64,000 nucleotides of DNA from contig JAUWOR010000005.1 of assembly GCA_030612025.1 (NCBI GenBank), positions 48,605-112,604 on the forward strand, written 5' to 3'. This DNA comes from Dehalococcoidia bacterium. GTDB lineage: Bacteria > Chloroflexota > Dehalococcoidia > GIF9 > AB-539-J10. A model generated the notes under the pieces. That model was not told the DNA's origin. It saw nothing but the letters and a program-made list of their open reading frames with translations, and did not search any database. The translations under genes were made by a program, and so were the position numbers. Of this stretch, positions 1 to 64,000 are shown in pieces; the stretch's first letter is position 1; each line of letters begins with the position of its first letter.

Positions 1-22
1 AGGGCAAGCAGTGTCAATTGAT

Positions 23-1141
23 TTAGGGTCTTAATTTCATTTCTAAGTCAACTCGCGTGCGAAGAAAACGATTTAGGTCTTCTCGGTTCAATATGCCGAT
101 AACCTTTCCCTCTTCTACCACCGGTATGTGGTCTGTTTTCCCTATCTCCTGTAGCAGACTTAAGATATCTTGATTAGGGTGGGCTGTTTTCAACTTGTTA
201 ACCGGAGTCATTATATCTCGCACCGTGGTGGTATCCCAATGGGGTGGGGGGATTTTCTTTATGGCACTTAGGGTTATCATGCCTTCTAATAAGGTTTCCC
301 TGGCTACCGGGAAACAATTCCGTCCTGTAGGCAGAATATACTCTTGAACCAACCTCTCCAAAGTAAGCTCAGGAGTGACAAGGGGGCAGCTATAATCGGT
401 AACATGGTGTACTTTAACACCGGAGAGGGAGTCACGTAGCAGGGTCTGTTGATAGGTAGCTCTAGCGGCATCGTGCAAGAACCAACCGATGAAGATAAGC
501 CACAGTCCATTCAACCATAAGTGGGCCACAAAAATAATTACCACACCACCAGCGACAAAGGCATAAGCTATACCTTGTCCTACCTTGGTAGCGAGGCGTG
601 TTGCCCGGTGGTAATTACCCGTTCTCCGCCATATAATGGCACGAAATACTCTGCCTCCATCCAAAGGGAAGCCAGGGATTAGGTTGAACAAAGCTAAGAT
701 CACATTGATTATAGCCAGCCACCGCATTGAGTCGGCTATTAGGGTTTGTTGAGCTTGTGCTAGCAGAATGGACAACCCGTAAAAGATGCCGGCCATAGCT
801 AAGCTGGCTAATGGACCAACTACGGCTATCAAAAGCTCTGTGTTTGGGCGGGTTGCCTCTTTAGTTATCTGGGAAATACCGCCGAAGACAAAAAGAGTAA
901 TTTCTTTCACCGGGATGCCATTGCGAATAGCAAGGATACTGTGAGCCAGCTCGTGGATAATTATGGAAGCGAAGAAAAGGATACTGGTTAATATGCCAAA
1001 AGCTATTCGTTCTACGGTAGGATAATCGCCAGGGAAGTAAAGCACTAATGAGGTGGTTACTAGAGCGAAGATAATGAACCAGGTGTAATGGAGCCGTAGT
1101 GGGATGCCAAAAATTTTACCTAGGCTTATGCTACTTTTCAT
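23..1141 (-). CDS. Site-2 protease (M50 family) with C-terminal CBS domains
   Basis: HELAH zinc motif, NLIPGFPLDGGR motif, multiple hydrophobic segments, CBS-like tail (TVRDIMTP...IGILNREDL). Confidence 0.93.
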   Translation of the reverse strand: MKSSISLGKIFGIPLRLHYTWFIIFALVTTSLVLYFPGDYPTVERIAFGILTSILFFASIIIHELAHSILAIRNGIPVKEITLFVFGGISQITKEATRPNTELLIAVVGPLASLAMAGIFYGLSILLAQAQQTLIADSMRWLAIINVILALFNLIPGFPLDGGRVFRAIIWRRTGNYHRATRLATKVGQGIAYAFVAGGVVIIFVAHLWLNGLWLIFIGWFLHDAARATYQQTLLRDSLSGVKVHHVTDYSCPLVTPELTLERLVQEYILPTGRNCFPVARETLLEGMITLSAIKKIPPPHWDTTTVRDIMTPVNKLKTAHPNQDILSLLQEIGKTDHIPVVEEGKVIGILNREDLNRFLRTRVDLEMKLRP

Positions 1142-2031
1142 CGCTTATCTTGTGGTATAGCGTAGCCTATAAGCTTATAAACCAGTTTGGCCAACAGAAA
1201 AGCACAAGAAGCTGGACCCTCTTGAGGGCAGAACTCCATTAAATCAAAGCCAACTATGTGCCTATGAAGGGCTACCAACCTCAGCAGATTTAAGACTTCC
1301 TGCCATTGCATGCCCTCAGGTTCAGGAGTGCCCACTGCTGGCATAATTGAGGGGTCAAAGACATCCACGTCTATGGTTAGATAAACGTTTTCGCTGAGCG
1401 TGGCTGTTATTTGCTCGGCGGAAGCTGCACTTGATGCCAAATCAGACATATAGAAAGGTGTCATCTTGTGCTGGTTTAAGAATTGTTTCTCTTCCCAGCT
1501 AAGGCTGCGCACTCCAACTTGAACAATGGGGCAAAGCTCGAAGATGCGACGCATAACGCAAGCCTGGCTATATTTGGTTCCTAGATATTTATGGCGAAGG
1601 TCGGCATGAGCATCCAGTTGCAGCACGGAAAGCTCGGAGAATGTTTCCTTGAAAGCCTGGACTGCTCCTAAAGAGAGCGAGTGTTCCCCACCCAGCATTA
1701 CCACAAATTTCCCCTTTTGTATTAATCCCCTGGTTATATGATAGACCCTGTCTATCATATCTTTGGGGCTGCTCATCACAGACTCTACTTCTGGCAGAGT
1801 ATGAATGCCAACTTTATATATCTCCCGGTTTAGCTCTAAGTCATAAAGTTCCAGGTATTGTGAGGCATCAATGATAGCTTGTGAGCCATGACGGGTGCCA
1901 CCTCGCCACTCAGTTGTGTTCTCGTAGGGGATGGGTAGGATGGCTACTTTGGCCTTTTCCAAATCAAAGTAAGGTGGTGCTAATCCCGCGAAGACTCGTC
2001 GTGGCAGGAATACCTCTTCTTTATTCCCCAT
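1138..2031 (-). CDS. speB: Agmatinase (ureohydrolase family)
   Basis: GGEHS, DAHAD, DVDVFDPS..GTPEPEG motifs; start placed at ATG 2031. Confidence 0.92.
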   Translation of the reverse strand: MGNKEEVFLPRRVFAGLAPPYFDLEKAKVAILPIPYENTTEWRGGTRHGSQAIIDASQYLELYDLELNREIYKVGIHTLPEVESVMSSPKDMIDRVYHITRGLIQKGKFVVMLGGEHSLSLGAVQAFKETFSELSVLQLDAHADLRHKYLGTKYSQACVMRRIFELCPIVQVGVRSLSWEEKQFLNQHKMTPFYMSDLASSAASAEQITATLSENVYLTIDVDVFDPSIMPAVGTPEPEGMQWQEVLNLLRLVALHRHIVGFDLMEFCPQEGPASCAFLLAKLVYKLIGYAIPQDKR

Positions 2032-2419
2032 GGTAAACAAAATTCGGGGGATTAGCTACCGCAGCAAATTCTGCTGACCCTTCCCTATTAATAAGGCAAG
2101 TCCTCAGTTTAGCTAACTGAAATTTATCTCGCAAATCTTTAATTGCTTTATCCGCATCAAAATCCCTGCAGGAAAAGATATCTATATTGACATAATTGCT
2201 CTCAACAAAGGTATGGACGCTAATATGGCTCTCAGCAATAAAAACAAATCCAGACATCCCCCAATCCTCTGACTTTGATCCTACATACCTAAGCACGTAA
2301 GGTGGTGAAATTCTTGTCATGCCAATTTCAGAGGGGTAAGTTTCCAACCAATGCTTAAGAGAATCCATGTCTTGAAGAATTTTTTGGTTAGCGGAATAAC
2401 CATCTATAATCAAATGCAT
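2021..2419 (-). CDS. speD: Pyruvoyl-dependent S-adenosylmethionine decarboxylase family proenzyme
   Basis: MHLIIDGY start, IAESHISVHTF self-cleavage motif, IDIFSC. Confidence 0.85.
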   Translation of the reverse strand: MHLIIDGYSANQKILQDMDSLKHWLETYPSEIGMTRISPPYVLRYVGSKSEDWGMSGFVFIAESHISVHTFVESNYVNIDIFSCRDFDADKAIKDLRDKFQLAKLRTCLINREGSAEFAAVANPPNFVYHGE

Positions 2420-2469
2420 CAGACTTCCTTCATAAGACGAGGATGACCCCCGCCATTATGGTTGTTTAC

Positions 2470-2497
2470 CGTAGGGTCGGGGCTTGTCTCCGACCGG
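2470..2497. repeat. REP-like GTAG palindrome
   Basis: cGTAGGGTCGGGG-cttgt-CTCCGACC: GTAG tetranucleotide followed by an imperfect hairpin. Confidence 0.6.
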
Positions 2498-2533
2498 CAC
2501 TTTAACAATATTAGCTCCCAGCCCCTCACTTCT

Positions 2534-2626
2534 TGTCATTCTGAGGGAGAGAAGCGACCCAAGAATCTCCTCTTCACGGAGCCTGCCCTGAGCACTAAGA
2601 GATTCTTCGCTATGCTCAGAATGACA
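2534..2626. repeat. Inverted pair of GTCATT(C/G)..GAAG(A/C)AATCT-family repeats
   Basis: TGTCATTCTGAG...AAGAATCTC ... GAGATTCTTCGCTATGCTCAGAATGACA. Confidence 0.85.
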
Positions 2627-2685
2627 CCAAGCGAAGGGTTCAGAGCTTTGGCTCATCAGGACAAGCTCCGCAATGCAGCCATCAA

Positions 2686-3981
2686 TTAGCATTTAATTGC
2701 CGAAACACCTAAGTATTTTTCTACTATTGCCATGGCACAATATTTGCCACACATGCTGCAAGTTTCTCCTGCTGTGGGAATCTTACTATGAATTCGCTTT
2801 GAAAGCTCTGGATCCAAGGACAATTCAATTTGAGTGGCCCAATCAAGATTCTTGCGAGCCCGGGACATTCTTTCATCCCACTCCTTGGCACCCTTTACCC
2901 CCTTAACAATGTCACCAGCATGAGCAGCTATGCGAGAGGCTATCACTCCTTGCTTTACATCTTCTATATTGGGAAGGGAAAGGTGTTCCGTGGGAGTGAC
3001 GTAGCACAAGAAATCTGCCCCAGCGGCGGCAGCAATGGCACCTCCGATAGCACCAGTAATGTGGTCGTAGCCAGCACCTATATCAGTTACCAATGGACCC
3101 AGGACATAGAAAGGCGCTCCGTGGCACAAGCTTTTTTCTAATTGAACATTGCTGGCTACTTGATCCAGGGGTAAATGTCCTGGCCCTTCGACAAAAACTT
3201 GAATTTCAGCTTCCCTAGCGCGCTTTACTAATTCACCTTGGATGATTAACTCCTCGATTTGAGCCCTATCGGTGGCATCGGCGATACTTCCTGGACGCAA
3301 GCTATCTCCCAAGCTTAAGGCAAAATCACATTTATGGGCTAAATCTAACAAGCGGTCATAATATTGATATAGAGGATTTTCTTCCTCGTTATGTAGCATC
3401 CAGCCAGTGAGGAAGGCGCCTCCCCGAGAAACTATATCAGTTGTTCTACCTTGGTTTTTTAGCCGTGCTATGGATGCCCGAGTTACACCACAATGAACGG
3501 TCATGAAATCAACGCCGTCTCTAGCTTGCTCCTCAACCACGTCAAAGATCTCGTCAACAGTCATGTTCAGGATAGCTCCGTGCTTCTCAATAGCCTCAAT
3601 CCCAGCTTGATAAATGGGCACAGTTCCCATGGGCAAGGGGCTAGCGTTGATGATGGCTCTTCTGATGGCTGAAATATCACCTCCGGTGCTCAAATCCATC
3701 ACTGTATCGCTGCCAGAATCAATGGCGGCTTGTAGTTTCTTAAGTTCTGTGTCTAAATCAAAAAAGTCCGATGATGTACCTATATTGGCATTAATTTTAG
3801 TCCTTAGTCCCTTGCCTATGCCACAAGGGACTAGGTTTGCATGATTAGGATTGGCTGGAATTACGATTGAGCCCTCAACCAAGCCTTGAAGAACAAAGTT
3901 TACCTCTACCCTTTCCTGCTCAGCTACATGTTTTACCTGGGGCGAAACAACACCACTTCGAGCCAGTTCTAGTTGAGTCAT
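2686..3981 (-). CDS. thiC: Phosphomethylpyrimidine synthase ThiC family
   Basis: [24 protein letters not shown]-terminal CSMCGKYC cluster motif. Confidence 0.92.
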
Positions 3982-4117
3982 CTTGCTATATACCTCTATA
4001 TTAAATTAAGTTTAGATGGCAAATTTAACATGGGACGATTCTGAATGCAAGTCTGAAAAGCTTGAATAAGCTAGCTAAATAGCTACCAAGAGCAGGGCCT
4101 TTAATTGTTGAGATACT

Positions 4118-5800
4118 TCACATTCTTTCCGGAGCTGTCATGCCCATGAGGTGAAGGGTCTTGGCTAGGACAATTTGAGTTGCCTTGACCAGTTTGAGCC
4201 GAGCTCTGGTTAATGCCTCATCTTGGGAAACTACCCGGCACTGCTTGTAGAAGCTATGGAAGGCAGTGGCCAAATCCTGGGCATAGTAAGGCAAATGGTG
4301 AGGCTCGAGAGTATTTACTATCTCCTCTATTACTTCGGGTAGGAGGATTAAGCGGCGAATTAAGGTTAGCTCTGGCTCAGTAATAAGCAGGGAAACATCA
4401 CCTTGGCTGTAATCAATTCCCTTTTGGTTGGCTAAGCGAAGGATACTGGCAATCCTGGCATGGGCATATTGAACATAATAGACAGGGTTATCTAGTGACT
4501 GTTTCTTAGCTAGCTCTAGGTCGAAGTCCATCTGGCTATCAGCGGAGCGAGAGAGGAAGAAAAAGCGGCAGGCATCTGCCCCTACCTCCTCTACTACCTC
4601 CCGCAGGGTAATAATATCGCCGCTACGCTTGGATGCTCTAATTACCTCCTCCCCACGCCGTAAGGTGACTAACTGGCAGATTATTACTTTGAGCTGTTCA
4701 GGGTCCTTTCCCAGGGCTTTCATTACCGCCTTCATACGGGGCACATGCCCTTGGTGATCAGCACCCCAGATATCAATCACGGTGTCAAATTTTCGTTTTA
4801 TGAACTTGTTGTAATGGTAGGCAATATCGGAGGCAAAATAAGTAGGGGAGCCATCACTACGCACCAGCACGTTATCTTTATCCTCACCCAAGGCACTTGA
4901 TTCAAACCAGATGGCATTATCCCTTTTAGTTACATAGCCTTCTCCTTGTAATAACTCCATAGCTCGGTGGTATTGCTTATTGTGATAAAGGCTTTTTTCG
5001 CTAAACCAAGCGTCGAACTCCACGCCTAAAAGCTCGAGGTCAGACCTTATCCACTTAATAATCTTACCCTGTCCAATTTTGCCTATTTCTTGAACAGGAT
5101 ATTTCCCCTCAAAACTAATCTCCGCTATTTTACAAATTGCCTTCTCTTTTCCCCCTTGTTCAGCAATAATTTCCCTTGCCAGCTCTATCATATAGTCACC
5201 GAGGTAGCCATCTTTTGGCATCTCAGCAGAGATTTCCAAAAGCTGCAGATAGCGAGCATGGAGAGAGCGGTTGAAAGCATCTATCTGGCTACCGGCGTCG
5301 TTGATATAGTATTCCTTTTCCACATAATAGCCAGCAGCAGTGAGAACGTTGGCTAGAGTACTACCTAAGACAGCACCACGACCATGACCTACGTGAAGAG
5401 GTCCGGTGGGATTGACGCTAACGAACTCAATTTGAGTGTGACTGCCTTTGCCTAGAGTAAGGTTACCGTATGACTCACCAGCAGCCGAAACAAATTCTGC
5501 TTGTTCGGCTAGCCAATCATCTCGCAGGGTGAAATTAATGAAGCCCGGTGGAGCGATGGCAAACCTATCAATTTCCGGAGGGAGTGATATATGCTTAGCT
5601 ACTTTCTCAGCTATAACCAGAGGGGGCTCTTTAGCTGTTCGAGCTAGCTTTAGGGGAAGTCCTGAGGCGAAATCTCCATGCTCGGGATTCTGGGGGTGCT
5701 CTATAACTACTTCGGGCAGCGTTACAACAACGAGACTGCCCTCTCGTTGTGCCTCAGTTACAGCCTGCTGCAAACAAGTGGCTAACCTTTTCTTAACCAT
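4118..5800 (-). CDS. argS: Arginine--tRNA ligase
   Basis: EFVSVNPTGPLHVGHGR (HIGH), WGADHQGH, YVQYAHARIASI. Confidence 0.98.
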   Translation of the reverse strand: MVKKRLATCLQQAVTEAQREGSLVVVTLPEVVIEHPQNPEHGDFASGLPLKLARTAKEPPLVIAEKVAKHISLPPEIDRFAIAPPGFINFTLRDDWLAEQAEFVSAAGESYGNLTLGKGSHTQIEFVSVNPTGPLHVGHGRGAVLGSTLANVLTAAGYYVEKEYYINDAGSQIDAFNRSLHARYLQLLEISAEMPKDGYLGDYMIELAREIIAEQGGKEKAICKIAEISFEGKYPVQEIGKIGQGKIIKWIRSDLELLGVEFDAWFSEKSLYHNKQYHRAMELLQGEGYVTKRDNAIWFESSALGEDKDNVLVRSDGSPTYFASDIAYHYNKFIKRKFDTVIDIWGADHQGHVPRMKAVMKALGKDPEQLKVIICQLVTLRRGEEVIRASKRSGDIITLREVVEEVGADACRFFFLSRSADSQMDFDLELAKKQSLDNPVYYVQYAHARIASILRLANQKGIDYSQGDVSLLITEPELTLIRRLILLPEVIEEIVNTLEPHHLPYYAQDLATAFHSFYKQCRVVSQDEALTRARLKLVKATQIVLAKTLHLMGMTAPERM

Positions 5801-5801
5801 A

Positions 5802-5830
5802 GAGATTGCTTCGCTCCGCTCGCAATGACA
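5802..5830. repeat. GTCATTGCGAGCGAAGCGAAGCAATCT-family repeat filling the recG-argS gap
   Basis: GAGATTGCTTCGCTCCGCTCGCAATGACA, reverse complement of the copy at 62006-62034. Confidence 0.85.
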
Positions 5831-5833
5831 TTA

Positions 5834-8329
5834 CTAGCTCCATTCAGCGCTTTTAGACCACACTTGAGATAATTGCTGTCTTAGAAGGCGATGTTCGGGT
5901 TTTCCCAAATTACTGTCACTTTGAAAAAGGGCTATTGCCTCCTGCCGAGCCAGCTCTAGGAGGCGTAAATTTGATAGTTTAGCTATTTTAAGGTCAGGTA
6001 GGCCACTTTGGTGTGTGCCAAAAAATTCTCCCGGGCCTCTTAGCTCTAGATCCTTCTCGGCTAAAGCAAAACCATCGTGAGTTTTCTCCATTAGCTGAAG
6101 GCGGTCTCTTGCTTCAGGTGTGGTTGCTTCGCTTCGCTCGCAATGACAGGAAGGGATAAGTAGGCAATAAGCTTGCTCTTTATCTCGGCCCACTCGCCCT
6201 CTAAATTGATGGAGCTGTGATAGCCCGAAGCGCTCAGCGCCCTCCACTAACATTACTGTGGCGTTAGGTATATCAATGCCCACTTCTACCACCGATGTTG
6301 ACACTAGAATATCAAGCATACCTTCTCGGAAGCGGCGCATTACCTTTTCTTTATCACCAGGGGGCATTCGCCCATGGAGTAACCCCAATTTTAAATCTGG
6401 GAAAATTTCTCTGGATAGATACTCGTATTCACTTGTAGCGGCTTTTGCCTCAAGTGTTTCTGATTCTTCAATCAGAGGACAGATAATGAAAGCTTGCTTA
6501 CCATTACTGACCTGGCGACGGAGGAAGCTATAAGCTTTTTCTGTGTACTGGGGCTCAAGGAATCTTGTTTTCACTTCCTGTCGTCCTGGAGGCAGCTCGT
6601 CAATAACTGAGAGGTCGAGGTCACCGTAAAGTGTCAGTGCCATAGTTCGCGGGATAGGGGTGGCGGTCATAACCAATATATGAGGGTTAAAGCCTTTTTG
6701 ACGCAATGCAGAACGTTGTAAAACACCGAATCTTTGTTGCTCATCTGTCACTGCTAACCCTAGCTGGTAAAATTCTACCTCTTTTTGGATAAGGGCGTGG
6801 GTGCCAATGACAATATCAATTTCACCCTGCTTAATTTTACGATGTAAATCCTCCTTCACGCTATCTTTAAGGCTGCCGATGAGCAAAGCGATAGTAAGTG
6901 GCTGGGAGAGAAAGCCTATATAGCATTCAACATTATTGCCTATTTTCTCTTTCTGCGTGCTGGCGTTAGACAAATAATCACAGATATTGCTGAAATGCTG
7001 CTCAGCCAGCACTTCAGTGGGCGCCATCAACGCTCCTTGGTAGCTGTTGGCCGCTGCCATTAATAAAGCCAAAGTAGCAATCACGGTCTTGCCACTCCCT
7101 ACTTCGCCTTGAAGAAGGCGTGACATAGCTCTGGGTTGCTTAAGGTCAGCTAAAATTTCCCATAGTACTCGCTCCTGAGCTCGGGTCAAAGTGAAGGGTA
7201 AACAATGTAAGAACCCGTCAATAACCTCCTGATATATATTAAAGGCATGGCCTGGCTGGCTTTCTTGCCAATCCCGCTTTCTTGCCAGCACGCCTAATTG
7301 AAGTAAGAATAGCTCATCAAAGGCTACCCTCTCCTTTGCCCTCCCCGCTATTAAGTGGCCGTCAGGATAGTGGATTTGAGCAATCGCTTCAGGAAGATTT
7401 AATAGCTGGTAGCGGTTTTTTATCTCCAAGGGTAAGAAATCGCTCACTCGCCATGCCCAACCATCAATGGCTTCTTTCGTCCATTTCCTCACTTGCCGGG
7501 GATACAAGCCTTGAGTAAGAGGATAAATGGGGACCAAGCGGCCAGTGTGGATCAGTTCTTTATTCTCAAGCAATTCCCATTCAGGAGACTGGAAGACTTT
7601 TTGACCCTTGAATAAACTGACTGTACCACTAATTACTACCTTGGCGTTGGTGGGAAATCTTTTAGCCAGATAAGGTTGGTTGAACCAGACTACTTTGATG
7701 TTCCCAGTCTCATCGCTCACTATTGCCTCAGTGCCTTGCCGATTACCAAAAGTAGCTATCCTAGCTTGCCATATTGTAGCTACAATAGTTTGCTCCTCAC
7801 CTTCCTTAAGTTCAGAGATAGGTTTCCTCTGGCTGTAATCGACATACCTCCGGGGGAAAAAATAAAGTAAATCATGCATTGTTCTCACATCTAGCTTGGC
7901 AAATTTAGTGGCTACACGGGGTGTAATGCCTTTGATAATAGTTATAGGGGAATTTAATCCTTCGCTTCTTTTCCCAGGGCGTGACGTAACTGTTACCCTC
8001 ACCTTATTCCTCTCTTGTAAGGAAGAAGAGAATTCATTACATAGAGGAGAGGTGAGGGTGCCTTGCTTTACTTCTTCCAGCTTGCTTAGCCAGTCGAAGA
8101 GACGCATTACACATTTCTTACGCTCGTCTACATCACAGGAGCCGTAATTGGAGTTAGCTAAATTGAGTTTATCGAATTCAGCTAAAAGTTGCTGGTTATT
8201 TACGCCTTGCCTGATTTGTCCTGCCTGTTTGTGAAGATATTTATCCAAACCACCGATTACTGCTTTATCGGTATATCCTTGCTTACGCTCCAGTTCAAGG
8301 ATTTTTCTTAGTGAATCGGTAGTTATCAC
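5834..8329 (-). CDS. recG: ATP-dependent DNA helicase RecG
   Basis: LLQGEVGSGKT, DEQQRFGV, MTATPIPRT, QLHQFRGRVGR, DLELRGPGE. Confidence 0.97.
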   Translation of the reverse strand: MITTDSLRKILELERKQGYTDKAVIGGLDKYLHKQAGQIRQGVNNQQLLAEFDKLNLANSNYGSCDVDERKKCVMRLFDWLSKLEEVKQGTLTSPLCNEFSSSLQERNKVRVTVTSRPGKRSEGLNSPITIIKGITPRVATKFAKLDVRTMHDLLYFFPRRYVDYSQRKPISELKEGEEQTIVATIWQARIATFGNRQGTEAIVSDETGNIKVVWFNQPYLAKRFPTNAKVVISGTVSLFKGQKVFQSPEWELLENKELIHTGRLVPIYPLTQGLYPRQVRKWTKEAIDGWAWRVSDFLPLEIKNRYQLLNLPEAIAQIHYPDGHLIAGRAKERVAFDELFLLQLGVLARKRDWQESQPGHAFNIYQEVIDGFLHCLPFTLTRAQERVLWEILADLKQPRAMSRLLQGEVGSGKTVIATLALLMAAANSYQGALMAPTEVLAEQHFSNICDYLSNASTQKEKIGNNVECYIGFLSQPLTIALLIGSLKDSVKEDLHRKIKQGEIDIVIGTHALIQKEVEFYQLGLAVTDEQQRFGVLQRSALRQKGFNPHILVMTATPIPRTMALTLYGDLDLSVIDELPPGRQEVKTRFLEPQYTEKAYSFLRRQVSNGKQAFIICPLIEESETLEAKAATSEYEYLSREIFPDLKLGLLHGRMPPGDKEKVMRRFREGMLDILVSTSVVEVGIDIPNATVMLVEGAERFGLSQLHQFRGRVGRDKEQAYCLLIPSCHCERSEATTPEARDRLQLMEKTHDGFALAEKDLELRGPGEFFGTHQSGLPDLKIAKLSNLRLLELARQEAIALFQSDSNLGKPEHRLLRQQLSQVWSKSAEWS

Positions 8330-8341
8330 TTTGCGAAGGCG

Positions 8342-8623
8342 TCACTTAATTATGCTAAGGTTACAGCACTTATAGAATATCACATTTGTCTCTTTAGATA
8401 ATTTAGTAAAAAGCTCAGCAAAGAAATCCGGGGGCACAGTTGAGGTGGTGGGGATAATCTTGCCTCTTTCTAGCCTATAATAGAATTCCTCTGTGCTTAT
8501 ATCAACATTATCGCGGTAAGCCTCGCTACCAAAATTGACATACAACGGCACCATTGTAATCCCAAACTTCTGAGCTAGTTGAGGAGTAATATTAGAGAGG
8601 CTATCAGTTACAGCTTTAACCAT
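8342..8623 (-). pseudogene. Truncated DegV/FakB family gene (N-terminal ~90 aa only)
   Basis: VTDS...GITMVPLYVNFG..YRD...IPTTS is a DegV N-terminus; the frame ends just before recG, whereas the intact DegV at 31929 is 285 aa. Confidence 0.8.
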
Positions 8624-8631
8624 TACTCTCT

Positions 8632-8660
8632 GCCCCTGAAAAACTTAGTTTTTCAGGGGC
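8632..8660. repeat. Perfect palindrome / possible terminator between fakA and the degV fragment
   Basis: GCCCCTGAAAAAC-TTA-GTTTTTCAGGGGC. Confidence 0.7.
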
Positions 8661-8666
8661 CCGAGG

Positions 8667-10295
8667 TTATTCCAGCGAGATTATATAATTATAATGTGGT
8701 TGCCCACCCTGGACCACTTCAACCTCAAGGTGATATTCCTCCCGGATTTTCTGGGCTATATCCTCCGCTTCAATGGCTTGAGCTTCAGCAGCGTAATAAA
8801 TAGTTACCATTTCTGTGTTTTCAATATTGGCTTTCGTTAGAGCTTGAAAAATAACATCTAACATATTATTGCCACCAGCTATTAAATCCTCATCATTTAG
8901 AATAGCAATAGGTTGCCCCTTCTTTATTTCTTGGCCGTTCATCCGTGTCTTACGCACTGCTTTAGTAACTCCTATGGTCTTTACTGCGGTCATCGCCTCT
9001 TCCATAGCTCGAGTATTTTCCTCTAAGTCCATGTCATAACTAAAGGCGAGGGATGCGGCTATGCCCTGGGGGATAGTCCTGGTAGGGATTACCTTCACCC
9101 TCTTTGAAGTTAAAGACTCAACCTGCGAAGCTGTGTGGATGATATTCTTGTTATTGGGCAATAGAATAATATTGTCCGAGGGTGCTGCTTCTACAGCCTT
9201 CAATAACTCGCGAACGCTGGGATTCATTGTTTGACCGCCAGGAACAATAATTGTAGCCCCTAGGCTATTAAACACCTCAAAAAAGCCATCTCCAGCGGCG
9301 ACTGTTACTATAGCGATGTCGACCCTGGGCATTCTTTCTTTTTGTATCTTAATAAATTCTGCATATTGATCATCCATATTGTTGACCTTTACCTGATGTA
9401 GTGTGCCTAAGTGGGTAGCATAATCAAGAATTTCACCGGGCTTAAAGCTGTGGATATGAATTCTAACCATGGAGCAGTTGCCAGCAACAATTAGGGATTG
9501 CCCTTTCTTCTTTAACTTTTTCTTGATCTTGCTCAAATTAAGTTTTTGCCCCTCCAGTAGAAACTCGAGGCAATATCCATAAGGCACTTCTACCTCAGCC
9601 GTTGGAGCCATTTTAGAAGCTAGGGGTAAGTTGGCAGAGACTAGCTGAGGTTTCCGGCCTTTCATTTTATCGGCTTCTCCTTTAAGGAAGTGCCGGGCAC
9701 CATCGAGCAATACATATAAACCTTGCCCCCCGGCATCTACTACCCCAGCTTCACGTAATACTGGTAGCAAGTCAGGTGTCCGAGCCACTGAATCCCTAGC
9801 TGCCTCTGTGGCAGTTTCTACTACGGAAAGCAAGTTTTCAGAATCGGTTTTGGCGGCTATATCGGCCGCGTTAGCGGCATCTTTAAGCACCGTCAGTATA
9901 GTTCCTTCTACCGGGTGCATGATTCCTTCGTAAGCAACTTGCGATGCTTCAGCTAGGGCCTTGGCAAAATCTTTGCCATTGAAGGATTTCTTGTCTTCCA
10001 ATCCCTTGGCCAAGCCACGCAGGAATTGGGATAGGATAACTCCTGAATTACCTCGTGCTCCCATTAAAGCACCATAAGCCATTGATTTGGCTACTGAAGA
10101 AGCATCGCTATCTGTGTTCTGTTTTGCCTCTTGCATAGCAGAGTGCATAGTAAGCAACATGTTGGTTCCTGTATCCCCATCGGGGACCGGGAAAACATTT
10201 ATAGCGTTGATTTCGGGAACACATTTCTCAATCCAGGTTGTACCTAGGGCAAACATCTTTCTCAATATCTTGCCATCAGCTAATTTAGCTCCCAT
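8667..10295 (-). CDS. DAK2-domain fatty acid kinase subunit (FakA/YloV family)
   Basis: INVFPVPDGDTGTNM, GARGNSGVILSQ, GGQTMNPS, GGQPHY; next to rpmB, degV and recG. Confidence 0.95.
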   Translation of the reverse strand: MGAKLADGKILRKMFALGTTWIEKCVPEINAINVFPVPDGDTGTNMLLTMHSAMQEAKQNTDSDASSVAKSMAYGALMGARGNSGVILSQFLRGLAKGLEDKKSFNGKDFAKALAEASQVAYEGIMHPVEGTILTVLKDAANAADIAAKTDSENLLSVVETATEAARDSVARTPDLLPVLREAGVVDAGGQGLYVLLDGARHFLKGEADKMKGRKPQLVSANLPLASKMAPTAEVEVPYGYCLEFLLEGQKLNLSKIKKKLKKKGQSLIVAGNCSMVRIHIHSFKPGEILDYATHLGTLHQVKVNNMDDQYAEFIKIQKERMPRVDIAIVTVAAGDGFFEVFNSLGATIIVPGGQTMNPSVRELLKAVEAAPSDNIILLPNNKNIIHTASQVESLTSKRVKVIPTRTIPQGIAASLAFSYDMDLEENTRAMEEAMTAVKTIGVTKAVRKTRMNGQEIKKGQPIAILNDEDLIAGGNNMLDVIFQALTKANIENTEMVTIYYAAEAQAIEAEDIAQKIREEYHLEVEVVQGGQPHYNYIISLE

Positions 10296-10402
10296 TTCTC
10301 TTCGCCTACCTTGGTACAATTGCTGCTATGACTTTAGTATGATAGCATTACTATAATACCCCGGGTATCATTTATAGTAAAGGGGGTTAAAAGAATTTTC
10401 CC

Positions 10403-10585
10403 ATGAAGTGCGATATTTGTGGCAAAAGAGTTCAATTTGGACAGAGTGTAAGTCATTCTAAAAAGAGTACTAAACGGAAGTGGTTACCCAATATTCATAG
10501 GGTTACAATTGTTGTGGGTGGGAAGAAGCAGAAAGTTAATATTTGCACCAGGTGTCTGCGTAGCCAATACAAAGCAGCCCATTAG
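10403..10585 (+). CDS. rpmB: 50S ribosomal protein L28
   Basis: CDICGK..QFGQSVSHS...KRKWLPNI...ICTRCLRS. Confidence 0.96.
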   Translation: MKCDICGKRVQFGQSVSHSKKSTKRKWLPNIHRVTIVVGGKKQKVNICTRCLRSQYKAAH

Positions 10586-11247
10586 CTTATTGCTTCCCTG
10601 ATTTTTTGTAATGCTTGGCTCATTCCTTCTTTAGCATTAAACACACTTGTGCCGACAACTAGAACTCTACCACCAGCCTTAACTATGCTAGATGCATTGT
10701 TAATGGTAATACCTCCATCAACTTCGAGCTCGGCATCCACCTTTCTGCTATCAAGCATCCGGCGCAAGCGACTTATCTTTTCTAGTGTTTCAGGGATGAA
10801 AACTTGTCCGCCGAAACCAGGGTCAACGCTCATAATAAGAATCAAATCAACCTGAGGCATAATCTCGTCTACCATGCTTAAAGAACTCGCTGGATTTAAA
10901 GCCACCCCGGCTTTTACCCCAAGTTCCTTTATTACTTGAATCGTTCGGTGGAGATGAGGGCAAGCTTCCGCATGCACGGTAATGATATCAGCGCCAGAAT
11001 CGACAAAGTGGGAAATATGCCGCTCAGGCTGTTCTATCATCAAGTGGACATCTAAAGGCAAGTGTGTCCAGCTACGAAGGGAAGCCACTACTGGAGCCCC
11101 GATAGTGATATTGGGCACGAAATGTCCATCCATGACATCAATATGAATATAGTCAGCCCCTGCTTTAGTAGCCTCAGCTACTTGCTCCCCAAGGCGAGCA
11201 AAATCAGCAGAAAGGATTGATGGTGCTAGCTTAATTTTGTCCTTCAT
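10582..11247 (-). CDS. rpe: Ribulose-phosphate 3-epimerase
   Basis: APSILSADF, HIDVMDGHFVPN, DVHLMI, PGFGGQ, EVDGG. Confidence 0.97.
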   Translation of the reverse strand: MKDKIKLAPSILSADFARLGEQVAEATKAGADYIHIDVMDGHFVPNITIGAPVVASLRSWTHLPLDVHLMIEQPERHISHFVDSGADIITVHAEACPHLHRTIQVIKELGVKAGVALNPASSLSMVDEIMPQVDLILIMSVDPGFGGQVFIPETLEKISRLRRMLDSRKVDAELEVDGGITINNASSIVKAGGRVLVVGTSVFNAKEGMSQALQKIREAIS

Positions 11248-11264
11248 TTTTTACTCCTCTGAGT

Positions 11265-11335
11265 GAGATTCTTCATTCCACTTCGTTCCATTCAGAATGA
11301 CATACTTTGTCATTCTGAGCGTAGCGAAGAATCTC
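11265..11335. repeat. Inverted repeat doublet overlapping the argH 3' end
   Basis: GAGATTCTTC...TTCAGAATGACA-tactt-TGTCATTCTGAGCGTAGCGAAGAATCTC. Confidence 0.85.
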
Positions 11336-12688
11336 CCTTGCTCTGGTTAATGCTGCTTCTACCTGTTGGGGGGAAGTGCCGCCGACAATATTTCGAGCCG
11401 CCACAGATGATTCTAAGGTTATATTATATACATCTTCACTGAAAAGAGGGGAAAAATTGCGATATTCACTTAAGCTAAGCTCATGGAAGCCTTTGGCTTT
11501 GTTAACGGCGTATTCGCTAAGTTTAGCCACCACGCTATGCGCTTCCCTAAATGGCGTGCCTTTCCTCACCAGATAGTCAGCTAAATCGGTAGCCAAAATG
11601 TAATCCTTTTTAATAGCGTCACGAACACGCTTTACATTGACCTTGATTGTTTTTACCATTTCAGCAAATACTCTTAGAGTAGAGTGTAACGTATCCACAG
11701 TATCAAAAAGCCCTTCCTTATCCTCTTGCGTATCCCGGTTATAGGCTAGAGGCAAAGCTTTCATGGTAGTTAGAATGGCTATCAGATTTCCATATACTCG
11801 GCCTGTTTTACCTCTGGCGAGCTCCGCTACATCGGGATTTTTTTTCTGTGGCATGATGCTACTGCCAGTGGTAAAGGCTTCGCCAATCTCTATAAAGCCA
11901 AACTCGATGGATGACCATAGGACGATCTCCTCAGCTAATCGTGAGAGGTGCATCATAGTAAGAGCAGCCGAGGCCTGAAACTCTGCTACGAAGTCTTTAT
12001 CAGAAACAGCGTCAAGGCTGTTAGTGCTTACTTTGCTAAAACCTAGGTCTCGGGCAACAAATTCCCGGTCTACAGGATAAGAAACGCCAGCCAAAGCACC
12101 GCTACCCAAAGGTAAGACGTCAGTGCGTTTGAAACAATCACAGAACCTCTCCTTATCCCGTTGAAACATCTCAAAATAAGCCAACAGATGGTGAGCGAGA
12201 AGCACTGGCTGAGCTTGCTGTAAATGGGTATAGCCAGGCATGATGACATCTTTATTTGCCTCAGCTAGTTCCACTAGCGAACGCTGCAAGGTTTTTAACT
12301 CATCAATGGTTTTCAAAATTTCCTCTTTAATAAAAAGGCGCAGATCTAAAGCTATTTGGTCATTTCGGGAGCGAGCGGTGTGGAGTTTCCCAGCCACATC
12401 TCCAATCTTCTCAAAGAGCCTTGTTTCGATATTCATATGTATGTCTTCGAGTTCGATCCTAAATGGGAATTTTTCTTGCTCAATTTCCGCCCGAATAGAA
12501 GTAAGTCCAGCAATTATACTTTTAGCATCGCTATTAGTTATTATCCCTTGCTTTGCTAGCATCTTAACATGAGCGATACTTCCTTCGATGTCATGACGAT
12601 ATAAGCGTTGGTCGAAAGGAATAGAAGCGACATAATCTTGCGCCAGTTTATTAGCCTCTTTCTGAAAACGATGGTGTAAGTAATTCAT
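11273..12688 (-). CDS. argH: Argininosuccinate lyase
   Basis: LHTARSRNDQ, PGYTHLQ, GSSIMPQKKNPD. Confidence 0.97.
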   Translation of the reverse strand: MNYLHHRFQKEANKLAQDYVASIPFDQRLYRHDIEGSIAHVKMLAKQGIITNSDAKSIIAGLTSIRAEIEQEKFPFRIELEDIHMNIETRLFEKIGDVAGKLHTARSRNDQIALDLRLFIKEEILKTIDELKTLQRSLVELAEANKDVIMPGYTHLQQAQPVLLAHHLLAYFEMFQRDKERFCDCFKRTDVLPLGSGALAGVSYPVDREFVARDLGFSKVSTNSLDAVSDKDFVAEFQASAALTMMHLSRLAEEIVLWSSIEFGFIEIGEAFTTGSSIMPQKKNPDVAELARGKTGRVYGNLIAILTTMKALPLAYNRDTQEDKEGLFDTVDTLHSTLRVFAEMVKTIKVNVKRVRDAIKKDYILATDLADYLVRKGTPFREAHSVVAKLSEYAVNKAKGFHELSLSEYRNFSPLFSEDVYNITLESSVAARNIVGGTSPQQVEAALTRAREILRYAQNDKVCHSEWNEVE

Positions 12689-13047
12689 CTAAATCTGCCT
12701 CAAGTATCAAAGTGAAATCTTGATACTTTCTTTCCCTATTTGTCAACCAGTTTTCACTAAATAAGCGATTTTCATTGGTTAGGAAAAAGGTAATTTTTGT
12801 TGAATTAAGTCTCAGCATGGAAAACAAATAGGCGATGTTGTATTTATAGAGGGAACAGAAAGTGCCGTTTTCAGATTCTGGGTCTCAGATATCATTGCAC
12901 ACTACTCGCTATCTATAACCTCTTTGGTGAGTATCTAATTATAAAAAGCAGCCTTATGCTCAAATACTTATATCTCTCCAGTTTGTTTGGGGTAGTGCTG
13001 AGTGGTGTCACATTTGGATTCGTCGACTGGGAGAGAGCTTGATTATC

Positions 13048-13470
13048 TCACCCACCCCTTTTACATTCGTACTCGCCTGTCAGAAACTCGTGGCTAATGC
13101 CATTCTGGATTGTTATTTCATCACCCACTACTGTTATCGTGGAGTGCCCTACGGTGACATCGCCGTATATATCATCAAAGTACTCCCAGCCCTTAGGCCA
13201 AAGGCCTTCCTCTGAGGGCCTTGATTTCCCATCGATAACACTATCACCATCCCAATCACAAAAGCGGATATAATTCACTCGTTCGCTATCCCGATAGTAC
13301 TCAATTTCGGCGACAAGGCCGCTTGGACTTAGCGATTCAACAGTGATCTTGATAGTTTGGGTATATGTACCTGCACTGCATCCCGAGAATAGAATTACCA
13401 CTGTAGTTAATACCGAAGCTACAATTACCAAAGCATGTAGTTTCCCTTTCCATATGCCATTCTTTATCAT
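13048..13470 (-). CDS. Putative lipoprotein, unknown function
   Basis: Basic N-terminus, hydrophobic stretch, lipobox-like FSG-C; DWDGDSVIDG motif; start reassigned to ATG 13470. Confidence 0.6.
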   Translation of the reverse strand: MIKNGIWKGKLHALVIVASVLTTVVILFSGCSAGTYTQTIKITVESLSPSGLVAEIEYYRDSERVNYIRFCDWDGDSVIDGKSRPSEEGLWPKGWEYFDDIYGDVTVGHSTITVVGDEITIQNGISHEFLTGEYECKRGG

Positions 13471-13970
13471 GTTAGGCTTTCTTTCCATTTGAAAATTCTC
13501 CTGGGATTCTTCGCTCCACATTGGAACAGCAGTCTCACTGCTTGCGGTAATCTCTGCAACGCTTGTAAGGTATGCTGCGCCTAGAGTTGCCATTATTCTA
13601 CCACATGGTTCCGGCTTCTTGAAAGAGGATCTCCTGTTTGCACATTGTTGGTTTTGGCTTTTGTTTACGAACTATCACCATTATAAGCTTTCACTATGAG
13701 CGGTTACTGGATCCAGCTAAACAATATGAGGGTTTATTGGGAATGCCCAGGTCTCCCTAACCAGCTGGTGAAATATTCTCCCGACAACCACGCAGACTCT
13801 GGCTGATAGCGGGAGTAGTTTTCACCGAGCACGGCTTTGCTCTATAAGGATGGATGTGTTATTGTGTTGCTTATACTGGCTTCAGGTTCGTTCAATAATC
13901 TATGTGAGATGGAAGCCAGCGAGTAGTGTAACCATGTCAGCTATGGTTTAGAAAGGTTGGGTAGAATAGA

Positions 13971-16757
13971 TTGAGTTCATTTGATCAGAGGAAATGGCAA
14001 CGCTGGTTTTCCAAGATCGGAGGCGAGGAACCTGTACGACCTGCCCGGCGCGGAGGCGCCCCCAAGGCAATCATAATCATAGCCGTTGTCTTGGCTTTAT
14101 TCATTGTCTTGGGTATAGCAAAGGGGTTCTACACTGACTGGTTATGGTTTAGCAGCCTGGGTTATGGCAGTGTCTATACCACTATCTTGAGAACCAGAAT
14201 ATTGCTCTTCTTCTCCGCGGCTATCATCTTTTGCATCTTGCTTTTAGGGAACCTAGTCCTGGCTACGCGCCTGGCACCCAAGACTGAAGCACATTTCTGG
14301 CCTTGGGCTATAGTACGTCGGCTACAACAGACCCTCAAGTTAGGTGTTATCTTGGGAACAGCACTGCTCAGTATAATATTTGGACTGGTGGCCCAGGGCA
14401 ACTGGGAGGTTGTGCTGCGGTTCTTCAGCAGGCAGCCATTTGGCATCACTGACCCAATCTTCCATAAGGAGATTGGCTTCTACGTCTTCTCGTTGCCTTT
14501 CCTTAACATGCTGCGAAGTTGGGTCCTGGGCGCGCTGATAATCACCCTTCTTGGCAGTGCTGGAGTATATCTTCTGAGCTATGCGGCGCAGCGGCTTAAG
14601 TTCGACTTTGCCAGGCCGGTGCTAGCCCATGTTGGTGGACTGGCCATGGCTATACTTGGCCTTTTCGCCTGGGGTTACTGGCTTGGCATCTGGGAGTTAG
14701 TCTTCTCCGAACGAGGAGTGGTCTTCGGCGCCAGCTATGCTGATATGCATGCCAAACTTCCAGCGCAGTGGATACTCTTGGTAGTGGTGCTCGTGGTCAT
14801 GGGAGTCATGCTGGTTTCTGTATTGAAACACAAATTTCGCTGGCCTCTCTACGCCATTGGGGGATGGATAGCAGCAGCCATCATCGCTGGAGGGATATTC
14901 CCCGCCGTGGTACAGCGTCTTCAAGTGGAGCCCAACGAGCTGGCCCGCGAGAGGCCCTACATCGAGTACAATATCCAATCCACCAGAGAGGCCTTCGCCC
15001 TGAGCCGGATTGAGGAGGAGCCCTTTCCTGCGGAGGGAACTCCGAGTTACCAGGATATAGTCCAAAATGAGGAGACCATCAATAACATCAGGCTCTGGGA
15101 CCCACGCCCGCTAAAGGACACCTATAACCAGATCCAGTCCTTTCGGCTTTACTATGACTTCCATGATGTTGATATCGACCGCTATATCATTGATGGTGAG
15201 TACCGGCAGGTCATGCTATCGGGTCGGGAATTATCGGCGGAGAAATTGGCCGAGGAGGCGCAGACCTGGGTCAACCGTCGGTTACAGTTTACCCATGGCT
15301 ATGGTGTTGCCCTGAGTCCGGTAAATGAGGTCACTGTTGAGGGGCTGCCGGTATTGCTGGTAAAGGATATCCCCCCCGTTGGTAACTTCGATATAGAGCG
15401 ACCGCAGATATACTTTGGGGAAAAGACTGATAATTACGTGATTGTGAAAACAAATACCCAGGAATTTGACTATCCTATGGGCGATGAGAATGTCTACGGT
15501 CACTATGAAGGGACAGGCGGAGTTAGCATCAGCAGCTTCGTCCGCCGAGTGGCGTATGCCTGGCAATTTGCTGATTTTAATATCCTTATAAGTGGTGAGT
15601 TAACTCCTGAGAGCAGTGTCCTCTATTATCGGAATATCAGAGAGAGGGTGAACCACCTGGCACCATTTTTGCAACTGGACAATGATCCCTATCTAGTGAT
15701 AATGGATGGGAGGTTATTCTGGATACAGGATGCCTATACCACCACTGAGCGCTATCCTTATTCTGAGCCGCATGGGAGTGGGCTAAACTATATTCGCAAC
15801 AGCGTTAAAGCAGTTATTGATGCCTACAATGGCAGTGTAACCTTCTATATCACCGACCCAGAGGATGCTTTGATACGGACATACCAGGCTATCTTCCCCG
15901 AGCTCTTTGTCCCCGCTGAACAGGCGCCCGAGTCCTTGCGAGCCCACTTCCGTTATCCCGAAGATATGTTCAATATTCAGGCCTCGGTATACCAAAGCTA
16001 CCATATGAGAGATGCCCGGGTATTCTACAATAAGGAAGACCTGTGGGCTATACCCAAAGAGCTCTATTTCGGCCAAGAACAGCCTATGGATTCCTACTAC
16101 ATCATCATGCGCCTGCCAGATGAGGAGAGGGAGGAGTTCCTGCTGATGTTGCCCTTCACCCCGGTGAACAAGAATAATACCATTGGCTGGCTGGCTGCCC
16201 GCTCTGATGGAGAAAACTACGGGAAGCTGCTTGCCTACCTTTTCCCCAAGGAGCGGCTGGTGTATGGTCCTAGCCAGATCGAGAACCGAATCCAGCAGGA
16301 TACCGTCATCACTGAGCAGCTTGCCCTGTGGGGTCGCGGTGGTTCTCGGGTTATCCGAGGCAACCTGCTGCTGATTCCTTTAGGCAAGTCCATCCTGTAT
16401 GTGGAGCCAGTCTTCCTCCAGGCGGAGGGCGGTGGGCTGCCACAGCTAAAGCGAGTTATTGTAGTTGCCGGCGACCAGATAGCTATGGAACCCACGTTGG
16501 AGGAAAGCCTTGCCGTTATCTTTGGTACGGAGGCGATACCGCCTGAGGAACCTGAGGTTGAGCCACCGACTCCGGGAGAGCCAGAGGAAGCGCTAAGCGC
16601 GGAGATAGCCAGTCTAATTGAGGAGGCGCAACAGCATTATGACAGGGCTCAGCAGTACCTCAAAGCAGGTGATTGGACTGGCTACGGGGAAGAACTGGAT
16701 GCCCTGAAGGCGGTGCTGGATCAGCTGGCGGAACTTATTGCTGAAGAGAAACGATAG
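13971..16757 (+). CDS. UPF0182 (COG1615) family membrane protein
   Basis: DWLWFSSLGY, DPIFHKEIGFYVFSLP, NIRLWDPRP, THGYG, NYIRNSVK, VIRGNLL. Confidence 0.93.
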   Translation: MSSFDQRKWQRWFSKIGGEEPVRPARRGGAPKAIIIIAVVLALFIVLGIAKGFYTDWLWFSSLGYGSVYTTILRTRILLFFSAAIIFCILLLGNLVLATRLAPKTEAHFWPWAIVRRLQQTLKLGVILGTALLSIIFGLVAQGNWEVVLRFFSRQPFGITDPIFHKEIGFYVFSLPFLNMLRSWVLGALIITLLGSAGVYLLSYAAQRLKFDFARPVLAHVGGLAMAILGLFAWGYWLGIWELVFSERGVVFGASYADMHAKLPAQWILLVVVLVVMGVMLVSVLKHKFRWPLYAIGGWIAAAIIAGGIFPAVVQRLQVEPNELARERPYIEYNIQSTREAFALSRIEEEPFPAEGTPSYQDIVQNEETINNIRLWDPRPLKDTYNQIQSFRLYYDFHDVDIDRYIIDGEYRQVMLSGRELSAEKLAEEAQTWVNRRLQFTHGYGVALSPVNEVTVEGLPVLLVKDIPPVGNFDIERPQIYFGEKTDNYVIVKTNTQEFDYPMGDENVYGHYEGTGGVSISSFVRRVAYAWQFADFNILISGELTPESSVLYYRNIRERVNHLAPFLQLDNDPYLVIMDGRLFWIQDAYTTTERYPYSEPHGSGLNYIRNSVKAVIDAYNGSVTFYITDPEDALIRTYQAIFPELFVPAEQAPESLRAHFRYPEDMFNIQASVYQSYHMRDARVFYNKEDLWAIPKELYFGQEQPMDSYYIIMRLPDEEREEFLLMLPFTPVNKNNTIGWLAARSDGENYGKLLAYLFPKERLVYGPSQIENRIQQDTVITEQLALWGRGGSRVIRGNLLLIPLGKSILYVEPVFLQAEGGGLPQLKRVIVVAGDQIAMEPTLEESLAVIFGTEAIPPEEPEVEPPTPGEPEEALSAEIASLIEEAQQHYDRAQQYLKAGDWTGYGEELDALKAVLDQLAELIAEEKR

Positions 16758-16821
16758 CGTATTACTTTAACACTATGGCTGATTGTTACACATCTCAAGG
16801 ATATAGATCATGACCAGCAGT

Positions 16822-17148
16822 TTAGTTTCTTCTTTGTCTTACTCTGCTACTGAAGCAGCCACCTCTCTTGTCACCATAGGAGCCCGTGCCTCTGTTCTTA
16901 GAAAGAGCGAGGGCCTGAATAACATCAATCGCCCTATCCCTTAGTGATTTTCCATTGAGGGCAGTGATTGCGGCTTGACCTTCAGACTGTGATGTCATTT
17001 CAACAAATCCATATCCCCTAGATTGGCCACTACCAATATACTTGTCGTTCATGATGGTTACAGATAGCACTTCTCCGAAAGCCATGAATTCTCGTCGCAG
17101 TTCCTCCTCAGTCGCCTCGAGAGATAAGTTACCTACATATATATTCAT
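16822..17148 (-). CDS. RRM RNA-binding protein
   Basis: MNIYVGNL (RNP2), SRGYGFVEM (RNP1), Gly/Arg tail. Confidence 0.92.
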   Translation of the reverse strand: MNIYVGNLSLEATEEELRREFMAFGEVLSVTIMNDKYIGSGQSRGYGFVEMTSQSEGQAAITALNGKSLRDRAIDVIQALALSKNRGTGSYGDKRGGCFSSRVRQRRN

Positions 17149-17276
17149 GTTGCCCCCCTTTCGCGGTAACGGGGTTATTCTTGGCCCGCTGTTTGTCACT
17201 AACGCCTGAACTAATAGCCCTTTGGAGTTATGAATACATTTTATGTGCCTTAAGCAGAAATAAATGAAGAGGGAGT

Positions 17277-17594
17277 TTAATATCTTCTCTGTCTTCCTCC
17301 GCTAAAGCCGCTGCCTCTCCTGCCACCATACGACCCGTCGCTTCTGTTATCAGAGCGAGGTCGAGCCGCATTAACAGTTAACATTCGATCCTTTAAAGTT
17401 TTCCCGTTGAGGCCAGTAATTGCAGCTTGACCTTCAGACACCGATGGCATTTCAACAAACCCGAATCCTTTTGGCTGTCCACTATACTTGTCCGTTATGA
17501 TATTTACAGATTCAACCTTCCCAAAAGCCAGGAATTCTTGGCGTAATTCCTCCTCAGTTACCTCATATGATAAGTTACCCACATAGATTTTCAT
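17277..17594 (-). CDS. RRM RNA-binding protein
   Basis: MKIYVGNL (RNP2), PKGFGFVEM (RNP1), VNAARPR, RG-rich tail. Confidence 0.93.
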   Translation of the reverse strand: MKIYVGNLSYEVTEEELRQEFLAFGKVESVNIITDKYSGQPKGFGFVEMPSVSEGQAAITGLNGKTLKDRMLTVNAARPRSDNRSDGSYGGRRGSGFSGGRQRRY

Positions 17595-17706
17595 ATTAGT
17601 GCTCCTTTCGCTTAATCTCGTAACTATTTGCCGAGGGTCTCGCCAGCATATCAAGTACCCAAGCAGAGTATGACCATAGTCATCAGCCTTTTGGTTGCTT
17701 TCTGGT

Positions 17707-17892
17707 TTACCCACAACGGCGCCTTCGTCTGGCGCTCTTTTGCGCTTTCATGCGTGCCACCTCCCCCTTGGATAAAAAATGATTATGGGCCTTTGCCTCG
17801 CGCAGAATTCCACTCATTTGCACTATCCTTTGAAAGCGACGCAGCAGGGAATCTTGGGATTCACCTTCACGTATCGAAACTTCCATTGACAT
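17707..17892 (-). CDS. rpsU: 30S ribosomal protein bS21
   Basis: VSIREGES.DSLLRRF.....GILREAK..HF.SK....R.K...ARRR pattern. Confidence 0.85.
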   Translation of the reverse strand: MSMEVSIREGESQDSLLRRFQRIVQMSGILREAKAHNHFLSKGEVARMKAQKSARRRRRCG

Positions 17893-17968
17893 GACACATC
17901 ACCACATTCTAGAGACATGCACGGGCCAGATATCTCCAGCCCATGTATGTCTAAGGGCTCAAACCAGT

Positions 17969-18274
17969 TTATCTACCTGGTCTGACTTTACGGTAGCAAT
18001 CGCTACAATACACTGGCTTATCACCGCGAGGTTCAAAGGGTACTTCGGTGTCTTTGCCGCACTCGGCGCATATTGCAGGAAACATTTGGCGTGGGGCCCC
18101 GTAGCTGTGGCCACTATTTCCGTATCGCTCTGCCTTCCTTGCCTGGCGACACGAGGGACAGCGCTTGGGCTCATTAGTATAGCCCTTAGATTGAAAAAAC
18201 TCTTGTTCCTCAGCGCTGAAAGTGAAGGCAGTCCCACAATCGGAACACTGGATCGACTTGTCCTGAAAACTCAT
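17969..18274 (-). CDS. Double zinc-ribbon (CxxC-x17-CxxC) protein
   Basis: CSDCG..FTFSAEEQEFF..KGY.NEPKRCPSCR and CAECG...VPFEP..DKPVYCSDC; SD GGAGG upstream. Confidence 0.9.
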   Translation of the reverse strand: MSFQDKSIQCSDCGTAFTFSAEEQEFFQSKGYTNEPKRCPSCRQARKAERYGNSGHSYGAPRQMFPAICAECGKDTEVPFEPRGDKPVYCSDCYRKVRPGR

Positions 18275-18384
18275 TAGATGACCTCCTCTCTTCGAAATTT
18301 TAGTTAGAGCTCCGGTCATCCAACACTTTGGGAAATCTGTGGTGATTCAAGTATGTAACAACCTAAACTGAAACTACTAAGTAA

Positions 18385-18413
18385 ATTATACACCAAAGCG
18401 ACCCACTTTGCAA
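18385..18413 (-). promoter_or_regulatory. Sigma70-type promoter of the zinc-ribbon/rpsU/RRM operon
   Basis: TTGCAA-17 bp-TATAAT on the minus strand. Confidence 0.75.
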
Positions 18414-18854
18414 ATAAATAGCCTAACCCTGTTAGTAAGAAGAACGCCACAACTAAAATCCAATGATTTTTGCTGGACACTGATGACGTGATTTATCGCT
18501 TACTGCCTCACAGTACGTCGCCTAATTGGTAACAACATGATGGAAAGTGCAGTTTTCTAGTTACCTTCAAGCACTGGGGTGTAGCCTTGCTATTTACCCT
18601 CCTATTTGTCAACCAGTTTTCACTGAACAGGTTACGCCTTGTGAATTCTAATGATGATTCGCAAAGCAATAATATTCCTAATTATACTATCTCAGGAATT
18701 TATCAACTTTTCCCGTCTATCCTGAATGCCCTGCCTAGGATTTTCAATTTCAACGTGGCTTTATTCTTCGTCTAAATCTGCCTCAAGCGTCGAGGTGAAA
18801 TCCTGATATTTTCCCTCTCTTAGCCTTTGGAAGAACAAATCATAGCTTTCCACT

Positions 18855-20075
18855 TTAGCTTTTATATGCCTTCATTTTTTCTCGGTGGAAAATGTGTTCT
18901 TCAGGTTGCTCTATGATATATTTGAATTCATTTACATCTTTTCCAAAGGCCCTCTCAAAGAATGGCCTTTTGGGCCCCACTACACCATGTGTAGCATGTA
19001 AAATGCATTGTATGCCTCTCAATTGCTGCTTAGTCCAATGAGGATTATTGACATGCTTTCTATCCTTAGCATCCAAGGGGATAAATCTCATCGGGAAGGA
19101 AAAAATGTTTAGACCCAATTCTTCGTTTAATTCAATATTTATTCTTAATCTTTCATAGAAGTCTTCAGGGGTATCGTTATAGTTAAATAATATGAAGTTC
19201 GAAAGGTGTTTAATTCCATATTTATGAGCGAGGCGTATCTTCTCTATATATAGTCTTTTGAGTTCAATATGATCGAAAGCTATCCTTAAAGGCTTAATAG
19301 CAATCTCACTTAGAAGTGCCATCTTTTCTTCTGTGAGCAATTTTGCATCTACTCCTTGGTTAAAGTCGATATAACGAAATCTTCCTTTAAACTTAGCTCC
19401 CTTGTAAAATCCATATTTCCCAATTTCCTCTATTATTTTTCGAAATTTGGAGGATGCCAAAACATTATTATCAAGGAGGATTAAGTCTTTCTTATCAGGG
19501 TCGATTTGTTTTTCCAAAGGTATGAAATGAACATACTCGGGTTCTAGTTTGGGCACTGCACAGTACGGACAATGCCATATACATCCTTTGGTCATATACC
19601 CAATACTTGCGTCATTGGTATAATAATCGTATATGCCATCAAATAGTTTATAGTCTGGTGCCAACCTATCAACTTCTTCCCACAGTCCAAAGTGAGGTGT
19701 TATGCCAGTTTCCCTTCTTACATCATCCTGTAAGAGGGAACCAAGAATTCCTCCAACTTGAATATTACTTTCGTTAGCCTTGTTCCGTTGATAGAATTTG
19801 ATCGTGTTTATTGTGATATTCCACTGAAATGTAAACATAGTAGTAATGTAAATAGCATCCCATTTTTGGTCTTTTAATTCTTTATTCATGCCTTTCCAAA
19901 ATTTCACTTCATCCCCTTGCTGCTTGTGGTAAGTCGAGATTTTCATTAATCCAAGGGGTGGATATTTGGCTTTGTAGGCTGGTTCTATGAGTAGCACCCT
20001 CTTCGGTTTTTTGACTCGAATATTAGCTCTGATTGGTAGATCAGTGCTTAAACTCAATTTGTTGTCCTTTAACAT
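18855..20075 (-). CDS. Radical SAM protein with B12-binding-like N-terminal domain
   Basis: TKGCIWHCPYC (CxxxCxxC), N-terminal LLIEP..YPPLGLMKISTYHK, LLDNNVLAS, IDFNQGVDA. Confidence 0.88.
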   Translation of the reverse strand: MLKDNKLSLSTDLPIRANIRVKKPKRVLLIEPAYKAKYPPLGLMKISTYHKQQGDEVKFWKGMNKELKDQKWDAIYITTMFTFQWNITINTIKFYQRNKANESNIQVGGILGSLLQDDVRRETGITPHFGLWEEVDRLAPDYKLFDGIYDYYTNDASIGYMTKGCIWHCPYCAVPKLEPEYVHFIPLEKQIDPDKKDLILLDNNVLASSKFRKIIEEIGKYGFYKGAKFKGRFRYIDFNQGVDAKLLTEEKMALLSEIAIKPLRIAFDHIELKRLYIEKIRLAHKYGIKHLSNFILFNYNDTPEDFYERLRINIELNEELGLNIFSFPMRFIPLDAKDRKHVNNPHWTKQQLRGIQCILHATHGVVGPKRPFFERAFGKDVNEFKYIIEQPEEHIFHREKMKAYKS

Positions 20076-20079
20076 CTTG

Positions 20080-22353
20080 CTACCCTGACTCTTCCGTTTC
20101 TTCTAACCCAATGCATTCCCTTATCCATTTCATTCCCCAATACCCCAAATTTTTGCTAACTTCAGTGCATTGCTGTTCACGGTGATGTCCATAAGTATCT
20201 CTTAGCTCCTCGAAGGATTTAAATTGAACTGAGGTTATATCCTTATCCTTAGTGAATATATGCTTAAATCGCTGCTCCCAATTCGGATTGTAAACTATGA
20301 TTTCTCTTAAGTGTGGGGTAGCAATGTAATCTAACCTTCTCTCTGGAGGGAGTAAAAGCAAAACATCTTTTTGCCGCGGTTCTCTCTCTCCTCTTTCTTT
20401 TATACGCTCATTAGCATAATTCTTTATGCCCTCAGGGATACCCCGCCGCCACCAAGCCTCGCCATGGAGGCTTTTCAATTCTTTGGCTATGAAGTTCCTC
20501 AGATTTATTTCTGTATCTCCTAAGAGCCGCCTAATATCTTCATTGCTTAATTTCTTTGGCCTTGGAGGCGTCCAGGTCCGCAGCAGTTCAAGACCAAATC
20601 CATCAAATTCTTCCTTAATCCACCATGTCATTTGTTTAGCGTTTTCAGTCAATGGCCCTTTACCGACTTGCTTCCTAATCGCACTTCGCTCTTCATCGGA
20701 CTTATTTTTTAACTTCGCTATTATGGGGTTGAGTAATTTCTTTGTCTCATCCCGGAACTTGCTCAGGTCTTTTTTCTTATAAATTCCCTCTTGTCCTGCA
20801 TACCTTAGGTAAAGCATAAGCTGTCTGAAGATAATAAAAAGTATGCGAACGCCGATATTCGAGCGAAGCCGCCCTTCCTCTCCCTTTTGCCAGTCTTCAG
20901 GGAAGGACACCCTAATGACATCAAAGTATGCTTTCAACCTTTCACAGGCAAAATCGACTGTCGAATCATAATCATCTTTATAAACTAACACCTCATTTTT
21001 ATTAATTAGCCTATTCTCTTTGATTCCCTCGCATACTGTTGTCATTGTCAGATTGGGTATCTCTTTGCCCTTGGGAAGCATACTTGGAATTTTAGTGTGA
21101 TTATAAAGAGGTGAGTCACTATCCGAGTTCAATTTCCTAGCTATCAATGAAATAGCCCGTTTAATCTGATGCTCCTCTTCCTCTGAGTCTGCGTAAATGA
21201 CTGGGTATAAATCCCACAGAAGGTTAGGAGTAACTGCTTTTTGCTCCCTATTTATATCAACAAAAAGGTTTGCTTGATCTTTCGGAGATAAAGACTCGAA
21301 GGCAAGAACAGGAACTGTATCCTTCATTTTCCTTTCGTTATTGGCATATCCATATAGTCTATGCTGACCATCAATAATCCAGGCGCTTCCGTAATAGTGA
21401 GGAAATTCAAGCATTCCACACACTACATTTCCTGCCTGTTTTTCCTTCTCAAACCTATGGAAAGTCGGTTTTTGGGTGAAGTTAAGGATGATGTTATTTG
21501 GGAAATACCCACCTTTTGATATGAATTCATCGATTTTCTTTAAACGAGGTTTTTTAACTATTCTCTGATATGAATCACTGACTTCGCTAGGAGAGCTCTC
21601 TCTGCGATGCACATAAGCAACTTTAAGCAATTCTTCAGGTTTAATAATAAAGCTATAATACTTTGCATCTCCTCTACCACCAAGGATAGCGGGTACTTTG
21701 ATATTCCTTAGGGCTGGGATTTTCTTATTCCTGAATAGGATGGTGTAAATTTGAAATTTTGCACTTGCTCCTAAATGCTTAATAAGGTCACCATAAGATT
21801 TGAGGTCTCCTTCCTTCCACACAGCATTTTGGTTATTTTTAGCGAGAACTTCATTACCTTCACTCCATTTAATACCTCGTGTTGCTATTACAAAAGAAAT
21901 TCGAATATGTCTATCATTGTATTTCGCTTTAATCGAAGCGGTAATATCCCTCTTTAAATCGGAGATTTCGTGAATGTCCCTCCGTGAGATTTGTGTCTCA
22001 TGGGTGCTAGCTTTACATTCCACAACAAATGCATCGTTTCCACTCTTAGCAAACACATCAATCTGTTTCTGGATCGGCCCTGCCTGTATTCTAAAGTTTC
22101 TGTCTTTATTCATTTCTGCAAAGCCCGTATCGTAAAAAAGCAACCAAACCTCATCTTCTAGCAATTCATCGAGTTCCTTCTCTTTAGATAATCTTGCCTT
22201 ATTCTTCGGTTGCTTCGGTTTGAGCTCCCATCCGTGTTGTAAATAGGAATCCCGCGCAGCTTGAGAGACTGTTAGTTCGTGATATTTCTTCTTTCGTTGT
22301 CTCGCAGTTTTATTCAGCTCTTCGTTTTGGACTAAATCTCCGTAGAAGTACAA
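20080..22353 (-). CDS. DGQHR (DndB-like) domain protein with N-terminal PD-(D/E)XK nuclease-like and C-terminal Swt1-like HEPN domains
   Basis: QIDVFAK...VVECKAS; YQR...FPNNIILN...IIDGQHRLYGY...LFVDINREQK; EINLRNFI...WWRRGIP...ELRDTYGH (R-x4-H). Confidence 0.85.
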   Translation of the reverse strand: MYFYGDLVQNEELNKTARQRKKKYHELTVSQAARDSYLQHGWELKPKQPKNKARLSKEKELDELLEDEVWLLFYDTGFAEMNKDRNFRIQAGPIQKQIDVFAKSGNDAFVVECKASTHETQISRRDIHEISDLKRDITASIKAKYNDRHIRISFVIATRGIKWSEGNEVLAKNNQNAVWKEGDLKSYGDLIKHLGASAKFQIYTILFRNKKIPALRNIKVPAILGGRGDAKYYSFIIKPEELLKVAYVHRRESSPSEVSDSYQRIVKKPRLKKIDEFISKGGYFPNNIILNFTQKPTFHRFEKEKQAGNVVCGMLEFPHYYGSAWIIDGQHRLYGYANNERKMKDTVPVLAFESLSPKDQANLFVDINREQKAVTPNLLWDLYPVIYADSEEEEHQIKRAISLIARKLNSDSDSPLYNHTKIPSMLPKGKEIPNLTMTTVCEGIKENRLINKNEVLVYKDDYDSTVDFACERLKAYFDVIRVSFPEDWQKGEEGRLRSNIGVRILFIIFRQLMLYLRYAGQEGIYKKKDLSKFRDETKKLLNPIIAKLKNKSDEERSAIRKQVGKGPLTENAKQMTWWIKEEFDGFGLELLRTWTPPRPKKLSNEDIRRLLGDTEINLRNFIAKELKSLHGEAWWRRGIPEGIKNYANERIKERGEREPRQKDVLLLLPPERRLDYIATPHLREIIVYNPNWEQRFKHIFTKDKDITSVQFKSFEELRDTYGHHREQQCTEVSKNLGYWGMKWIRECIGLEETEESG

Positions 22354-22420
22354 TTACTACCTTGCTAATGTGGCTGTTTGCATATCTAGTTTATCATATA
22401 GCCAAAGCACAAATGGCAAA

Positions 22421-22546
22421 TTAGGTAAGCTCATATTCCTTCTTGGTTTCAAACGGGATTATGTAGCGGTAGCTATCGGGCAAAGGTTTGCCTTCCTTTA
22501 AGCACTGGGTGATAAATTCAATTTCATTCTGGTTTAGTCGTTCCAT
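22421..22546 (-). pseudogene. 5' remnant of a putative type III R-M Mod-like DNA methyltransferase (copy 1)
   Basis: Translates MERLNQNEIEFITQCLKEGKPLPDSYRYIIPFETKKEYELT*; family assignment is from recall of similar N-termini. Confidence 0.55.
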
Positions 22547-22719
22547 AAGAATCCCTTGTTCCCGTTAATCCCTTACACTGCTTTGTTGGTGTATTTGAAC
22601 TTTGGCTTAAACATCTCTCTTTAATTATATCAGAGCAAGGTCGCTGTTTTGGAGACGGCTTTGACATTTCGACTCAACCTTACCATAGTTCGCCAGCCCA
22701 TATAAGCTTAGTAAGCTTC

Positions 22720-23190
22720 TCATCGTTTTTCATATTCGGTGTCTCCTACCAAAACATAATCGCCGATCCATTTTACCTGAGGTAATTTGCCCCTGACTGC
22801 TTGGTAAAATGGTCTGTCCCCGGTCCAGAGCTCACAACCCTCGCTTTCAGCCAGAGCAAGATAAGAGGCATCGTAAGCAGACAGGTTGTGCTCTAACGCT
22901 AATTCCAAAATCCTCTCCGGCTCCGCCTCTTTTAATTCTACTCCTAGCTCCAAGAGGGTATCCATAACTTCCAGTGCTTTGTCTGAAGCTAGTCTTTTCA
23001 TATTGGTGGCAGTAAGGATGCCGTTTACCACCTCGTAGATTAAAAGATAGGGGGCTATCGCTTTGACAGCTTCTAGGGCATAAAAATCGTTTCTTAGCGC
23101 AGTGGCTTGCGGAATATACTCTTCATCGTCAAGCTGCCATTTCAAGACCACTGAGGTGTCTACGACTACCAGCCTTGGTTCTTGTGGCAT
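22720..23190 (-). CDS. VapC-type PIN domain toxin
   Basis: VVDTSVVLKW, YEVVN, LSAYDASYLALA, LWTGD. Confidence 0.92.
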   Translation of the reverse strand: MPQEPRLVVVDTSVVLKWQLDDEEYIPQATALRNDFYALEAVKAIAPYLLIYEVVNGILTATNMKRLASDKALEVMDTLLELGVELKEAEPERILELALEHNLSAYDASYLALAESEGCELWTGDRPFYQAVRGKLPQVKWIGDYVLVGDTEYEKR

Positions 23191-23195
23191 ATTTT

Positions 23196-23465
23196 CTATC
23201 TCCGCCGGCCTTCCTCAACGAGTTCAGCGGTAGAAATGCCAATGGGGCCTATCTCCTGCCTGAGCTTGTCCATACGAGATAATAAAGCCATCTTATTCTT
23301 GTCATCGGCCTCAGCGCTTCTCTCGCCATCCCTGACGAGGCGCTCCTCGATAGCCCGGGCACAATAATCAGTCACAGTCATTCCTCGCTTGGCTGCTGCT
23401 ACTTTAATCTGTCTCTTAATTTCCTCATCTTCAAGATAGAGGCCAAGCCTTGCTTTGTTTGCCAT
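23196..23465 (-). CDS. Putative antitoxin (RHH-like) paired with VapC
   Basis: Small gene directly upstream of the PIN gene, SD GGAGGTG, IKVAAAKRGMTVTDYC, C-terminal STAELVEEGRRR. Confidence 0.8.
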   Translation of the reverse strand: MANKARLGLYLEDEEIKRQIKVAAAKRGMTVTDYCARAIEERLVRDGERSAEADDKNKMALLSRMDKLRQEIGPIGISTAELVEEGRRR

Positions 23466-23484
23466 TTCTATCACCTCCAGGCTA

Positions 23485-23513
23485 AGTTTAACGACAAAGC
23501 AACTTGTCGTCAA
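23485..23513 (-). promoter_or_regulatory. TA promoter with palindromic operator across the spacer
   Basis: TTGACG-17 bp-TAAACT on the minus strand; palindrome ACGACAA-N6-TTGTCGT at 23491-23510. Confidence 0.75.
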
Positions 23514-23576
23514 ATAGCTCTACTTATTCATATGATATGCCACGCTGACTGCTTTCTTGTCGGTTCCTTTTTCCCT

Positions 23577-23605
23577 GAGATTGCTTCGCTTCGCGCGCAA
23601 TGACA
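23577..23605. repeat. GTCATTGCG-family repeat
   Basis: GAGATTGCTTCGCTTCGCGCGCAATGACA. Confidence 0.85.
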
Positions 23606-23655
23606 TCTCTTGTTTGCGGGAAGACCTATAAGCCAGATTATGGGTTCTCTTACCC

Positions 23656-23808
23656 TTATCGCTGGAAGAAAGCAGTTACTGGCGATATGCGGCTGTCAGT
23701 GGACTTTCGAGCAAGCAGGACTATATTGCGATAGCTATCTGGCAAAGGCTTGCCTTCCTTCAAACAATGAGTGATAAATTCAATTTCGCTCTGACTTAGT
23801 CGTTCCAT
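23656..23808 (-). pseudogene. 5' remnant of Mod-like methyltransferase (copy 2)
   Basis: MERLSQSEIEFITHCLKEGKPLPDSYRNI...; about 90 bp direct repeat of 22458-22546. Confidence 0.55.
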
Positions 23809-23838
23809 TTTCAAACTCCGATAGCAGGAGTGTGAAAA

Positions 23839-24243
23839 TCATTCCTTTGCACCTTGCATCATTTTTAGTAGCGTCCTTTTGGCCTCTGCTACAAACTTTC
23901 GGGCACAGTCAATTTGCTCCACCGCATCCTCCTCAGTGATTTTAACAAAATCTCCATAGTCAGCATCTTCTCTTATCCCTTTTGCCTCTCTGAGGAACTT
24001 ACTAAATCCTGTGGGGAAAAGCCCAGCTTTTACAATGTGCTGGTTAAACAAAGAAATGACTCCAGAATGTTTACTGCTATCCAGTTCTTTTAATGCTAAA
24101 AGCGCTCTTGCTGAGGTGAACATGGCGTAATAACTCCTATTGACTGCCAAGCTGAAATGTCTTTGTTTGAAAGAATCTTCAGCCTCTTTCAGCATCTCCT
24201 TTGCCTTCTCCAGCCTGTATTTAGCTAAATTTACGTGGCTCAT
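23839..24243 (-). CDS. HEPN domain protein (MNT-HEPN toxin)
   Basis: AVNRSYYAMF.SARALL, SKHSGVISLF, REDADY. Confidence 0.9.
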   Translation of the reverse strand: MSHVNLAKYRLEKAKEMLKEAEDSFKQRHFSLAVNRSYYAMFTSARALLALKELDSSKHSGVISLFNQHIVKAGLFPTGFSKFLREAKGIREDADYGDFVKITEEDAVEQIDCARKFVAEAKRTLLKMMQGAKE

Positions 24244-24584
24244 AAAAGAATTCCCTCCTTTTCCACATTTTCGAAGAAGAAAGAGCCTAATTCTTTGTTC
24301 TTCTGGTATTCAAATAGGTCGTAAAGAACAGGAGATAGAGGTAAGCCGTATTCGATATCATAATTAGCAGTTATCTCTGCTAATTTACTACGAATATATG
24401 ATGTCTTTTCCTTCACCAGGATAAATATGTCAATATCCGAATCTTGATAGAAATCTCCTCTTGCTTTAGAGCCGAAAAGCCGTATAGATACAATTTCATC
24501 TCCTAATTTTTCTTTTAGCTCTTTTACAAAGGAGTTTATTACTGCTCCTTCTCTTTTATTTAAGCAGCCTAATTCGCTCTCCAT
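24240..24584 (-). CDS. Minimal nucleotidyltransferase (MNT antitoxin)
   Basis: LFGSKARGD...DSDIDI; overlaps the HEPN gene by 4 bp. Confidence 0.92.
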   Translation of the reverse strand: MESELGCLNKREGAVINSFVKELKEKLGDEIVSIRLFGSKARGDFYQDSDIDIFILVKEKTSYIRSKLAEITANYDIEYGLPLSPVLYDLFEYQKNKELGSFFFENVEKEGILL

Positions 24585-24586
24585 AA

Positions 24587-25342
24587 TTATCCTTGCCTCT
24601 TTAAGTTTAAGAAATTCAACTCGTATTCTTCAATCAGCTTTTCATCGGCAAAGCTAAAGTATCTATTATCGCCTATTATGATATGGTCTAAGACCTTAAT
24701 CTGCATAATATTGCCAGCGAAGACTAAATCCTGGGTTATTTGTTTGTCATTATCGCTGGGCTCAGGATTTCCCGCGGGGTGATTGTGGACAAAGATTAGA
24801 GCGGCAGCATTGTATTTGATGGCCCTCTCGATGATTTCCCGGGGATAGACGGCGCTAGCAGTTAATGTTCCCTCGAAGAGGTCATCCACTTCGATAACTT
24901 GATTTTGGGCATTGAGGAACATAACTTTGAAGGTCTCTTTTTTGAGGTCTCGCATAGAGAGGTAGAGATAATCGAAAACCTCTTTTGAGGACTTACAATA
25001 GGGTTTATTAAGAATCTGCTCCTCGAGGAACTTCTGGGATAGTTCCTGTATCAGCTTGATGGCGAAGGCGTTGGCTGGACCAATACCTTTAATCTCTTGC
25101 AGTTCTTCACTAGAAGCGGCTAAAACTCCCCGCAAGGTTTTGAACCTTTTTATTGCTTCTTTGGCCTGTGGTTTGCAATCGCCACGCGTACCACCCAGGG
25201 TCAGTAATAGTTCAACAATCTCGTAATCAAGGAATGCCGCCAGTCCAGACTGATTGAATTTCTCCCGTAGCCGTGCTCTATGCCCTTCCCGTGTTAATTG
25301 AGGATTGCTTGCCTTAGGCGTCTCCTGAGGTTCCCGTTGCAT
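24587..25342 (-). CDS. radC: RadC/JAB family protein
   Basis: GHRARLREKF, HhH-like IKGIGPA, VYPREI, HNHPAGNPEPS.ND, LDHIIIG. Confidence 0.93.
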   Translation of the reverse strand: MQREPQETPKASNPQLTREGHRARLREKFNQSGLAAFLDYEIVELLLTLGGTRGDCKPQAKEAIKRFKTLRGVLAASSEELQEIKGIGPANAFAIKLIQELSQKFLEEQILNKPYCKSSKEVFDYLYLSMRDLKKETFKVMFLNAQNQVIEVDDLFEGTLTASAVYPREIIERAIKYNAAALIFVHNHPAGNPEPSDNDKQITQDLVFAGNIMQIKVLDHIIIGDNRYFSFADEKLIEEYELNFLNLKRQG

Positions 25343-25422
25343 AACCCCTTTCCCGCTTTTTGGCTGTAAGCCAAGTTTTGTCAATTTTGCCCCCTTTGGC
25401 AAAAGCAAAGAATTCCCCTTTA

Positions 25423-26628
25423 CTATTCGGATGGTTTTGGAGGTTGCACTCTCGCTTGGGTTCTCACCGGCAAACCCCAGATATGAATGAAGCCGGGAGA
25501 GGCGCTCTGGTCAAAGACATCACCTTTATCATAAGTAGCCAGGCTGAAATTGTAGAGGGAATAGGGAGACTTTCTACCCACTATTCGGCAATTACCTTTG
25601 TGAAGCTTGACCTTCACTATGCCAGTAACGTATCTTTGCGAACTTTGCACATAAGCAGCTAAGTCTTGGCGAAGACCGGTAAACCATAATCCATTGTAAA
25701 TAAGGTCAGCATATTCGCTAACTACTTTTGCCTTAAAGCGGAGCTGCTCTTTGGTCAGCACCAGATCCTCTAAAGCTTGATGAGCTTTGAGCAGCACAGT
25801 AGCCGCTGGTGCTTCATAAACCTCCCTCGATTTTATGCCCACTAATCTGTTTTCCACATGGTCAATCCTGCCTATGCCATGCTCACCGGCTAACTCGTGA
25901 ATTCTCTGAACAAGCGTGACCCCATCCAATTTTTCGTCATCAAGGCTTACTAGTATTCCTTTTTCAAAACCGATCTCCACATAGCTAGGTTGTCCTGGTG
26001 TTTCTTCAAGTGATTTTGTCCAGGCAAAGACATCCTTGGGAGGCTCACTCCAGGGGTCTTCCAGGGCGCCGCATTCAATGCTCCTTCCCCACAAATTTTC
26101 GTCAACGGAATATGGGCTAGCCGTTGTAGCTGGAACAGGGATATTATGCTCCTGGGCATAGGCAATTGTTTGCTCTCTGGTCATATTCCACTCCCTGGCT
26201 GGAGCTATCACTTTGAGCTCAGGAGCCAGAGCGGCTATGCTTACATCGAATCTTACTTGGTCGTTGCCCTTGCCGGTGCAGCCATGAGCTACAATGGTAG
26301 CTCCTTCTTTTTTAGCTGTAGCCACTAAAAGTCGGGCGATGAGGGGGCGCCCTAGCGCGGTGGCTAGCGGATATTGACCCTCATAAAGGGCATCAGCTTG
26401 AAGAGCGGGGAAAACAAAGGATTTTATAAAAGTTTCTTTGGCATCAACTACCAGTGCTTTTGTCGCTCCTATATCGAGTGCCTTTTGCCTAATAGCTTCG
26501 AGATTGCTATAGCTACCTATATCCGCAGTAAGAGTAATAACCTTCAGGTTATATCTTTCCTTGAGCCACTTTATGGCTACAGAGGTATCCAGACCACCAC
26601 TGTAAGCTAAAACTGCTTTGTCTGACAT
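25423..26628 (-). CDS. argG: Argininosuccinate synthase
   Basis: LAYSGGLDTS, HGCTGKGNDQVRF, ENRLVGIKSREVYE. Confidence 0.98.
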   Translation of the reverse strand: MSDKAVLAYSGGLDTSVAIKWLKERYNLKVITLTADIGSYSNLEAIRQKALDIGATKALVVDAKETFIKSFVFPALQADALYEGQYPLATALGRPLIARLLVATAKKEGATIVAHGCTGKGNDQVRFDVSIAALAPELKVIAPAREWNMTREQTIAYAQEHNIPVPATTASPYSVDENLWGRSIECGALEDPWSEPPKDVFAWTKSLEETPGQPSYVEIGFEKGILVSLDDEKLDGVTLVQRIHELAGEHGIGRIDHVENRLVGIKSREVYEAPAATVLLKAHQALEDLVLTKEQLRFKAKVVSEYADLIYNGLWFTGLRQDLAAYVQSSQRYVTGIVKVKLHKGNCRIVGRKSPYSLYNFSLATYDKGDVFDQSASPGFIHIWGLPVRTQARVQPPKPSE

Positions 26629-26714
26629 CTTACCTCCTATTGTCATTGAGCCCGTTTAATTTTGATTCCCCGTTCAATTTCAGCCATCTCGGACGTGTTT
26701 CACCCCCAAATTTT

Positions 26715-26766
26715 TGTAGTTGCCTGATTTATCAGGCACGGTCGCCCAATAAATTGGGCAACTACA
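26715..26766. repeat. REP-like GTAG...CTAC inverted doublet
   Basis: tGTAGTTGCCTGATTTATCAGGCAC-g-GTCGCCCAATAAATTGGGCAACTACa. Confidence 0.75.
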
Positions 26767-26831
26767 TTTTTAAACACCCTCTCATTATAAGAACCTGTGA
26801 AGCGATTCCCAGATGTGATGAGATTGCTTCA

Positions 26832-28025
26832 CTACGCTCGCAATGACATTAAAGTATCTTCTAAAATGTCAATCGCCTTGCCCACCTCCCTTTCGGTAAT
26901 AATGAGGGGGGGCATAAAACGGATAGTGTTTGGCTTCACTTTGTTAACTAGCAAGCCCCTTTTTAAACAAGCCAAGGCTATTTCCTCAGCGATTTCACCC
27001 TTGAATTCCAAAGCTATTAGGAGTCCTCTACCCCTCACCTGAGTGATGAAATCAAATTGCTGCTTCAAGCTCTCCAGCTTAGCCATAAAATACTTTCCCA
27101 CCTGTTTAACCTTTCCCGGTATATCATCCTCGATAATGTATTTCATGGTGGCGTAAGCAGCAGCGCAAGCTAAAGGATTACCACCAAAGGTAGAACCATG
27201 CTCACCAGGGGCAAAGACAGAAGCATGCTCTTTGGCTAAGAAAGCACCGATAGGCACACCGCTGCCTAATCCCTTAGCTAGAGTCATTATGTCTGGCTCC
27301 ACATTATATTGCTCATAGGCAAAAAGCGTTCCTGTTCGACCAATGCCTGTCTGGATTTCATCCAGAATAAGGAGAATACCCTTTTCGTGACACCATTCCT
27401 CTACCTCCTTAAGGTAGTTGTCGTCTGGCACATTGACTCCGCCTTCGCCCTGGATTGGCTCTAGCATTACACCGCAGGTGCGGGCGGTAGTGGCTGCTCT
27501 GATTTTTTCTACATCGTTGTAATCAACATTGATGAAACCGGTGGGCAAAGGTATGTAGGGCTGCTGGAATTTACTTTGACCCGTGGCAGCAGTCATAGCT
27601 AAAGTTCGCCCGTGGAAGGAACTATGAGTGGTGATAATATCATAAGCACCATTGAGGCGGAGCTTCCCATATCTGCGGGCTAGTTTCACGGCACCCTCGT
27701 TAGCCTCAGCGCCGCTATTACAGAAGAAAACCCTATCGAGGCAACTATTCTGTATCAAGATTTGGGCTAATTGTATCTGTGGAATGGTATAAAATTGATT
27801 CGAGGCCTGTATAAGGGTTTTAGCCTGCTTCTCCAAAGCTTCAACTACCACTGGTGGGCAGTGACCCAGGCTATCGACTGCCCAACCACCAACAAGGTCG
27901 AGGTATTTTTTGCCTTGATCATCCCAGACCCAAGCTCCTTCACCTCGAACCAAGGTCACAGGAAACCTGTTAAACGTTCTGAGAAACAACTTTTGCTCTA
28001 ATTCTTGCCAGTTATCGTGGTACAA
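26832..28025 (-). CDS. argD: Acetylornithine aminotransferase
   Basis: NSGAEANE, SFHGRT, EPIQGEGG, DEIQTG, TLAKGLG; TTG start with GGAGG 8 nt upstream. Confidence 0.95.
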   Translation of the reverse strand: MYHDNWQELEQKLFLRTFNRFPVTLVRGEGAWVWDDQGKKYLDLVGGWAVDSLGHCPPVVVEALEKQAKTLIQASNQFYTIPQIQLAQILIQNSCLDRVFFCNSGAEANEGAVKLARRYGKLRLNGAYDIITTHSSFHGRTLAMTAATGQSKFQQPYIPLPTGFINVDYNDVEKIRAATTARTCGVMLEPIQGEGGVNVPDDNYLKEVEEWCHEKGILLILDEIQTGIGRTGTLFAYEQYNVEPDIMTLAKGLGSGVPIGAFLAKEHASVFAPGEHGSTFGGNPLACAAAYATMKYIIEDDIPGKVKQVGKYFMAKLESLKQQFDFITQVRGRGLLIALEFKGEIAEEIALACLKRGLLVNKVKPNTIRFMPPLIITEREVGKAIDILEDTLMSLRA

Positions 28026-28791
28026 TGCTTGTTCCTCCACTCTCTTTTTCAACCTCCTTGAGCAAAGCGTGAGGCATTCTGCCGTCAATGATGCGTACCA
28101 CAGGCACTGTAGTCAAGGCTTTGAGGCTAGCCTCTATTTTAGGGACCATTCCACCGGAGATTATGCCGTTGGTAAGCATTTTTCTCGCCTCAGCAGCACT
28201 AAGCCTGGATAGCGTTTTGCCTGAGTCATCGTGTATGCCATCAACATCGGTCAAAAATATAAGTTTCTCAGCAGCCAAGGCAGCGGCAATTTCTCCAGCA
28301 GCAGCATCCCCATTAATATTAAGCAGCATTGTCCTGTTCCCAACTAAGCCAAAACTTACTGGTGCCACCACGGGCATATAGCCTTTTTCTAATAACGTCC
28401 TTAAAGGGCTGGGGTCAACAGCCACAATCTCACCAACATAACCTAGTTCAGGGTTCTTCATAGTTGACCAGAGCAAATTGCCATCAGCACCGCTTAAACC
28501 AACTGCCTTCCCCTCCAAAGCTTGAATGGCTACTACCAATTCTTTATTAACTAAGCCGCCAAACACTGCAGCCACTACCTTTAAAGTCTCAGCATCGGTA
28601 ACTCTTAATCCTTTTATGAAGCTGGTGGAGATACCAAGCCTGGCAAGCCACTCAGAAGCCACTTGACCACCACCATGAACCACAACTAGGGATTTTCCTT
28701 GTTTTTGAAGCTCTACCAGGTCTTCCAAGGTGGTGTCCTGATTGCCCAAAATGCTGCCACCAATCTTTACTACAATAGTATTCTTCTGCAT
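28012..28791 (-). CDS. argB: Acetylglutamate kinase
   Basis: VVKIGG, VVHGGG, GLRVTD, NINGD, LTDVDG, GGMVPK. Confidence 0.96.
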   Translation of the reverse strand: MQKNTIVVKIGGSILGNQDTTLEDLVELQKQGKSLVVVHGGGQVASEWLARLGISTSFIKGLRVTDAETLKVVAAVFGGLVNKELVVAIQALEGKAVGLSGADGNLLWSTMKNPELGYVGEIVAVDPSPLRTLLEKGYMPVVAPVSFGLVGNRTMLLNINGDAAAGEIAAALAAEKLIFLTDVDGIHDDSGKTLSRLSAAEARKMLTNGIISGGMVPKIEASLKALTTVPVVRIIDGRMPHALLKEVEKESGGTSIVPR

Positions 28792-29990
28792 TACGTTGAA
28801 TAAGCGCTATTTATAGTAACATACTCCTCAGATAGGTCACAGCCCCAAGCAGTAGTCTTGGCCTCTCCTAAGTTTAGACATACTTTGATAATCACGCTAT
28901 CACTGTTGCTCAAGGCTATTTTCATTTCTTCCTTGTTGAAGGGTGCGGAGCAACCTTGCTTCATGACGCAAGTGTCGTTCAAATAGACATCCAGTTTGTC
29001 TTCTATTAGCTCTATCCCACTTCTTCCTAGAGCAGCAACAATGCGCCCCCAATTAGGGTCATTACCATGTATGGCTGCTTTCACCAGCGGCGAGCTAACA
29101 ATAGTTCGAACTGCCTGGCGAGCTTCAGCCTGCTGTATAGCTCCTTCCACGGTAACTTCTATAAGCTTGGTTGCCCCTTCGCCATCTCGAGCGATCGACT
29201 TAGCCAAATAAGTGCAAACCTCATCCAAGGCCTCTTGGAAAGCTCCACCATTGCCAAAGCTGATGATTTTATTACCAGCCAAACCGTTAGCTAGTAAAAA
29301 TGCACAATCGCTGGGACTGGTGTCACCATCAATGCTAATCATGTTAAAAGAGGTATCTACTGCGTCCTGCAGTGATGATTGTAAAAAGTCGGCATTTATT
29401 AAAGCATCAGTGGCTATGAAGCAGAGCATAGTAGCCAGATTAGGGTGGATCATGCCTGCCCCTTTAGCTACCCCAGCGATGATGAATTTACTTCCTTCCA
29501 CATCAACCCTAACTGCTATTTCCTTAGGCCTGGTATCGGTAGTCATTATTGCCTTAGTAAAATCGTGACCTCCATCTTCATTAAGCTCTGTCTCTTTAAT
29601 TCCATATCTTATACGATCCATAGGCAATGGTATCCCGGTTATGCCTGTGCTAGCTACAAGGACATCTTCAGCCTTGATAGCTAACTTTCTCGCTGTTAGG
29701 CTCGCCATTTCTGAGGCATCGGCTATGCCTTGCTCACCAAGGCAGGCATTGGCACATCCTGAATTTACCACGATTGCCTGTGCTTGTCTTCTTAATAAAT
29801 GTCTTTGGGATAGAATAACTGGTGCTGACTTAATCCGATTAGTGGTAAAGAAGCCGACAGCGATACAGGGCATCTCAGAGTAAAGAATGGCTAAATCAAG
29901 CTCATCCTTGGTCTTTATCCCAGCGTGAATTGCTCCAGCTAGAAACCCTTTTGCTGAGGTAATAGTGCCTGAGGGAATTAACTCAAACAT
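28791..29990 (-). CDS. argJ: Ornithine acetyltransferase / N-acetylglutamate synthase
   Basis: IMTTDT, KGAGMIHPNLATML, DGEGATK, WGCDLSEEYV.IN. Confidence 0.97.
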   Translation of the reverse strand: MFELIPSGTITSAKGFLAGAIHAGIKTKDELDLAILYSEMPCIAVGFFTTNRIKSAPVILSQRHLLRRQAQAIVVNSGCANACLGEQGIADASEMASLTARKLAIKAEDVLVASTGITGIPLPMDRIRYGIKETELNEDGGHDFTKAIMTTDTRPKEIAVRVDVEGSKFIIAGVAKGAGMIHPNLATMLCFIATDALINADFLQSSLQDAVDTSFNMISIDGDTSPSDCAFLLANGLAGNKIISFGNGGAFQEALDEVCTYLAKSIARDGEGATKLIEVTVEGAIQQAEARQAVRTIVSSPLVKAAIHGNDPNWGRIVAALGRSGIELIEDKLDVYLNDTCVMKQGCSAPFNKEEMKIALSNSDSVIIKVCLNLGEAKTTAWGCDLSEEYVTINSAYST

Positions 29991-30096
29991 AAAACCTTTG
30001 GCTATAAAAAGTTAATTAATACTATAGCACGTATTACTTTATCTATTCACTTTACCTTTTGGGGTTTGCGATGTAAAATCAATTTAAGGAGTAACT

Positions 30097-30843
30097 ATGT
30101 CGGGACATTCTAAGTGGTCACAGATTAAACGGCAGAAAGGGGTAGCTGATGCCAGGCGGGGGGAGTTATTTACCAAGCTTGCTCGGGAAATAATGGTGGC
30201 GGTGAGGCAGGGCGGGCCCAATTCAGAAAGCAATTTCCAGTTAAGGTTAGCAGTGCAGAAGGCCCGTGATAGTAACATGCCCCTGGAGAATATTGACAGG
30301 GCTATAAAGCGTGCCAGCGGTGGAGTTGAGGCATCTGATTTAGCCGAGGTAACCCTTGAAGGCTACGGACCGAACAGCGTGGCGGTTTTGGTAGCAGCAT
30401 TGACCAACAATCGTAACCGTACCATTCAGGATGTGCGTCGCCTTTTCACACGCCACGGTGGTAATCTGGGTGAGAGTGGCTGTGTCTCATGGCTCTTTGA
30501 AAGTAAAGGAGTAATTACTGTAGAAAGCGATGGCTCGGATGCTGAAGAAATAGCCTTGCAGGCTATCGATGTTGGAGCCGAAGATGTTAAGACGGAAAGG
30601 GGCTATATTGAAATCTACACTCAACCACAGGATTTGGAAAAGGTAAGAAAAGCCATTGAAGAGGGAAAACATATAATCTCTGCGGAGCTCTCCCTGATAC
30701 CTAAAACGACAATGTTATTGGATGAAAAGGAAGCAGCTCAGGCATTGAGCCTCCTCGACCATCTCGAGGAGCTAGACGATGTACAACATGTGTTCTCCAA
30801 TGTTGACTTCTCTGATGCCACTCTAGAGAAGCTGCGCGGTTAG
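30097..30843 (+). CDS. yebC: YebC/PmpR family protein
   Basis: MSGHSKWSQIKRQKG, EGYGP, LEELDDVQHVFSN. Confidence 0.96.
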   Translation: MSGHSKWSQIKRQKGVADARRGELFTKLAREIMVAVRQGGPNSESNFQLRLAVQKARDSNMPLENIDRAIKRASGGVEASDLAEVTLEGYGPNSVAVLVAALTNNRNRTIQDVRRLFTRHGGNLGESGCVSWLFESKGVITVESDGSDAEEIALQAIDVGAEDVKTERGYIEIYTQPQDLEKVRKAIEEGKHIISAELSLIPKTTMLLDEKEAAQALSLLDHLEELDDVQHVFSNVDFSDATLEKLRG

Positions 30844-30850
30844 GCATAGC

Positions 30851-31351
30851 ATGCGCATTCTTGGCATTGACCCCGGGACTATAAAGTTAGGCTATAGTAT
30901 AGTGGATGCTGAGGAAGAGACACAGGTGGTGGATTATGGGGTACTCAATTTCCCGCCTCGAATGCCTATAGAGGAAAGATTATGCTCTTTATATGTCGGA
31001 TTAAGCGAAATTATTGCCAAGCATAGGCCAGACGAGGTAGCTATTGAAGAGCCTTTTATTGGTCGTAATGTACACTCAGCGTTGGCTATTGGCCGGGCAG
31101 AAGCTGTTGCCATTTTGGCAACAGCTAACCAAGGATTACCCATCCACTATTACTCACCAGCCCAGGTAAAGAAGCAGGTAACCGGCTACGGACGAAGCGA
31201 TAAACAGCAAGTACAGGAAATGGTGAAAATCCAGCTTGGACTTCCTCAACTTCCTCAGCCCAGTGATGCTGCCGATGCCTTGGCTATAGCCATTTGCCAT
31301 ATTCAGCAGAGCCGCCTTAATCGGTGGCTCGCTAAACAGATATCGAAATGA
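30851..31351 (+). CDS. ruvC: Holliday junction resolvase
   Basis: ILGIDPG, VKKQVTGYG..DK, DAADALAIAICH. Confidence 0.96.
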   Translation: MRILGIDPGTIKLGYSIVDAEEETQVVDYGVLNFPPRMPIEERLCSLYVGLSEIIAKHRPDEVAIEEPFIGRNVHSALAIGRAEAVAILATANQGLPIHYYSPAQVKKQVTGYGRSDKQQVQEMVKIQLGLPQLPQPSDAADALAIAICHIQQSRLNRWLAKQISK

Positions 31352-31932
31352 TAGCTATTCTAGAAGGGACGCTGGAATATCGGGGCGTTGACTCGGTCAT
31401 CATCAATGTGGGTGGCATAGGCTTTCAGGTACATGTACCCGGCTCAACTTTAAGTCAACTGGGAGCCATCAACGATAAAGTCTCCCTTTATACTCATCTC
31501 CACCTGAGAGAGGATAATGTCTCTCTCTATGGCTTTGCCTCTGAGGAAGAGCTAGCTTTGTTCAAGAACCTCATTTCTGTCTCAGGAATTGGCCCCAAGG
31601 CAGCTTTAGCGTTGCTGTCTGCTTTGAATCCTGAGCAACTTGCTATGGCTATCGCCAGCGGTAATGTGGATGTCATCAGCCAGGTGCCTGGCATTGGCAA
31701 AAAAATAGCCGGCCGCCTAGTTGTCGAACTTAAGGGTAAGCTAGAGAGGGAGTGGAAGAAGGGGGCAGTCTTGCCTTTAGCTGCAGAAAATACTGATGCC
31801 ATAGCTGCCTTAACTAACTTAGGCTATTCCCTAAGGGAAGCCATCCAGGCTGTCTCTAATCTCCCTGATTCTGCAGAACTGAGCCTGGAGGAGAAGGTTA
31901 AAATGGCACTACAACAATTGGCGGCAAAATGA
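31348..31932 (+). CDS. ruvA: Holliday junction branch migration protein
   Basis: LYGF, VSGIGPK.AL, VPGIGKK.A.R. Confidence 0.96.
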   Translation: MIAILEGTLEYRGVDSVIINVGGIGFQVHVPGSTLSQLGAINDKVSLYTHLHLREDNVSLYGFASEEELALFKNLISVSGIGPKAALALLSALNPEQLAMAIASGNVDVISQVPGIGKKIAGRLVVELKGKLEREWKKGAVLPLAAENTDAIAALTNLGYSLREAIQAVSNLPDSAELSLEEKVKMALQQLAAK

Positions 31933-32786
31933 ACAGAGTGGCTGTGGTCACTGATAGCGTTGCCTCTCTGCCACAGGAAGTGATTGACAAATACAATATT
32001 CATATCATTCCTGTGCGGCTCACAATTGAGGGCAAGGTCTATCGGGATACTGATGAAGACTTACCTCCAGAGATAGTTCACGAGTTTCAAAGACTGCCGC
32101 AGATTGATACAACTCCCTGGCCCCCAGAATTTTACTTTCAGGAATATGAGAAGCTGAGTCAGAAAGCAGATAACATAGTTCACGTTGTTTGCTTTTCTCA
32201 GTTTACCTCAACAATTTCCTTAGCCAAGGCAGGAGCAAAGATGGCACAAGAAGCTATACCCCATCTAAAGATAGAAGTATTTGATTCTGCAACAACCACT
32301 ATGGCTCAAGGCTTTATCGCCTTAGCAGCAGCTCGGGCTGCTGCCAATGGCAAAGATATAAATGGGGTAGTTGAAGCTGCCAATGCCATTAAATTGAAGG
32401 TAAATTCAATTTTCGCCTTTGATACTCTGAACTACTTAGCTAGGACAGGGCGCATCAATAAATTAGCTGCCTGGGCAAGCTCTTTGCTCAAAGTGAAGCC
32501 GCTCGTTGGCCTTTCCCAGGGCGAGGCACATCCTCTTTCCTTAGTTAGAAATCGGTCACAGGCTATTAGAAATATCGTCAAGACGATGCGTGGCAGTATC
32601 GAGTCTGAAAAGCCATTGCATGTGGCTATAATGGATGTTGAATGTCCCCACGAAGCAGAAGAGCTGGCAAATATGGTCAAAGAGCAATTTCAACCTGCTG
32701 AACTTTACATAACACAATTTACCTCTGTTATGCAAATTGTCGCTGGGCCAGATATACTAGGCGTTGCTTTTTATTGTGGTGAGTGA
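31929..32786 (+). CDS. DegV/FakB family fatty-acid binding protein
   Basis: VVTDS, FDS.T..MAQG, TLNYLARTGRI, GPDILGVAF. Confidence 0.93.
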   Translation: MNRVAVVTDSVASLPQEVIDKYNIHIIPVRLTIEGKVYRDTDEDLPPEIVHEFQRLPQIDTTPWPPEFYFQEYEKLSQKADNIVHVVCFSQFTSTISLAKAGAKMAQEAIPHLKIEVFDSATTTMAQGFIALAAARAAANGKDINGVVEAANAIKLKVNSIFAFDTLNYLARTGRINKLAAWASSLLKVKPLVGLSQGEAHPLSLVRNRSQAIRNIVKTMRGSIESEKPLHVAIMDVECPHEAEELANMVKEQFQPAELYITQFTSVMQIVAGPDILGVAFYCGE

Positions 32787-32789
32787 AAT

Positions 32790-34784
32790 ATGCCTCGGTT
32801 TAAACTTACCTCTGATTTTCGTCTTACCGCTGATCAGCCACAGGCAGTAGATAAGCTGGTTAGTGGGCTGGAGAAAGGCTATCAACAGCAAACGCTGATT
32901 GGTGTCACTGGCAGCGGCAAGACCTTTACTATGGCTAATGTTATTGAGAGAGTGCAAAGACCAACTCTGGTTATTTGCCATAATAAAACCTTGGCTGCTC
33001 AGCTAGCCACGGAATTCAAGGAATTCTTCCCCAATAGTCCTGTGGGGTATTTTGTTAGTTATTATGACTACTATCAGCCAGAGGCTTATATTCCCGGTAC
33101 TGATACCTATATTGAGAAGGAAACCGATATCAATGAAGAAATTGATAAGCTACGCCATGCAGCTACCAGAGCTCTCTTTGAGCGTCGGGATGTAATTATA
33201 GTGGCTTCGGTCTCCTGTATTTATAGCTTGGGGCCACCTGAGGAATATCATGGCTTTGCAGTCACGGTAAAAAGGAACGGGAATTACAAGCGAGATAAGC
33301 TGGTTCGCCGCCTTGTGGATATGCAATATGAGAGGAACGATTTTGAGCTCACCCGAGGTAAATTCCGTATCAGAGGTGACACCCTGGAAATCCAGCCAGC
33401 CTATGAGGAAACAGCCCTGAGAATCGAGTTCTGGGGGGATGAAATTGACCGCATTGTAGAGGTTGATCCCCTTACTGGCGAGTTACTGGCTCACCTTGAG
33501 CAAGTGGATATTTATCCTGCTAAGCACTTCGTTACTCCTTATGATAAGCTGATGGCGGCAATCGAAGATATCAAGGCTGAGCTAGAGCAAAGGCTAAAAG
33601 AGTTAAGGGCTGATGATAAGCTGCTGGAAGCTCAGCGGCTTGAGGCGCGGACTAACTATGATATCGAGATGCTTCAGGAAGTGGGTTATTGCACCGGGGT
33701 AGAAAATTACTCCCGACACCTTCAGCGGCGCGCTCCAGGAAGCACGCCATGGACTTTGCTGGATTATTTTCCCAGTGATTTTTTGATGTTCATCGATGAA
33801 TCACATATGACCCTACCTCAGATAAGAGGCATGTATCATGGCGACATCTCGCGGAAGCAAACTCTGGTTGATTATGGTTTTCGTCTTCCTTCAGCTTTAG
33901 ATAACCGCCCACTGAATTTTGAGGAATTCGAGGAACGCATCAACCAGGTTATCTATGTTTCAGCTACCCCGAAACCATACGAATATGAGCATAGCCAACA
34001 GGTGGTTGAGCAACTAGTCCGACCTACCGGGCTGCTGGAGCCTAGCATAGAGGTCAAGCCAACTAAAGGGCAAATTGATGACCTCATTTATCAGATAAAG
34101 ACCCGGGTGGATAGAGGGGAACGTTGCTTGGTGACCACTTTGACCAAGAGGATGGCTGAGGAATTAAGTGACTACCTCAGGGAGATGGAAATAAAGACTC
34201 ACTATCTTCACTCTGAGGTTGAGACGCTGGAGAGGGTGGAGATTCTCCGTGATCTTCGTCTCGGCGTTTATGATGTGGTTGTGGGTATTAATTTGCTTCG
34301 TGAGGGGCTGGATTTGCCCGAGGTAAGTTTGGTAGCCATACTCGATGCCGATAAAGAAGGCTATCTCAGGTCAGAGGAAGCGCTTATCCAGACAATGGGG
34401 CGGGCTGCCAGACATGTGAATGCTCATGCCATAATGTATGCTGACTCTATTACTACCTCCATGCATAAAGCGATAGAGGAAACCTCCCGCCGACGGAAGA
34501 TTCAGGAAGCTTATAACAAGGAGCATGGTATAACCCCACAAGGGATTAAAAAGGCAATCAAGGACATAACTGAGCGAGTTCAAGCAGTGGCGGAAACTCG
34601 AATCCCTTACATGGTCACCCCTATTTCCAGAGAAGAGATGCTTCGCCTCATCAAACAGCTTGAATCCCAGATGAAAGCAGCGGCTAAGAATCTAGAGTTT
34701 GAGAAGGCTGCTCTCATCCGTGACCGCATCATGGAATTAAGAAGGGACGAGGAATTGATCTCACCTCTAGCCAAACTCAGGTAA
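32790..34784 (+). CDS. uvrB: Excinuclease ABC subunit B
   Basis: [23 protein letters not shown]-terminal UVR domain. Confidence 0.98.
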
Positions 34785-34880
34785 ATTGATGGATAGCCCT
34801 CGAATCTTTGGTCTGGCTTTTCTATATAAGACACGCTGTAGTTGACCTCTTGACATATGAATTAAGCGTTACTAATAATT

Positions 34881-35474
34881 GTGATACCGATGGCAAGTAG
34901 TTTAAGTGAGGATGTAGAGAGATTGCGACAAGGCCTTGAGGGCTTGCCTTCACCTCAAGTAGAGCCTCCATTTGTTGTAGTTAGTGGCTTGCCGGGCACA
35001 GGCAAGTCTTTTTTCTGCTGTAAGTTAGCTGAGAGGCAACCTTTTATTATCTTGGCAAGTGATGTCTTGCGCAAAATCTTGTTTCCCTGCCCAATGTATG
35101 ATAAGGATGAAAACAAGCAGTTTTTCCCTGCTTGCCATGCTCTTATTGAGGAGCTTCTAAAGAGGGGAATACCGATTATTTTTGATGCTACAAACCTATT
35201 GGAGAGGCATCGGGAACACCTCTATCATATTGCTGACAAGACGGGAGCGAAACTCATCCTGGTTGGTGTTGAAGCTCCTCCAGAGGTAGTGCGGCAACGT
35301 CTTCTTGCACGGGAAAGGGGAGTGGACCCGCAAGATGACTCGCAAGCTGGCTGGGGTGTGTATCAGAAAATGAAACCCCGGAAGGAAAAGATTTCCCGTA
35401 ATTATTTTGTCGTTGATACTTCACGAGATATCACTCCAGCAATCGATAAGATTGTGCGCCTAATAAAGAAATAA
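34881..35474 (+). CDS. AAA_33 family P-loop kinase
   Basis: SGLPGTGKS, SDVLRK, IFDATN. Confidence 0.85.
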   Translation: MIPMASSLSEDVERLRQGLEGLPSPQVEPPFVVVSGLPGTGKSFFCCKLAERQPFIILASDVLRKILFPCPMYDKDENKQFFPACHALIEELLKRGIPIIFDATNLLERHREHLYHIADKTGAKLILVGVEAPPEVVRQRLLARERGVDPQDDSQAGWGVYQKMKPRKEKISRNYFVVDTSRDITPAIDKIVRLIKK

Positions 35475-35565
35475 ACAAATTTTTTCCCTCAACCCCTTCA
35501 ATTCTTTGGCTAAAACGAGTAAAATTATATGTTTCGAAAAATTGTATATACCCTGAGGGATAAAT

Positions 35566-37059
35566 ATGGAAGTTAAAGTTATCGCTGGAGATATAACCCA
35601 GATCGAGGCTGATGCCATTGTAGTGAATCTTTTTGAAGGAGTGGAGCAGCTTGGTGGTGCCACTGCTGCTGTAGATAAAGCTTTGGATGGGGGCGTAACT
35701 CGGCTCATTAGCAATGGCGAGATTAAGGGCAAGTTTGGGGAGGTTGGTATTATTCATACCCTTGGCAAGCTGCCAGCGGGAATAGTGGCTGTTGCTGGGC
35801 TAGGTAAGCGCCAGGATTTCACTCTGGATAAAGTTCGGGGAGTAGCGGGGGAGTTCTGCCGTTCTTTACGGAAGTTAAATTGTCATAGGATAGCCACAAT
35901 ACTTCATGGTGCTGGCATTGGTGGCATTGAGCCTGAAGCTTCAGTTGAGGCAATAGTGGAAGGTAGCCTTCTCGGGCTCTATAGCTTCACCAGATATAAG
36001 AAGCCTGAGTACGAGGGTGTTAAGGAAATACTGATAGTGGAAAGAGAAGTGGATAAACTTCCAGCCTTGGAGCGAGGTGTTCAAAAGGGGAAAGTAATGG
36101 CGGAAGCTACCGCTCTGGCTCGTGATATGGTTAATGAGCCGGCTAATTGCATGACGCCCAGCCGTATGTCTGAAGTAGCTAAAGAAATAGCCAACGAGCA
36201 TAACCTGGTATTTAATGTGCTTGACTCAAATGACATGGAGGCGATAGGCATGGGGGCACTTCTTGGTGTGGCAAAGGGAAGCAGCCAAGCCCCAAAGTTA
36301 ATAACTCTCAGCTATAAAGGAGATGTAAGTTCTAAAAACGCCATTGGCTTTATCGGCAAGGGCGTTACCTTTGATTCCGGAGGGATTTCCATTAAGCCGT
36401 CGGAGGGCATGGGTGAGATGAAGGATGATATGGCTGGTGGGGCTGCAGTCATGGCGGCACTTAGTGCTATCGCTCAATTGAAACTAAAGATTAACGTTGC
36501 TGGTATCATCCCCGCTACTGAGAATTTACCCAGTGGCAGTGCCTTGAAGCCAGGAGATGTATTGAAGGCGATGAGTGGCAAGACTATAGAAGTTATAAGC
36601 ACTGATGCTGAAGGAAGGCTTATTTTAGCCGATGCCCTGAGCTATGCTGTGAAACAAGCTTTTTCTCCCCTGGTGGATGTGGCTACTTTAACAGGAGCCT
36701 GTCGCGTTGCCTTAGGTACTGGATATAGTGGCGTTTTTGGCAATGACCAAGAGCTAGTAGATAAAGTTCTTAAGGCTGGTAGCGAAGCTGGGGAGAAGTT
36801 GTGGCAATTGCCTATGCCTGAGGAATATAAGGAGCAAAATAAAAGTGAAATTGCTGATATTAAGAATACCGGTGATAAGTATGGGGGGGCTATCACCGCC
36901 GCTCTTTTCTTAGCTGAATTTGTAGATAATACTCCTTGGGTTCATCTTGACATAGCAGGCACTGCCTCAAGCAGTAAGGAAAGTGGCTGCATAGTGAAAG
37001 GAGCTACTGGAGTAGGAGTCAGAACTTTGGTCGAATTAGCTTTATCACTAGCCAAGTAA
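35566..37059 (+). CDS. pepA: Leucyl aminopeptidase (M17)
   Basis: GKGVTFDSGG, MKDDMAG, TDAEGRL, ATLTGA. Confidence 0.96.
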   Translation: MEVKVIAGDITQIEADAIVVNLFEGVEQLGGATAAVDKALDGGVTRLISNGEIKGKFGEVGIIHTLGKLPAGIVAVAGLGKRQDFTLDKVRGVAGEFCRSLRKLNCHRIATILHGAGIGGIEPEASVEAIVEGSLLGLYSFTRYKKPEYEGVKEILIVEREVDKLPALERGVQKGKVMAEATALARDMVNEPANCMTPSRMSEVAKEIANEHNLVFNVLDSNDMEAIGMGALLGVAKGSSQAPKLITLSYKGDVSSKNAIGFIGKGVTFDSGGISIKPSEGMGEMKDDMAGGAAVMAALSAIAQLKLKINVAGIIPATENLPSGSALKPGDVLKAMSGKTIEVISTDAEGRLILADALSYAVKQAFSPLVDVATLTGACRVALGTGYSGVFGNDQELVDKVLKAGSEAGEKLWQLPMPEEYKEQNKSEIADIKNTGDKYGGAITAALFLAEFVDNTPWVHLDIAGTASSSKESGCIVKGATGVGVRTLVELALSLAK

Positions 37060-37145
37060 TGTTAGCTGTGAGTGGAGCGAAGCAAATTAAATAGGGTGAT
37101 CCTCGCCCGCCCATCCCTTTATCTGGCGAGGTAGAGGAGGTTATT

Positions 37146-37793
37146 ATGATTATAAAGTGGTTAGGTCATGCTTGTTTTTTGATTACATCTGAGGAGGGGC
37201 TGAAGGTAATTACTGACCCCTATACCGTGGGCGGAAGTATTAATTATTCTCCTATTAGAGAAGTTGCTGATATTGTGGTGGTAAGCCATGGTCATGCTGA
37301 TCACAATAATGTTTCAGCGGTGCGAGGAAAACCAGAGGTAGTTAAAGATAGCGGCACAAAAACTGCTAAAGGAGTTCAGTTTAGAGGCGTGGCTACTTAT
37401 CATGATACCGCTCAAGGTAAGCAAAGAGGAACCAACACCGTTTTTTGTTTTACCTTGGATGACATAAAACTCTGCCATTTGGGTGACTTAGGACATTTGA
37501 TTAGCCAAGGGCAAGTCAATGAAATTGGTGCCGTAGATATACTGTTTATTCCTGTAGGTGGCTTTTATACTATTGCTGCTGCTAATGCTAGCCAAGTATG
37601 TGATCAGCTAAAGTCGAAGGTAATAATCCCGATGCATTTTAAGACGCCTCAGTGTACTTATCCTATAGCCGGCGTTGATGATTTTCTCCGCGGTAAGGTG
37701 AATGTGGAAAAAATGGATTCTAGCGAGATTGAGTTTAAACTTGATGAGCTACCGGCGGTCACCCAGATTGTGGTCTTGAAGCCAGCTTTGTAA
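37146..37793 (+). CDS. MBL-fold metallohydrolase
   Basis: WLGHACF, SHGHADH, HLGDLG, IPMHF. Confidence 0.9.
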   Translation: MIIKWLGHACFLITSEEGLKVITDPYTVGGSINYSPIREVADIVVVSHGHADHNNVSAVRGKPEVVKDSGTKTAKGVQFRGVATYHDTAQGKQRGTNTVFCFTLDDIKLCHLGDLGHLISQGQVNEIGAVDILFIPVGGFYTIAAANASQVCDQLKSKVIIPMHFKTPQCTYPIAGVDDFLRGKVNVEKMDSSEIEFKLDELPAVTQIVVLKPAL

Positions 37794-37873
37794 TTAACAA
37801 AACAATGTTAGCTGCGAGTGAAGCGAAGCAATCATGGTGGGAGCATTGGGTAAATGGTCTATAGCTAAAAGTA

Positions 37874-38602
37874 ATGATTTTTAAAACCTCTGATTTTGTT
37901 TTTACACCTCCCCCACGGCTTTCCTGGGCAAGGCGCGTGTTAATCAAACCTTGCGCTGGTTACCCCTTGCCGTATCCGGTGACTACCAGCCCTGAAATAT
38001 TGAATATCATTATCGAGGGCATCAGGAAAGTCAGCGATGCTGATATCATCATTGCTGATGGGATTCCCGGTGGGGAGTCAATATATCCAATATACCAAGC
38101 TTTAGGATATAGTTTTCGCCATGTGCTTATGCTTGATGTCAGGGATTCCATTTTCTTGGAGATAGAGAATCCGCTGACCAAATTTTTTGCCACGCCTACT
38201 TTCTGGGTGCCTAATGCAGTCTTACGCAGCGACTTCTTGATCAGTGTGACTCCCTTTAAGGTTTGTGGCAATAGAGGTCGTTTTAGTATAGCAAATCTGC
38301 TAGGTTTACTGCCAGTGAGTAAATATCGGATCGGTGAAGAAGGATGGGGCGCCTTGTGCGAATTAGGAATAGAGAGAGTGCTTGCTGATCTTTATTACAC
38401 TTTGCCCTTCGACTTGGGGATTATCGAAGCCCGTCAAAAGTTTTTCTATACTGATGATCCAAGGAAGGGGAGGATAGAGGAATGTGGCAAGATCCTTATT
38501 GGTGAACCGCATGAAGTTGATCGTGAAGCTGCACAATTGGCCCAGGTGGAGTGTGAGTACTTAAATCTGATTGACGAGAGTAGAAGTCAACTTGAGGATT
38601 AA
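37874..38602 (+). CDS. DUF362-like protein
   Basis: VLIKP....PYPVTT, IIIADG, DFLISV pattern. Confidence 0.65.
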   Translation: MIFKTSDFVFTPPPRLSWARRVLIKPCAGYPLPYPVTTSPEILNIIIEGIRKVSDADIIIADGIPGGESIYPIYQALGYSFRHVLMLDVRDSIFLEIENPLTKFFATPTFWVPNAVLRSDFLISVTPFKVCGNRGRFSIANLLGLLPVSKYRIGEEGWGALCELGIERVLADLYYTLPFDLGIIEARQKFFYTDDPRKGRIEECGKILIGEPHEVDREAAQLAQVECEYLNLIDESRSQLED

Positions 38603-38605
38603 GAA

Positions 38606-38692
38606 ATGCAAAAAGCAAAAATACAGAGCAAAAATCAAAAAGTTTTGCATTTTGAGGCGTCATTTTGATTTTTGACCTTCGACTTTTAATTC
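38606..38692. repeat. A-rich/T-rich heptamer inverted repeat between convergent genes
   Basis: GCAAAAA/GCAAAAATCAAAA ... TTTTGATTTTTGA; likely long hairpin or bidirectional terminator. Confidence 0.65.
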
Positions 38693-38701
38693 TCTGCTAC
38701 G

Positions 38702-38986
38702 CTAGTATCTTATGCTAAAATCAGTGAACTCTCCTGAATAACCTGACCAAGCTACTTCCACCCTATTGACCCAAGCCCCTGGTGGGCCTATTTTAAGTTG
38801 CTCTATTAGTTTCTCTAGTTGCTGTTTATCTCCCTCGGCTTGAACTTCTACTGCATCGCCACTGGGTAGGTTGCGCACATAACCTTTTAGTCCCAACTTT
38901 TTAGCTACATTCTTTACAAAATAGCGAAAAAAGACGCCTTGCACGCGACCATAAACTTTAGCTGAGAAACAAGCCATTTCCGCCAT
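38702..38986 (-). CDS. acyP: Acylphosphatase
   Basis: GRVQGVFFR, GYVRN, GPP.A.V. Confidence 0.95.
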   Translation of the reverse strand: MAEMACFSAKVYGRVQGVFFRYFVKNVAKKLGLKGYVRNLPSGDAVEVQAEGDKQQLEKLIEQLKIGPPGAWVNRVEVAWSGYSGEFTDFSIRY

Positions 38987-38987
38987 T

Positions 38988-39911
38988 TTAAAATCTCACA
39001 ATTATAGGTCTGGCTCTATCCAGCCGATTCAGCCCTGCTTGGTGAGCTAGCTCTACAGCCTCCTGAAATTCTGCTGTTGAAATTGGCCGTGCCAAACTTG
39101 GGATCTCATAAGCTTTGTAACATGGGTGATATTGAGCCATGATGTTGCTGTAAGTATTTAAGGAAATTTGCTCACTAATGAAATTTACCACCTCTTTTGT
39201 TCCTGCTAATCCGTTGGGCAAGACCAGATGGCGCACTAAAAGCCCCCGTTGAGCTATTCCATCTTCGTCTATTTTTAGGTCGCCTACTTGGCGGCGCATT
39301 TCCTTAACTGCTGCCCTGTTTACCTGCGGGTAGTTTTCAATCCCTGATAGTTCTTTGGCAATGCTTTTATCGCTATACTTCATATCAGGCATATAAATAT
39401 CAACAATGCCGTCAAGGATGTTCAGGGTCTCCACTGAGTCATAGCCACCAGAGTTGTACACTAGGGGGAGGTGTAATCCTGACTCTACTGCTACCTCTAG
39501 CGCCTCTAATATTTGGGGGACTACATGTGTGGGCGATACCAGATTTATGTTGTGGCATCCTTGAGCTTGAAGGGAAAGCATCATGCAAGCTAACTCTTGC
39601 TTGTTCACCTTTTCGCCTTCGCCTAGCTGGCTTATGGAGTAATTTTGGCAGAAAAGGCATCTCAGATTGCAGTTAGTGAAAAAAATAGTACCTGAACCAC
39701 GCCTGCCCACCAGCGGTGCTTCCTCACCGAAGTGAGGTCCATAGCTGGATACTATGGCTTCGCTTGCTGTGCGACACCTTCCTACTTCACCCTCGAGGCG
39801 GTTGACACCACAGTGATGAGGGCAAAGATGGCAACTCTGTAATAGGGATTTAGCCGCCTCTATTCGTTCCTTCAGCTTGCCCCTGTGGAAAAGTTCCGTG
39901 TAAGCTGCCAC
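38988..39911 (-). CDS. PflX-like radical SAM protein
   Basis: CHLCPHHCGVNR, HFGEE, CNLRCLFCQNY, LVRHLVLP; GTG start at 39911 preferred. Confidence 0.88.
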   Translation of the reverse strand: MAAYTELFHRGKLKERIEAAKSLLQSCHLCPHHCGVNRLEGEVGRCRTASEAIVSSYGPHFGEEAPLVGRRGSGTIFFTNCNLRCLFCQNYSISQLGEGEKVNKQELACMMLSLQAQGCHNINLVSPTHVVPQILEALEVAVESGLHLPLVYNSGGYDSVETLNILDGIVDIYMPDMKYSDKSIAKELSGIENYPQVNRAAVKEMRRQVGDLKIDEDGIAQRGLLVRHLVLPNGLAGTKEVVNFISEQISLNTYSNIMAQYHPCYKAYEIPSLARPISTAEFQEAVELAHQAGLNRLDRARPIIVRF

Positions 39912-39967
39912 ACGTCCCTTGCCAGATAAAGGGTGGATGCAAGGAGGGCCTCCTTTTCCCATTTCAT

Positions 39968-40117
39968 CTATTCTTCGTATTCCTCGGTGGTTGGCTTTTT
40001 CTTCTTCTTAACCACCTCTACCTCTGTGGGTGGCATGAACTCAGAAGCTACCTTTGATTTTTTAGCTCCCTTTTTAGGTTTCTTGGTCTCTCTCCACCTG
40101 AAATCTCGTCTACCCAT
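39968..40117 (-). CDS. Small Lys-rich protein (49 aa), absent from the ORF track
   Basis: SD GAGGT then ATG; MGRRDFRWRETKKPKKGAKKSKVASEFMPPTEVEVVKKKKKPTTEEYEE*; fills the rnc-pflX gap on the same strand. Confidence 0.7.
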   Translation of the reverse strand: MGRRDFRWRETKKPKKGAKKSKVASEFMPPTEVEVVKKKKKPTTEEYEE

Positions 40118-40119
40118 GG

Positions 40120-40857
40120 CTATACCTCACGTCCCTCGCCAGATAAGGGGTAGTTGTTGAGGGCCTCCGTTGCCTTTAATTTTTCCCAGGCTGACTTTGC
40201 TGCTTCCATTTCAGCGATCTTCTTACTCTTTCCTGTACCTCGGCCCAAAATCTTGCCTTCTATGAGCACCTCCACAGTGAATTGCTTATCATGGTCGGGG
40301 CCGATGGCTTCTATCAGACGGTAGATTGGCGGGGAATGTTTTTCGCTTTGGATGAACTCCTGTAATAATGCTTTGTAATTGGGGCTTAGCTCTCCATGTT
40401 TTATTCTCTCTAGAAATGGCTTGAGTTGCTTGAGGATAAATTCCTTAGCTTTAGGCAGTCCCTGGTCGAGGTATATAGCTCCGATTAGCGCCTCCATGGC
40501 ATTTGCCAGGTTGCTTTGCTTTCTCTTCCCCCCGCTTGCCTCCTCGCCCTGTCCCAACAAAAGCCAGTCGCCAAGTTTGAGTGAAGAAGCTACCTCTGCT
40601 AAGGTCTGACGGCAAACTAGGGAAGCACGGGTCTTAGTTAGTTCCCCCTCAGGCAGCTCAGGGAACTCGCCATATAGCTGTTCAGCTGTTATGAAGTCGA
40701 GAATAGCGTCGCCTAAAAACTCCAGTCGCTCGTTACTGGGCAGAGCGAAGTCGGGATTTTCATTAAGGTAGGAGCGGTGCACAAAAGCTTGCTCTAACAA
40801 AGACTCATTGTTAAAGTGTATCCCTAAAACTCTTTGGCAATTGTCCCAGTCAGTCAT
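40120..40857 (-). CDS. rnc: Ribonuclease III
   Basis: NERLEFLGDAIL, EALIGAIYLD, dsRBD (GPDHDKQF...SKK.AE..AA). Confidence 0.97.
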   Translation of the reverse strand: MTDWDNCQRVLGIHFNNESLLEQAFVHRSYLNENPDFALPSNERLEFLGDAILDFITAEQLYGEFPELPEGELTKTRASLVCRQTLAEVASSLKLGDWLLLGQGEEASGGKRKQSNLANAMEALIGAIYLDQGLPKAKEFILKQLKPFLERIKHGELSPNYKALLQEFIQSEKHSPPIYRLIEAIGPDHDKQFTVEVLIEGKILGRGTGKSKKIAEMEAAKSAWEKLKATEALNNYPLSGEGREV

Positions 40858-40907
40858 TCTATAATTCCTTCTCAAGTATAACAACAAAGCCTAGCTAGCT
40901 CAACTTC

Positions 40908-40936
40908 TTGCTTCGTAGGCGTTATGCAGTTATAAT
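40908..40936 (+). promoter_or_regulatory. Sigma70-type promoter for the tRNA pair
   Basis: TTGCTT-17 bp-TATAAT ending 8 bp before tRNA-Gln. Confidence 0.8.
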
Positions 40937-40944
40937 TAACTCGT

Positions 40945-41018
40945 TGGGGATTAGTCTAGCGGTAGGACGACTGACTCTGGATCAGTTAGGCCAGGTTCGA
41001 ACCCTGGATCCCCAGCCA
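40945..41018 (+). tRNA. tRNA-Gln(CTG)
   Basis: TGGGGAT/ATCCCCA acceptor stem, ACTGA-CT-CTG-GA-TCAGT anticodon arm, GGTTCGAA T-loop, encoded CCA. Confidence 0.96.
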
Positions 41019-41023
41019 GCTAC

Positions 41024-41100
41024 GGCGCATTCGTCTAGGGGGTTAGGACACCTCCCTCTCAAGGAGGAGATCACCGGTTCGAATCCGGTATGCGCTACCA
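41024..41100 (+). tRNA. tRNA-Glu(CTC)
   Basis: GGCGCAT/ATGCGCT acceptor stem, CCTCC-CT-CTC-AA-GGAGG anticodon arm, GGTTCGAATCC, encoded CCA. Confidence 0.96.
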
Positions 41101-41223
41101 CCATATTTAGGCTGGTGTAAATATAGCTGGCTAAGTTAATTTATTAGGTGACATGTCAAACCAGATTCCTTTAGCCTTGTTGCTTATTTGTCCTTTGTGT
41201 TAAACTTCGTCCCAAAACAAACA

Positions 41224-42225
41224 ATGAAGCGTGTTTTTTCTGGTTTCCGCCCCACAGGTAAACAGCATATTGGTAATTACCTGGGGACTATTCAGAATTG
41301 CATTTCCCTTCAGGATGAGTACGATTGCATTTACTGTGTAGTGGATATTCATGCCCTCACTACGCTTGAGAGTACAGAAAGTCTTCGGGAGGATATTTAT
41401 GAGATGGTGCTTGATTGGCTGGCAGCCGGTATTGACCCGCAGAAAAGCATTATCTTCGTCCAATCTCATGTCCCTCAAGTGATGGAACTTCATACCTTAT
41501 TCAGTATGGTGACCCCTTTAAGCTGGTTATTGCGTGTGCCCACGTTTAAAGAGAAGGTGAAGATGCAGCCACATAATGTTAATTATGGACTGGTAGGTTA
41601 TCCTGTTCTTATGACGGCAGATATTGCCCTTTATAAAGGAGAGATTGTTCCTGTAGGTGAGGATCAGCTTCCTCATCTTGAATTAGCTCGAGAGATAGTA
41701 CGCCGGTTCAATTCCATTTATGGATTTGTGTTTCCCGAGCCGCAAGCAAAGCTCACCTCCTTTCCTTTGATTTTGGGTTTGGATGGAATACAGAAGATGA
41801 GTAAAAGCTATAACAACTATATTGAAATAGCCGCCTCTCCCCAGGAAATCTTGGAGCGGGTGATGATTGCCTTTACCGATCCAGCGCGGAGGTACCGCTC
41901 TGACTCGGGACACCCTGACATATGTAACATTTTCTGCCTTCATAAATTTTTCACCCCGGCACGAGTAGATGAGATTGCTTCTGAATGTCGTTGTGCCGGC
42001 ATTGGCTGTGTTGAGTGCAAAAAGATGCTAGCTGAAAGTATTAGCTCAACTCTTGAGCCTTTCCGGGAAAAGCGGGCTATTTTAGCCTCCAAACCTAATT
42101 ATATTACTGAGGTTCTGGCTGATGGAGCTAACCGAGCTGAGGCTATAGCCAAAGAGACTATCAGGGAGGTTAAAGAGAAGATGAGGCTTCTTCAGCGTGT
42201 TCAATTAGAACATATTCGTGACTGA
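41224..42225 (+). CDS. trpS: Tryptophan--tRNA ligase
   Basis: SGFRPTG.QHIGNY, YPVLMTADI, VPVGEDQ, KMSKS. Confidence 0.97.
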   Translation: MKRVFSGFRPTGKQHIGNYLGTIQNCISLQDEYDCIYCVVDIHALTTLESTESLREDIYEMVLDWLAAGIDPQKSIIFVQSHVPQVMELHTLFSMVTPLSWLLRVPTFKEKVKMQPHNVNYGLVGYPVLMTADIALYKGEIVPVGEDQLPHLELAREIVRRFNSIYGFVFPEPQAKLTSFPLILGLDGIQKMSKSYNNYIEIAASPQEILERVMIAFTDPARRYRSDSGHPDICNIFCLHKFFTPARVDEIASECRCAGIGCVECKKMLAESISSTLEPFREKRAILASKPNYITEVLADGANRAEAIAKETIREVKEKMRLLQRVQLEHIRD

Positions 42226-42291
42226 GTTGCTGTTATCCTGCTGGAGCGCAGACATTGCCTTGAAGAATTTAAAGAATCTGCTCTATTTTCA

Positions 42292-42516
42292 CTAAGTTAC
42301 CAATTCAGTAGCTGACCATTGGTCCTCTGTTTCACTGTAGCATAACTCAAATGACTTACCCTGCGCTGTAGTGACTTTAAATAATTTCTTGCCTGGTGCT
42401 TGCCATGCTTTTTCTATCTCCTCAACCTTATATTTTGTACCCTGCCACAGGAAAGATTGTGGTCGTTCAGCATAAGTATGGCCGGAATAGCAGTTGACTT
42501 GAATCATTTTCATCAT
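42292..42516 (-). CDS. Small DUF6504-like protein
   Basis: P.SFLWQG..Y.VEEI..AW.....FKV.T......EL......W pattern. Confidence 0.6.
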
Positions 42517-44039
42517 AATGGTGGCCTTTTTTTGTGCCAGTCAGTTGCTTGCTCATAGGCAAAAGCAATGCGCAACAGTGTTTCCTCGCTAAAAGGCTTA
42601 CCTATAATCTGCATGCCGATGGGCAGGCCTTGTCCTGACCCTGAACGAAGTGAAGGGGAAGGATCTCTAGCGAACCCAGCAGGGATGGAAATAGCTGGGA
42701 CGCCAGCAATATTTATCGGCAAGGTGCACACATCGCTCAAATACATCTGCATTGGGTCTTCTATTTTTTCGCCCAGTTTGAAAGCCACTGTTGGCGAGGT
42801 TGGAGTGACCAAAGCATCATACTTTTTAAAGGCTTGGTCAAATTCTTGCTTTATCAAGGTGCGCACCTTTTGTGCCTTGAGATAGTAGGCATCATAATAA
42901 CCAGCGGATAGAGCATAAGTGCCTAACATTATACGTCTTTTAACCTCAGGGCCGAAACCGAATTGTCGTGTCTTTTCTGTTGTTTCTATCACATTGCTGG
43001 CCCCTCGCTCAGAGAAGCCATATTTTACTCCATCATAGCGAGCCAGATTTGCTGAAGCTTCGGAGGGAGCAAGTATATAATAGACGGCTAAGGCATACTT
43101 GGTAGATAGTAGAGAGGCCTCCCAATCTATTTCTGCACCTAGTTCCTCTAGCCTCCTTATGGCTATTTGCAAAGCTGCTCTTACTTCATTCTGCATGCCC
43201 TCTACGAAGTACTCCTGGGGAATACCGATCTTTAGTCCCTCGAGGCTTTGCCCTCGAGGGCTCGAGCCCGAAGGGTCAGGAATTAAGTGCTGGCTATAGT
43301 CTGGAACAGGATAGGGAACCGAGGTTGAATCTCTAGGGTCATGTCCAGCAATGGCACTCATCACCAAAGCGCAGTCGGGCACATCTTTAGTTATCGGTCC
43401 AATTTGGTCAAGGGAGCTAGCGAAAGCGACTAAACCAAAGCGGCTTACGCGGCCATAGGTTGGTTTGAGGCCGACCATATTACAAAATCCCGCTGGTTGA
43501 CGGACGCTCCCCCCGGTATCCGAGCCAAGGGCATAGATAGCTTCATCGGTAGCCACAGCAGCGGCTGAGCCACCACTGCTGCCTCCGGGAACACGACTTA
43601 AATCCCAAGGGTTATGGGTGGGAAAGAAGGCGGAATGCTCAGTGGAGGAGCCCATAGCGAACTCATCCATATTTGTTTTGCCTAGTATTACTGCCTTTTG
43701 TGCCTTCAATTTTTCTATTACTGTGGCATTGTAAGGTGGAATGAAATTTTCCAGCATCTTCGAACCACAGGTGGTTCGTATCCCTTGGGTGCATATAACA
43801 TCCTTAATCAAGGTAGGTATACCAGTTAAAGGTGCAATATCACCGCTACTGATATGCTTATCTGCCTCTTCTGCCTGTCTTAAGGCCGAATCCTCGGTAA
43901 TAGTGACGCAAGCATGAATCTTATCTTCCACTTCAGCGATGCGCTTCAATGCAGATCTGGTGAGTTCAACCGAGGAAATTTTCCTCTGTTTAAGAAGCTC
44001 GTGTGCCTCATGAATAGTTAGCTGATGTAGCTCGTTCAT
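42513..44039 (-). CDS. gatA: Asp/Glu-tRNA amidotransferase subunit A
   Basis: [44 protein letters not shown]. Confidence 0.97.
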
Positions 44040-44069
44040 TTACAAACAATCCCTCTAACTTCGCCCCCT

Positions 44070-44149
44070 ATCATTCTGAACGTAGCGAAGAATCTAGAGA
44101 CCCTTCACTTGCCTTTTCGCTTCGTTCAGAGCTTCGGCTCAGGGTGACA
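44070..44149. repeat. Composite TCATTCTGAACGTAGCGAAGAATCT-family repeat between gatC and gatA
   Basis: Same family as 2534 and 11265; ends GCTCAGGGTGACA. Confidence 0.8.
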
Positions 44150-44160
44150 GCTAAACGCTC

Positions 44161-44448
44161 TTATTCCAATATTGCTTGCACTTTGAAGCAATGCTCTTCT
44201 TGTCTAGGGGCATTGGCTAGAACCGCATTCTGGGGATATGATTTAGCTATCCTGTCTTCCCTGAAAACATTTTGCTGGGGGATAGACGGGGTTACTGGTG
44301 GCACATTGGTCGTGTCTATTTCCTCGAGTACCTCGAAGTTTTCCAAGATGTTAGATAGCTGAAAGCTAAATTTTTCGCTCTCAGCTTCACTCAAGCCTAA
44401 ACGGGCTAGCCAGGCAATATGTTTTACTTGTTCGTAGCTTAATTTCAT
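44161..44448 (-). CDS. gatC: Asp/Glu-tRNA amidotransferase subunit C
   Basis: V.HIA.LARL, IDT.NVPP, FRED, LANAP. Confidence 0.94.
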   Translation of the reverse strand: MKLSYEQVKHIAWLARLGLSEAESEKFSFQLSNILENFEVLEEIDTTNVPPVTPSIPQQNVFREDRIAKSYPQNAVLANAPRQEEHCFKVQAILE

Positions 44449-44633
44449 TTTACGTTAAGAATAATAATTATAGCACTAATTTAATTTCTCGGTGACAATT
44501 GCGTAGCATGTGTCAAATTATTTTAAGTAGCTAACCCGACTTTAGATTGTTGCTTATCGTCTGGGTGGGAGCTTATAATTGTAATAATGCAGGGAAAGAC
44601 TGCGAAGTCAAAAAAGAGAGGGTACATAGAATA

Positions 44634-46694
44634 ATGAACTCATATAAACCAGGCAAAGTCCGTAACGTTGTGCTGCTATCTCATTATGGTGCTGGCAAGA
44701 CTTCCCTCGCTGAAGCGATGCTATTTACCTCGGGGGCTATCAAACGCTTAGGCAATGTTGAAAGCGGCACTACTACCTCTGATTATGATCCTAGCGAAAT
44801 TGAGCGCCGCATGAGCATCAGCCTGTCTTTGTTGCCGCAAGAGTGGAAGGGAAGCAAGTTAAATCTCATTGATACTCCTGGTTATGTTGATTTTGCTAGT
44901 GAAGTCAAAGCAGGTTTGCGTGTCTGTGAGGGAGCAGTGATTGTAGTTTGTGCTGCTTCAGGAGTGGAAGTAGGCACTGAGCAAGTATGGTCTTATGCTG
45001 AAAAGATGAATCTACCTCGCTTGATTTTCATTAATAAGATGGATCGAGATAATGCTGATTTCCTGCGAACTTTGACGGAAGTCCAGGCTAAATTAGCAGC
45101 AAGATGCTTGCCAGTTCAGCTACCTATAGGGGCGCAGAGTGATTTTCAAGGCATTGCAGACTTAGTGACTATGAAAGGTTATATTGGCGCTACTTTACAG
45201 GAAATAGAGCTACCCTCTTCGCTTGTGGAGCAAGCGAAAATTAGCCGTGAGAAGCTGGTGGAAGCCGTGGTTGAGATTGATGATAAACTCATCGCTAAGT
45301 ATTTGGAGGGTGAGGATATAAGCGACGAGGAAATTTTTACGGCTATAAAGCAAGCGACTATAGCCGGTAAGTTAGTGCCTGTTTTTACCGGTTCCGCCTC
45401 GCGTAATATTGGCATTAGTTCGCTTTTTGATGCTATTAGTAACTATTTGCCTTCGCCTGAAGAAAGAGATACTACTGTAGCTACAAATTTAATAACTGGC
45501 GATAAGGAGGAAGTTAAACCAGAGGCAGGGGCACCCTTAAGCAGCTTCGTTTTTAAGACTAGCGCTGATCCATTTACCGGCAAGGTGAGCTATCTCCGAG
45601 TTTACTCGGGCATTATTTTCAGTAATTCCCAAGTTTGGAATGCTAACAAGAAGAGCATGGAGCGTATTGGTCAACTTTTTACCTTGTTGGGTAAAAATCA
45701 GCAGCCGGTGCCTCAATTAGCTGCTGGAGATATTGGGGTAGTAGCCAGGTTAAACTTGACCACTGCCGGGGATACTCTTTGTGCTCATGAGCGTCCCGTG
45801 ACCTTTGAAGGCATTGATTTTCCTCAAGCAAATTTCAGTATGGCGATCCAACCTCAGACAAAAGCTGATCTGGATAAGATGAGTACTGTCTTACCCAGAA
45901 TTTGCGAGGAAGACCCTTCCTTGAAGGTACATCGTGATCCTGATACTAAGGAGGTCATTGTTTCTGGGGTCGGTGATAGCCATTTAGAGATGGTTAAGGA
46001 AAGGATGCGTCGCAAGTTTGGCGTGGAGGTGAAGTTGGAGCCACCAAGGGTTCCTTATAAGGAAACTATTACGGTGCCAACTAAGGCGGAATATAAACAT
46101 AGGAAACAGTCAGGGGGACATGGCCAATATGGGCATGTCTTTCTGGAGCTAGAGCCTTTATCTCGGGGTAGCGGCTTTGAATTTGGAGCGAAAGTAGTAG
46201 GTGGCTCGGTGCCTAAGAATTATATTCCCGCGGTAGAAAAGGGAGTCAATGAGGCGAAACAAGAGGGTGTTGTAGCTAAATATCCTGTAGTTGACGTAAA
46301 GGTGACGCTTTATGATGGTAGCTTCCACCCAGTAGATTCTTCCGATATTTGTTTCAAGATTGCTGGAGCACAGGCTTTAAAGAAGGGACTGTCTCAAGGG
46401 CAGCCCATACTGCTTGAGCCAATAATGAACCTTAATATAACTGTGCCCGAAGCATATACTGGGGATATTATTGGTGATCTTAATACTAAAAGGGGGCGTG
46501 TTCTTGGGATGATCCCTCAGGAAAACAATAATACTATTCAAGCTCAGGCGCCATATGCAGAGCTGCTTCACTATGCTATAGACTTGAGGTCAATGACGCA
46601 AGGGCGTGGCAGCTTTACCGTGGAATTTAGCCATTATGAAGAAGTACCAGCCCATATTAGCCAAAAGATCGTTACTGGGCGGAAAGCAGAGTAG
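44634..46694 (+). CDS. fusA: Elongation factor G-like protein (probable EF-G2 paralog)
   Basis: SHYGAGKTS (variant G1), DTPG, NKMD, HRKQSGGHGQYG, LRSMTQGRG; not in an rpsL-rpsG operon. Confidence 0.9.
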   Translation: MNSYKPGKVRNVVLLSHYGAGKTSLAEAMLFTSGAIKRLGNVESGTTTSDYDPSEIERRMSISLSLLPQEWKGSKLNLIDTPGYVDFASEVKAGLRVCEGAVIVVCAASGVEVGTEQVWSYAEKMNLPRLIFINKMDRDNADFLRTLTEVQAKLAARCLPVQLPIGAQSDFQGIADLVTMKGYIGATLQEIELPSSLVEQAKISREKLVEAVVEIDDKLIAKYLEGEDISDEEIFTAIKQATIAGKLVPVFTGSASRNIGISSLFDAISNYLPSPEERDTTVATNLITGDKEEVKPEAGAPLSSFVFKTSADPFTGKVSYLRVYSGIIFSNSQVWNANKKSMERIGQLFTLLGKNQQPVPQLAAGDIGVVARLNLTTAGDTLCAHERPVTFEGIDFPQANFSMAIQPQTKADLDKMSTVLPRICEEDPSLKVHRDPDTKEVIVSGVGDSHLEMVKERMRRKFGVEVKLEPPRVPYKETITVPTKAEYKHRKQSGGHGQYGHVFLELEPLSRGSGFEFGAKVVGGSVPKNYIPAVEKGVNEAKQEGVVAKYPVVDVKVTLYDGSFHPVDSSDICFKIAGAQALKKGLSQGQPILLEPIMNLNITVPEAYTGDIIGDLNTKRGRVLGMIPQENNNTIQAQAPYAELLHYAIDLRSMTQGRGSFTVEFSHYEEVPAHISQKIVTGRKAE

Positions 46695-46705
46695 GGAATA
46701 ATACT

Positions 46706-47707
46706 CTAGCCAGCTAGTAATTCCCTTAGCTTCTTAGTGAAAGCGGGTATCACCTCTTCGTAGCGGCCTACCACTCCGAATTTTGCTTCCCTAAATATAT
46801 TTGCCTCTGGATCCTTGTTAATCGCTATGATGTTTTTTGAGCCAGAGCAACCTGCTATGTGTTGGCTAGCCCCTGATATAGCTATAGCAATGTAAATATC
46901 AGGGGCAACAATCTTGCCTGTGAGGCCAACGTGTAGTGCCTCCGGTACCCAACCATTATCAGCCGGTGGGCGTGAAGCCCCTACTGCGCCATGTAATACG
47001 TCAGCTAGCTCCTTCAAGGTCGTTTTGAATGGCTCGGGACCGCCAATGCCTCTACCTCCACTAACTATCACCGGGGCGTCCTCAAGCTTAACCCCGGTTA
47101 CTTCTTCTTTTACTTTTTCTGTCACCTTTGTCCTTACCTGTGCCATATCTATTTCAACCTTTGTCGGTATGACCTCTCCTTTTCTTGAGTCGTCACGCTC
47201 CATTGGCGACATCGCCTTTGCTCTAATAGTAACTACTTGGGGCATAGTGCTGCAGCTAAATATAGCTTGAGCGTTGCCCCCGTATACAGGTTTTGTTTGC
47301 AGAAGCAGCTTTGTCTCCGGATCTATGCTTAGGTCAATACAATCTGTTGATAAGCCAGTTCCTAATCTAAAGGCGAGGCGAGGGGCTAAGTCTCGGCCTG
47401 TAGACGTTTGCCCCATGAGTATAATTCGAGGTGAAATCTTGCTAGCTAGCTTTTCCGCAACCTGGAGGTAAGTATCTGCTTGATACTCCTTGAGTGAAGG
47501 GTCTTCTACCGTATAAACTTTGTCAGCTCCGAAAGCGATTGCCTCTTTGGGGGTTTCAGCCACTGTATCACTGGCTAATAGACAGGACAAATCCTCCTTT
47601 AAGCCATCGGCAAGATTCCTGCCGCATCCTAGCAATTCAGTAGTAATAGAGGGTAACTTTCCGTTTATTAACTCACCGCAGACTATCACACCTTTATATT
47701 CAGCCAT
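46706..47707 (-). CDS. etfA: Electron transfer flavoprotein alpha subunit
   Basis: VSGGRG, VGASR, GLTGK.V.P, ISGASQH..G, INKDPEANIF. Confidence 0.95.
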   Translation of the reverse strand: MAEYKGVIVCGELINGKLPSITTELLGCGRNLADGLKEDLSCLLASDTVAETPKEAIAFGADKVYTVEDPSLKEYQADTYLQVAEKLASKISPRIILMGQTSTGRDLAPRLAFRLGTGLSTDCIDLSIDPETKLLLQTKPVYGGNAQAIFSCSTMPQVVTIRAKAMSPMERDDSRKGEVIPTKVEIDMAQVRTKVTEKVKEEVTGVKLEDAPVIVSGGRGIGGPEPFKTTLKELADVLHGAVGASRPPADNGWVPEALHVGLTGKIVAPDIYIAIAISGASQHIAGCSGSKNIIAINKDPEANIFREAKFGVVGRYEEVIPAFTKKLRELLAG

Positions 47708-47723
47708 TATTTCCTCCTTGGTT

Positions 47724-48527
47724 TTAAATTATTTTTGCCTCTCTGAGTTTTGTAGCTAAATTAACACCAGCCTCTACCGGGGTCTCCCCCCCAATTATTT
47801 CACATTTAACTTCCTTAACCGGTTGGAAAAGTTTAGCTAACTTGACCCGCCTTCCAGCAGCCCCAACTTGGGATAGCTCAAGCCCTATGTCGGCTGGCTT
47901 CCATATAGTAGGTTGTTTTTTAGCTGCTGCCATGATTCCCTTTAGGGCGGGGTAGCGGAGACTACCTAGTTCACTAGTCACAGTAATTAAAGCAGGAAAC
48001 CCTACCTCCACTACTTCATAGCCATCGGGGATGACTCGCTCTACCTTTAACTTTCCATCAGTAACCTCTAGCTTTCGGGCCAAGGTTACAGCAGGGATAC
48101 CCAGGATTTCAGCGATGCCCAGGCCAACCTGCCCGGCATCCCAGTCGGAGGATTGCCGGCCGCAGAAAATAAGGTCATACTCTCCTATCTTTTTGATTGC
48201 CATTGTCAAAGCATAAGCAGTCGACCAACTATCGCCTTCTTCAAAAGCTTCATCCTCCAGAAGGATGAGTTCATCACCGCCCACAGCTAATGTTTTCTTA
48301 ATCACATCACGGACTAGCTTATTACCCAGGCTAAGTATGGTGATTTTGCCGCCTGCCTTGTCTTTAATCCTCAGGGCAGCTTCCATAGCGAACTCATCAT
48401 ATTGACCAATCACGGGTTTTACATCTGGTGGCAAAGTCATTTTGTTAGTAGTTGAATCAACCTTAAATACCACTGGCGGTGCCTCTGGATCGGGCACCTG
48501 TTTGCAACAGACAATCATATTTGGCAT
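47724..48527 (-). CDS. etfB: Electron transfer flavoprotein beta subunit
   Basis: VCCKQVPD, DEFAMEAAL, CGRQSSDWD.GQVG. Confidence 0.95.
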   Translation of the reverse strand: MPNMIVCCKQVPDPEAPPVVFKVDSTTNKMTLPPDVKPVIGQYDEFAMEAALRIKDKAGGKITILSLGNKLVRDVIKKTLAVGGDELILLEDEAFEEGDSWSTAYALTMAIKKIGEYDLIFCGRQSSDWDAGQVGLGIAEILGIPAVTLARKLEVTDGKLKVERVIPDGYEVVEVGFPALITVTSELGSLRYPALKGIMAAAKKQPTIWKPADIGLELSQVGAAGRRVKLAKLFQPVKEVKCEIIGGETPVEAGVNLATKLREAKII

Positions 48528-48588
48528 TCCTCTCCTCCTTTTAAAATAAATTTTTCATATGAAATATAGTTAAAAAATCTGTCCTGTG

Positions 48589-50052
48589 TCAATAGTTGAT
48601 TATAGTGGGGGTAGCTAGTTTTCCTAAAGCTGTGCTAAGCCGTTTGAGACATTTCTCCTTGCCCAATACCGCCATGGTTTGAAATAAGGGTGGTGCTGCA
48701 GTGCGCCCTGTGATAGCCACTCGCAATAAGCCGAAGAATTTTCCTGTGGTTAAGTTTAACTCTGTAGCCAGGGAGCGTAGAATGCCTTCAAGCGAGCCAG
48801 CATCCCATGTTTTTACTACTTCCAGCCTTTGCAGAGCAATTTTAATAGCCTGGGTAGCATCTAATCCACCACTTAATAGCAGGCTAGTATCATAGGGCAA
48901 CTCATCAAGGAAGAAAAAGTCGGCAAGTTGAGGGACCTCAGCTAAAGTCTTAGCTCGTTCTTGGAGTAAAGGTGTAATTCGGCAGACGTAATCCCTATCC
49001 AATGGGCGTTTTATCTGGGGGGGCAAATCCCGATCTAAAAATAGAGTGGATTGCCGGGCAAACTCCTCTGGGCTTAGTCGGCGTAGGTAAACTCCGTTCA
49101 TCCATTCCAGCTTACGTTTATCAAAGATAGCCGCGGTCTTACTTATTCTTCCTAGAGAGAAATGCTTTATCAATTCCTCTCGGCTTAGCAACTCAGTTCT
49201 ATCATCGAGTGACCAACCTAGCAGTGCTAGGAAGTTAATCATCGCCTCAGGAAGATAACCTTGTTCTTTATACTCGATGACGGTGGTGGCACCATGTCGC
49301 TTGGAAAGTTTGGATCTGTCAGGACCAAGTATCATAGGTAGATGGGCAAATTGTGGAGGTTCCCAGTTTAAAGATTGATAAAGCAGCACGTGGCGAGGAA
49401 CACTGGGAAGCCATTCATCAGCTCTAAGGATGTGGGAAATAGCCATTAAGTGGTCATCCACTACATTGGCTAAATGATATGTTGGATAACCATCGGACTT
49501 GAGCAGGATGAAATCGTCTAGAGTGCTATTTTGGAAAGTCAGTTGGCCCCGGATTACATCGTGGAAGGTGGTTTCTCCCTCGAGCGGCATTTTGAAACGG
49601 ACTACGGGTACAATGCCGCTTGCCTCTAGTTGAGTTTTTTCTTGCTGTGTTAAATAACGGCAGTGCCCATCATATTTTGGTGGTTGCTTTCGTTTCATCT
49701 GTTCTTGACGCATCGCCTCTAGCCGTTGTGGAGAACAATAACATAGGTAAGCATAACCATCTTTAAGCAAACTGTTCGAGATTTCATGGTAATAATATAA
49801 TCTTTGTGATTGAAAATAGGGGCCCTCGTCCCAATCCAGCCCAAGCCACCTTAAGCTATCCAGTATGACATCTACTGCCCCTTCTACTTTACGGGCGATA
49901 TCGGTGTCTTCAATACGCAAGATGAACTTACCGCCATGATGGCGAGCAAAAAGCCAGTTGAATAGGGCCGTTCTAATATTACCTAAATGCGGGTGGCCCG
50001 TGGGGCTAGGGGCAAAACGGACTCTGACTTGAGCTTGTAACTTGGACTCCAT
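48589..50052 (-). CDS. gltX: Glutamate--tRNA ligase
   Basis: RFAPSPTG.PHLG, LRIEDTD, KLSKR. Confidence 0.97.
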   Translation of the reverse strand: MESKLQAQVRVRFAPSPTGHPHLGNIRTALFNWLFARHHGGKFILRIEDTDIARKVEGAVDVILDSLRWLGLDWDEGPYFQSQRLYYYHEISNSLLKDGYAYLCYCSPQRLEAMRQEQMKRKQPPKYDGHCRYLTQQEKTQLEASGIVPVVRFKMPLEGETTFHDVIRGQLTFQNSTLDDFILLKSDGYPTYHLANVVDDHLMAISHILRADEWLPSVPRHVLLYQSLNWEPPQFAHLPMILGPDRSKLSKRHGATTVIEYKEQGYLPEAMINFLALLGWSLDDRTELLSREELIKHFSLGRISKTAAIFDKRKLEWMNGVYLRRLSPEEFARQSTLFLDRDLPPQIKRPLDRDYVCRITPLLQERAKTLAEVPQLADFFFLDELPYDTSLLLSGGLDATQAIKIALQRLEVVKTWDAGSLEGILRSLATELNLTTGKFFGLLRVAITGRTAAPPLFQTMAVLGKEKCLKRLSTALGKLATPTIINY

Positions 50053-50115
50053 AATTATACATTATGGCATATTTAGCCATTGTAGTATCACTAGAAGGTG
50101 GGAAACCTAAAAGTG

Positions 50116-50376
50116 CTATTTAGAAAGGACTCGTTGCAAACCTTTTAGCTGCTCCAAGTGCTTTTTAAGTCTCTGGATAAGCTGCTCAGCTTGTTTCAGA
50201 GCATTTTCAGTATCTTCTATCTCGGTAGTTATCTCGAACAGAACCTGCTTCTGCCGTTCAGATAAGTCAGCTTCAAAATAAGCTAAATCTTCCATCCCGG
50301 TTTGGCCCATTAGGCGGGATAAAAAGTCATCCTCTCTTTGTATTTGTTCATTAGTAAGTTGGCCAAAAGACTTCAA
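50116..50376 (-). CDS. Hypothetical coiled-coil protein
   Basis: 86-aa ORF co-oriented with rluD, SD-like AAAGGA upstream, heptad-like C-terminal half. Confidence 0.55.
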   Translation of the reverse strand: MKSFGQLTNEQIQREDDFLSRLMGQTGMEDLAYFEADLSERQKQVLFEITTEIEDTENALKQAEQLIQRLKKHLEQLKGLQRVLSK

Positions 50377-50425
50377 GTTATTAATTCCTTTCTAATTTAA
50401 TTTTGTGTTGGAATATAGCATATCC

Positions 50426-51385
50426 TTATATCTTTACACAAGCCTTTTGGGCATCGTGAGCAAAGAGCTTCAAGGCTTGCTTCAAGTCTGCTGGCAAGGG
50501 GCAGGTAAACTCCCGATATTCGTTAGTTGATGGCAGACGAAAGCCAAGGCGGTAGGCATGGATGAATTGCCTGCTAAGGCCTGAGGCTTTAGCCTCGAGC
50601 CTACGTTTTGTCCCATAAACGAGGTCACCAACTACGGGATAACCGATAGCTGATAGGTGCACTCTGATTTGGTGCGTGCGCCCAGTTCTGGGAGTGACTT
50701 CAAGTAAAGTGTAGCCATTCAGGTATTTTTTGACCTTATATTGTGTGCTGGCTTCCTTTCCTGCCTCTATTATTGCCATCCTCTGCCGATTGTGGGGATC
50801 TCGCCCGATAGGCGCTTCAATCACCCCCTGTTCAGGGGATAGCCTACCTTTAACCAGGACGAGGTAGCCTTTTGTTACGACATGACTTTTGAACTGGTTG
50901 ACTAGATATTGTCGGGCGTAGTCATTTTTGGCGATGATTATAAGCCCTGACGTGTCCTTATCCAGCCTGTGGATTATGCCAGGGCGTGTTAAGTCCTCAC
51001 TGGTAGCTAAACTGGGACAGCGGGCTAGGATGGCATTGACTAAGGTATGGCTGGGATGCCCTGGAGCTGGATGAACAACTAATCCAGCGGGTTTATCTAT
51101 GACCAGGATGTCCTTATCTTCATAAATTACGGCTAAGGGGATTGGCTCGGCTGTAGGATAAATGGGCGGAGGGGGTTTGATTGTTATCTTGTCGGTGTCT
51201 TTTAACCTTTGGCTTGGCTTTGCTTTTTGCTCGTTGACCATGATATGGCCTTGTGCAATTAGCTTCTGTATGTAAGACCGAGAAAATTTGGGGAGGGCCT
51301 CAGCTACATACTTGTCCAAACGGATGCCTGAAATAGGGGCGATAAGCTGGAGTGTCTCAGTTTTTGATTTTGCCGGTGTGGCCAT
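50426..51385 (-). CDS. rluD: RluA/RluD family pseudouridine synthase
   Basis: S4 domain, HRLDKDTSG, TGRTHQIRVH; follows lspA. Confidence 0.93.
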   Translation of the reverse strand: MATPAKSKTETLQLIAPISGIRLDKYVAEALPKFSRSYIQKLIAQGHIMVNEQKAKPSQRLKDTDKITIKPPPPIYPTAEPIPLAVIYEDKDILVIDKPAGLVVHPAPGHPSHTLVNAILARCPSLATSEDLTRPGIIHRLDKDTSGLIIIAKNDYARQYLVNQFKSHVVTKGYLVLVKGRLSPEQGVIEAPIGRDPHNRQRMAIIEAGKEASTQYKVKKYLNGYTLLEVTPRTGRTHQIRVHLSAIGYPVVGDLVYGTKRRLEAKASGLSRQFIHAYRLGFRLPSTNEYREFTCPLPADLKQALKLFAHDAQKACVKI

Positions 51386-51872
51386 AGACTTTCCTGAATA
51401 ACCCTGTTCGATGCAGGGAATAAATAAAGGTAAAGATGCCTATTACTATGGCGGCATCTGCGAAGTTGAAGGCTGGCCAGTGGAAATCGCCCCATAAGCG
51501 GATATCGATAAAGTCGATTACATAACCTAAGCGGAGGCGATCTATCAAGTTACCTATAGCACCGCCGAAAATCAAGCCAGCAGCCACAATGCTTAAAGTA
51601 GTAGCTGAGGGTAGGTGACGGAGAAGCAGCAAGATGATAATTAAGCTAGCTATGGTGATGGCGACGATAAGGACAGTCTGATTGGCGAGCAATCCAAAAA
51701 CAGCCCCCGTGTTGGTCACATATGTTAGTCGTAAAAAACCGCCTTCAGGTAGTGATTCTCCAGGCGTCAGATTACTTCTAATCCACGATTTACTCCACTG
51801 GTCGAAGGCAATCAATAGAGCGGCAGCGATTAGAGATAATCCTGCCTGCTTCTTACCTTGCTCCTTTTGCAT
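51357..51872 (-). CDS. lspA: Lipoprotein signal peptidase
   Basis: DQWSK, NTGAVFG, GAIGNLIDR, VIDFI, FNFAD. Confidence 0.96.
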   Translation of the reverse strand: MQKEQGKKQAGLSLIAAALLIAFDQWSKSWIRSNLTPGESLPEGGFLRLTYVTNTGAVFGLLANQTVLIVAITIASLIIILLLLRHLPSATTLSIVAAGLIFGGAIGNLIDRLRLGYVIDFIDIRLWGDFHWPAFNFADAAIVIGIFTFIYSLHRTGLFRKVYGHTGKIKN

Positions 51873-52221
51873 CCTTTGCCTGATGTGTCTTGCAGCTCAA
51901 GCATAAGTTTGCCTGGGGCAATGCTTCGAGGCGAGTTAGTTCTATCGGCTGCCCACAGGAGTCACATAGTCCGTAAGTGCCGGTTTCATATTTTTCTAAG
52001 GCGTGTTCTATTTCAGCAAGTGTGCCTCTTAGCTTTTTCTCTAGAGCTAATCTTTTCTCTAGCTCGAACGCCTCGCTCGCCTCCTCTTCTCTTTTGCCAA
52101 AAGGGCTACCCTCTCGCCTTTCCCCCGGTGGCTGTCTGCGAGCTCTTAGCTGCTCCAGTCTTTCGGCTATTTGTTTTTCCCCCTTCTTTAAGCACTCGTA
52201 GAACTCACTATAGTTAACCAT
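51853..52221 (-). CDS. TraR/DksA C4 zinc-finger protein
   Basis: GTYGLCDSCG.PI...RLEALP...LCLSC. Confidence 0.92.
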   Translation of the reverse strand: MVNYSEFYECLKKGEKQIAERLEQLRARRQPPGERREGSPFGKREEEASEAFELEKRLALEKKLRGTLAEIEHALEKYETGTYGLCDSCGQPIELTRLEALPQANLCLSCKTHQAKDAKGAR

Positions 52222-52339
52222 TTCATTAACCTTGCCTTTATTTGCCTAACCAAAGCTATTTTAACCTATGCTGAGTTTCAAAGCAAACTAGTCAAGTATT
52301 ATTACGGAGCTGAGAATGATGCCTAGTGCTTCCCCGCCT

Positions 52340-54232
52340 TCATACTTCACGAAATTCACCTTCCACTGTGCCTTCTTCGCCTGGTTTCTTACTACCGGGG
52401 CCTGACTCGTCAGCGGGTGGTGGCTGCCCTGGCTGCTGGTAAATGGAGGCTCCAACTTTTTGCATGGCTTGTGATAGCTCTTGCATAGCATTACGGATAG
52501 AATTTACATCCTTTCCTGGCAGCGTTGACTTCACATTAGCTATCTTACTTTCTATTTCCTGTTTTACATCGGCAGGTATCTTGTCTCCATAATCACGAAG
52601 TGTCTTCTCAGCAGTGTAAGCTAAACTATCAGCAGAATTGCGTATCTCCACCTCTTCTTTGCGTTTGGCATCCTCAGCAGCAAAACTTTCAGCCTCTCGT
52701 TTCATCTTTTCTATTTCTTCTTTGCTAAGCCCGCTAGAGGCAGTAATGGTAATTTTTTGTTCTTTACCTGTGCCTTTATCGCGAGCGCTGACATTGAGGA
52801 TGCCATTGGCATCTATATCAAAGGTTACCTCAATCTGAGGTAGGCCCCGTGGTGCTGGCAAGATGCCATCGAGTATGAAGCGTCCCAAAGTTCGGTTGTC
52901 CACCGCCATAGGCCGCTCCCCCTGAAGAATATGTATTTCCACGCTTGGCTGATTATCACTAGCGGTGCTGAAAATCTGGCTCTTGGAGGTGGGAATAGTG
53001 GTGTTGCGAGGAATAAGAGATGTGGCTACTCCTCCCAGGGTCTCTATACCTAGGGTAAGCGGAGTAACATCAAGGAGGAGAACCTCTGCCACTTCACCCT
53101 TAAGCACTCCAGCCTGAATAGCGGCGCCTAAAGCTACTGCCTCATCAGGATTGATTCCTTTTACAGGCTCTCTGCCAAAGAATTGCCTTAAACTTTCCTG
53201 AACCTTGGGCATCCTTGTCTGCCCCCCGACTAGAATGACCTCATTGATTTGAGCCGCTGTGAGCTTGGCATCGCTCAAAGCTTGGCGGCAGGGTCCAATG
53301 CTCCTCTCTATCAGGTCATCTGATAATTGCTCCAACTTAGCGCGAGTTAACATCATGCTAAGGTGCTTTGGGCCAGTGGTGTCGGCGGTGATGAAAGGAA
53401 GACTTATCTCTGTTTGAGCCACTGTGGATAGCTCCTTCTTTGCCTTTTCGGCAGCATCCTTTAGCCGCTGTAATGCCATCCTGTCTTGCCTTAAGTCAAT
53501 GCCTTGCTCTTTCTTAAATTCGTCACATACCCAATCCATAATCTTTTGGTCAATGTCATCACCACCAAGGTGGGTATCACCATTAGTTGATTTAACTTGG
53601 AATGTGCCCTCGCCTATATCAAGGATGGAGATATCGAAGGTGCCGCCACCAAGGTCATAGACAGCAATAGTTTCATCCTTTTTCTTGTCCATTCCGTAGG
53701 CTAGGGATGATGCTGTAGGCTCATTGATGATACGCAAAACGTTAAGTCCAGCTATTTCACCAGCAGTTTTAGTTGCCTGTCTCTGGCTATCATTAAAATG
53801 AGCTGGCACCGTTATCACAGCATCGGTGACTTTTTCTCCCAGATAAGCCTCAGCATCTGCCTTCAATTTCTGTAATATCATAGCCGAGAGTTCTTGAGGG
53901 CTATACTCCTTATCACCCATTACCACTCGACAATCGCCATTGGGGGCTTCAGTGATTTTGTAAGGCAGTCGCTTTATATCATACTGAACCGTGGGATCTT
54001 TAAACTTGCGCCCAATAAGGCGCTTTATGCTAAAGATAGTATTCTCAGGATTGACTACTGCTTGACGCTTGGCTATTTCCCCTACCAACCTCTCACCCGT
54101 CTTGCTTATAGCTACTACTGAAGGCACAAGGTTTCCACCTTCAGCGCTGGGTATAATTTTGGGGTCGCCTCCCTCCATAACTGCTACAACGCTTAAGGTA
54201 GTACCCAAATCAATGCCTACTGCTCTAGCCAT
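52340..54232 (-). CDS. dnaK: Chaperone DnaK
   Basis: [29 protein letters not shown]. Confidence 0.98.
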
Positions 54233-54234
54233 AT

Positions 54235-54798
54235 CTATTCCTCCTTTTGCCCTTCCTGTTCTATTTTCCCCTTTCCTTTGCCCTTGCCCACTACCACCAG
54301 GCTGGGCCGGATTAGCTTATTTTTCAACTTATAACCCTTCTGGATTTCCTCGATAACTACCCCCTCTTCTCCTTCCTGTCGCATTACTGCTTCATGGAGA
54401 TAGGGATCGAATGGCTCTCCCTTAGCCTTAATTTCAGCTAACCCTTGTGCTTCTAGGGTCGCCTTAAGCTTATTATAGATGAGCTTGATGCCATCAATCC
54501 AACTGAATCCGGTAAGCTGAGCTGGCAATGAGTCAAAAGCCCTTTCCAAATCGTCTATTATAGTTAGCAAGTTTAGGATGAGTGTGCTATTGGCAAATTC
54601 GACCGTCTCTATTTTTTCCTGCTCAGCACGTTTCTTATAGTTAATAAAATCTGCTTGAGTCCTTTGCCAGTTAGCTAAATACTTCTCTGACCTCTCCCTT
54701 TCCTCTGTTAAAGCTTGCTTCAGCGCTTCTATATCCTCTACTTGCTCAACTCCTGTTTCGGTTGGCTTATTGTTGGACGATTCCTCCCTTTCTGCCAA
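54235..54798 (-). CDS. grpE: Nucleotide exchange factor GrpE
   Basis: [22 protein letters not shown]....LIRP..V.V. Confidence 0.96.
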
Positions 54799-54811
54799 TG
54801 TTAAACCTCCT

Positions 54812-55828
54812 TTAGATATACTCCGCTACCGATTCAGTTAACAATGATGAAAGGCAGTTAACCGAAGAGATTGCTCTAGCATAGTCCATTCGCTTTGGGC
54901 CAACCACACCAACAATGCCCCTTGCCTTATCAGGAATTCCATATTCACCAATTATCAAGCTCAAGTCTTGCAGTGCTTCATCTGGATTTTCCTTGCCAAT
55001 GATTATTTTTAACTCTCTTTTATCGAGTTCTGGGCGAGGTATATTTTCCAGCCAAGCTCCTTCTTCTAGTAATTCTAGTAAGCTAACCATTCTAGGATTC
55101 TGGGCGAACTCGGGCTGACTTAGCATTAAATGTAATCCCTCGAGGAAAGGCTTACCATGTTCCAGCTTATCTTCAGTAGTCATCATATCCACTACACACG
55201 CAGTTACTTGCCTTTCCTCAGGAGAGAGTTCTGTTTTCTTCGCCAATATTTCACTACTAGACATCCCGGCATAAACTGAGTTGAGCTTGCCAGTTAACAT
55301 TGTTAAGTCATCTTGGGTAATCCTCTTATTGAAAGACAGAATTTTTTGCCTGACCCTTGCCTCATATAGAACCAAAATTAGCAAAGCTACAAGATCTTGC
55401 AAGGCTATTAAATCTAGGTGCTTAAAGCGGCATCGGGGTGCCTTGGGCAGGGTTATCACAGCTACATTGTGAACGAAATGTGCCAAAAGCACCGCGGCCA
55501 GTTTTAGCCATTGCTCGATCTCCTCTTTTGCTTCTCGGAGTAGCTCGTAAAGCAGATCTTGCTCTATTGGAGGAAGCTTGGCATCTCGGCTTATCGTTTC
55601 TACATAATAGCGGTAAGCTTTGTCTGCGGGTATAGTGCCAGCCGAGGGGTGAGGACGTATGACATATTCCTGTTCCTCTAAGTATGCTACATCATTTCGC
55701 ACGGTAGCTGGGCTTACTTTCAAGTTATAATTATAAGCAATATCCTTTGAAGCTATGGGCATTGCTCCAGCAATATACTCATTAACTATTATCTTCAAAA
55801 TCGCCTCTTTTCTTTCTCCCAGCGCCAT
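54812..55828 (-). CDS. hrcA: Heat-inducible repressor HrcA
   Basis: SPATVRND..LE, PH.SAG.IP.DKAYRYYV, GVVGPKRMDY. Confidence 0.96.
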   Translation of the reverse strand: MALGERKEAILKIIVNEYIAGAMPIASKDIAYNYNLKVSPATVRNDVAYLEEQEYVIRPHPSAGTIPADKAYRYYVETISRDAKLPPIEQDLLYELLREAKEEIEQWLKLAAVLLAHFVHNVAVITLPKAPRCRFKHLDLIALQDLVALLILVLYEARVRQKILSFNKRITQDDLTMLTGKLNSVYAGMSSSEILAKKTELSPEERQVTACVVDMMTTEDKLEHGKPFLEGLHLMLSQPEFAQNPRMVSLLELLEEGAWLENIPRPELDKRELKIIIGKENPDEALQDLSLIIGEYGIPDKARGIVGVVGPKRMDYARAISSVNCLSSLLTESVAEYI

Positions 55829-55855
55829 TTAGCACTCTCCTTCTGTGACTGCTAA
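55829..55855. promoter_or_regulatory. CIRCE operator overlapping the hrcA ribosome-binding site
   Basis: TTAGCACTC-N9-GACTGCTAA, one mismatch to the consensus TTAGCACTC-N9-GAGTGCTAA. Confidence 0.93.
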
Positions 55856-55863
55856 GCAATGGA

Positions 55864-55892
55864 AATGTACCACTTTAAATATGCTCTGTCAA
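55864..55892 (-). promoter_or_regulatory. Sigma70-type promoter of hrcA-grpE-dnaK
   Basis: TTGACA-17 bp-TACATT on the minus strand. Confidence 0.8.
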
Positions 55893-55964
55893 CGACGCTA
55901 GAATATCTTTTTGTCAGCTCTTTTATTGACCGACGATGAGGTGAAGTAGTATTATGGCATAAAC

Positions 55965-56483
55965 ATGAAAGTGGAAGCTATGTCTTGCATCGCACAGCAT
56001 GATAGGGAAGTAGCTCAAATTTTAGAGTCGGAGGCAAAGAGGCAGGCAAGCACTGTAGACCTCGTTGCCTCGGAAAATCATGCTGACTGCGCCATACTTG
56101 AAGCTCAAGGTTGCCTCATGATGACAAATATACTGAGGGGTATCCTGGGCATCGTTATTACGGTAGTTGCGCCTATATAGACACAGTTGAAAATTTAGCT
56201 ATTGAGAGGGCCAAGAAGCTATTTAAAGCTGAGCACGCTAATGTCCACCCCCATAGTGGCAGTCAGGTTAACTTGGCTGCTTATTTAGCTCTATTAGAAC
56301 ATGGGGATGTTGTCATGGGCATGAGTCTCAGCTATAGTGGACATCTTACCCACGGCGCAAGGTTAGCTTCTCAGGAAAGTGGTATAGGTTCATTCCTTTC
56401 TTGGTGATAAACGTGTTGAGAGGCAAGTTCGTGCAGAAGTAAAAGAAATGTGCCAGCATTTCCCCATACCTAGGATGGCATAA
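55965..56483 (+). pseudogene. glyA: Serine hydroxymethyltransferase pseudogene
   Basis: LVASEN in one frame, [13 protein letters not shown]...NVHPHSGSQ...GHLTHG in another (frameshift near 56125), followed directly by the C-terminal VRAEVKEMCQHFP; most of the gene is missing. Confidence 0.88.
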
Positions 56484-56563
56484 GGCATCTCTTTCTCCGC
56501 AAGTCTAGCCTTTTATTTTAATATAGCTGGCCTTACTATATTATCTCTCGGATAGAGCTGAAT

Positions 56564-57808
56564 ATGGCTAGTAAATCAAACATAGGGATTTTCTACGGCT
56601 GGGTAATAGTAGCTGCTGGCTGCCTAATTTTATTGGTGGAGTGGGGCTGTCACTATTCCTATGGCGTCTTTTTCACAGAGTTATGTGCAGATTTTGGTTG
56701 GACAAGAGCAATGGTCTCTGGAGCTTATTCTTTAGGTTTTCTTTGGCATGGCATTATCTACTTTGTGGCTGGTAGCTTGAATGACAAATATGGCCCCAGG
56801 CTCCCCCTTGCGATTTCTGCTGTTATCATGGGTCTGGGTTATGCCTTGATGTCTGTCATAAAAGCACCCTGGCAGCTTTATATATTCTACGGGATCGTAA
56901 TAGGTACTGGGGTGGGCTTTGGTTATATGCCGGTAACCTCAACGGTATCCCGCTGGTTTGTGAAAAGAAGAGGGACTGCATTGGGAATCACCATGGCTGG
57001 AATAGGAATAGGGACATTAGTGCTGGCACCTTTTGCCCAATTTCTTATCACCAAATTTGACTGGCGTGCCTCTTACCTGATTTTAGCTGGTCTTGTTGTG
57101 GTCGTAGTTCTTCCAGTTTCCAGATTAATGAGGCTTAATCCGTCAGAAAAGGGGCTCCTCCCTTATGGCAGGGAGGAAATCGCTACAGAAAATGAGCAGC
57201 GTGGTAATTCCCTATCTAGTGAGATTAGTTTCTCCCTTAAGCAAGCGACCAAAACGAGTCAATTCTGGTTGTTGTCTGTGATGTATGCCTCTTATCCTTT
57301 CGCTGTTCAGATGGTGATGGTTCACCTGAAAGCATATGCCGTCGATTTTGGTATTGCAGAGATGACTGCTGTTGCTGCTTTAGGTCTTATAGGTGCTGGT
57401 AACATTACAGGCAGGATAGTGACAGGTAGTCTCTCAGACAAAATTGGAAGGAAGGCATGCTTCTTCGTCGCTTACCTTTTGATGGCGGTGATGATGCTGT
57501 GGTTGATAAAAGCGAGGCAGCCATGGCAGTTTTATCTCTTCTCAATTGCTTTTGGCTTTGGCCATGGCAGCTTAGTCCCCTTGTTCCCGGCGGTGATTGG
57601 TGATTGGTTTGGAACGAAATCTCATGGGAGTATTTTTGGGATGTTGGGGGTAGCACTTGGTATTGGTGGGGCGATTGCTCCATTATTAGCTGGCTATATT
57701 TATGACACCAGGGGAAGCTACAGTATTGCCATTATCATAGGGGTGATAGTACTCTTTATAGCATTGGGTTGCTCATTTGCAATTAAGGCGCCCCAGCGTC
57801 TGAAGTAA
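56564..57808 (+). CDS. MFS transporter (OFA/MCT-like)
   Basis: YGWVIV, G.LNDKYGPR, SRWFVKRRG.ALG, G.LSDKIGR; many hydrophobic segments. Confidence 0.92.
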   Translation: MASKSNIGIFYGWVIVAAGCLILLVEWGCHYSYGVFFTELCADFGWTRAMVSGAYSLGFLWHGIIYFVAGSLNDKYGPRLPLAISAVIMGLGYALMSVIKAPWQLYIFYGIVIGTGVGFGYMPVTSTVSRWFVKRRGTALGITMAGIGIGTLVLAPFAQFLITKFDWRASYLILAGLVVVVVLPVSRLMRLNPSEKGLLPYGREEIATENEQRGNSLSSEISFSLKQATKTSQFWLLSVMYASYPFAVQMVMVHLKAYAVDFGIAEMTAVAALGLIGAGNITGRIVTGSLSDKIGRKACFFVAYLLMAVMMLWLIKARQPWQFYLFSIAFGFGHGSLVPLFPAVIGDWFGTKSHGSIFGMLGVALGIGGAIAPLLAGYIYDTRGSYSIAIIIGVIVLFIALGCSFAIKAPQRLK

Positions 57809-57919
57809 TGCTCCCTCTTAATCTCCTTACCCTCAAAATACTGTTAATTATTAAGAAATAGAAGCGGCTTCATGCTATAATTAATTTAGCATTTTTGTAT
57901 TTGGAGGGAGCTAATAACA

Positions 57920-58858
57920 ATGGATGAACTCAAAGTTTTCACCGGCAATGCCTACCCTGCTTTAGCAAAGTCTGTATGCGATTATTTAGGTATACCTCTA
58001 GGCGAAGTTGATGTTTTTGAATTTTCTAATGAGAATATCTTTGTTCGCATCCTGGAGAATGTCCGCCAGCGAGATGTTTTCGTGATTCAGCCCATTTGCT
58101 CCCCGGTTAATAAAAGCTTGATTGAGCTTCTTATTATGCTTGATGCCTTCAGGCGGGCTTCAGCAGGGCGAATTACCGCTGTCATTCCCTACTATGGCTA
58201 TGGTCGCACTGATAAGAAAGACCAGCCTCGAGTGCCTATTACCGCTCGCTTGATTGCTGATTTGATTACTACCGCTGGAGCTAATAGACTGCTCACGATG
58301 GATCTCCATGCCCCTCAAATTCAGGGTTTCTTCACCATACCGGTTGATGAGCTAACCACCTTGTCTATTCTTAACCAATACTTCAAGGAAAAAGCTTTGG
58401 ATAATTTAGTGGTAGTAGCTACTGATATTGGCATCTCCAAGCGTGCCCGCGATATGGCTGCTAACCTTGGAGCCCCTCTGGCTATCATTGAAAAGAGACG
58501 CTTGGGAAATACTGGAGCTACTGAAACCCTTAATGTGATTGGTGAGGTTCAAGGAATGCGTGCCTTGACTGTGGATGATGAGATTGACACTGCTGCCTCT
58601 TTAGTTGGTGCGGTAAATACTCTTTTGGAGTATGGCGCCAGCGAAGTTTATGCTTGCTGTACTCACCCTGTCTTCTCAGGCCCTGCTATTCAGAGAATAG
58701 CCTCCTGCCCAGTAAAGGAGGTAGTAGTTACCGATACTATACCGGTTGCTGGAAGTAAAAAATTGGACAAAATTACCGTCTTGCCTATAGCTCCGCTTCT
58801 TGGTGAAGCTATCCACCGTATTCACACTGGCTTGTCTATCGGTGCTATGTTTGAGTAA
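57920..58858 (+). CDS. prs: Ribose-phosphate pyrophosphokinase
   Basis: IPYYGYGRTDKK, DLHAPQIQGFF, VDDEIDT, THPVFS. Confidence 0.97.
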   Translation: MDELKVFTGNAYPALAKSVCDYLGIPLGEVDVFEFSNENIFVRILENVRQRDVFVIQPICSPVNKSLIELLIMLDAFRRASAGRITAVIPYYGYGRTDKKDQPRVPITARLIADLITTAGANRLLTMDLHAPQIQGFFTIPVDELTTLSILNQYFKEKALDNLVVVATDIGISKRARDMAANLGAPLAIIEKRRLGNTGATETLNVIGEVQGMRALTVDDEIDTAASLVGAVNTLLEYGASEVYACCTHPVFSGPAIQRIASCPVKEVVVTDTIPVAGSKKLDKITVLPIAPLLGEAIHRIHTGLSIGAMFE

Positions 58859-58881
58859 GCTCGCGAGAAGGAGTTTCTGAA

Positions 58882-59373
58882 ATGGAACAAAAACAGGATA
58901 CTAATCAACCCGGGGATGAAATGACGGCTTACAATATATTGGTACGGCGACATATAAATGATGACCGATTAATGGGAGAGAGAAGTTTTGCATTCCTTGC
59001 AGGTAGTTCAATCCTGTTTTTAGGCTTCGTTATGCTAGTTCAGTTTTTTCAAAGTTCTCGAATACTTTGTATCATTATACCTATACTTGGATTTGGGTTA
59101 TGTTTACTTGCGTTTTGTTCTAATAGGCGTACTGGCATAGGTCTAGATTTTTGGGAGGAGCATGAGAAAAAGCTAGAAAAGGGAGGCTGTAGCTTTGCTT
59201 ACATGAGGGAGAAACAGATGGTTCCTCACTTGGTTTATCAATCTGTGGAAAAAGCAAAGATGGGGTGGTTGCTTAAGAGAATGAGGAATAGAATAATATA
59301 CGCTTATTGTATACCAGCAATCTTTTTAATCCTATGGGTAGGATCACTCATCTGGGTGTTGAGTCTAAACTAG
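58882..59373 (+). CDS. Hypothetical membrane protein (3 predicted TM)
   Basis: Two adjacent hydrophobic helices plus a C-terminal helix; SD AAGGAG. Confidence 0.65.
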   Translation: MEQKQDTNQPGDEMTAYNILVRRHINDDRLMGERSFAFLAGSSILFLGFVMLVQFFQSSRILCIIIPILGFGLCLLAFCSNRRTGIGLDFWEEHEKKLEKGGCSFAYMREKQMVPHLVYQSVEKAKMGWLLKRMRNRIIYAYCIPAIFLILWVGSLIWVLSLN

Positions 59374-59394
59374 TTCAGGGAAAGTGGGTGACCA

Positions 59395-61989
59395 ATGTTT
59401 AAGTGGCTTGGTGGTCTAGTTGATTCTAATGAGAAGGAGCTGAAGCGCCTTCAGCCTCTGGTTGCTCATATAAATTCAATCGAGCCTGAGTTTGAAAAGC
59501 TCAGCGATGCTGAGCTTCGAGCTAAAACTGATGAGTTTAAGGCTCGGCTAAAGGGTGGCGAAAGCTTAGATGAGCTTTTACCCGAAGCCTATGCTGCCGT
59601 TAGAGAAGCAGCTAAGCGAACTATCGGGCAAAGGCACTTTGATGTCCAGTTAATGGGAGGCGTTGTCCTTCATCAGGGCAAAATAGCTGAAATGAAGACT
59701 GGTGAGGGGAAAACTCTGGTAGCTACCTTGCCTCTTTACCTTAACGCTTTTACCGAGAAAGGTTGCCATTTAGTCACTGTTAACGATTATCTAGCTAAGC
59801 GTGATTGCCACTGGATGGGCCCTATTTATCATGCCTTGGGAGTAAGCGTTGCCAGTATCCATGCTCGGCAAACCCCGGACCATCCCGCCCCCTCCTATAT
59901 CTATGACCCAGATTATGAATCAGAAGATAAGAAATGGAATTTTCTCCGTCCTATAACTCGTCGCCAGGCGTATGAGGCGGACATAACGTATGGCACAAAC
60001 AATGAGTTTGGTTTTGATTATCTCAGGGACAATATGGTTTTGGATTTATCTCAATGCGTACAACAGCCGCTTAACTACGCTATCGTTGACGAGGTTGATA
60101 ATATCCTCATCGACGAGGCCCGCACCCCGCTAATTATCAGCGGAGCTGCTGAGGAAGCTACTCAAAGGTATTATACCTTTGCCTATCTGGTTTCCGGGCT
60201 TAAAAAGGATGAGGATTACTCTATTGATGAGCGAACGCGCACAGTCCATCTTACGGATGACGTTGGCATCACCAAGGTGGAGAAGATGCTAAAAAAGGAA
60301 GGCCTACTTAAAGCGCCCAACCTTTATGACCCCTCTAATTATTTCCTTACCCAATATTTGGAGAGCGCGCTCAAGGCTCATGCCTTGTTTAAGAGGGACC
60401 GTGACTACGTAGTTAAAAATGGGCAAGTCATCATCGTAGATGAATTCACCGGTAGGCTGATGTTTGGCCGAAGGTATTCCCAGGGACTGCATCAGGCTAT
60501 CGAAGCTAAAGAGAGAGTAAAGATACAGAGGGAAAGTGTTACCCTGGCTACTATTACTTTCCAGAATTATTTCCGTATGTATCGGAAGTTAGCTGGCATG
60601 ACTGGCACTGCCGCCACTGAAGCTGAGGAATTTTACAAGATTTATAAATTAGAAGTAGTAGTCATACCTACAAACAAGTCATTGGTTCGCACTGAGCATC
60701 CTGACCAGGTTTACAAAGATGAGAAAGCCAAATTTGGAGCTGTAACCAGGGAAATTGACCAATTACATAATCAGGGTAGGCCAATCCTCATAGGCACAAC
60801 TTCTATTGAGAAATCGGAATATTTAAGCGACCTGTTAAGAAGGAAAGGCATACCGCATCAGGTGCTAAATGCCAAAAATCATGAAAAGGAAGCTGGCATC
60901 ATTGCTCAAGCTGGGCGTACAGAAGCGGTGACTGTGGCTACCAATATGGCCGGGCGTGGTGTAGATATCATTCTTGGTGGCAACCCTGAGGGGCGTGAGC
61001 AAGGGGAATGGCTTGAGGAGCATAATAAAGTGGTTGAGCTTAGTGGGCTTCATATTATTGGCACGGAGCATCATGAAGCCAGGCGCATTGATAATCAGCT
61101 TCGTGGTCGAGCGGGAAGACAAGGAGACCCGGGCAGCTCTCGATTTTATGCTTCCTTGGAGGACGAGATCCTTCGCCGTTTTGGCGGTGACCGTGTTAAG
61201 GGACTTATGCAATGGGCTGGCATGGATGAGAACACTCCTATTGAGCATCCTCTGGTCACCAAGACCATAACAAATGCTCAGGTTCAGACAGAAGGCTACC
61301 ACTTTGATATTCGTAAGCATCTTGTGGAATATGACGATGTGGTCAACAGGCACCGTGAAGTGATTTACGCCGAGAGAAAAAAGATATTGAGTGGCGCCGA
61401 CTTAAGGGCGAACATAATCTCTATGATTCAAGATGAAATCCAAGGCTTGGTAACCACTCACTTTGACCATAATTTGGGCGAGCTGGATTTACCTGGTTTG
61501 CTTGAAGACGTTTCTCGTATTTTACCAGTACCCCAGACCGTCATTGCGAGCGGAGTGAAGCAATTTCAGTCCAACGGCAAGCAAATCACGGAGAAGCTAA
61601 ATGACTATGCCATCGAGCTTTATAATCAGCGGGAGCAGGAGCTAGGCCCTGATAATATGCGCCTGGTAGAGAGGTTGGTGATGCTTCGTGTCATCGATGG
61701 ATTATGGAAGGAACATCTTACTGCTATGGAGCACATGCGGCAGGGAATAGGTTTACGTGCTGCTGGTCAACAACAACCGCTGGTAGTCTATAAGAGGGAA
61801 GGACATGCTCTTTTCGATAGCCTCTTGGCTAATATCCAGCATGATGTTGCCCACAGCATTTACCATGTTGGCATTACCAGAGAACCTCCACGCAAAAAGA
61901 CAGCGGTAATAGCTGGTAAGAAAGTTGGTCGCAACGACCCTTGCCCCTGCGGCTCAGGCAAGAAGTACAAATACTGCTGTGGGAGGTAA
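59395..61989 (+). CDS. secA: Preprotein translocase subunit SecA
   Basis: [46 protein letters not shown] tail. Confidence 0.98.
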
Positions 61990-62005
61990 GCAATGTTCTT
62001 ATACT

Positions 62006-62034
62006 TGTCATTGCGAGCGAAGCGAAGCAATCTC
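62006..62034. repeat. GTCATTGCG-family repeat
   Basis: TGTCATTGCGAGCGAAGCGAAGCAATCTC. Confidence 0.88.
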
Positions 62035-62061
62035 AGCTTACTGTAGATAGGGAGGAGTCAC

Positions 62062-62274
62062 ATGAAGAAATCGTCGGAAGTTGAGGTCAAGATTGGTTTT
62101 TCTGTTGAGGATTTAGCCACCGCACTACGAGAGCTAAGCGATCAGGACAGAGAATTCTTTATTGAAAACCTCTTAGCTGCTACAAGCCCTGAATATTTGA
62201 AAAGCATTGATGAGGCGCGGAGGGATTACAAAGAGGGAAGAACCGTTTCCTATGAAGAGCTGTTCAAGGTGTAG
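62062..62274 (+). CDS. Putative antitoxin
   Basis: Small acidic protein ending SIDEARRDYKEGRTVSYEELF, upstream of a RelE gene. Confidence 0.75.
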   Translation: MKKSSEVEVKIGFSVEDLATALRELSDQDREFFIENLLAATSPEYLKSIDEARRDYKEGRTVSYEELFKV

Positions 62275-62285
62275 GTTCAACCTGG

Positions 62286-62540
62286 ATGAAGTATAAAATT
62301 GTTTTCACTAGAAGGGCGGTGAAGGATATTCGTAAGTTGGAGCCAGACGTTAAAGAAAGGATAGGAGATGCTCTAATAAGATATAGTAAAGACCCTTTGG
62401 GTTATGCGAGGAGAATGGTTGATCCTTCCTTAGGAAGTTACAGATTTAGAGTCGGAGACTACAGAGTTATTTTTGACCTTGAAGGTGATGAAATCGTAGT
62501 GCTGCGTGTCGGTCACCGTAGGGAAATTTATCGAGAGTAA
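62286..62540 (+). CDS. RelE/ParE family toxin
   Basis: YKIVFT..A.KD..KL, YRFRVGDYRVIF, VLRVGHRREIY. Confidence 0.93.
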   Translation: MKYKIVFTRRAVKDIRKLEPDVKERIGDALIRYSKDPLGYARRMVDPSLGSYRFRVGDYRVIFDLEGDEIVVLRVGHRREIYRE

Positions 62541-62559
62541 TGAGAATTCAATGAGGGAT

Positions 62560-62619
62560 GCAATGACCCCTGCTCTTGTGGTTCGGGCAAGAAATACAAA
62601 TATTGCTGTGGGAGGTAAA
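62560..62619 (+). repeat. Diverged duplicate of the secA 3' end (SEC-C motif plus stop)
   Basis: Encodes [18 protein letters not shown] versus sec[19 protein letters not shown]; no in-frame start. Confidence 0.9.
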
Positions 62620-62717
62620 CATGGCAAGGATAGGAAAAATAAAGGAAATCAAGGTTGTGCCGAGGATAGGTAAAATTATCTCCCTTGAGTTTTTGGCTAA
62701 GCAAAAAGGTATTCAGC

Positions 62718-63143
62718 ATGGTAAGAATCAGGATAAAAATAAATTCTCTCAAGGGTAAGCCGCCTTTGGAGGTCAGTTCATTACTGAACACCGGTTTTGG
62801 AACTGAGGAGCCTGAGGTGCTTGTGCCCGTGAAGGTGGCCGAAAAACTGAGCTTCTGGCCTGAGCTCCCTGAAGGCGCAATGGTCAAAGCTTATGAGACT
62901 ACTGGGGGCATAGCTAGAATGTATCGCATCTCTAAGGCTATCGAAATTCAGGCGGCTACAGGGGATAAAATCTCTAAGCCTGTAAAGTGCTCTCTAGTTA
63001 TTTCCGAAATAGAGAACGAAGTTCTTTTAAGTGACAGAACAATAGAAGAACTCAATATAATAATTGAAAGCCCTGCGAAGGGATTATGGAAGTTCAAGGA
63101 CGACGTTGAACTCAGAAACAGCGTTGAGCCTCAGTATTGGTGA
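62718..63143 (+). CDS. Retropepsin-like (clan AA) fold protein with NTG in place of DTG
   Basis: SLLNTGF...VLVP.KVAEKL...ETTGG...EVLLSD..IEELNI. Confidence 0.6.
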   Translation: MVRIRIKINSLKGKPPLEVSSLLNTGFGTEEPEVLVPVKVAEKLSFWPELPEGAMVKAYETTGGIARMYRISKAIEIQAATGDKISKPVKCSLVISEIENEVLLSDRTIEELNIIIESPAKGLWKFKDDVELRNSVEPQYW

Positions 63144-63157
63144 AAAGGGAGGCTAAA

Positions 63158-63352
63158 ATGATGAAAGCTCGCTTAGGTGTTACTACATGTGATAAATGCG
63201 GGAAGCTAATGGAAAAAGGGCAAACCATCCTTATTGTAGCAGAAGGCAATGTTACAGAATCAGGTGAGGAGCTAAACTTCCAGGGCTCCTGTGTCCGATA
63301 TGCTTGCCACCTTGACTGCTGGGATGGCTTTGAGGAAAATGAGAATAAATGA
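63158..63352 (+). CDS. Small putative zinc-binding protein
   Basis: CDKCG...ACHLDC; SD GGGAGG. Confidence 0.6.
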   Translation: MMKARLGVTTCDKCGKLMEKGQTILIVAEGNVTESGEELNFQGSCVRYACHLDCWDGFEENENK

Positions 63353-63461
63353 AGTTAAGTGATTTGATAGAAGTGCATGGTGAGAAATAGAGATATGGCA
63401 ACCTATTAAGAAAGAGGTGGCCTTAATTAATAAAAGAATAGCTTAGGGGGGTATAATATAA

Positions 63462-64000
63462 ATGGAACGGGATTCAAACTTTCAAATGCTGTCTTGGTTT
63501 ACAGATCAACATAGAATGGGGAATCTGGATTTAGAGCCTCCGTATCAAAGAAAAAGTATTTGGAATAATGACTACAAAGTCTATTTCATTGATACAATTC
63601 TTCGGAACTTCCCTTGTCCAACCATATTCCTGGCAGTTGAGATTAGTCCGACCGGCATTACTAAATACCATGTTGTTGATGGTAAGCAAAGACTTTTAAC
63701 AGTTTTCGAATTTGTAAGAGATGAATTAGCTATATCATCAGAGAAATATAGTGACCCTGATTACGCCGGTAAGTATTTTTCACAACTGCCAGACAAAGTA
63801 AAAGCTGGTTTCTGGGGGTATAAGTTTACAATAGAATATCTCAAGGACGCGAATAGAGTAGACTTAAATCAGTGTTTTGACAGGTTGAACAGAAATGTTG
63901 CTCGGTTAAATGCACAAGAGCTACGTCATGCACGGTTCGCTGGAGTATTCATCACTTATGTAACCCAATTAGTAGATGATCCATTCTGGCGTGATATGGG
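63462..64000 (+). CDS. DUF262 (ParB-like, GmrSD N-terminal) domain protein, runs off the window
   Basis: Manual translation: LEPPYQRKSIW...FIDTILRNFPCPTIFL...VVDGKQRL...FDRLNR...LNAQELRHA. Confidence 0.85.
   Translation, partial: MERDSNFQMLSWFTDQHRMGNLDLEPPYQRKSIWNNDYKVYFIDTILRNFPCPTIFLAVEISPTGITKYHVVDGKQRLLTVFEFVRDELAISSEKYSDPDYAGKYFSQLPDKVKAGFWGYKFTIEYLKDANRVDLNQCFDRLNRNVARLNAQELRHARFAGVFITYVTQLVDDPFWRDM

Follow-up and report, generated by a model that had tools for sequence, protein, structure and literature searches.

Two adjacent genes in the window (the whole 64,000-nucleotide stretch of DNA analysed here, from an uncultured Dehalococcoidia bacterium) probably constitute a restriction-modification-like defence module, in which the self-mark is predicted to come from a radical SAM enzyme. 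This idea of a modifier coupled to a reader-cutter gains comparative support because, beside relatives of the DGQHR protein encoded by the first gene, the radical SAM gene occupies the place of a Dam-type methyltransferase. We found no description of a nuclease-DGQHR-HEPN/radical SAM pair in the literature. An earlier, sequence-only reading of this DNA had put the pair forward as a candidate for an undescribed defence system and, indeed, no PADLOC system matched it.

The gene pair and its domains

In the ORF listing, both genes are AT-rich and lie on the minus strand (Table 1), the 757-aa one starting with TTG and its downstream partner, the radical SAM gene, with ATG. Four nucleotides (20076-20079) separate the stop codon of the former from the start codon of the latter, and the GC content of the pair is 38.8%, versus 45.1% for the window, in agreement with the two co-oriented, AT-rich genes 4 bp apart first described. 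Each protein has thousands of homologues and, therefore, both genes are real. All the motifs picked out in the sequence-only reading (IDVFAK...VECK, YQR, IIDGQHR, F.DIN..QK, RDTYGH and CIWHCPYC) are present in the translations, and the predicted structures bear out every part of its domain parse, namely nuclease, DGQHR and HEPN in one protein and radical SAM with a B12-like region in the other.

Table 1. Features of the gene pair and of the surrounding island (positions in the window).
Feature	Position	Strand	Remarks
406-aa radical SAM enzyme gene (P0002), predicted DNA-modifying (self-marking) component	18855..20075	-	
CxxxCxxC radical SAM cluster motif (C165, C169, C172)	19560..19583	-	the family's only invariant cysteines
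N-terminal Rossmann domain resembling cobalamin-binding domains, residues ~22-135	19671..20012	-	AerR Z 10.3; 1y80; MetH
757-aa restriction-endonuclease-fold/DGQHR (ParB-like)/HEPN protein gene (P0001), predicted reader and effector	20080..22353	-	
C-terminal HEPN domain, residues ~600-755, R718-x4-H723	20089..20556	-	AbiF, Swt1, Cas13bt folds; HEPN_Swt1; PDC-M34B 2e-9
DGQHR/ParB-like domain, residues 222-513	20815..21690	-	TIGR03187 7e-47; DpdB model 2e-31; ParB-like folds (PadC, KorB, sulfiredoxin)
PD-(D/E)xK restriction-endonuclease-fold domain, residues ~60-190	21784..22176	-	fold matches; E66, D99, E112-x-K114 all present
Remnant (N-terminal 41 codons) of a Mod/MboIIA-type adenine DNA methyltransferase gene, immediately upstream of the DGQHR gene	22424..22546	-	
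VapB (23196-23513) and VapC PIN toxin (22720-23190) module	22720..23513	-	
Second copy of the methyltransferase 5' fragment, upstream of vapBC	23712..23808	-	97-nt direct repeat, 84% identical
MNT nucleotidyltransferase (24240-24584) and HEPN (23839-24243), toxin-antitoxin-type module	23839..24584	-	
RadC-like JAB protein	24587..25408	-	left-hand neighbour, conserved beside the cassette (G027) and beside the intact methyltransferase (G156)

The structure of the 757-aa protein was predicted with a pLDDT of 89.4. In the structure comparison, its N-terminal domain matches 1y88 (Z 13.1, rmsd 2.0, 115 aligned residues), the nuclease domains of Card1, Can2 and VC1899 (Z 9.4-10.1) and NucS (Z 9.1), with many nuclease domains at Z 8-10; the Pfam Hjc match reaches an E of 0.07 only. 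The modelled fold and the E...D...ExK residues together indicate a PD-(D/E)xK restriction-endonuclease domain. The D99/E112/K114 triad is intact in 28/44 aligned homologues and, with E66 added, in 50/84 locus-encoded relatives. This set is retained in 35/43 methyltransferase-linked proteins but in just 8/25 radical-SAM-linked ones (13 of which have K replaced by T), so that DNA cleavage may not be a universal output. The central domain belongs to the DGQHR family of the ParB superfamily (TIGR03187, 160.4 bits for a cut-off of 58.85; Pfam DndB, 2e-13), and its YQR, DGQHR and F...N..Q motifs (the last being F364/N368/Q371) are invariant in 44/44 aligned sequences. Residues 223-374 adopt a ParB/sulfiredoxin fold in the prediction (6ryk, Z 6.9; 8qa8, Z 6.2; ParB-like matches spanning Z 5.9-6.9). 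The C-terminal domain is likely a member of the HEPN superfamily, as it resembles AbiF (8vz6, Z 8.0), Swt1 (4pqz, Z 7.6) and Cas13bt (Z 6.3), with a Pfam HEPN_Swt1 (PF18731) match below the cut-off (E 0.0076, score 17.0 for 27.5) and both the R and the H of R718-x4-H723 invariant in 44/44 aligned sequences. Fusions of ParB-like COG1479/DGQHR domains to HNH, PD-(D/E)xK and HEPN domains, and their ties to DNA modification systems, have been noted in general terms only (Makarova et al., 2013, PMC3632139).

The 406-aa protein (pLDDT 85.9) is predicted to combine a B12-domain-like Rossmann fold with a radical SAM barrel, its main fold matches being AprD4 (Z 20.9), MgmA (Z 19.2), MiaB (Z 18.1) and TsrM (Z 16.1). 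The likeness in architecture and fold to the two-domain enzymes AprD4, MgmA, TsrM and OxsB, and to MiaB and RimO, covers 306-360 residues (Z 15.6-20.9) and is also found by Foldseek (E 7e-11 to 1e-7). Nevertheless, sequence identity to AprD4-type enzymes and methylthiotransferases is 12-18%, and these act in biosynthesis or translation, whereas the genomic setting of the 406-aa enzyme is restriction and defence. The CxxxCxxC motif, invariant in 45/45 aligned sequences, and the fold (Z 16-21 to solved radical SAM enzymes) place the protein in the radical SAM superfamily; the Pfam Radical_SAM (PF04055) match is below its cut-off (7e-4, score 20.2 for 29.5). The N-terminal domain is similar in fold to corrinoid-binding domains (Z 8.4-10.3), with matches to AerR (Z 10.3), the corrinoid protein 1y80 (Z 9.7) and the MetH cobalamin domain (Z ~9), and a Pfam B12-binding match below the cut-off (6e-3, score 16.9 for 32.1). 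AprD4, the best fold match, is a B12-domain-like enzyme that is not known to use cobalamin.

All curated NCBIfam models score far under their cut-offs for this protein, the best being BchE (28 versus 481 bits). A methylthiotransferase identity (MiaB/RimO/MtaB) can be rejected, the three-cysteine auxiliary cluster and the TRAM domain being absent and the CxxxCxxC cysteines the only invariant ones; the C-terminus lies ~30 residues past the barrel, and the profile-versus-PDB match to RimO has an E of 0.017 only. Neither Pfam nor the predicted structure reveals a recognisable DNA-binding or target-recognition domain. The substrates of the nearest solved folds are a small molecule (AprD4), a protein (MgmA), tRNA or a ribosomal protein (MiaB, RimO) and tryptophan (TsrM).

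Methyltransferase replacement at the island and in relatives

The cassette occupies a variable gap between argG and argH, and the distribution is patchy (6/61 related genomes, the source genome included). After RadC, genome G156 has a complete Mod-type methyltransferase gene (629 aa) and an OLD-family nuclease gene. At the equivalent sites of the window and of genome G027, what comes after RadC is the initial 41 codons of a methyltransferase of the G156 type, and then the DGQHR-radical SAM cassette. By this gene order, the body of the Mod-type methyltransferase gene has been replaced in situ by the cassette in the window. The defence-island setting recognised earlier, with toxin-antitoxin modules and radC, stands, given the VapC/VapB, HEPN/MNT and RadC neighbours, and what had been called restriction-modification scars are two N-terminal fragments of one Mod-type methyltransferase gene. 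No DndC (TIGR03183), DpdA (NF041059) or Dam-type methyltransferase (PF02086) was detected in the whole 95.6%-complete genome; thus, the remark that the window holds no dndCDE or dpd genes extends genome-wide for DndC and DpdA.

In all eight closest metagenomic relatives of the 757-aa protein (L081-L088, 46-70% identical), a radical SAM gene adjoins, and the pair is also adjacent in G027. Among 80 metagenome loci encoding relatives, a Dam-type (D12) DNA adenine methyltransferase (PADLOC MTase_II, 1e-95 to 5e-99) is directly adjacent and co-stranded in 44, while a radical SAM gene occurs within 5 kb in 17; the two are found together in none of the 80, and four loci with full flanks have neither. 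The radical SAM gene therefore holds the place of the Dam-type methyltransferase beside relatives of the DGQHR protein. The methyltransferase-linked proteins belong to the same three-domain family (~30% identity over the full length), with the same adjacency and strand, a mostly intact nuclease set and invariant DGQHR and HEPN residues. The difference resides in the modification gene, an ordinary SAM-dependent N6-adenine methyltransferase in those pairs and a radical SAM enzyme in the window. Our literature search found no paper on these methyltransferase pairs either. The comparative data all come from metagenome-assembled genomes and simple ORF calls.

Partners of the radical SAM family

The radical SAM family is present at no fewer than 561 genome loci and comprises 550 clusters at 50% identity (E 1e-30 or better). 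In the operon survey, which covers the best 80 of these at least 561 loci, restriction-type partners accompany the radical SAM gene in 73 operons. Among the same 80, the partners include GHKL ATPases that weakly match the restriction enzymes BbrUII/HgiDII in 47, SNF2 helicases in 37 and short DpdB-like DGQHR proteins in 16. In six loci, the gene comes after PbeC, an ABC ATPase resembling DndD, and a small protein of the dnd_assoc_4 type, with PbeA present as well in three of the six. Individual loci show a BglII-like (L020, L029) or Mrr-like (L024) endonuclease, DISARM DrmA and DrmB with a NERD-helicase (L021), or BrxC/D and HerA-like ATPases (L002). A Pfam scan of 136 neighbour proteins yielded no classical DNA methyltransferase domain; one protein with DUF1156 lies beyond an integrase gene. 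Even within the genus, none of the partners is shared with genome G003, whose radical SAM gene is 82% identical. It is the radical SAM enzyme that stays constant at greater distance, and the restriction-type modules joined to it are many and varied. The two-component unit first proposed is kept in the 8/8 close relatives, but it is not obligate and its partners are swapped further away. Each gene family is frequently found without the other.

Phages carry stand-alone radical SAM homologues of ~300 aa (phrog_9298, E 1.8e-53), and in LoVEphage the homologue adjoins Dam and PAPS-reductase genes. By analogy, these copies recall the orphan methyltransferases borne by phages.

Comparison with known systems

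The Dpd system (DpdA transglycosylase, DpdB DGQHR ATPase, 7-deazaguanine in DNA) also has a DGQHR/ParB-like gene beside a DNA-modifying enzyme gene, in a larger restriction cluster with SNF2-type helicases. DpdB is said to help DpdA. Its model is the best PADLOC match of the central domain of the 757-aa protein (2.4e-31), and, in other genomes, genes for short DpdB-like proteins lie immediately ahead of the radical SAM gene. In contrast to Dpd, the modifying enzyme of the window pair is a radical SAM protein, and the DGQHR protein has additional nuclease and HEPN domains. A DpdB identity was rejected, with 104.3 bits for a cut-off of 300 (NF041060) and no DpdA detected in the 95.6%-complete genome.

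With the phosphorothioate systems (Dnd, with the DndB regulator and DndCDE; Ssp, with the sensor-nuclease SspE; PbeABCD), the 757-aa protein shares a DndB-family domain. SspE couples a ParB-like domain to a nuclease, as the 757-aa protein does, and the radical SAM gene behind PbeC/dnd_assoc_4 has the position held by DndC-type sulfur enzymes. However, the cassette contains no cysteine desulfurase or PAPS-reductase-type enzyme. Dnd phosphorothioation was also rejected, DGQHR_dnd_1 (TIGR04172) scoring 87.9 versus 450 bits and no DndC being detected in the 95.6%-complete genome. In the passages of a 2024 reappraisal of Dnd neighbourhoods used here, radical SAM is named solely in connection with DndC (PMC10853773).

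A radical SAM precedent exists in phage M6, whose gp53, as its description indicates, is a glycinyl-thymine isomerase of thymidine hypermodification, a DNA modification guarding against restriction (PMC8989533). That enzyme resembles spore photoproduct lyase and acts on a pre-installed amino-acid adduct within a multi-enzyme phage pathway. In contrast, the 406-aa enzyme has a B12-domain-like N-terminus, is cellular and restriction-linked, and is predicted to work alone or with a ParB-like partner; spore photoproduct lyase is among its weak fold matches (Z 8.6).

In PADLOC-DB 2.0, the 406-aa protein matches no family at an E of 0.1 or better, and the 757-aa protein has domain-level matches only, to DpdB and to PDC-M34B. 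The latter, part of the PADLOC candidate PDC-M34, matches the C-terminal domain alone (residues 615-734, 2.3e-9), and PDC-M34 differs further in that the radical SAM protein has no PADLOC counterpart. A classical type II restriction-modification system was rejected as well: an endonuclease-fold domain is present in the cassette, but no methyltransferase is, other than the 41-codon remnant upstream, and no Dam-type one was detected in the 95.6%-complete genome.

Proposed mechanism and alternatives

In the module that we propose, the radical SAM enzyme, with one [4Fe-4S] cluster, would covalently mark the DNA of the cell itself, in the usual role of a DNA methyltransferase, and the 757-aa protein would be reader and effector. 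By analogy with other ParB-fold NTPases, the DGQHR domain may load on or scan DNA and sense the mark; alternatively, it could help to install it, as DpdB is reported to do for DpdA. On unmarked, foreign DNA, the PD-(D/E)xK domain would cut the DNA, and the HEPN domain would cut RNA as a second output of the abortive-infection type. The fold is compatible with either a cobalamin-dependent C- or P-methylation or a non-methylating radical reaction. The domain identities, the conserved catalytic residues, the gene neighbourhoods and the patchy, island-borne distribution are direct observations, whereas we infer the DNA substrate, the protective nature of the mark, its sensing by the DGQHR domain and the chemistry. 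The sequence-only reading had the radical SAM enzyme making a modification or a signal that the DGQHR protein reads before cutting; the displacement of methyltransferases favours the modification, and a signal is the less likely of the two.

An alternative that we consider unlikely is a small-molecule product of the radical SAM enzyme, such as a viperin-like chain-terminator nucleotide or a signal, which the DGQHR domain would sense, thereby activating the nuclease and HEPN domains. Domains of the ParB fold act as NTP-binding switches, with nucleotide binding known in other families, which would suit such sensing, as would a radical SAM enzyme without an obvious DNA-binding domain and a HEPN R/H pair under stricter conservation than the nuclease set, a pattern known from signal-activated abortive systems. 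Viperin is indeed among the fold matches (5vsl), but its Z of 9.3 is far under those of the two-domain B12-type and MiaB-type enzymes (16-21), and the radical SAM gene sits at the Dam methyltransferase position of the relatives. Moreover, a signal would not serve the plain type II-like endonucleases (BglII-like, Mrr-like) adjoining it elsewhere, which depend on a protective mark on the DNA, and the stand-alone phage copies are better explained by an anti-restriction mark than by an antiviral product.

A role of the enzyme in RNA modification (of tRNA, for instance, as with MiaB) or in the maturation of a protein partner is also quite improbable; the pair would then be an RNA-centred toxin/antidote or abortive-infection system driven by the HEPN RNase. 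In favour of this, the best-matching folds include MiaB, RimO and MtaB. The HEPN catalytic pair is conserved without exception, radical-SAM-linked partners have often lost the nuclease lysine, and the island holds other RNA-targeting toxin modules. Nevertheless, the auxiliary cluster and TRAM domain that define methylthiotransferases are missing, with three invariant cysteines only; the recurrent partners are almost all DNA enzymes (SNF2, DrmA/B, PbeA/C, restriction endonucleases, ParB-like proteins) and too diverse to be a single maturation substrate. Finally, both families occur apart at many loci and defence islands pack unrelated systems together, but independent neighbours, a solitary type IV-like or abortive-infection enzyme next to an unrelated metabolic or orphan gene, are very hard to reconcile with the 4-nt spacing on one strand, the adjacency in 8/8 closest relatives and in G027, and the restriction-type partners in 73/80 radical SAM operons (best 80 of at least 561 loci).

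Beyond the protective mark proposed for this pair, it is an even call whether the radical SAM family would provide the modification step for an entire class of restriction-modification-like systems not described so far, with a chemically new DNA mark and interchangeable readers (nuclease-DGQHR-HEPN, BglII- or Mrr-like nucleases, and DISARM-, Pbe- or GHKL/SNF2-type machines). The new mark would be a methyl group placed on C or P by radical chemistry, or a change other than methylation in the base, sugar or backbone.

Significance

To our knowledge, in all cellular systems described, self-marking relies on SAM methyltransferases, on sulfur insertion (Dnd, Ssp) or on 7-deazaguanine exchange (Dpd). 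If a radical SAM enzyme were the self-marker, this would represent new DNA chemistry with its own readers and nucleases, and standard methylation calling would probably miss the mark. The window pair is a minimal two-gene version that is easily tested, and the tools obtained could include novel nucleases specific for the modification and a novel DNA-modifying enzyme. The family is widespread in anaerobes and phages and, therefore, such marking could, if true, account for unexplained gene-transfer barriers and long-read signals in sediment, gut and groundwater microbes.

The gene pair and the domains of its large protein

The ORF listing places the two genes side by side on the minus strand, with 4 nt between the stop codon of the large gene and the ATG of the radical SAM gene, and their GC content is 38.8% compared with 45.1% for the window. 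The close and AT-rich arrangement described in the sequence-only reading is therefore confirmed, and all the motifs quoted there were found in the two translations. A scan for consensus promoters and terminators gave results at or below chance.

Features of the cassette and of its surroundings (positions in the window)
Feature	Position	Strand	Description
Large-protein gene	20080-22353	minus	ORF, 757 aa, TTG start
Radical SAM gene	18855-20075	minus	ORF, 406 aa, ATG start
30-codon ORF	18761-18853	minus	acidic tail; start 1 nt past the radical SAM stop codon
Methyltransferase remnant, 41-codon ORF	22424-22546	minus	immediately upstream of the large gene; N-terminal end of a Mod/MboIIA-type adenine methyltransferase (629-751 aa)
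97-nt direct repeat, 84% identical	22450-22546 and 23712-23808	minus	both copies are the opening ~33-41 codons of a methyltransferase gene of the Mod/MboIIA type
argG-argH gap	12689-25422		12.7 kb; argH on the other side of the cassette
Zinc-ribbon protein	17969-18319	minus	double CxxC; downstream of the cassette
61-aa protein	17707-17892		downstream of the cassette
Two RRM-type RNA-binding proteins	16822-17714		downstream of the cassette

On the DGQHR domain model TIGR03187, the large protein scores 160.4 bits, above the cut-off of 58.85; Pfam gives weak matches to HEPN_Swt1 and Hjc resolvase, and PADLOC matches only DpdB, in the central part, and PDC-M34B, in the tail. Confident AlphaFold models were obtained from the alignments of the large (A2) and radical SAM (A3) proteins, with pLDDT of 89.4 and 85.9, respectively. 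A wide structural search on the model of the large protein separates three domains, in agreement with the parse previously made from its motifs. Residues ~60-190 adopt a restriction-endonuclease fold (AF1548, 1y88, Z 13.1, rmsd 2.0, 115 aligned residues; nuclease domains of VC1899, Card1 and Can2, Z 9.4-10.1; NucS, Z 9.1), residues 223-374 a ParB/sulfiredoxin-like fold (PadC, Z 6.9; KorB, Z 6.2), and residues 600-755 form a HEPN domain (AbiF, Z 8.0; Swt1, Z 7.6; Cas13bt, Z 6.3). Foldseek found no PDB match for the whole 757-residue model with an E of 0.001 or lower; searching PDB sequences with profiles yielded almost nothing, and the ESM Atlas returned generic names only.

The radical SAM enzyme

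Both Pfam matches of the 406-aa protein, to Radical_SAM and B12-binding, are sub-threshold, and no curated NCBIfam model comes near its cut-off. In the predicted structure, the protein has two domains, a corrinoid-binding-like Rossmann domain and a radical SAM barrel, which bears out the B12-binding-like N-terminus proposed from the sequence. Its nearest structures are AprD4 (Z 20.9), MgmA (19.2), MiaB (18.1), RimO (17.2), TsrM (16.1) and OxsB (15.6), and Foldseek agrees. Since the only invariant cysteines of the family are the three of CxxxCxxC, the enzyme is not a methylthiotransferase.

The family is large: 6759 of 8000 scored candidates matched the radical SAM protein, the best 120 all being at least 69% identical, and from a 50%-identity library its profile retrieved 550 clusters at a threshold of E 1e-30 and 1943 at 1e-10; 3118 of 8000 scored candidates matched the large protein. 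Many of the genomes with the radical SAM family were assembled from long reads. Longer homologues in which the N-lobe of SNF2 is attached to the core of the radical SAM protein were rejected as evidence for a fusion: parts of both proteins are missing, and the clusters, each with a single member and all from one assembly source, resemble deletions or chimeras. The 30-codon ORF was likewise considered as a third component and rejected. Its DNA is conserved but frameshifted in G027, a genome carrying the same pair, and it is absent from four of the closest metagenome relatives (L081-L084); therefore, it is probably a relic, either of a small partner gene or of a C-terminus that was once longer.

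Conservation of the pair and exchange of its partner

Each gene is present in 6 of the 61 genomes compared, which comprise the window's own genome and those of 60 relatives. The close pair recurs, adjacent, in G027, with identities of 78% and 88%, and a divergent pair recurs in G010. Among 80 metagenome loci encoding relatives of the large protein, a radical SAM gene adjoins the large gene in all eight closest ones (L081-L088, 46-70% identical); five of these neighbours are 52-82% identical to the window's enzyme and three are divergent, at about 30%. This conservation of the neighbours, together with the recurrences in G027 and G010, shows that the pair is a real, horizontally moving unit.

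As a two-component unit, the pair is thus kept in close relatives, but at greater distance the partners are exchanged. In 44 of the 80 metagenome loci, a Dam-type (D12) adenine DNA methyltransferase of ~279 aa, recognized by PADLOC as MTase_II (1e-95 to 5e-99), lies on the same strand directly beside the large gene, whereas in 17 a radical SAM gene lies no more than 5 kb away, and none of the 80 has both. The other 19 mostly end at contig edges; in four whose flanks are complete, both partners are absent. From this either-or pattern, we conclude that the radical SAM gene occupies the position of the DNA methyltransferase.

Partners of the radical SAM family in other genomes and in phages

The partners of the radical SAM family were examined by clustering the neighbours within about 5 kb in the best 80 of at least 561 genome loci. 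Under a stricter same-strand definition, one or more of the partner types given below are present in 73 of these 80 operons.

Partner types near radical SAM genes (best 80 of at least 561 genome loci)
Partner	Loci	Remarks
GHKL/HSP90-like ATPase	47/80	weak BbrUII/HgiDII restriction-enzyme match
~344-aa protein	40/80	without assigned function
SNF2 helicase	37/80	ZorD/DpdE type
Short DpdB-like DGQHR protein	16/80	
Full nuclease-DGQHR-HEPN protein	9/80	
PbeC	6/80	5 of 6 with a dnd_assoc_4-like small protein, 3 of 6 with PbeA

Individual loci add DISARM DrmA, DrmB and a NERD-helicase (L021), a BglII-like endonuclease directly upstream of the radical SAM gene (L020 and L029) and an Mrr-like endonuclease downstream of it (L024). 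Three Pfam scans, covering 136 of the neighbour proteins, found no classical DNA methyltransferase domain; one of these proteins contains DUF1156, a domain typical of DrmMI-type methylases, and its gene sits past an integrase gene. In G003, a genome of the same genus, a radical SAM gene 82% identical to that of the window has wholly different partners (L002, G003:C135, about 500-9600): in place of the DGQHR protein, it is preceded by two ATPases of the BrxC/D type, one resembling HerA, and a 411-aa protein that matches no family. Thus, the radical SAM enzyme is the constant element around which restriction-type modules are swapped.

A widespread six-gene cassette was also observed, encoding proteins of ~344 and ~150 aa, an SNF2 helicase, a second ~344-aa protein, a long-form radical SAM protein (~540 aa) and a GHKL/HSP90-like ATPase (~510 aa). 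It occurs at about 4000-11200 in L035, L038, L044, L046, L050, L061, L068, L075, L079 and others, in Proteobacteria, Acidobacteria, Chloroflexota and other phyla, as well as in viral contigs (L163-L168, L173, L193), and no PADLOC system covers it.

Screening of viral contigs yielded 78 loci with the radical SAM family, some with the same cassettes. In many, a stand-alone homologue of ~300 aa sits among small phage genes, and phrog_9298 is matched by the window's enzyme with an E of 1.8e-53. A homologue is also present in named phages, among them Marinitoga camini virus 1, Clostridium phage phiCT453B and Bacteroides phage LoVEphage; in LoVEphage, the stand-alone gene shares an accessory block with genes for PAPS reductase, RtcB and a split Dam methyltransferase (L252, MW660583.1, 37164-38081). 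These stand-alone copies mirror the orphan methyltransferases of phages. A second recurrent cassette, of four genes (~388 aa, ~570 aa, GHKL-like, and radical SAM of ~550-620 aa), is found at about 3500-9900 in viral or prophage contigs (L178-L192, L202); neither of the two proteins encoded upstream matches a PHROG family.

The island and its methyltransferase remnants

The expected defence-island setting was recovered: VapBC, an MNT/HEPN pair and RadC lie on the left flank of the cassette, followed by argG. The distance between argG and argH is only 308 bp in G009, a close genome without the radical SAM family (G009:C10:40021-42916), compared with 12.7 kb here and about 15 kb in G027 (L253, G027:C6:61000-79500), where the gap holds another radical SAM gene (37% identical) paired with a GHKL-like gene. 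With such different lengths and contents, the gap is variable and looks like a hotspot for defence-type cargo. Downstream of the cassette, the zinc-ribbon, 61-aa and RRM-type genes (minus strand, within 16822-18319) look like housekeeping genes at the right end of the island; the 61-aa protein reads like ribosomal protein bS21.

The restriction-modification scars noticed near the pair are two 5' fragments of a Mod/MboIIA-type methyltransferase gene. The two repeat copies precede different cassettes, the DGQHR and radical SAM genes following one and vapBC the other, which suggests that cassettes have been repeatedly inserted or exchanged at the 5' end of such a gene. Moreover, the order in G156 is RadC, an intact methyltransferase and an OLD-family nuclease, whereas in G027 and the window it is RadC, a methyltransferase stub, the DGQHR gene and the radical SAM gene. 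Thus, a methyltransferase-plus-nuclease module was replaced in place by the DGQHR-radical SAM cassette.

Relationship to known systems and proposed function

The pair comes closest to Dpd, Dnd/Ssp/Pbe and ordinary type II restriction-modification, but departs from each of them in a defining feature. The DpdB model covers the central part of the large protein, but neither DpdA, DndC nor a Dam-type methyltransferase was found in the host genome (1.40 Mb, 95.6% complete); PbeC and PbeA adjoin radical SAM relatives elsewhere. In PADLOC, the radical SAM enzyme is unmatched and the large protein has domain-level matches only, consistent with the suggested novelty. ParB-like DGQHR/COG1479 domains, their fusions to PD-(D/E)xK and HEPN and their company with DNA modification systems are the subject of a general remark by Makarova et al. 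(2013; PMC3632139). In the literature covered, with subscription journals and supplements outside its scope, we found neither an account of this radical SAM family nor one of its association with DGQHR, restriction or defence genes.

The best-supported reading of the pair is a restriction-modification-like module, whose substrate, chemistry, protection and sensing we infer from the observed anatomy and context. We propose that the radical SAM enzyme writes a DNA mark. It would mark self DNA, the ParB-like, NTP-dependent domain of the large protein would engage DNA and read the mark, the endonuclease domain would attack unmarked DNA, and the invariant HEPN RNase would provide a second, suicidal output. 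The earlier assignment of the radical SAM enzyme as modifier and the DGQHR protein as sensor and effector is supported, and sharpened, by the radical SAM gene standing in the methyltransferase position. DpdB assists DpdA in DNA modification, and by analogy the DGQHR domain may help install the mark.

The motifs YQR and DGQHR, together with F364/N368/Q371 and HEPN R718/H723, are invariant among 44 homologues of the large protein, 28 of which keep the nuclease triad D99/E112/K114 intact. The window's protein has the complete E66-D99-E112-x-K114 set, which its close clade also keeps. In an alignment of 84 locus-encoded nuclease-DGQHR-HEPN proteins, DGQHR is unchanged and the HEPN R/H pair is unchanged in nearly all; the nuclease set is complete in 35 of the 43 proteins linked to a methyltransferase but in just 8 of the 25 linked to a radical SAM gene. 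Of these 25, 13 have threonine in place of the catalytic lysine, compared with only 1 of the 43. This frequent loss complicates the picture of cutting of unmarked DNA. As a whole, the pair would be a variant form of modification-based self/non-self discrimination.
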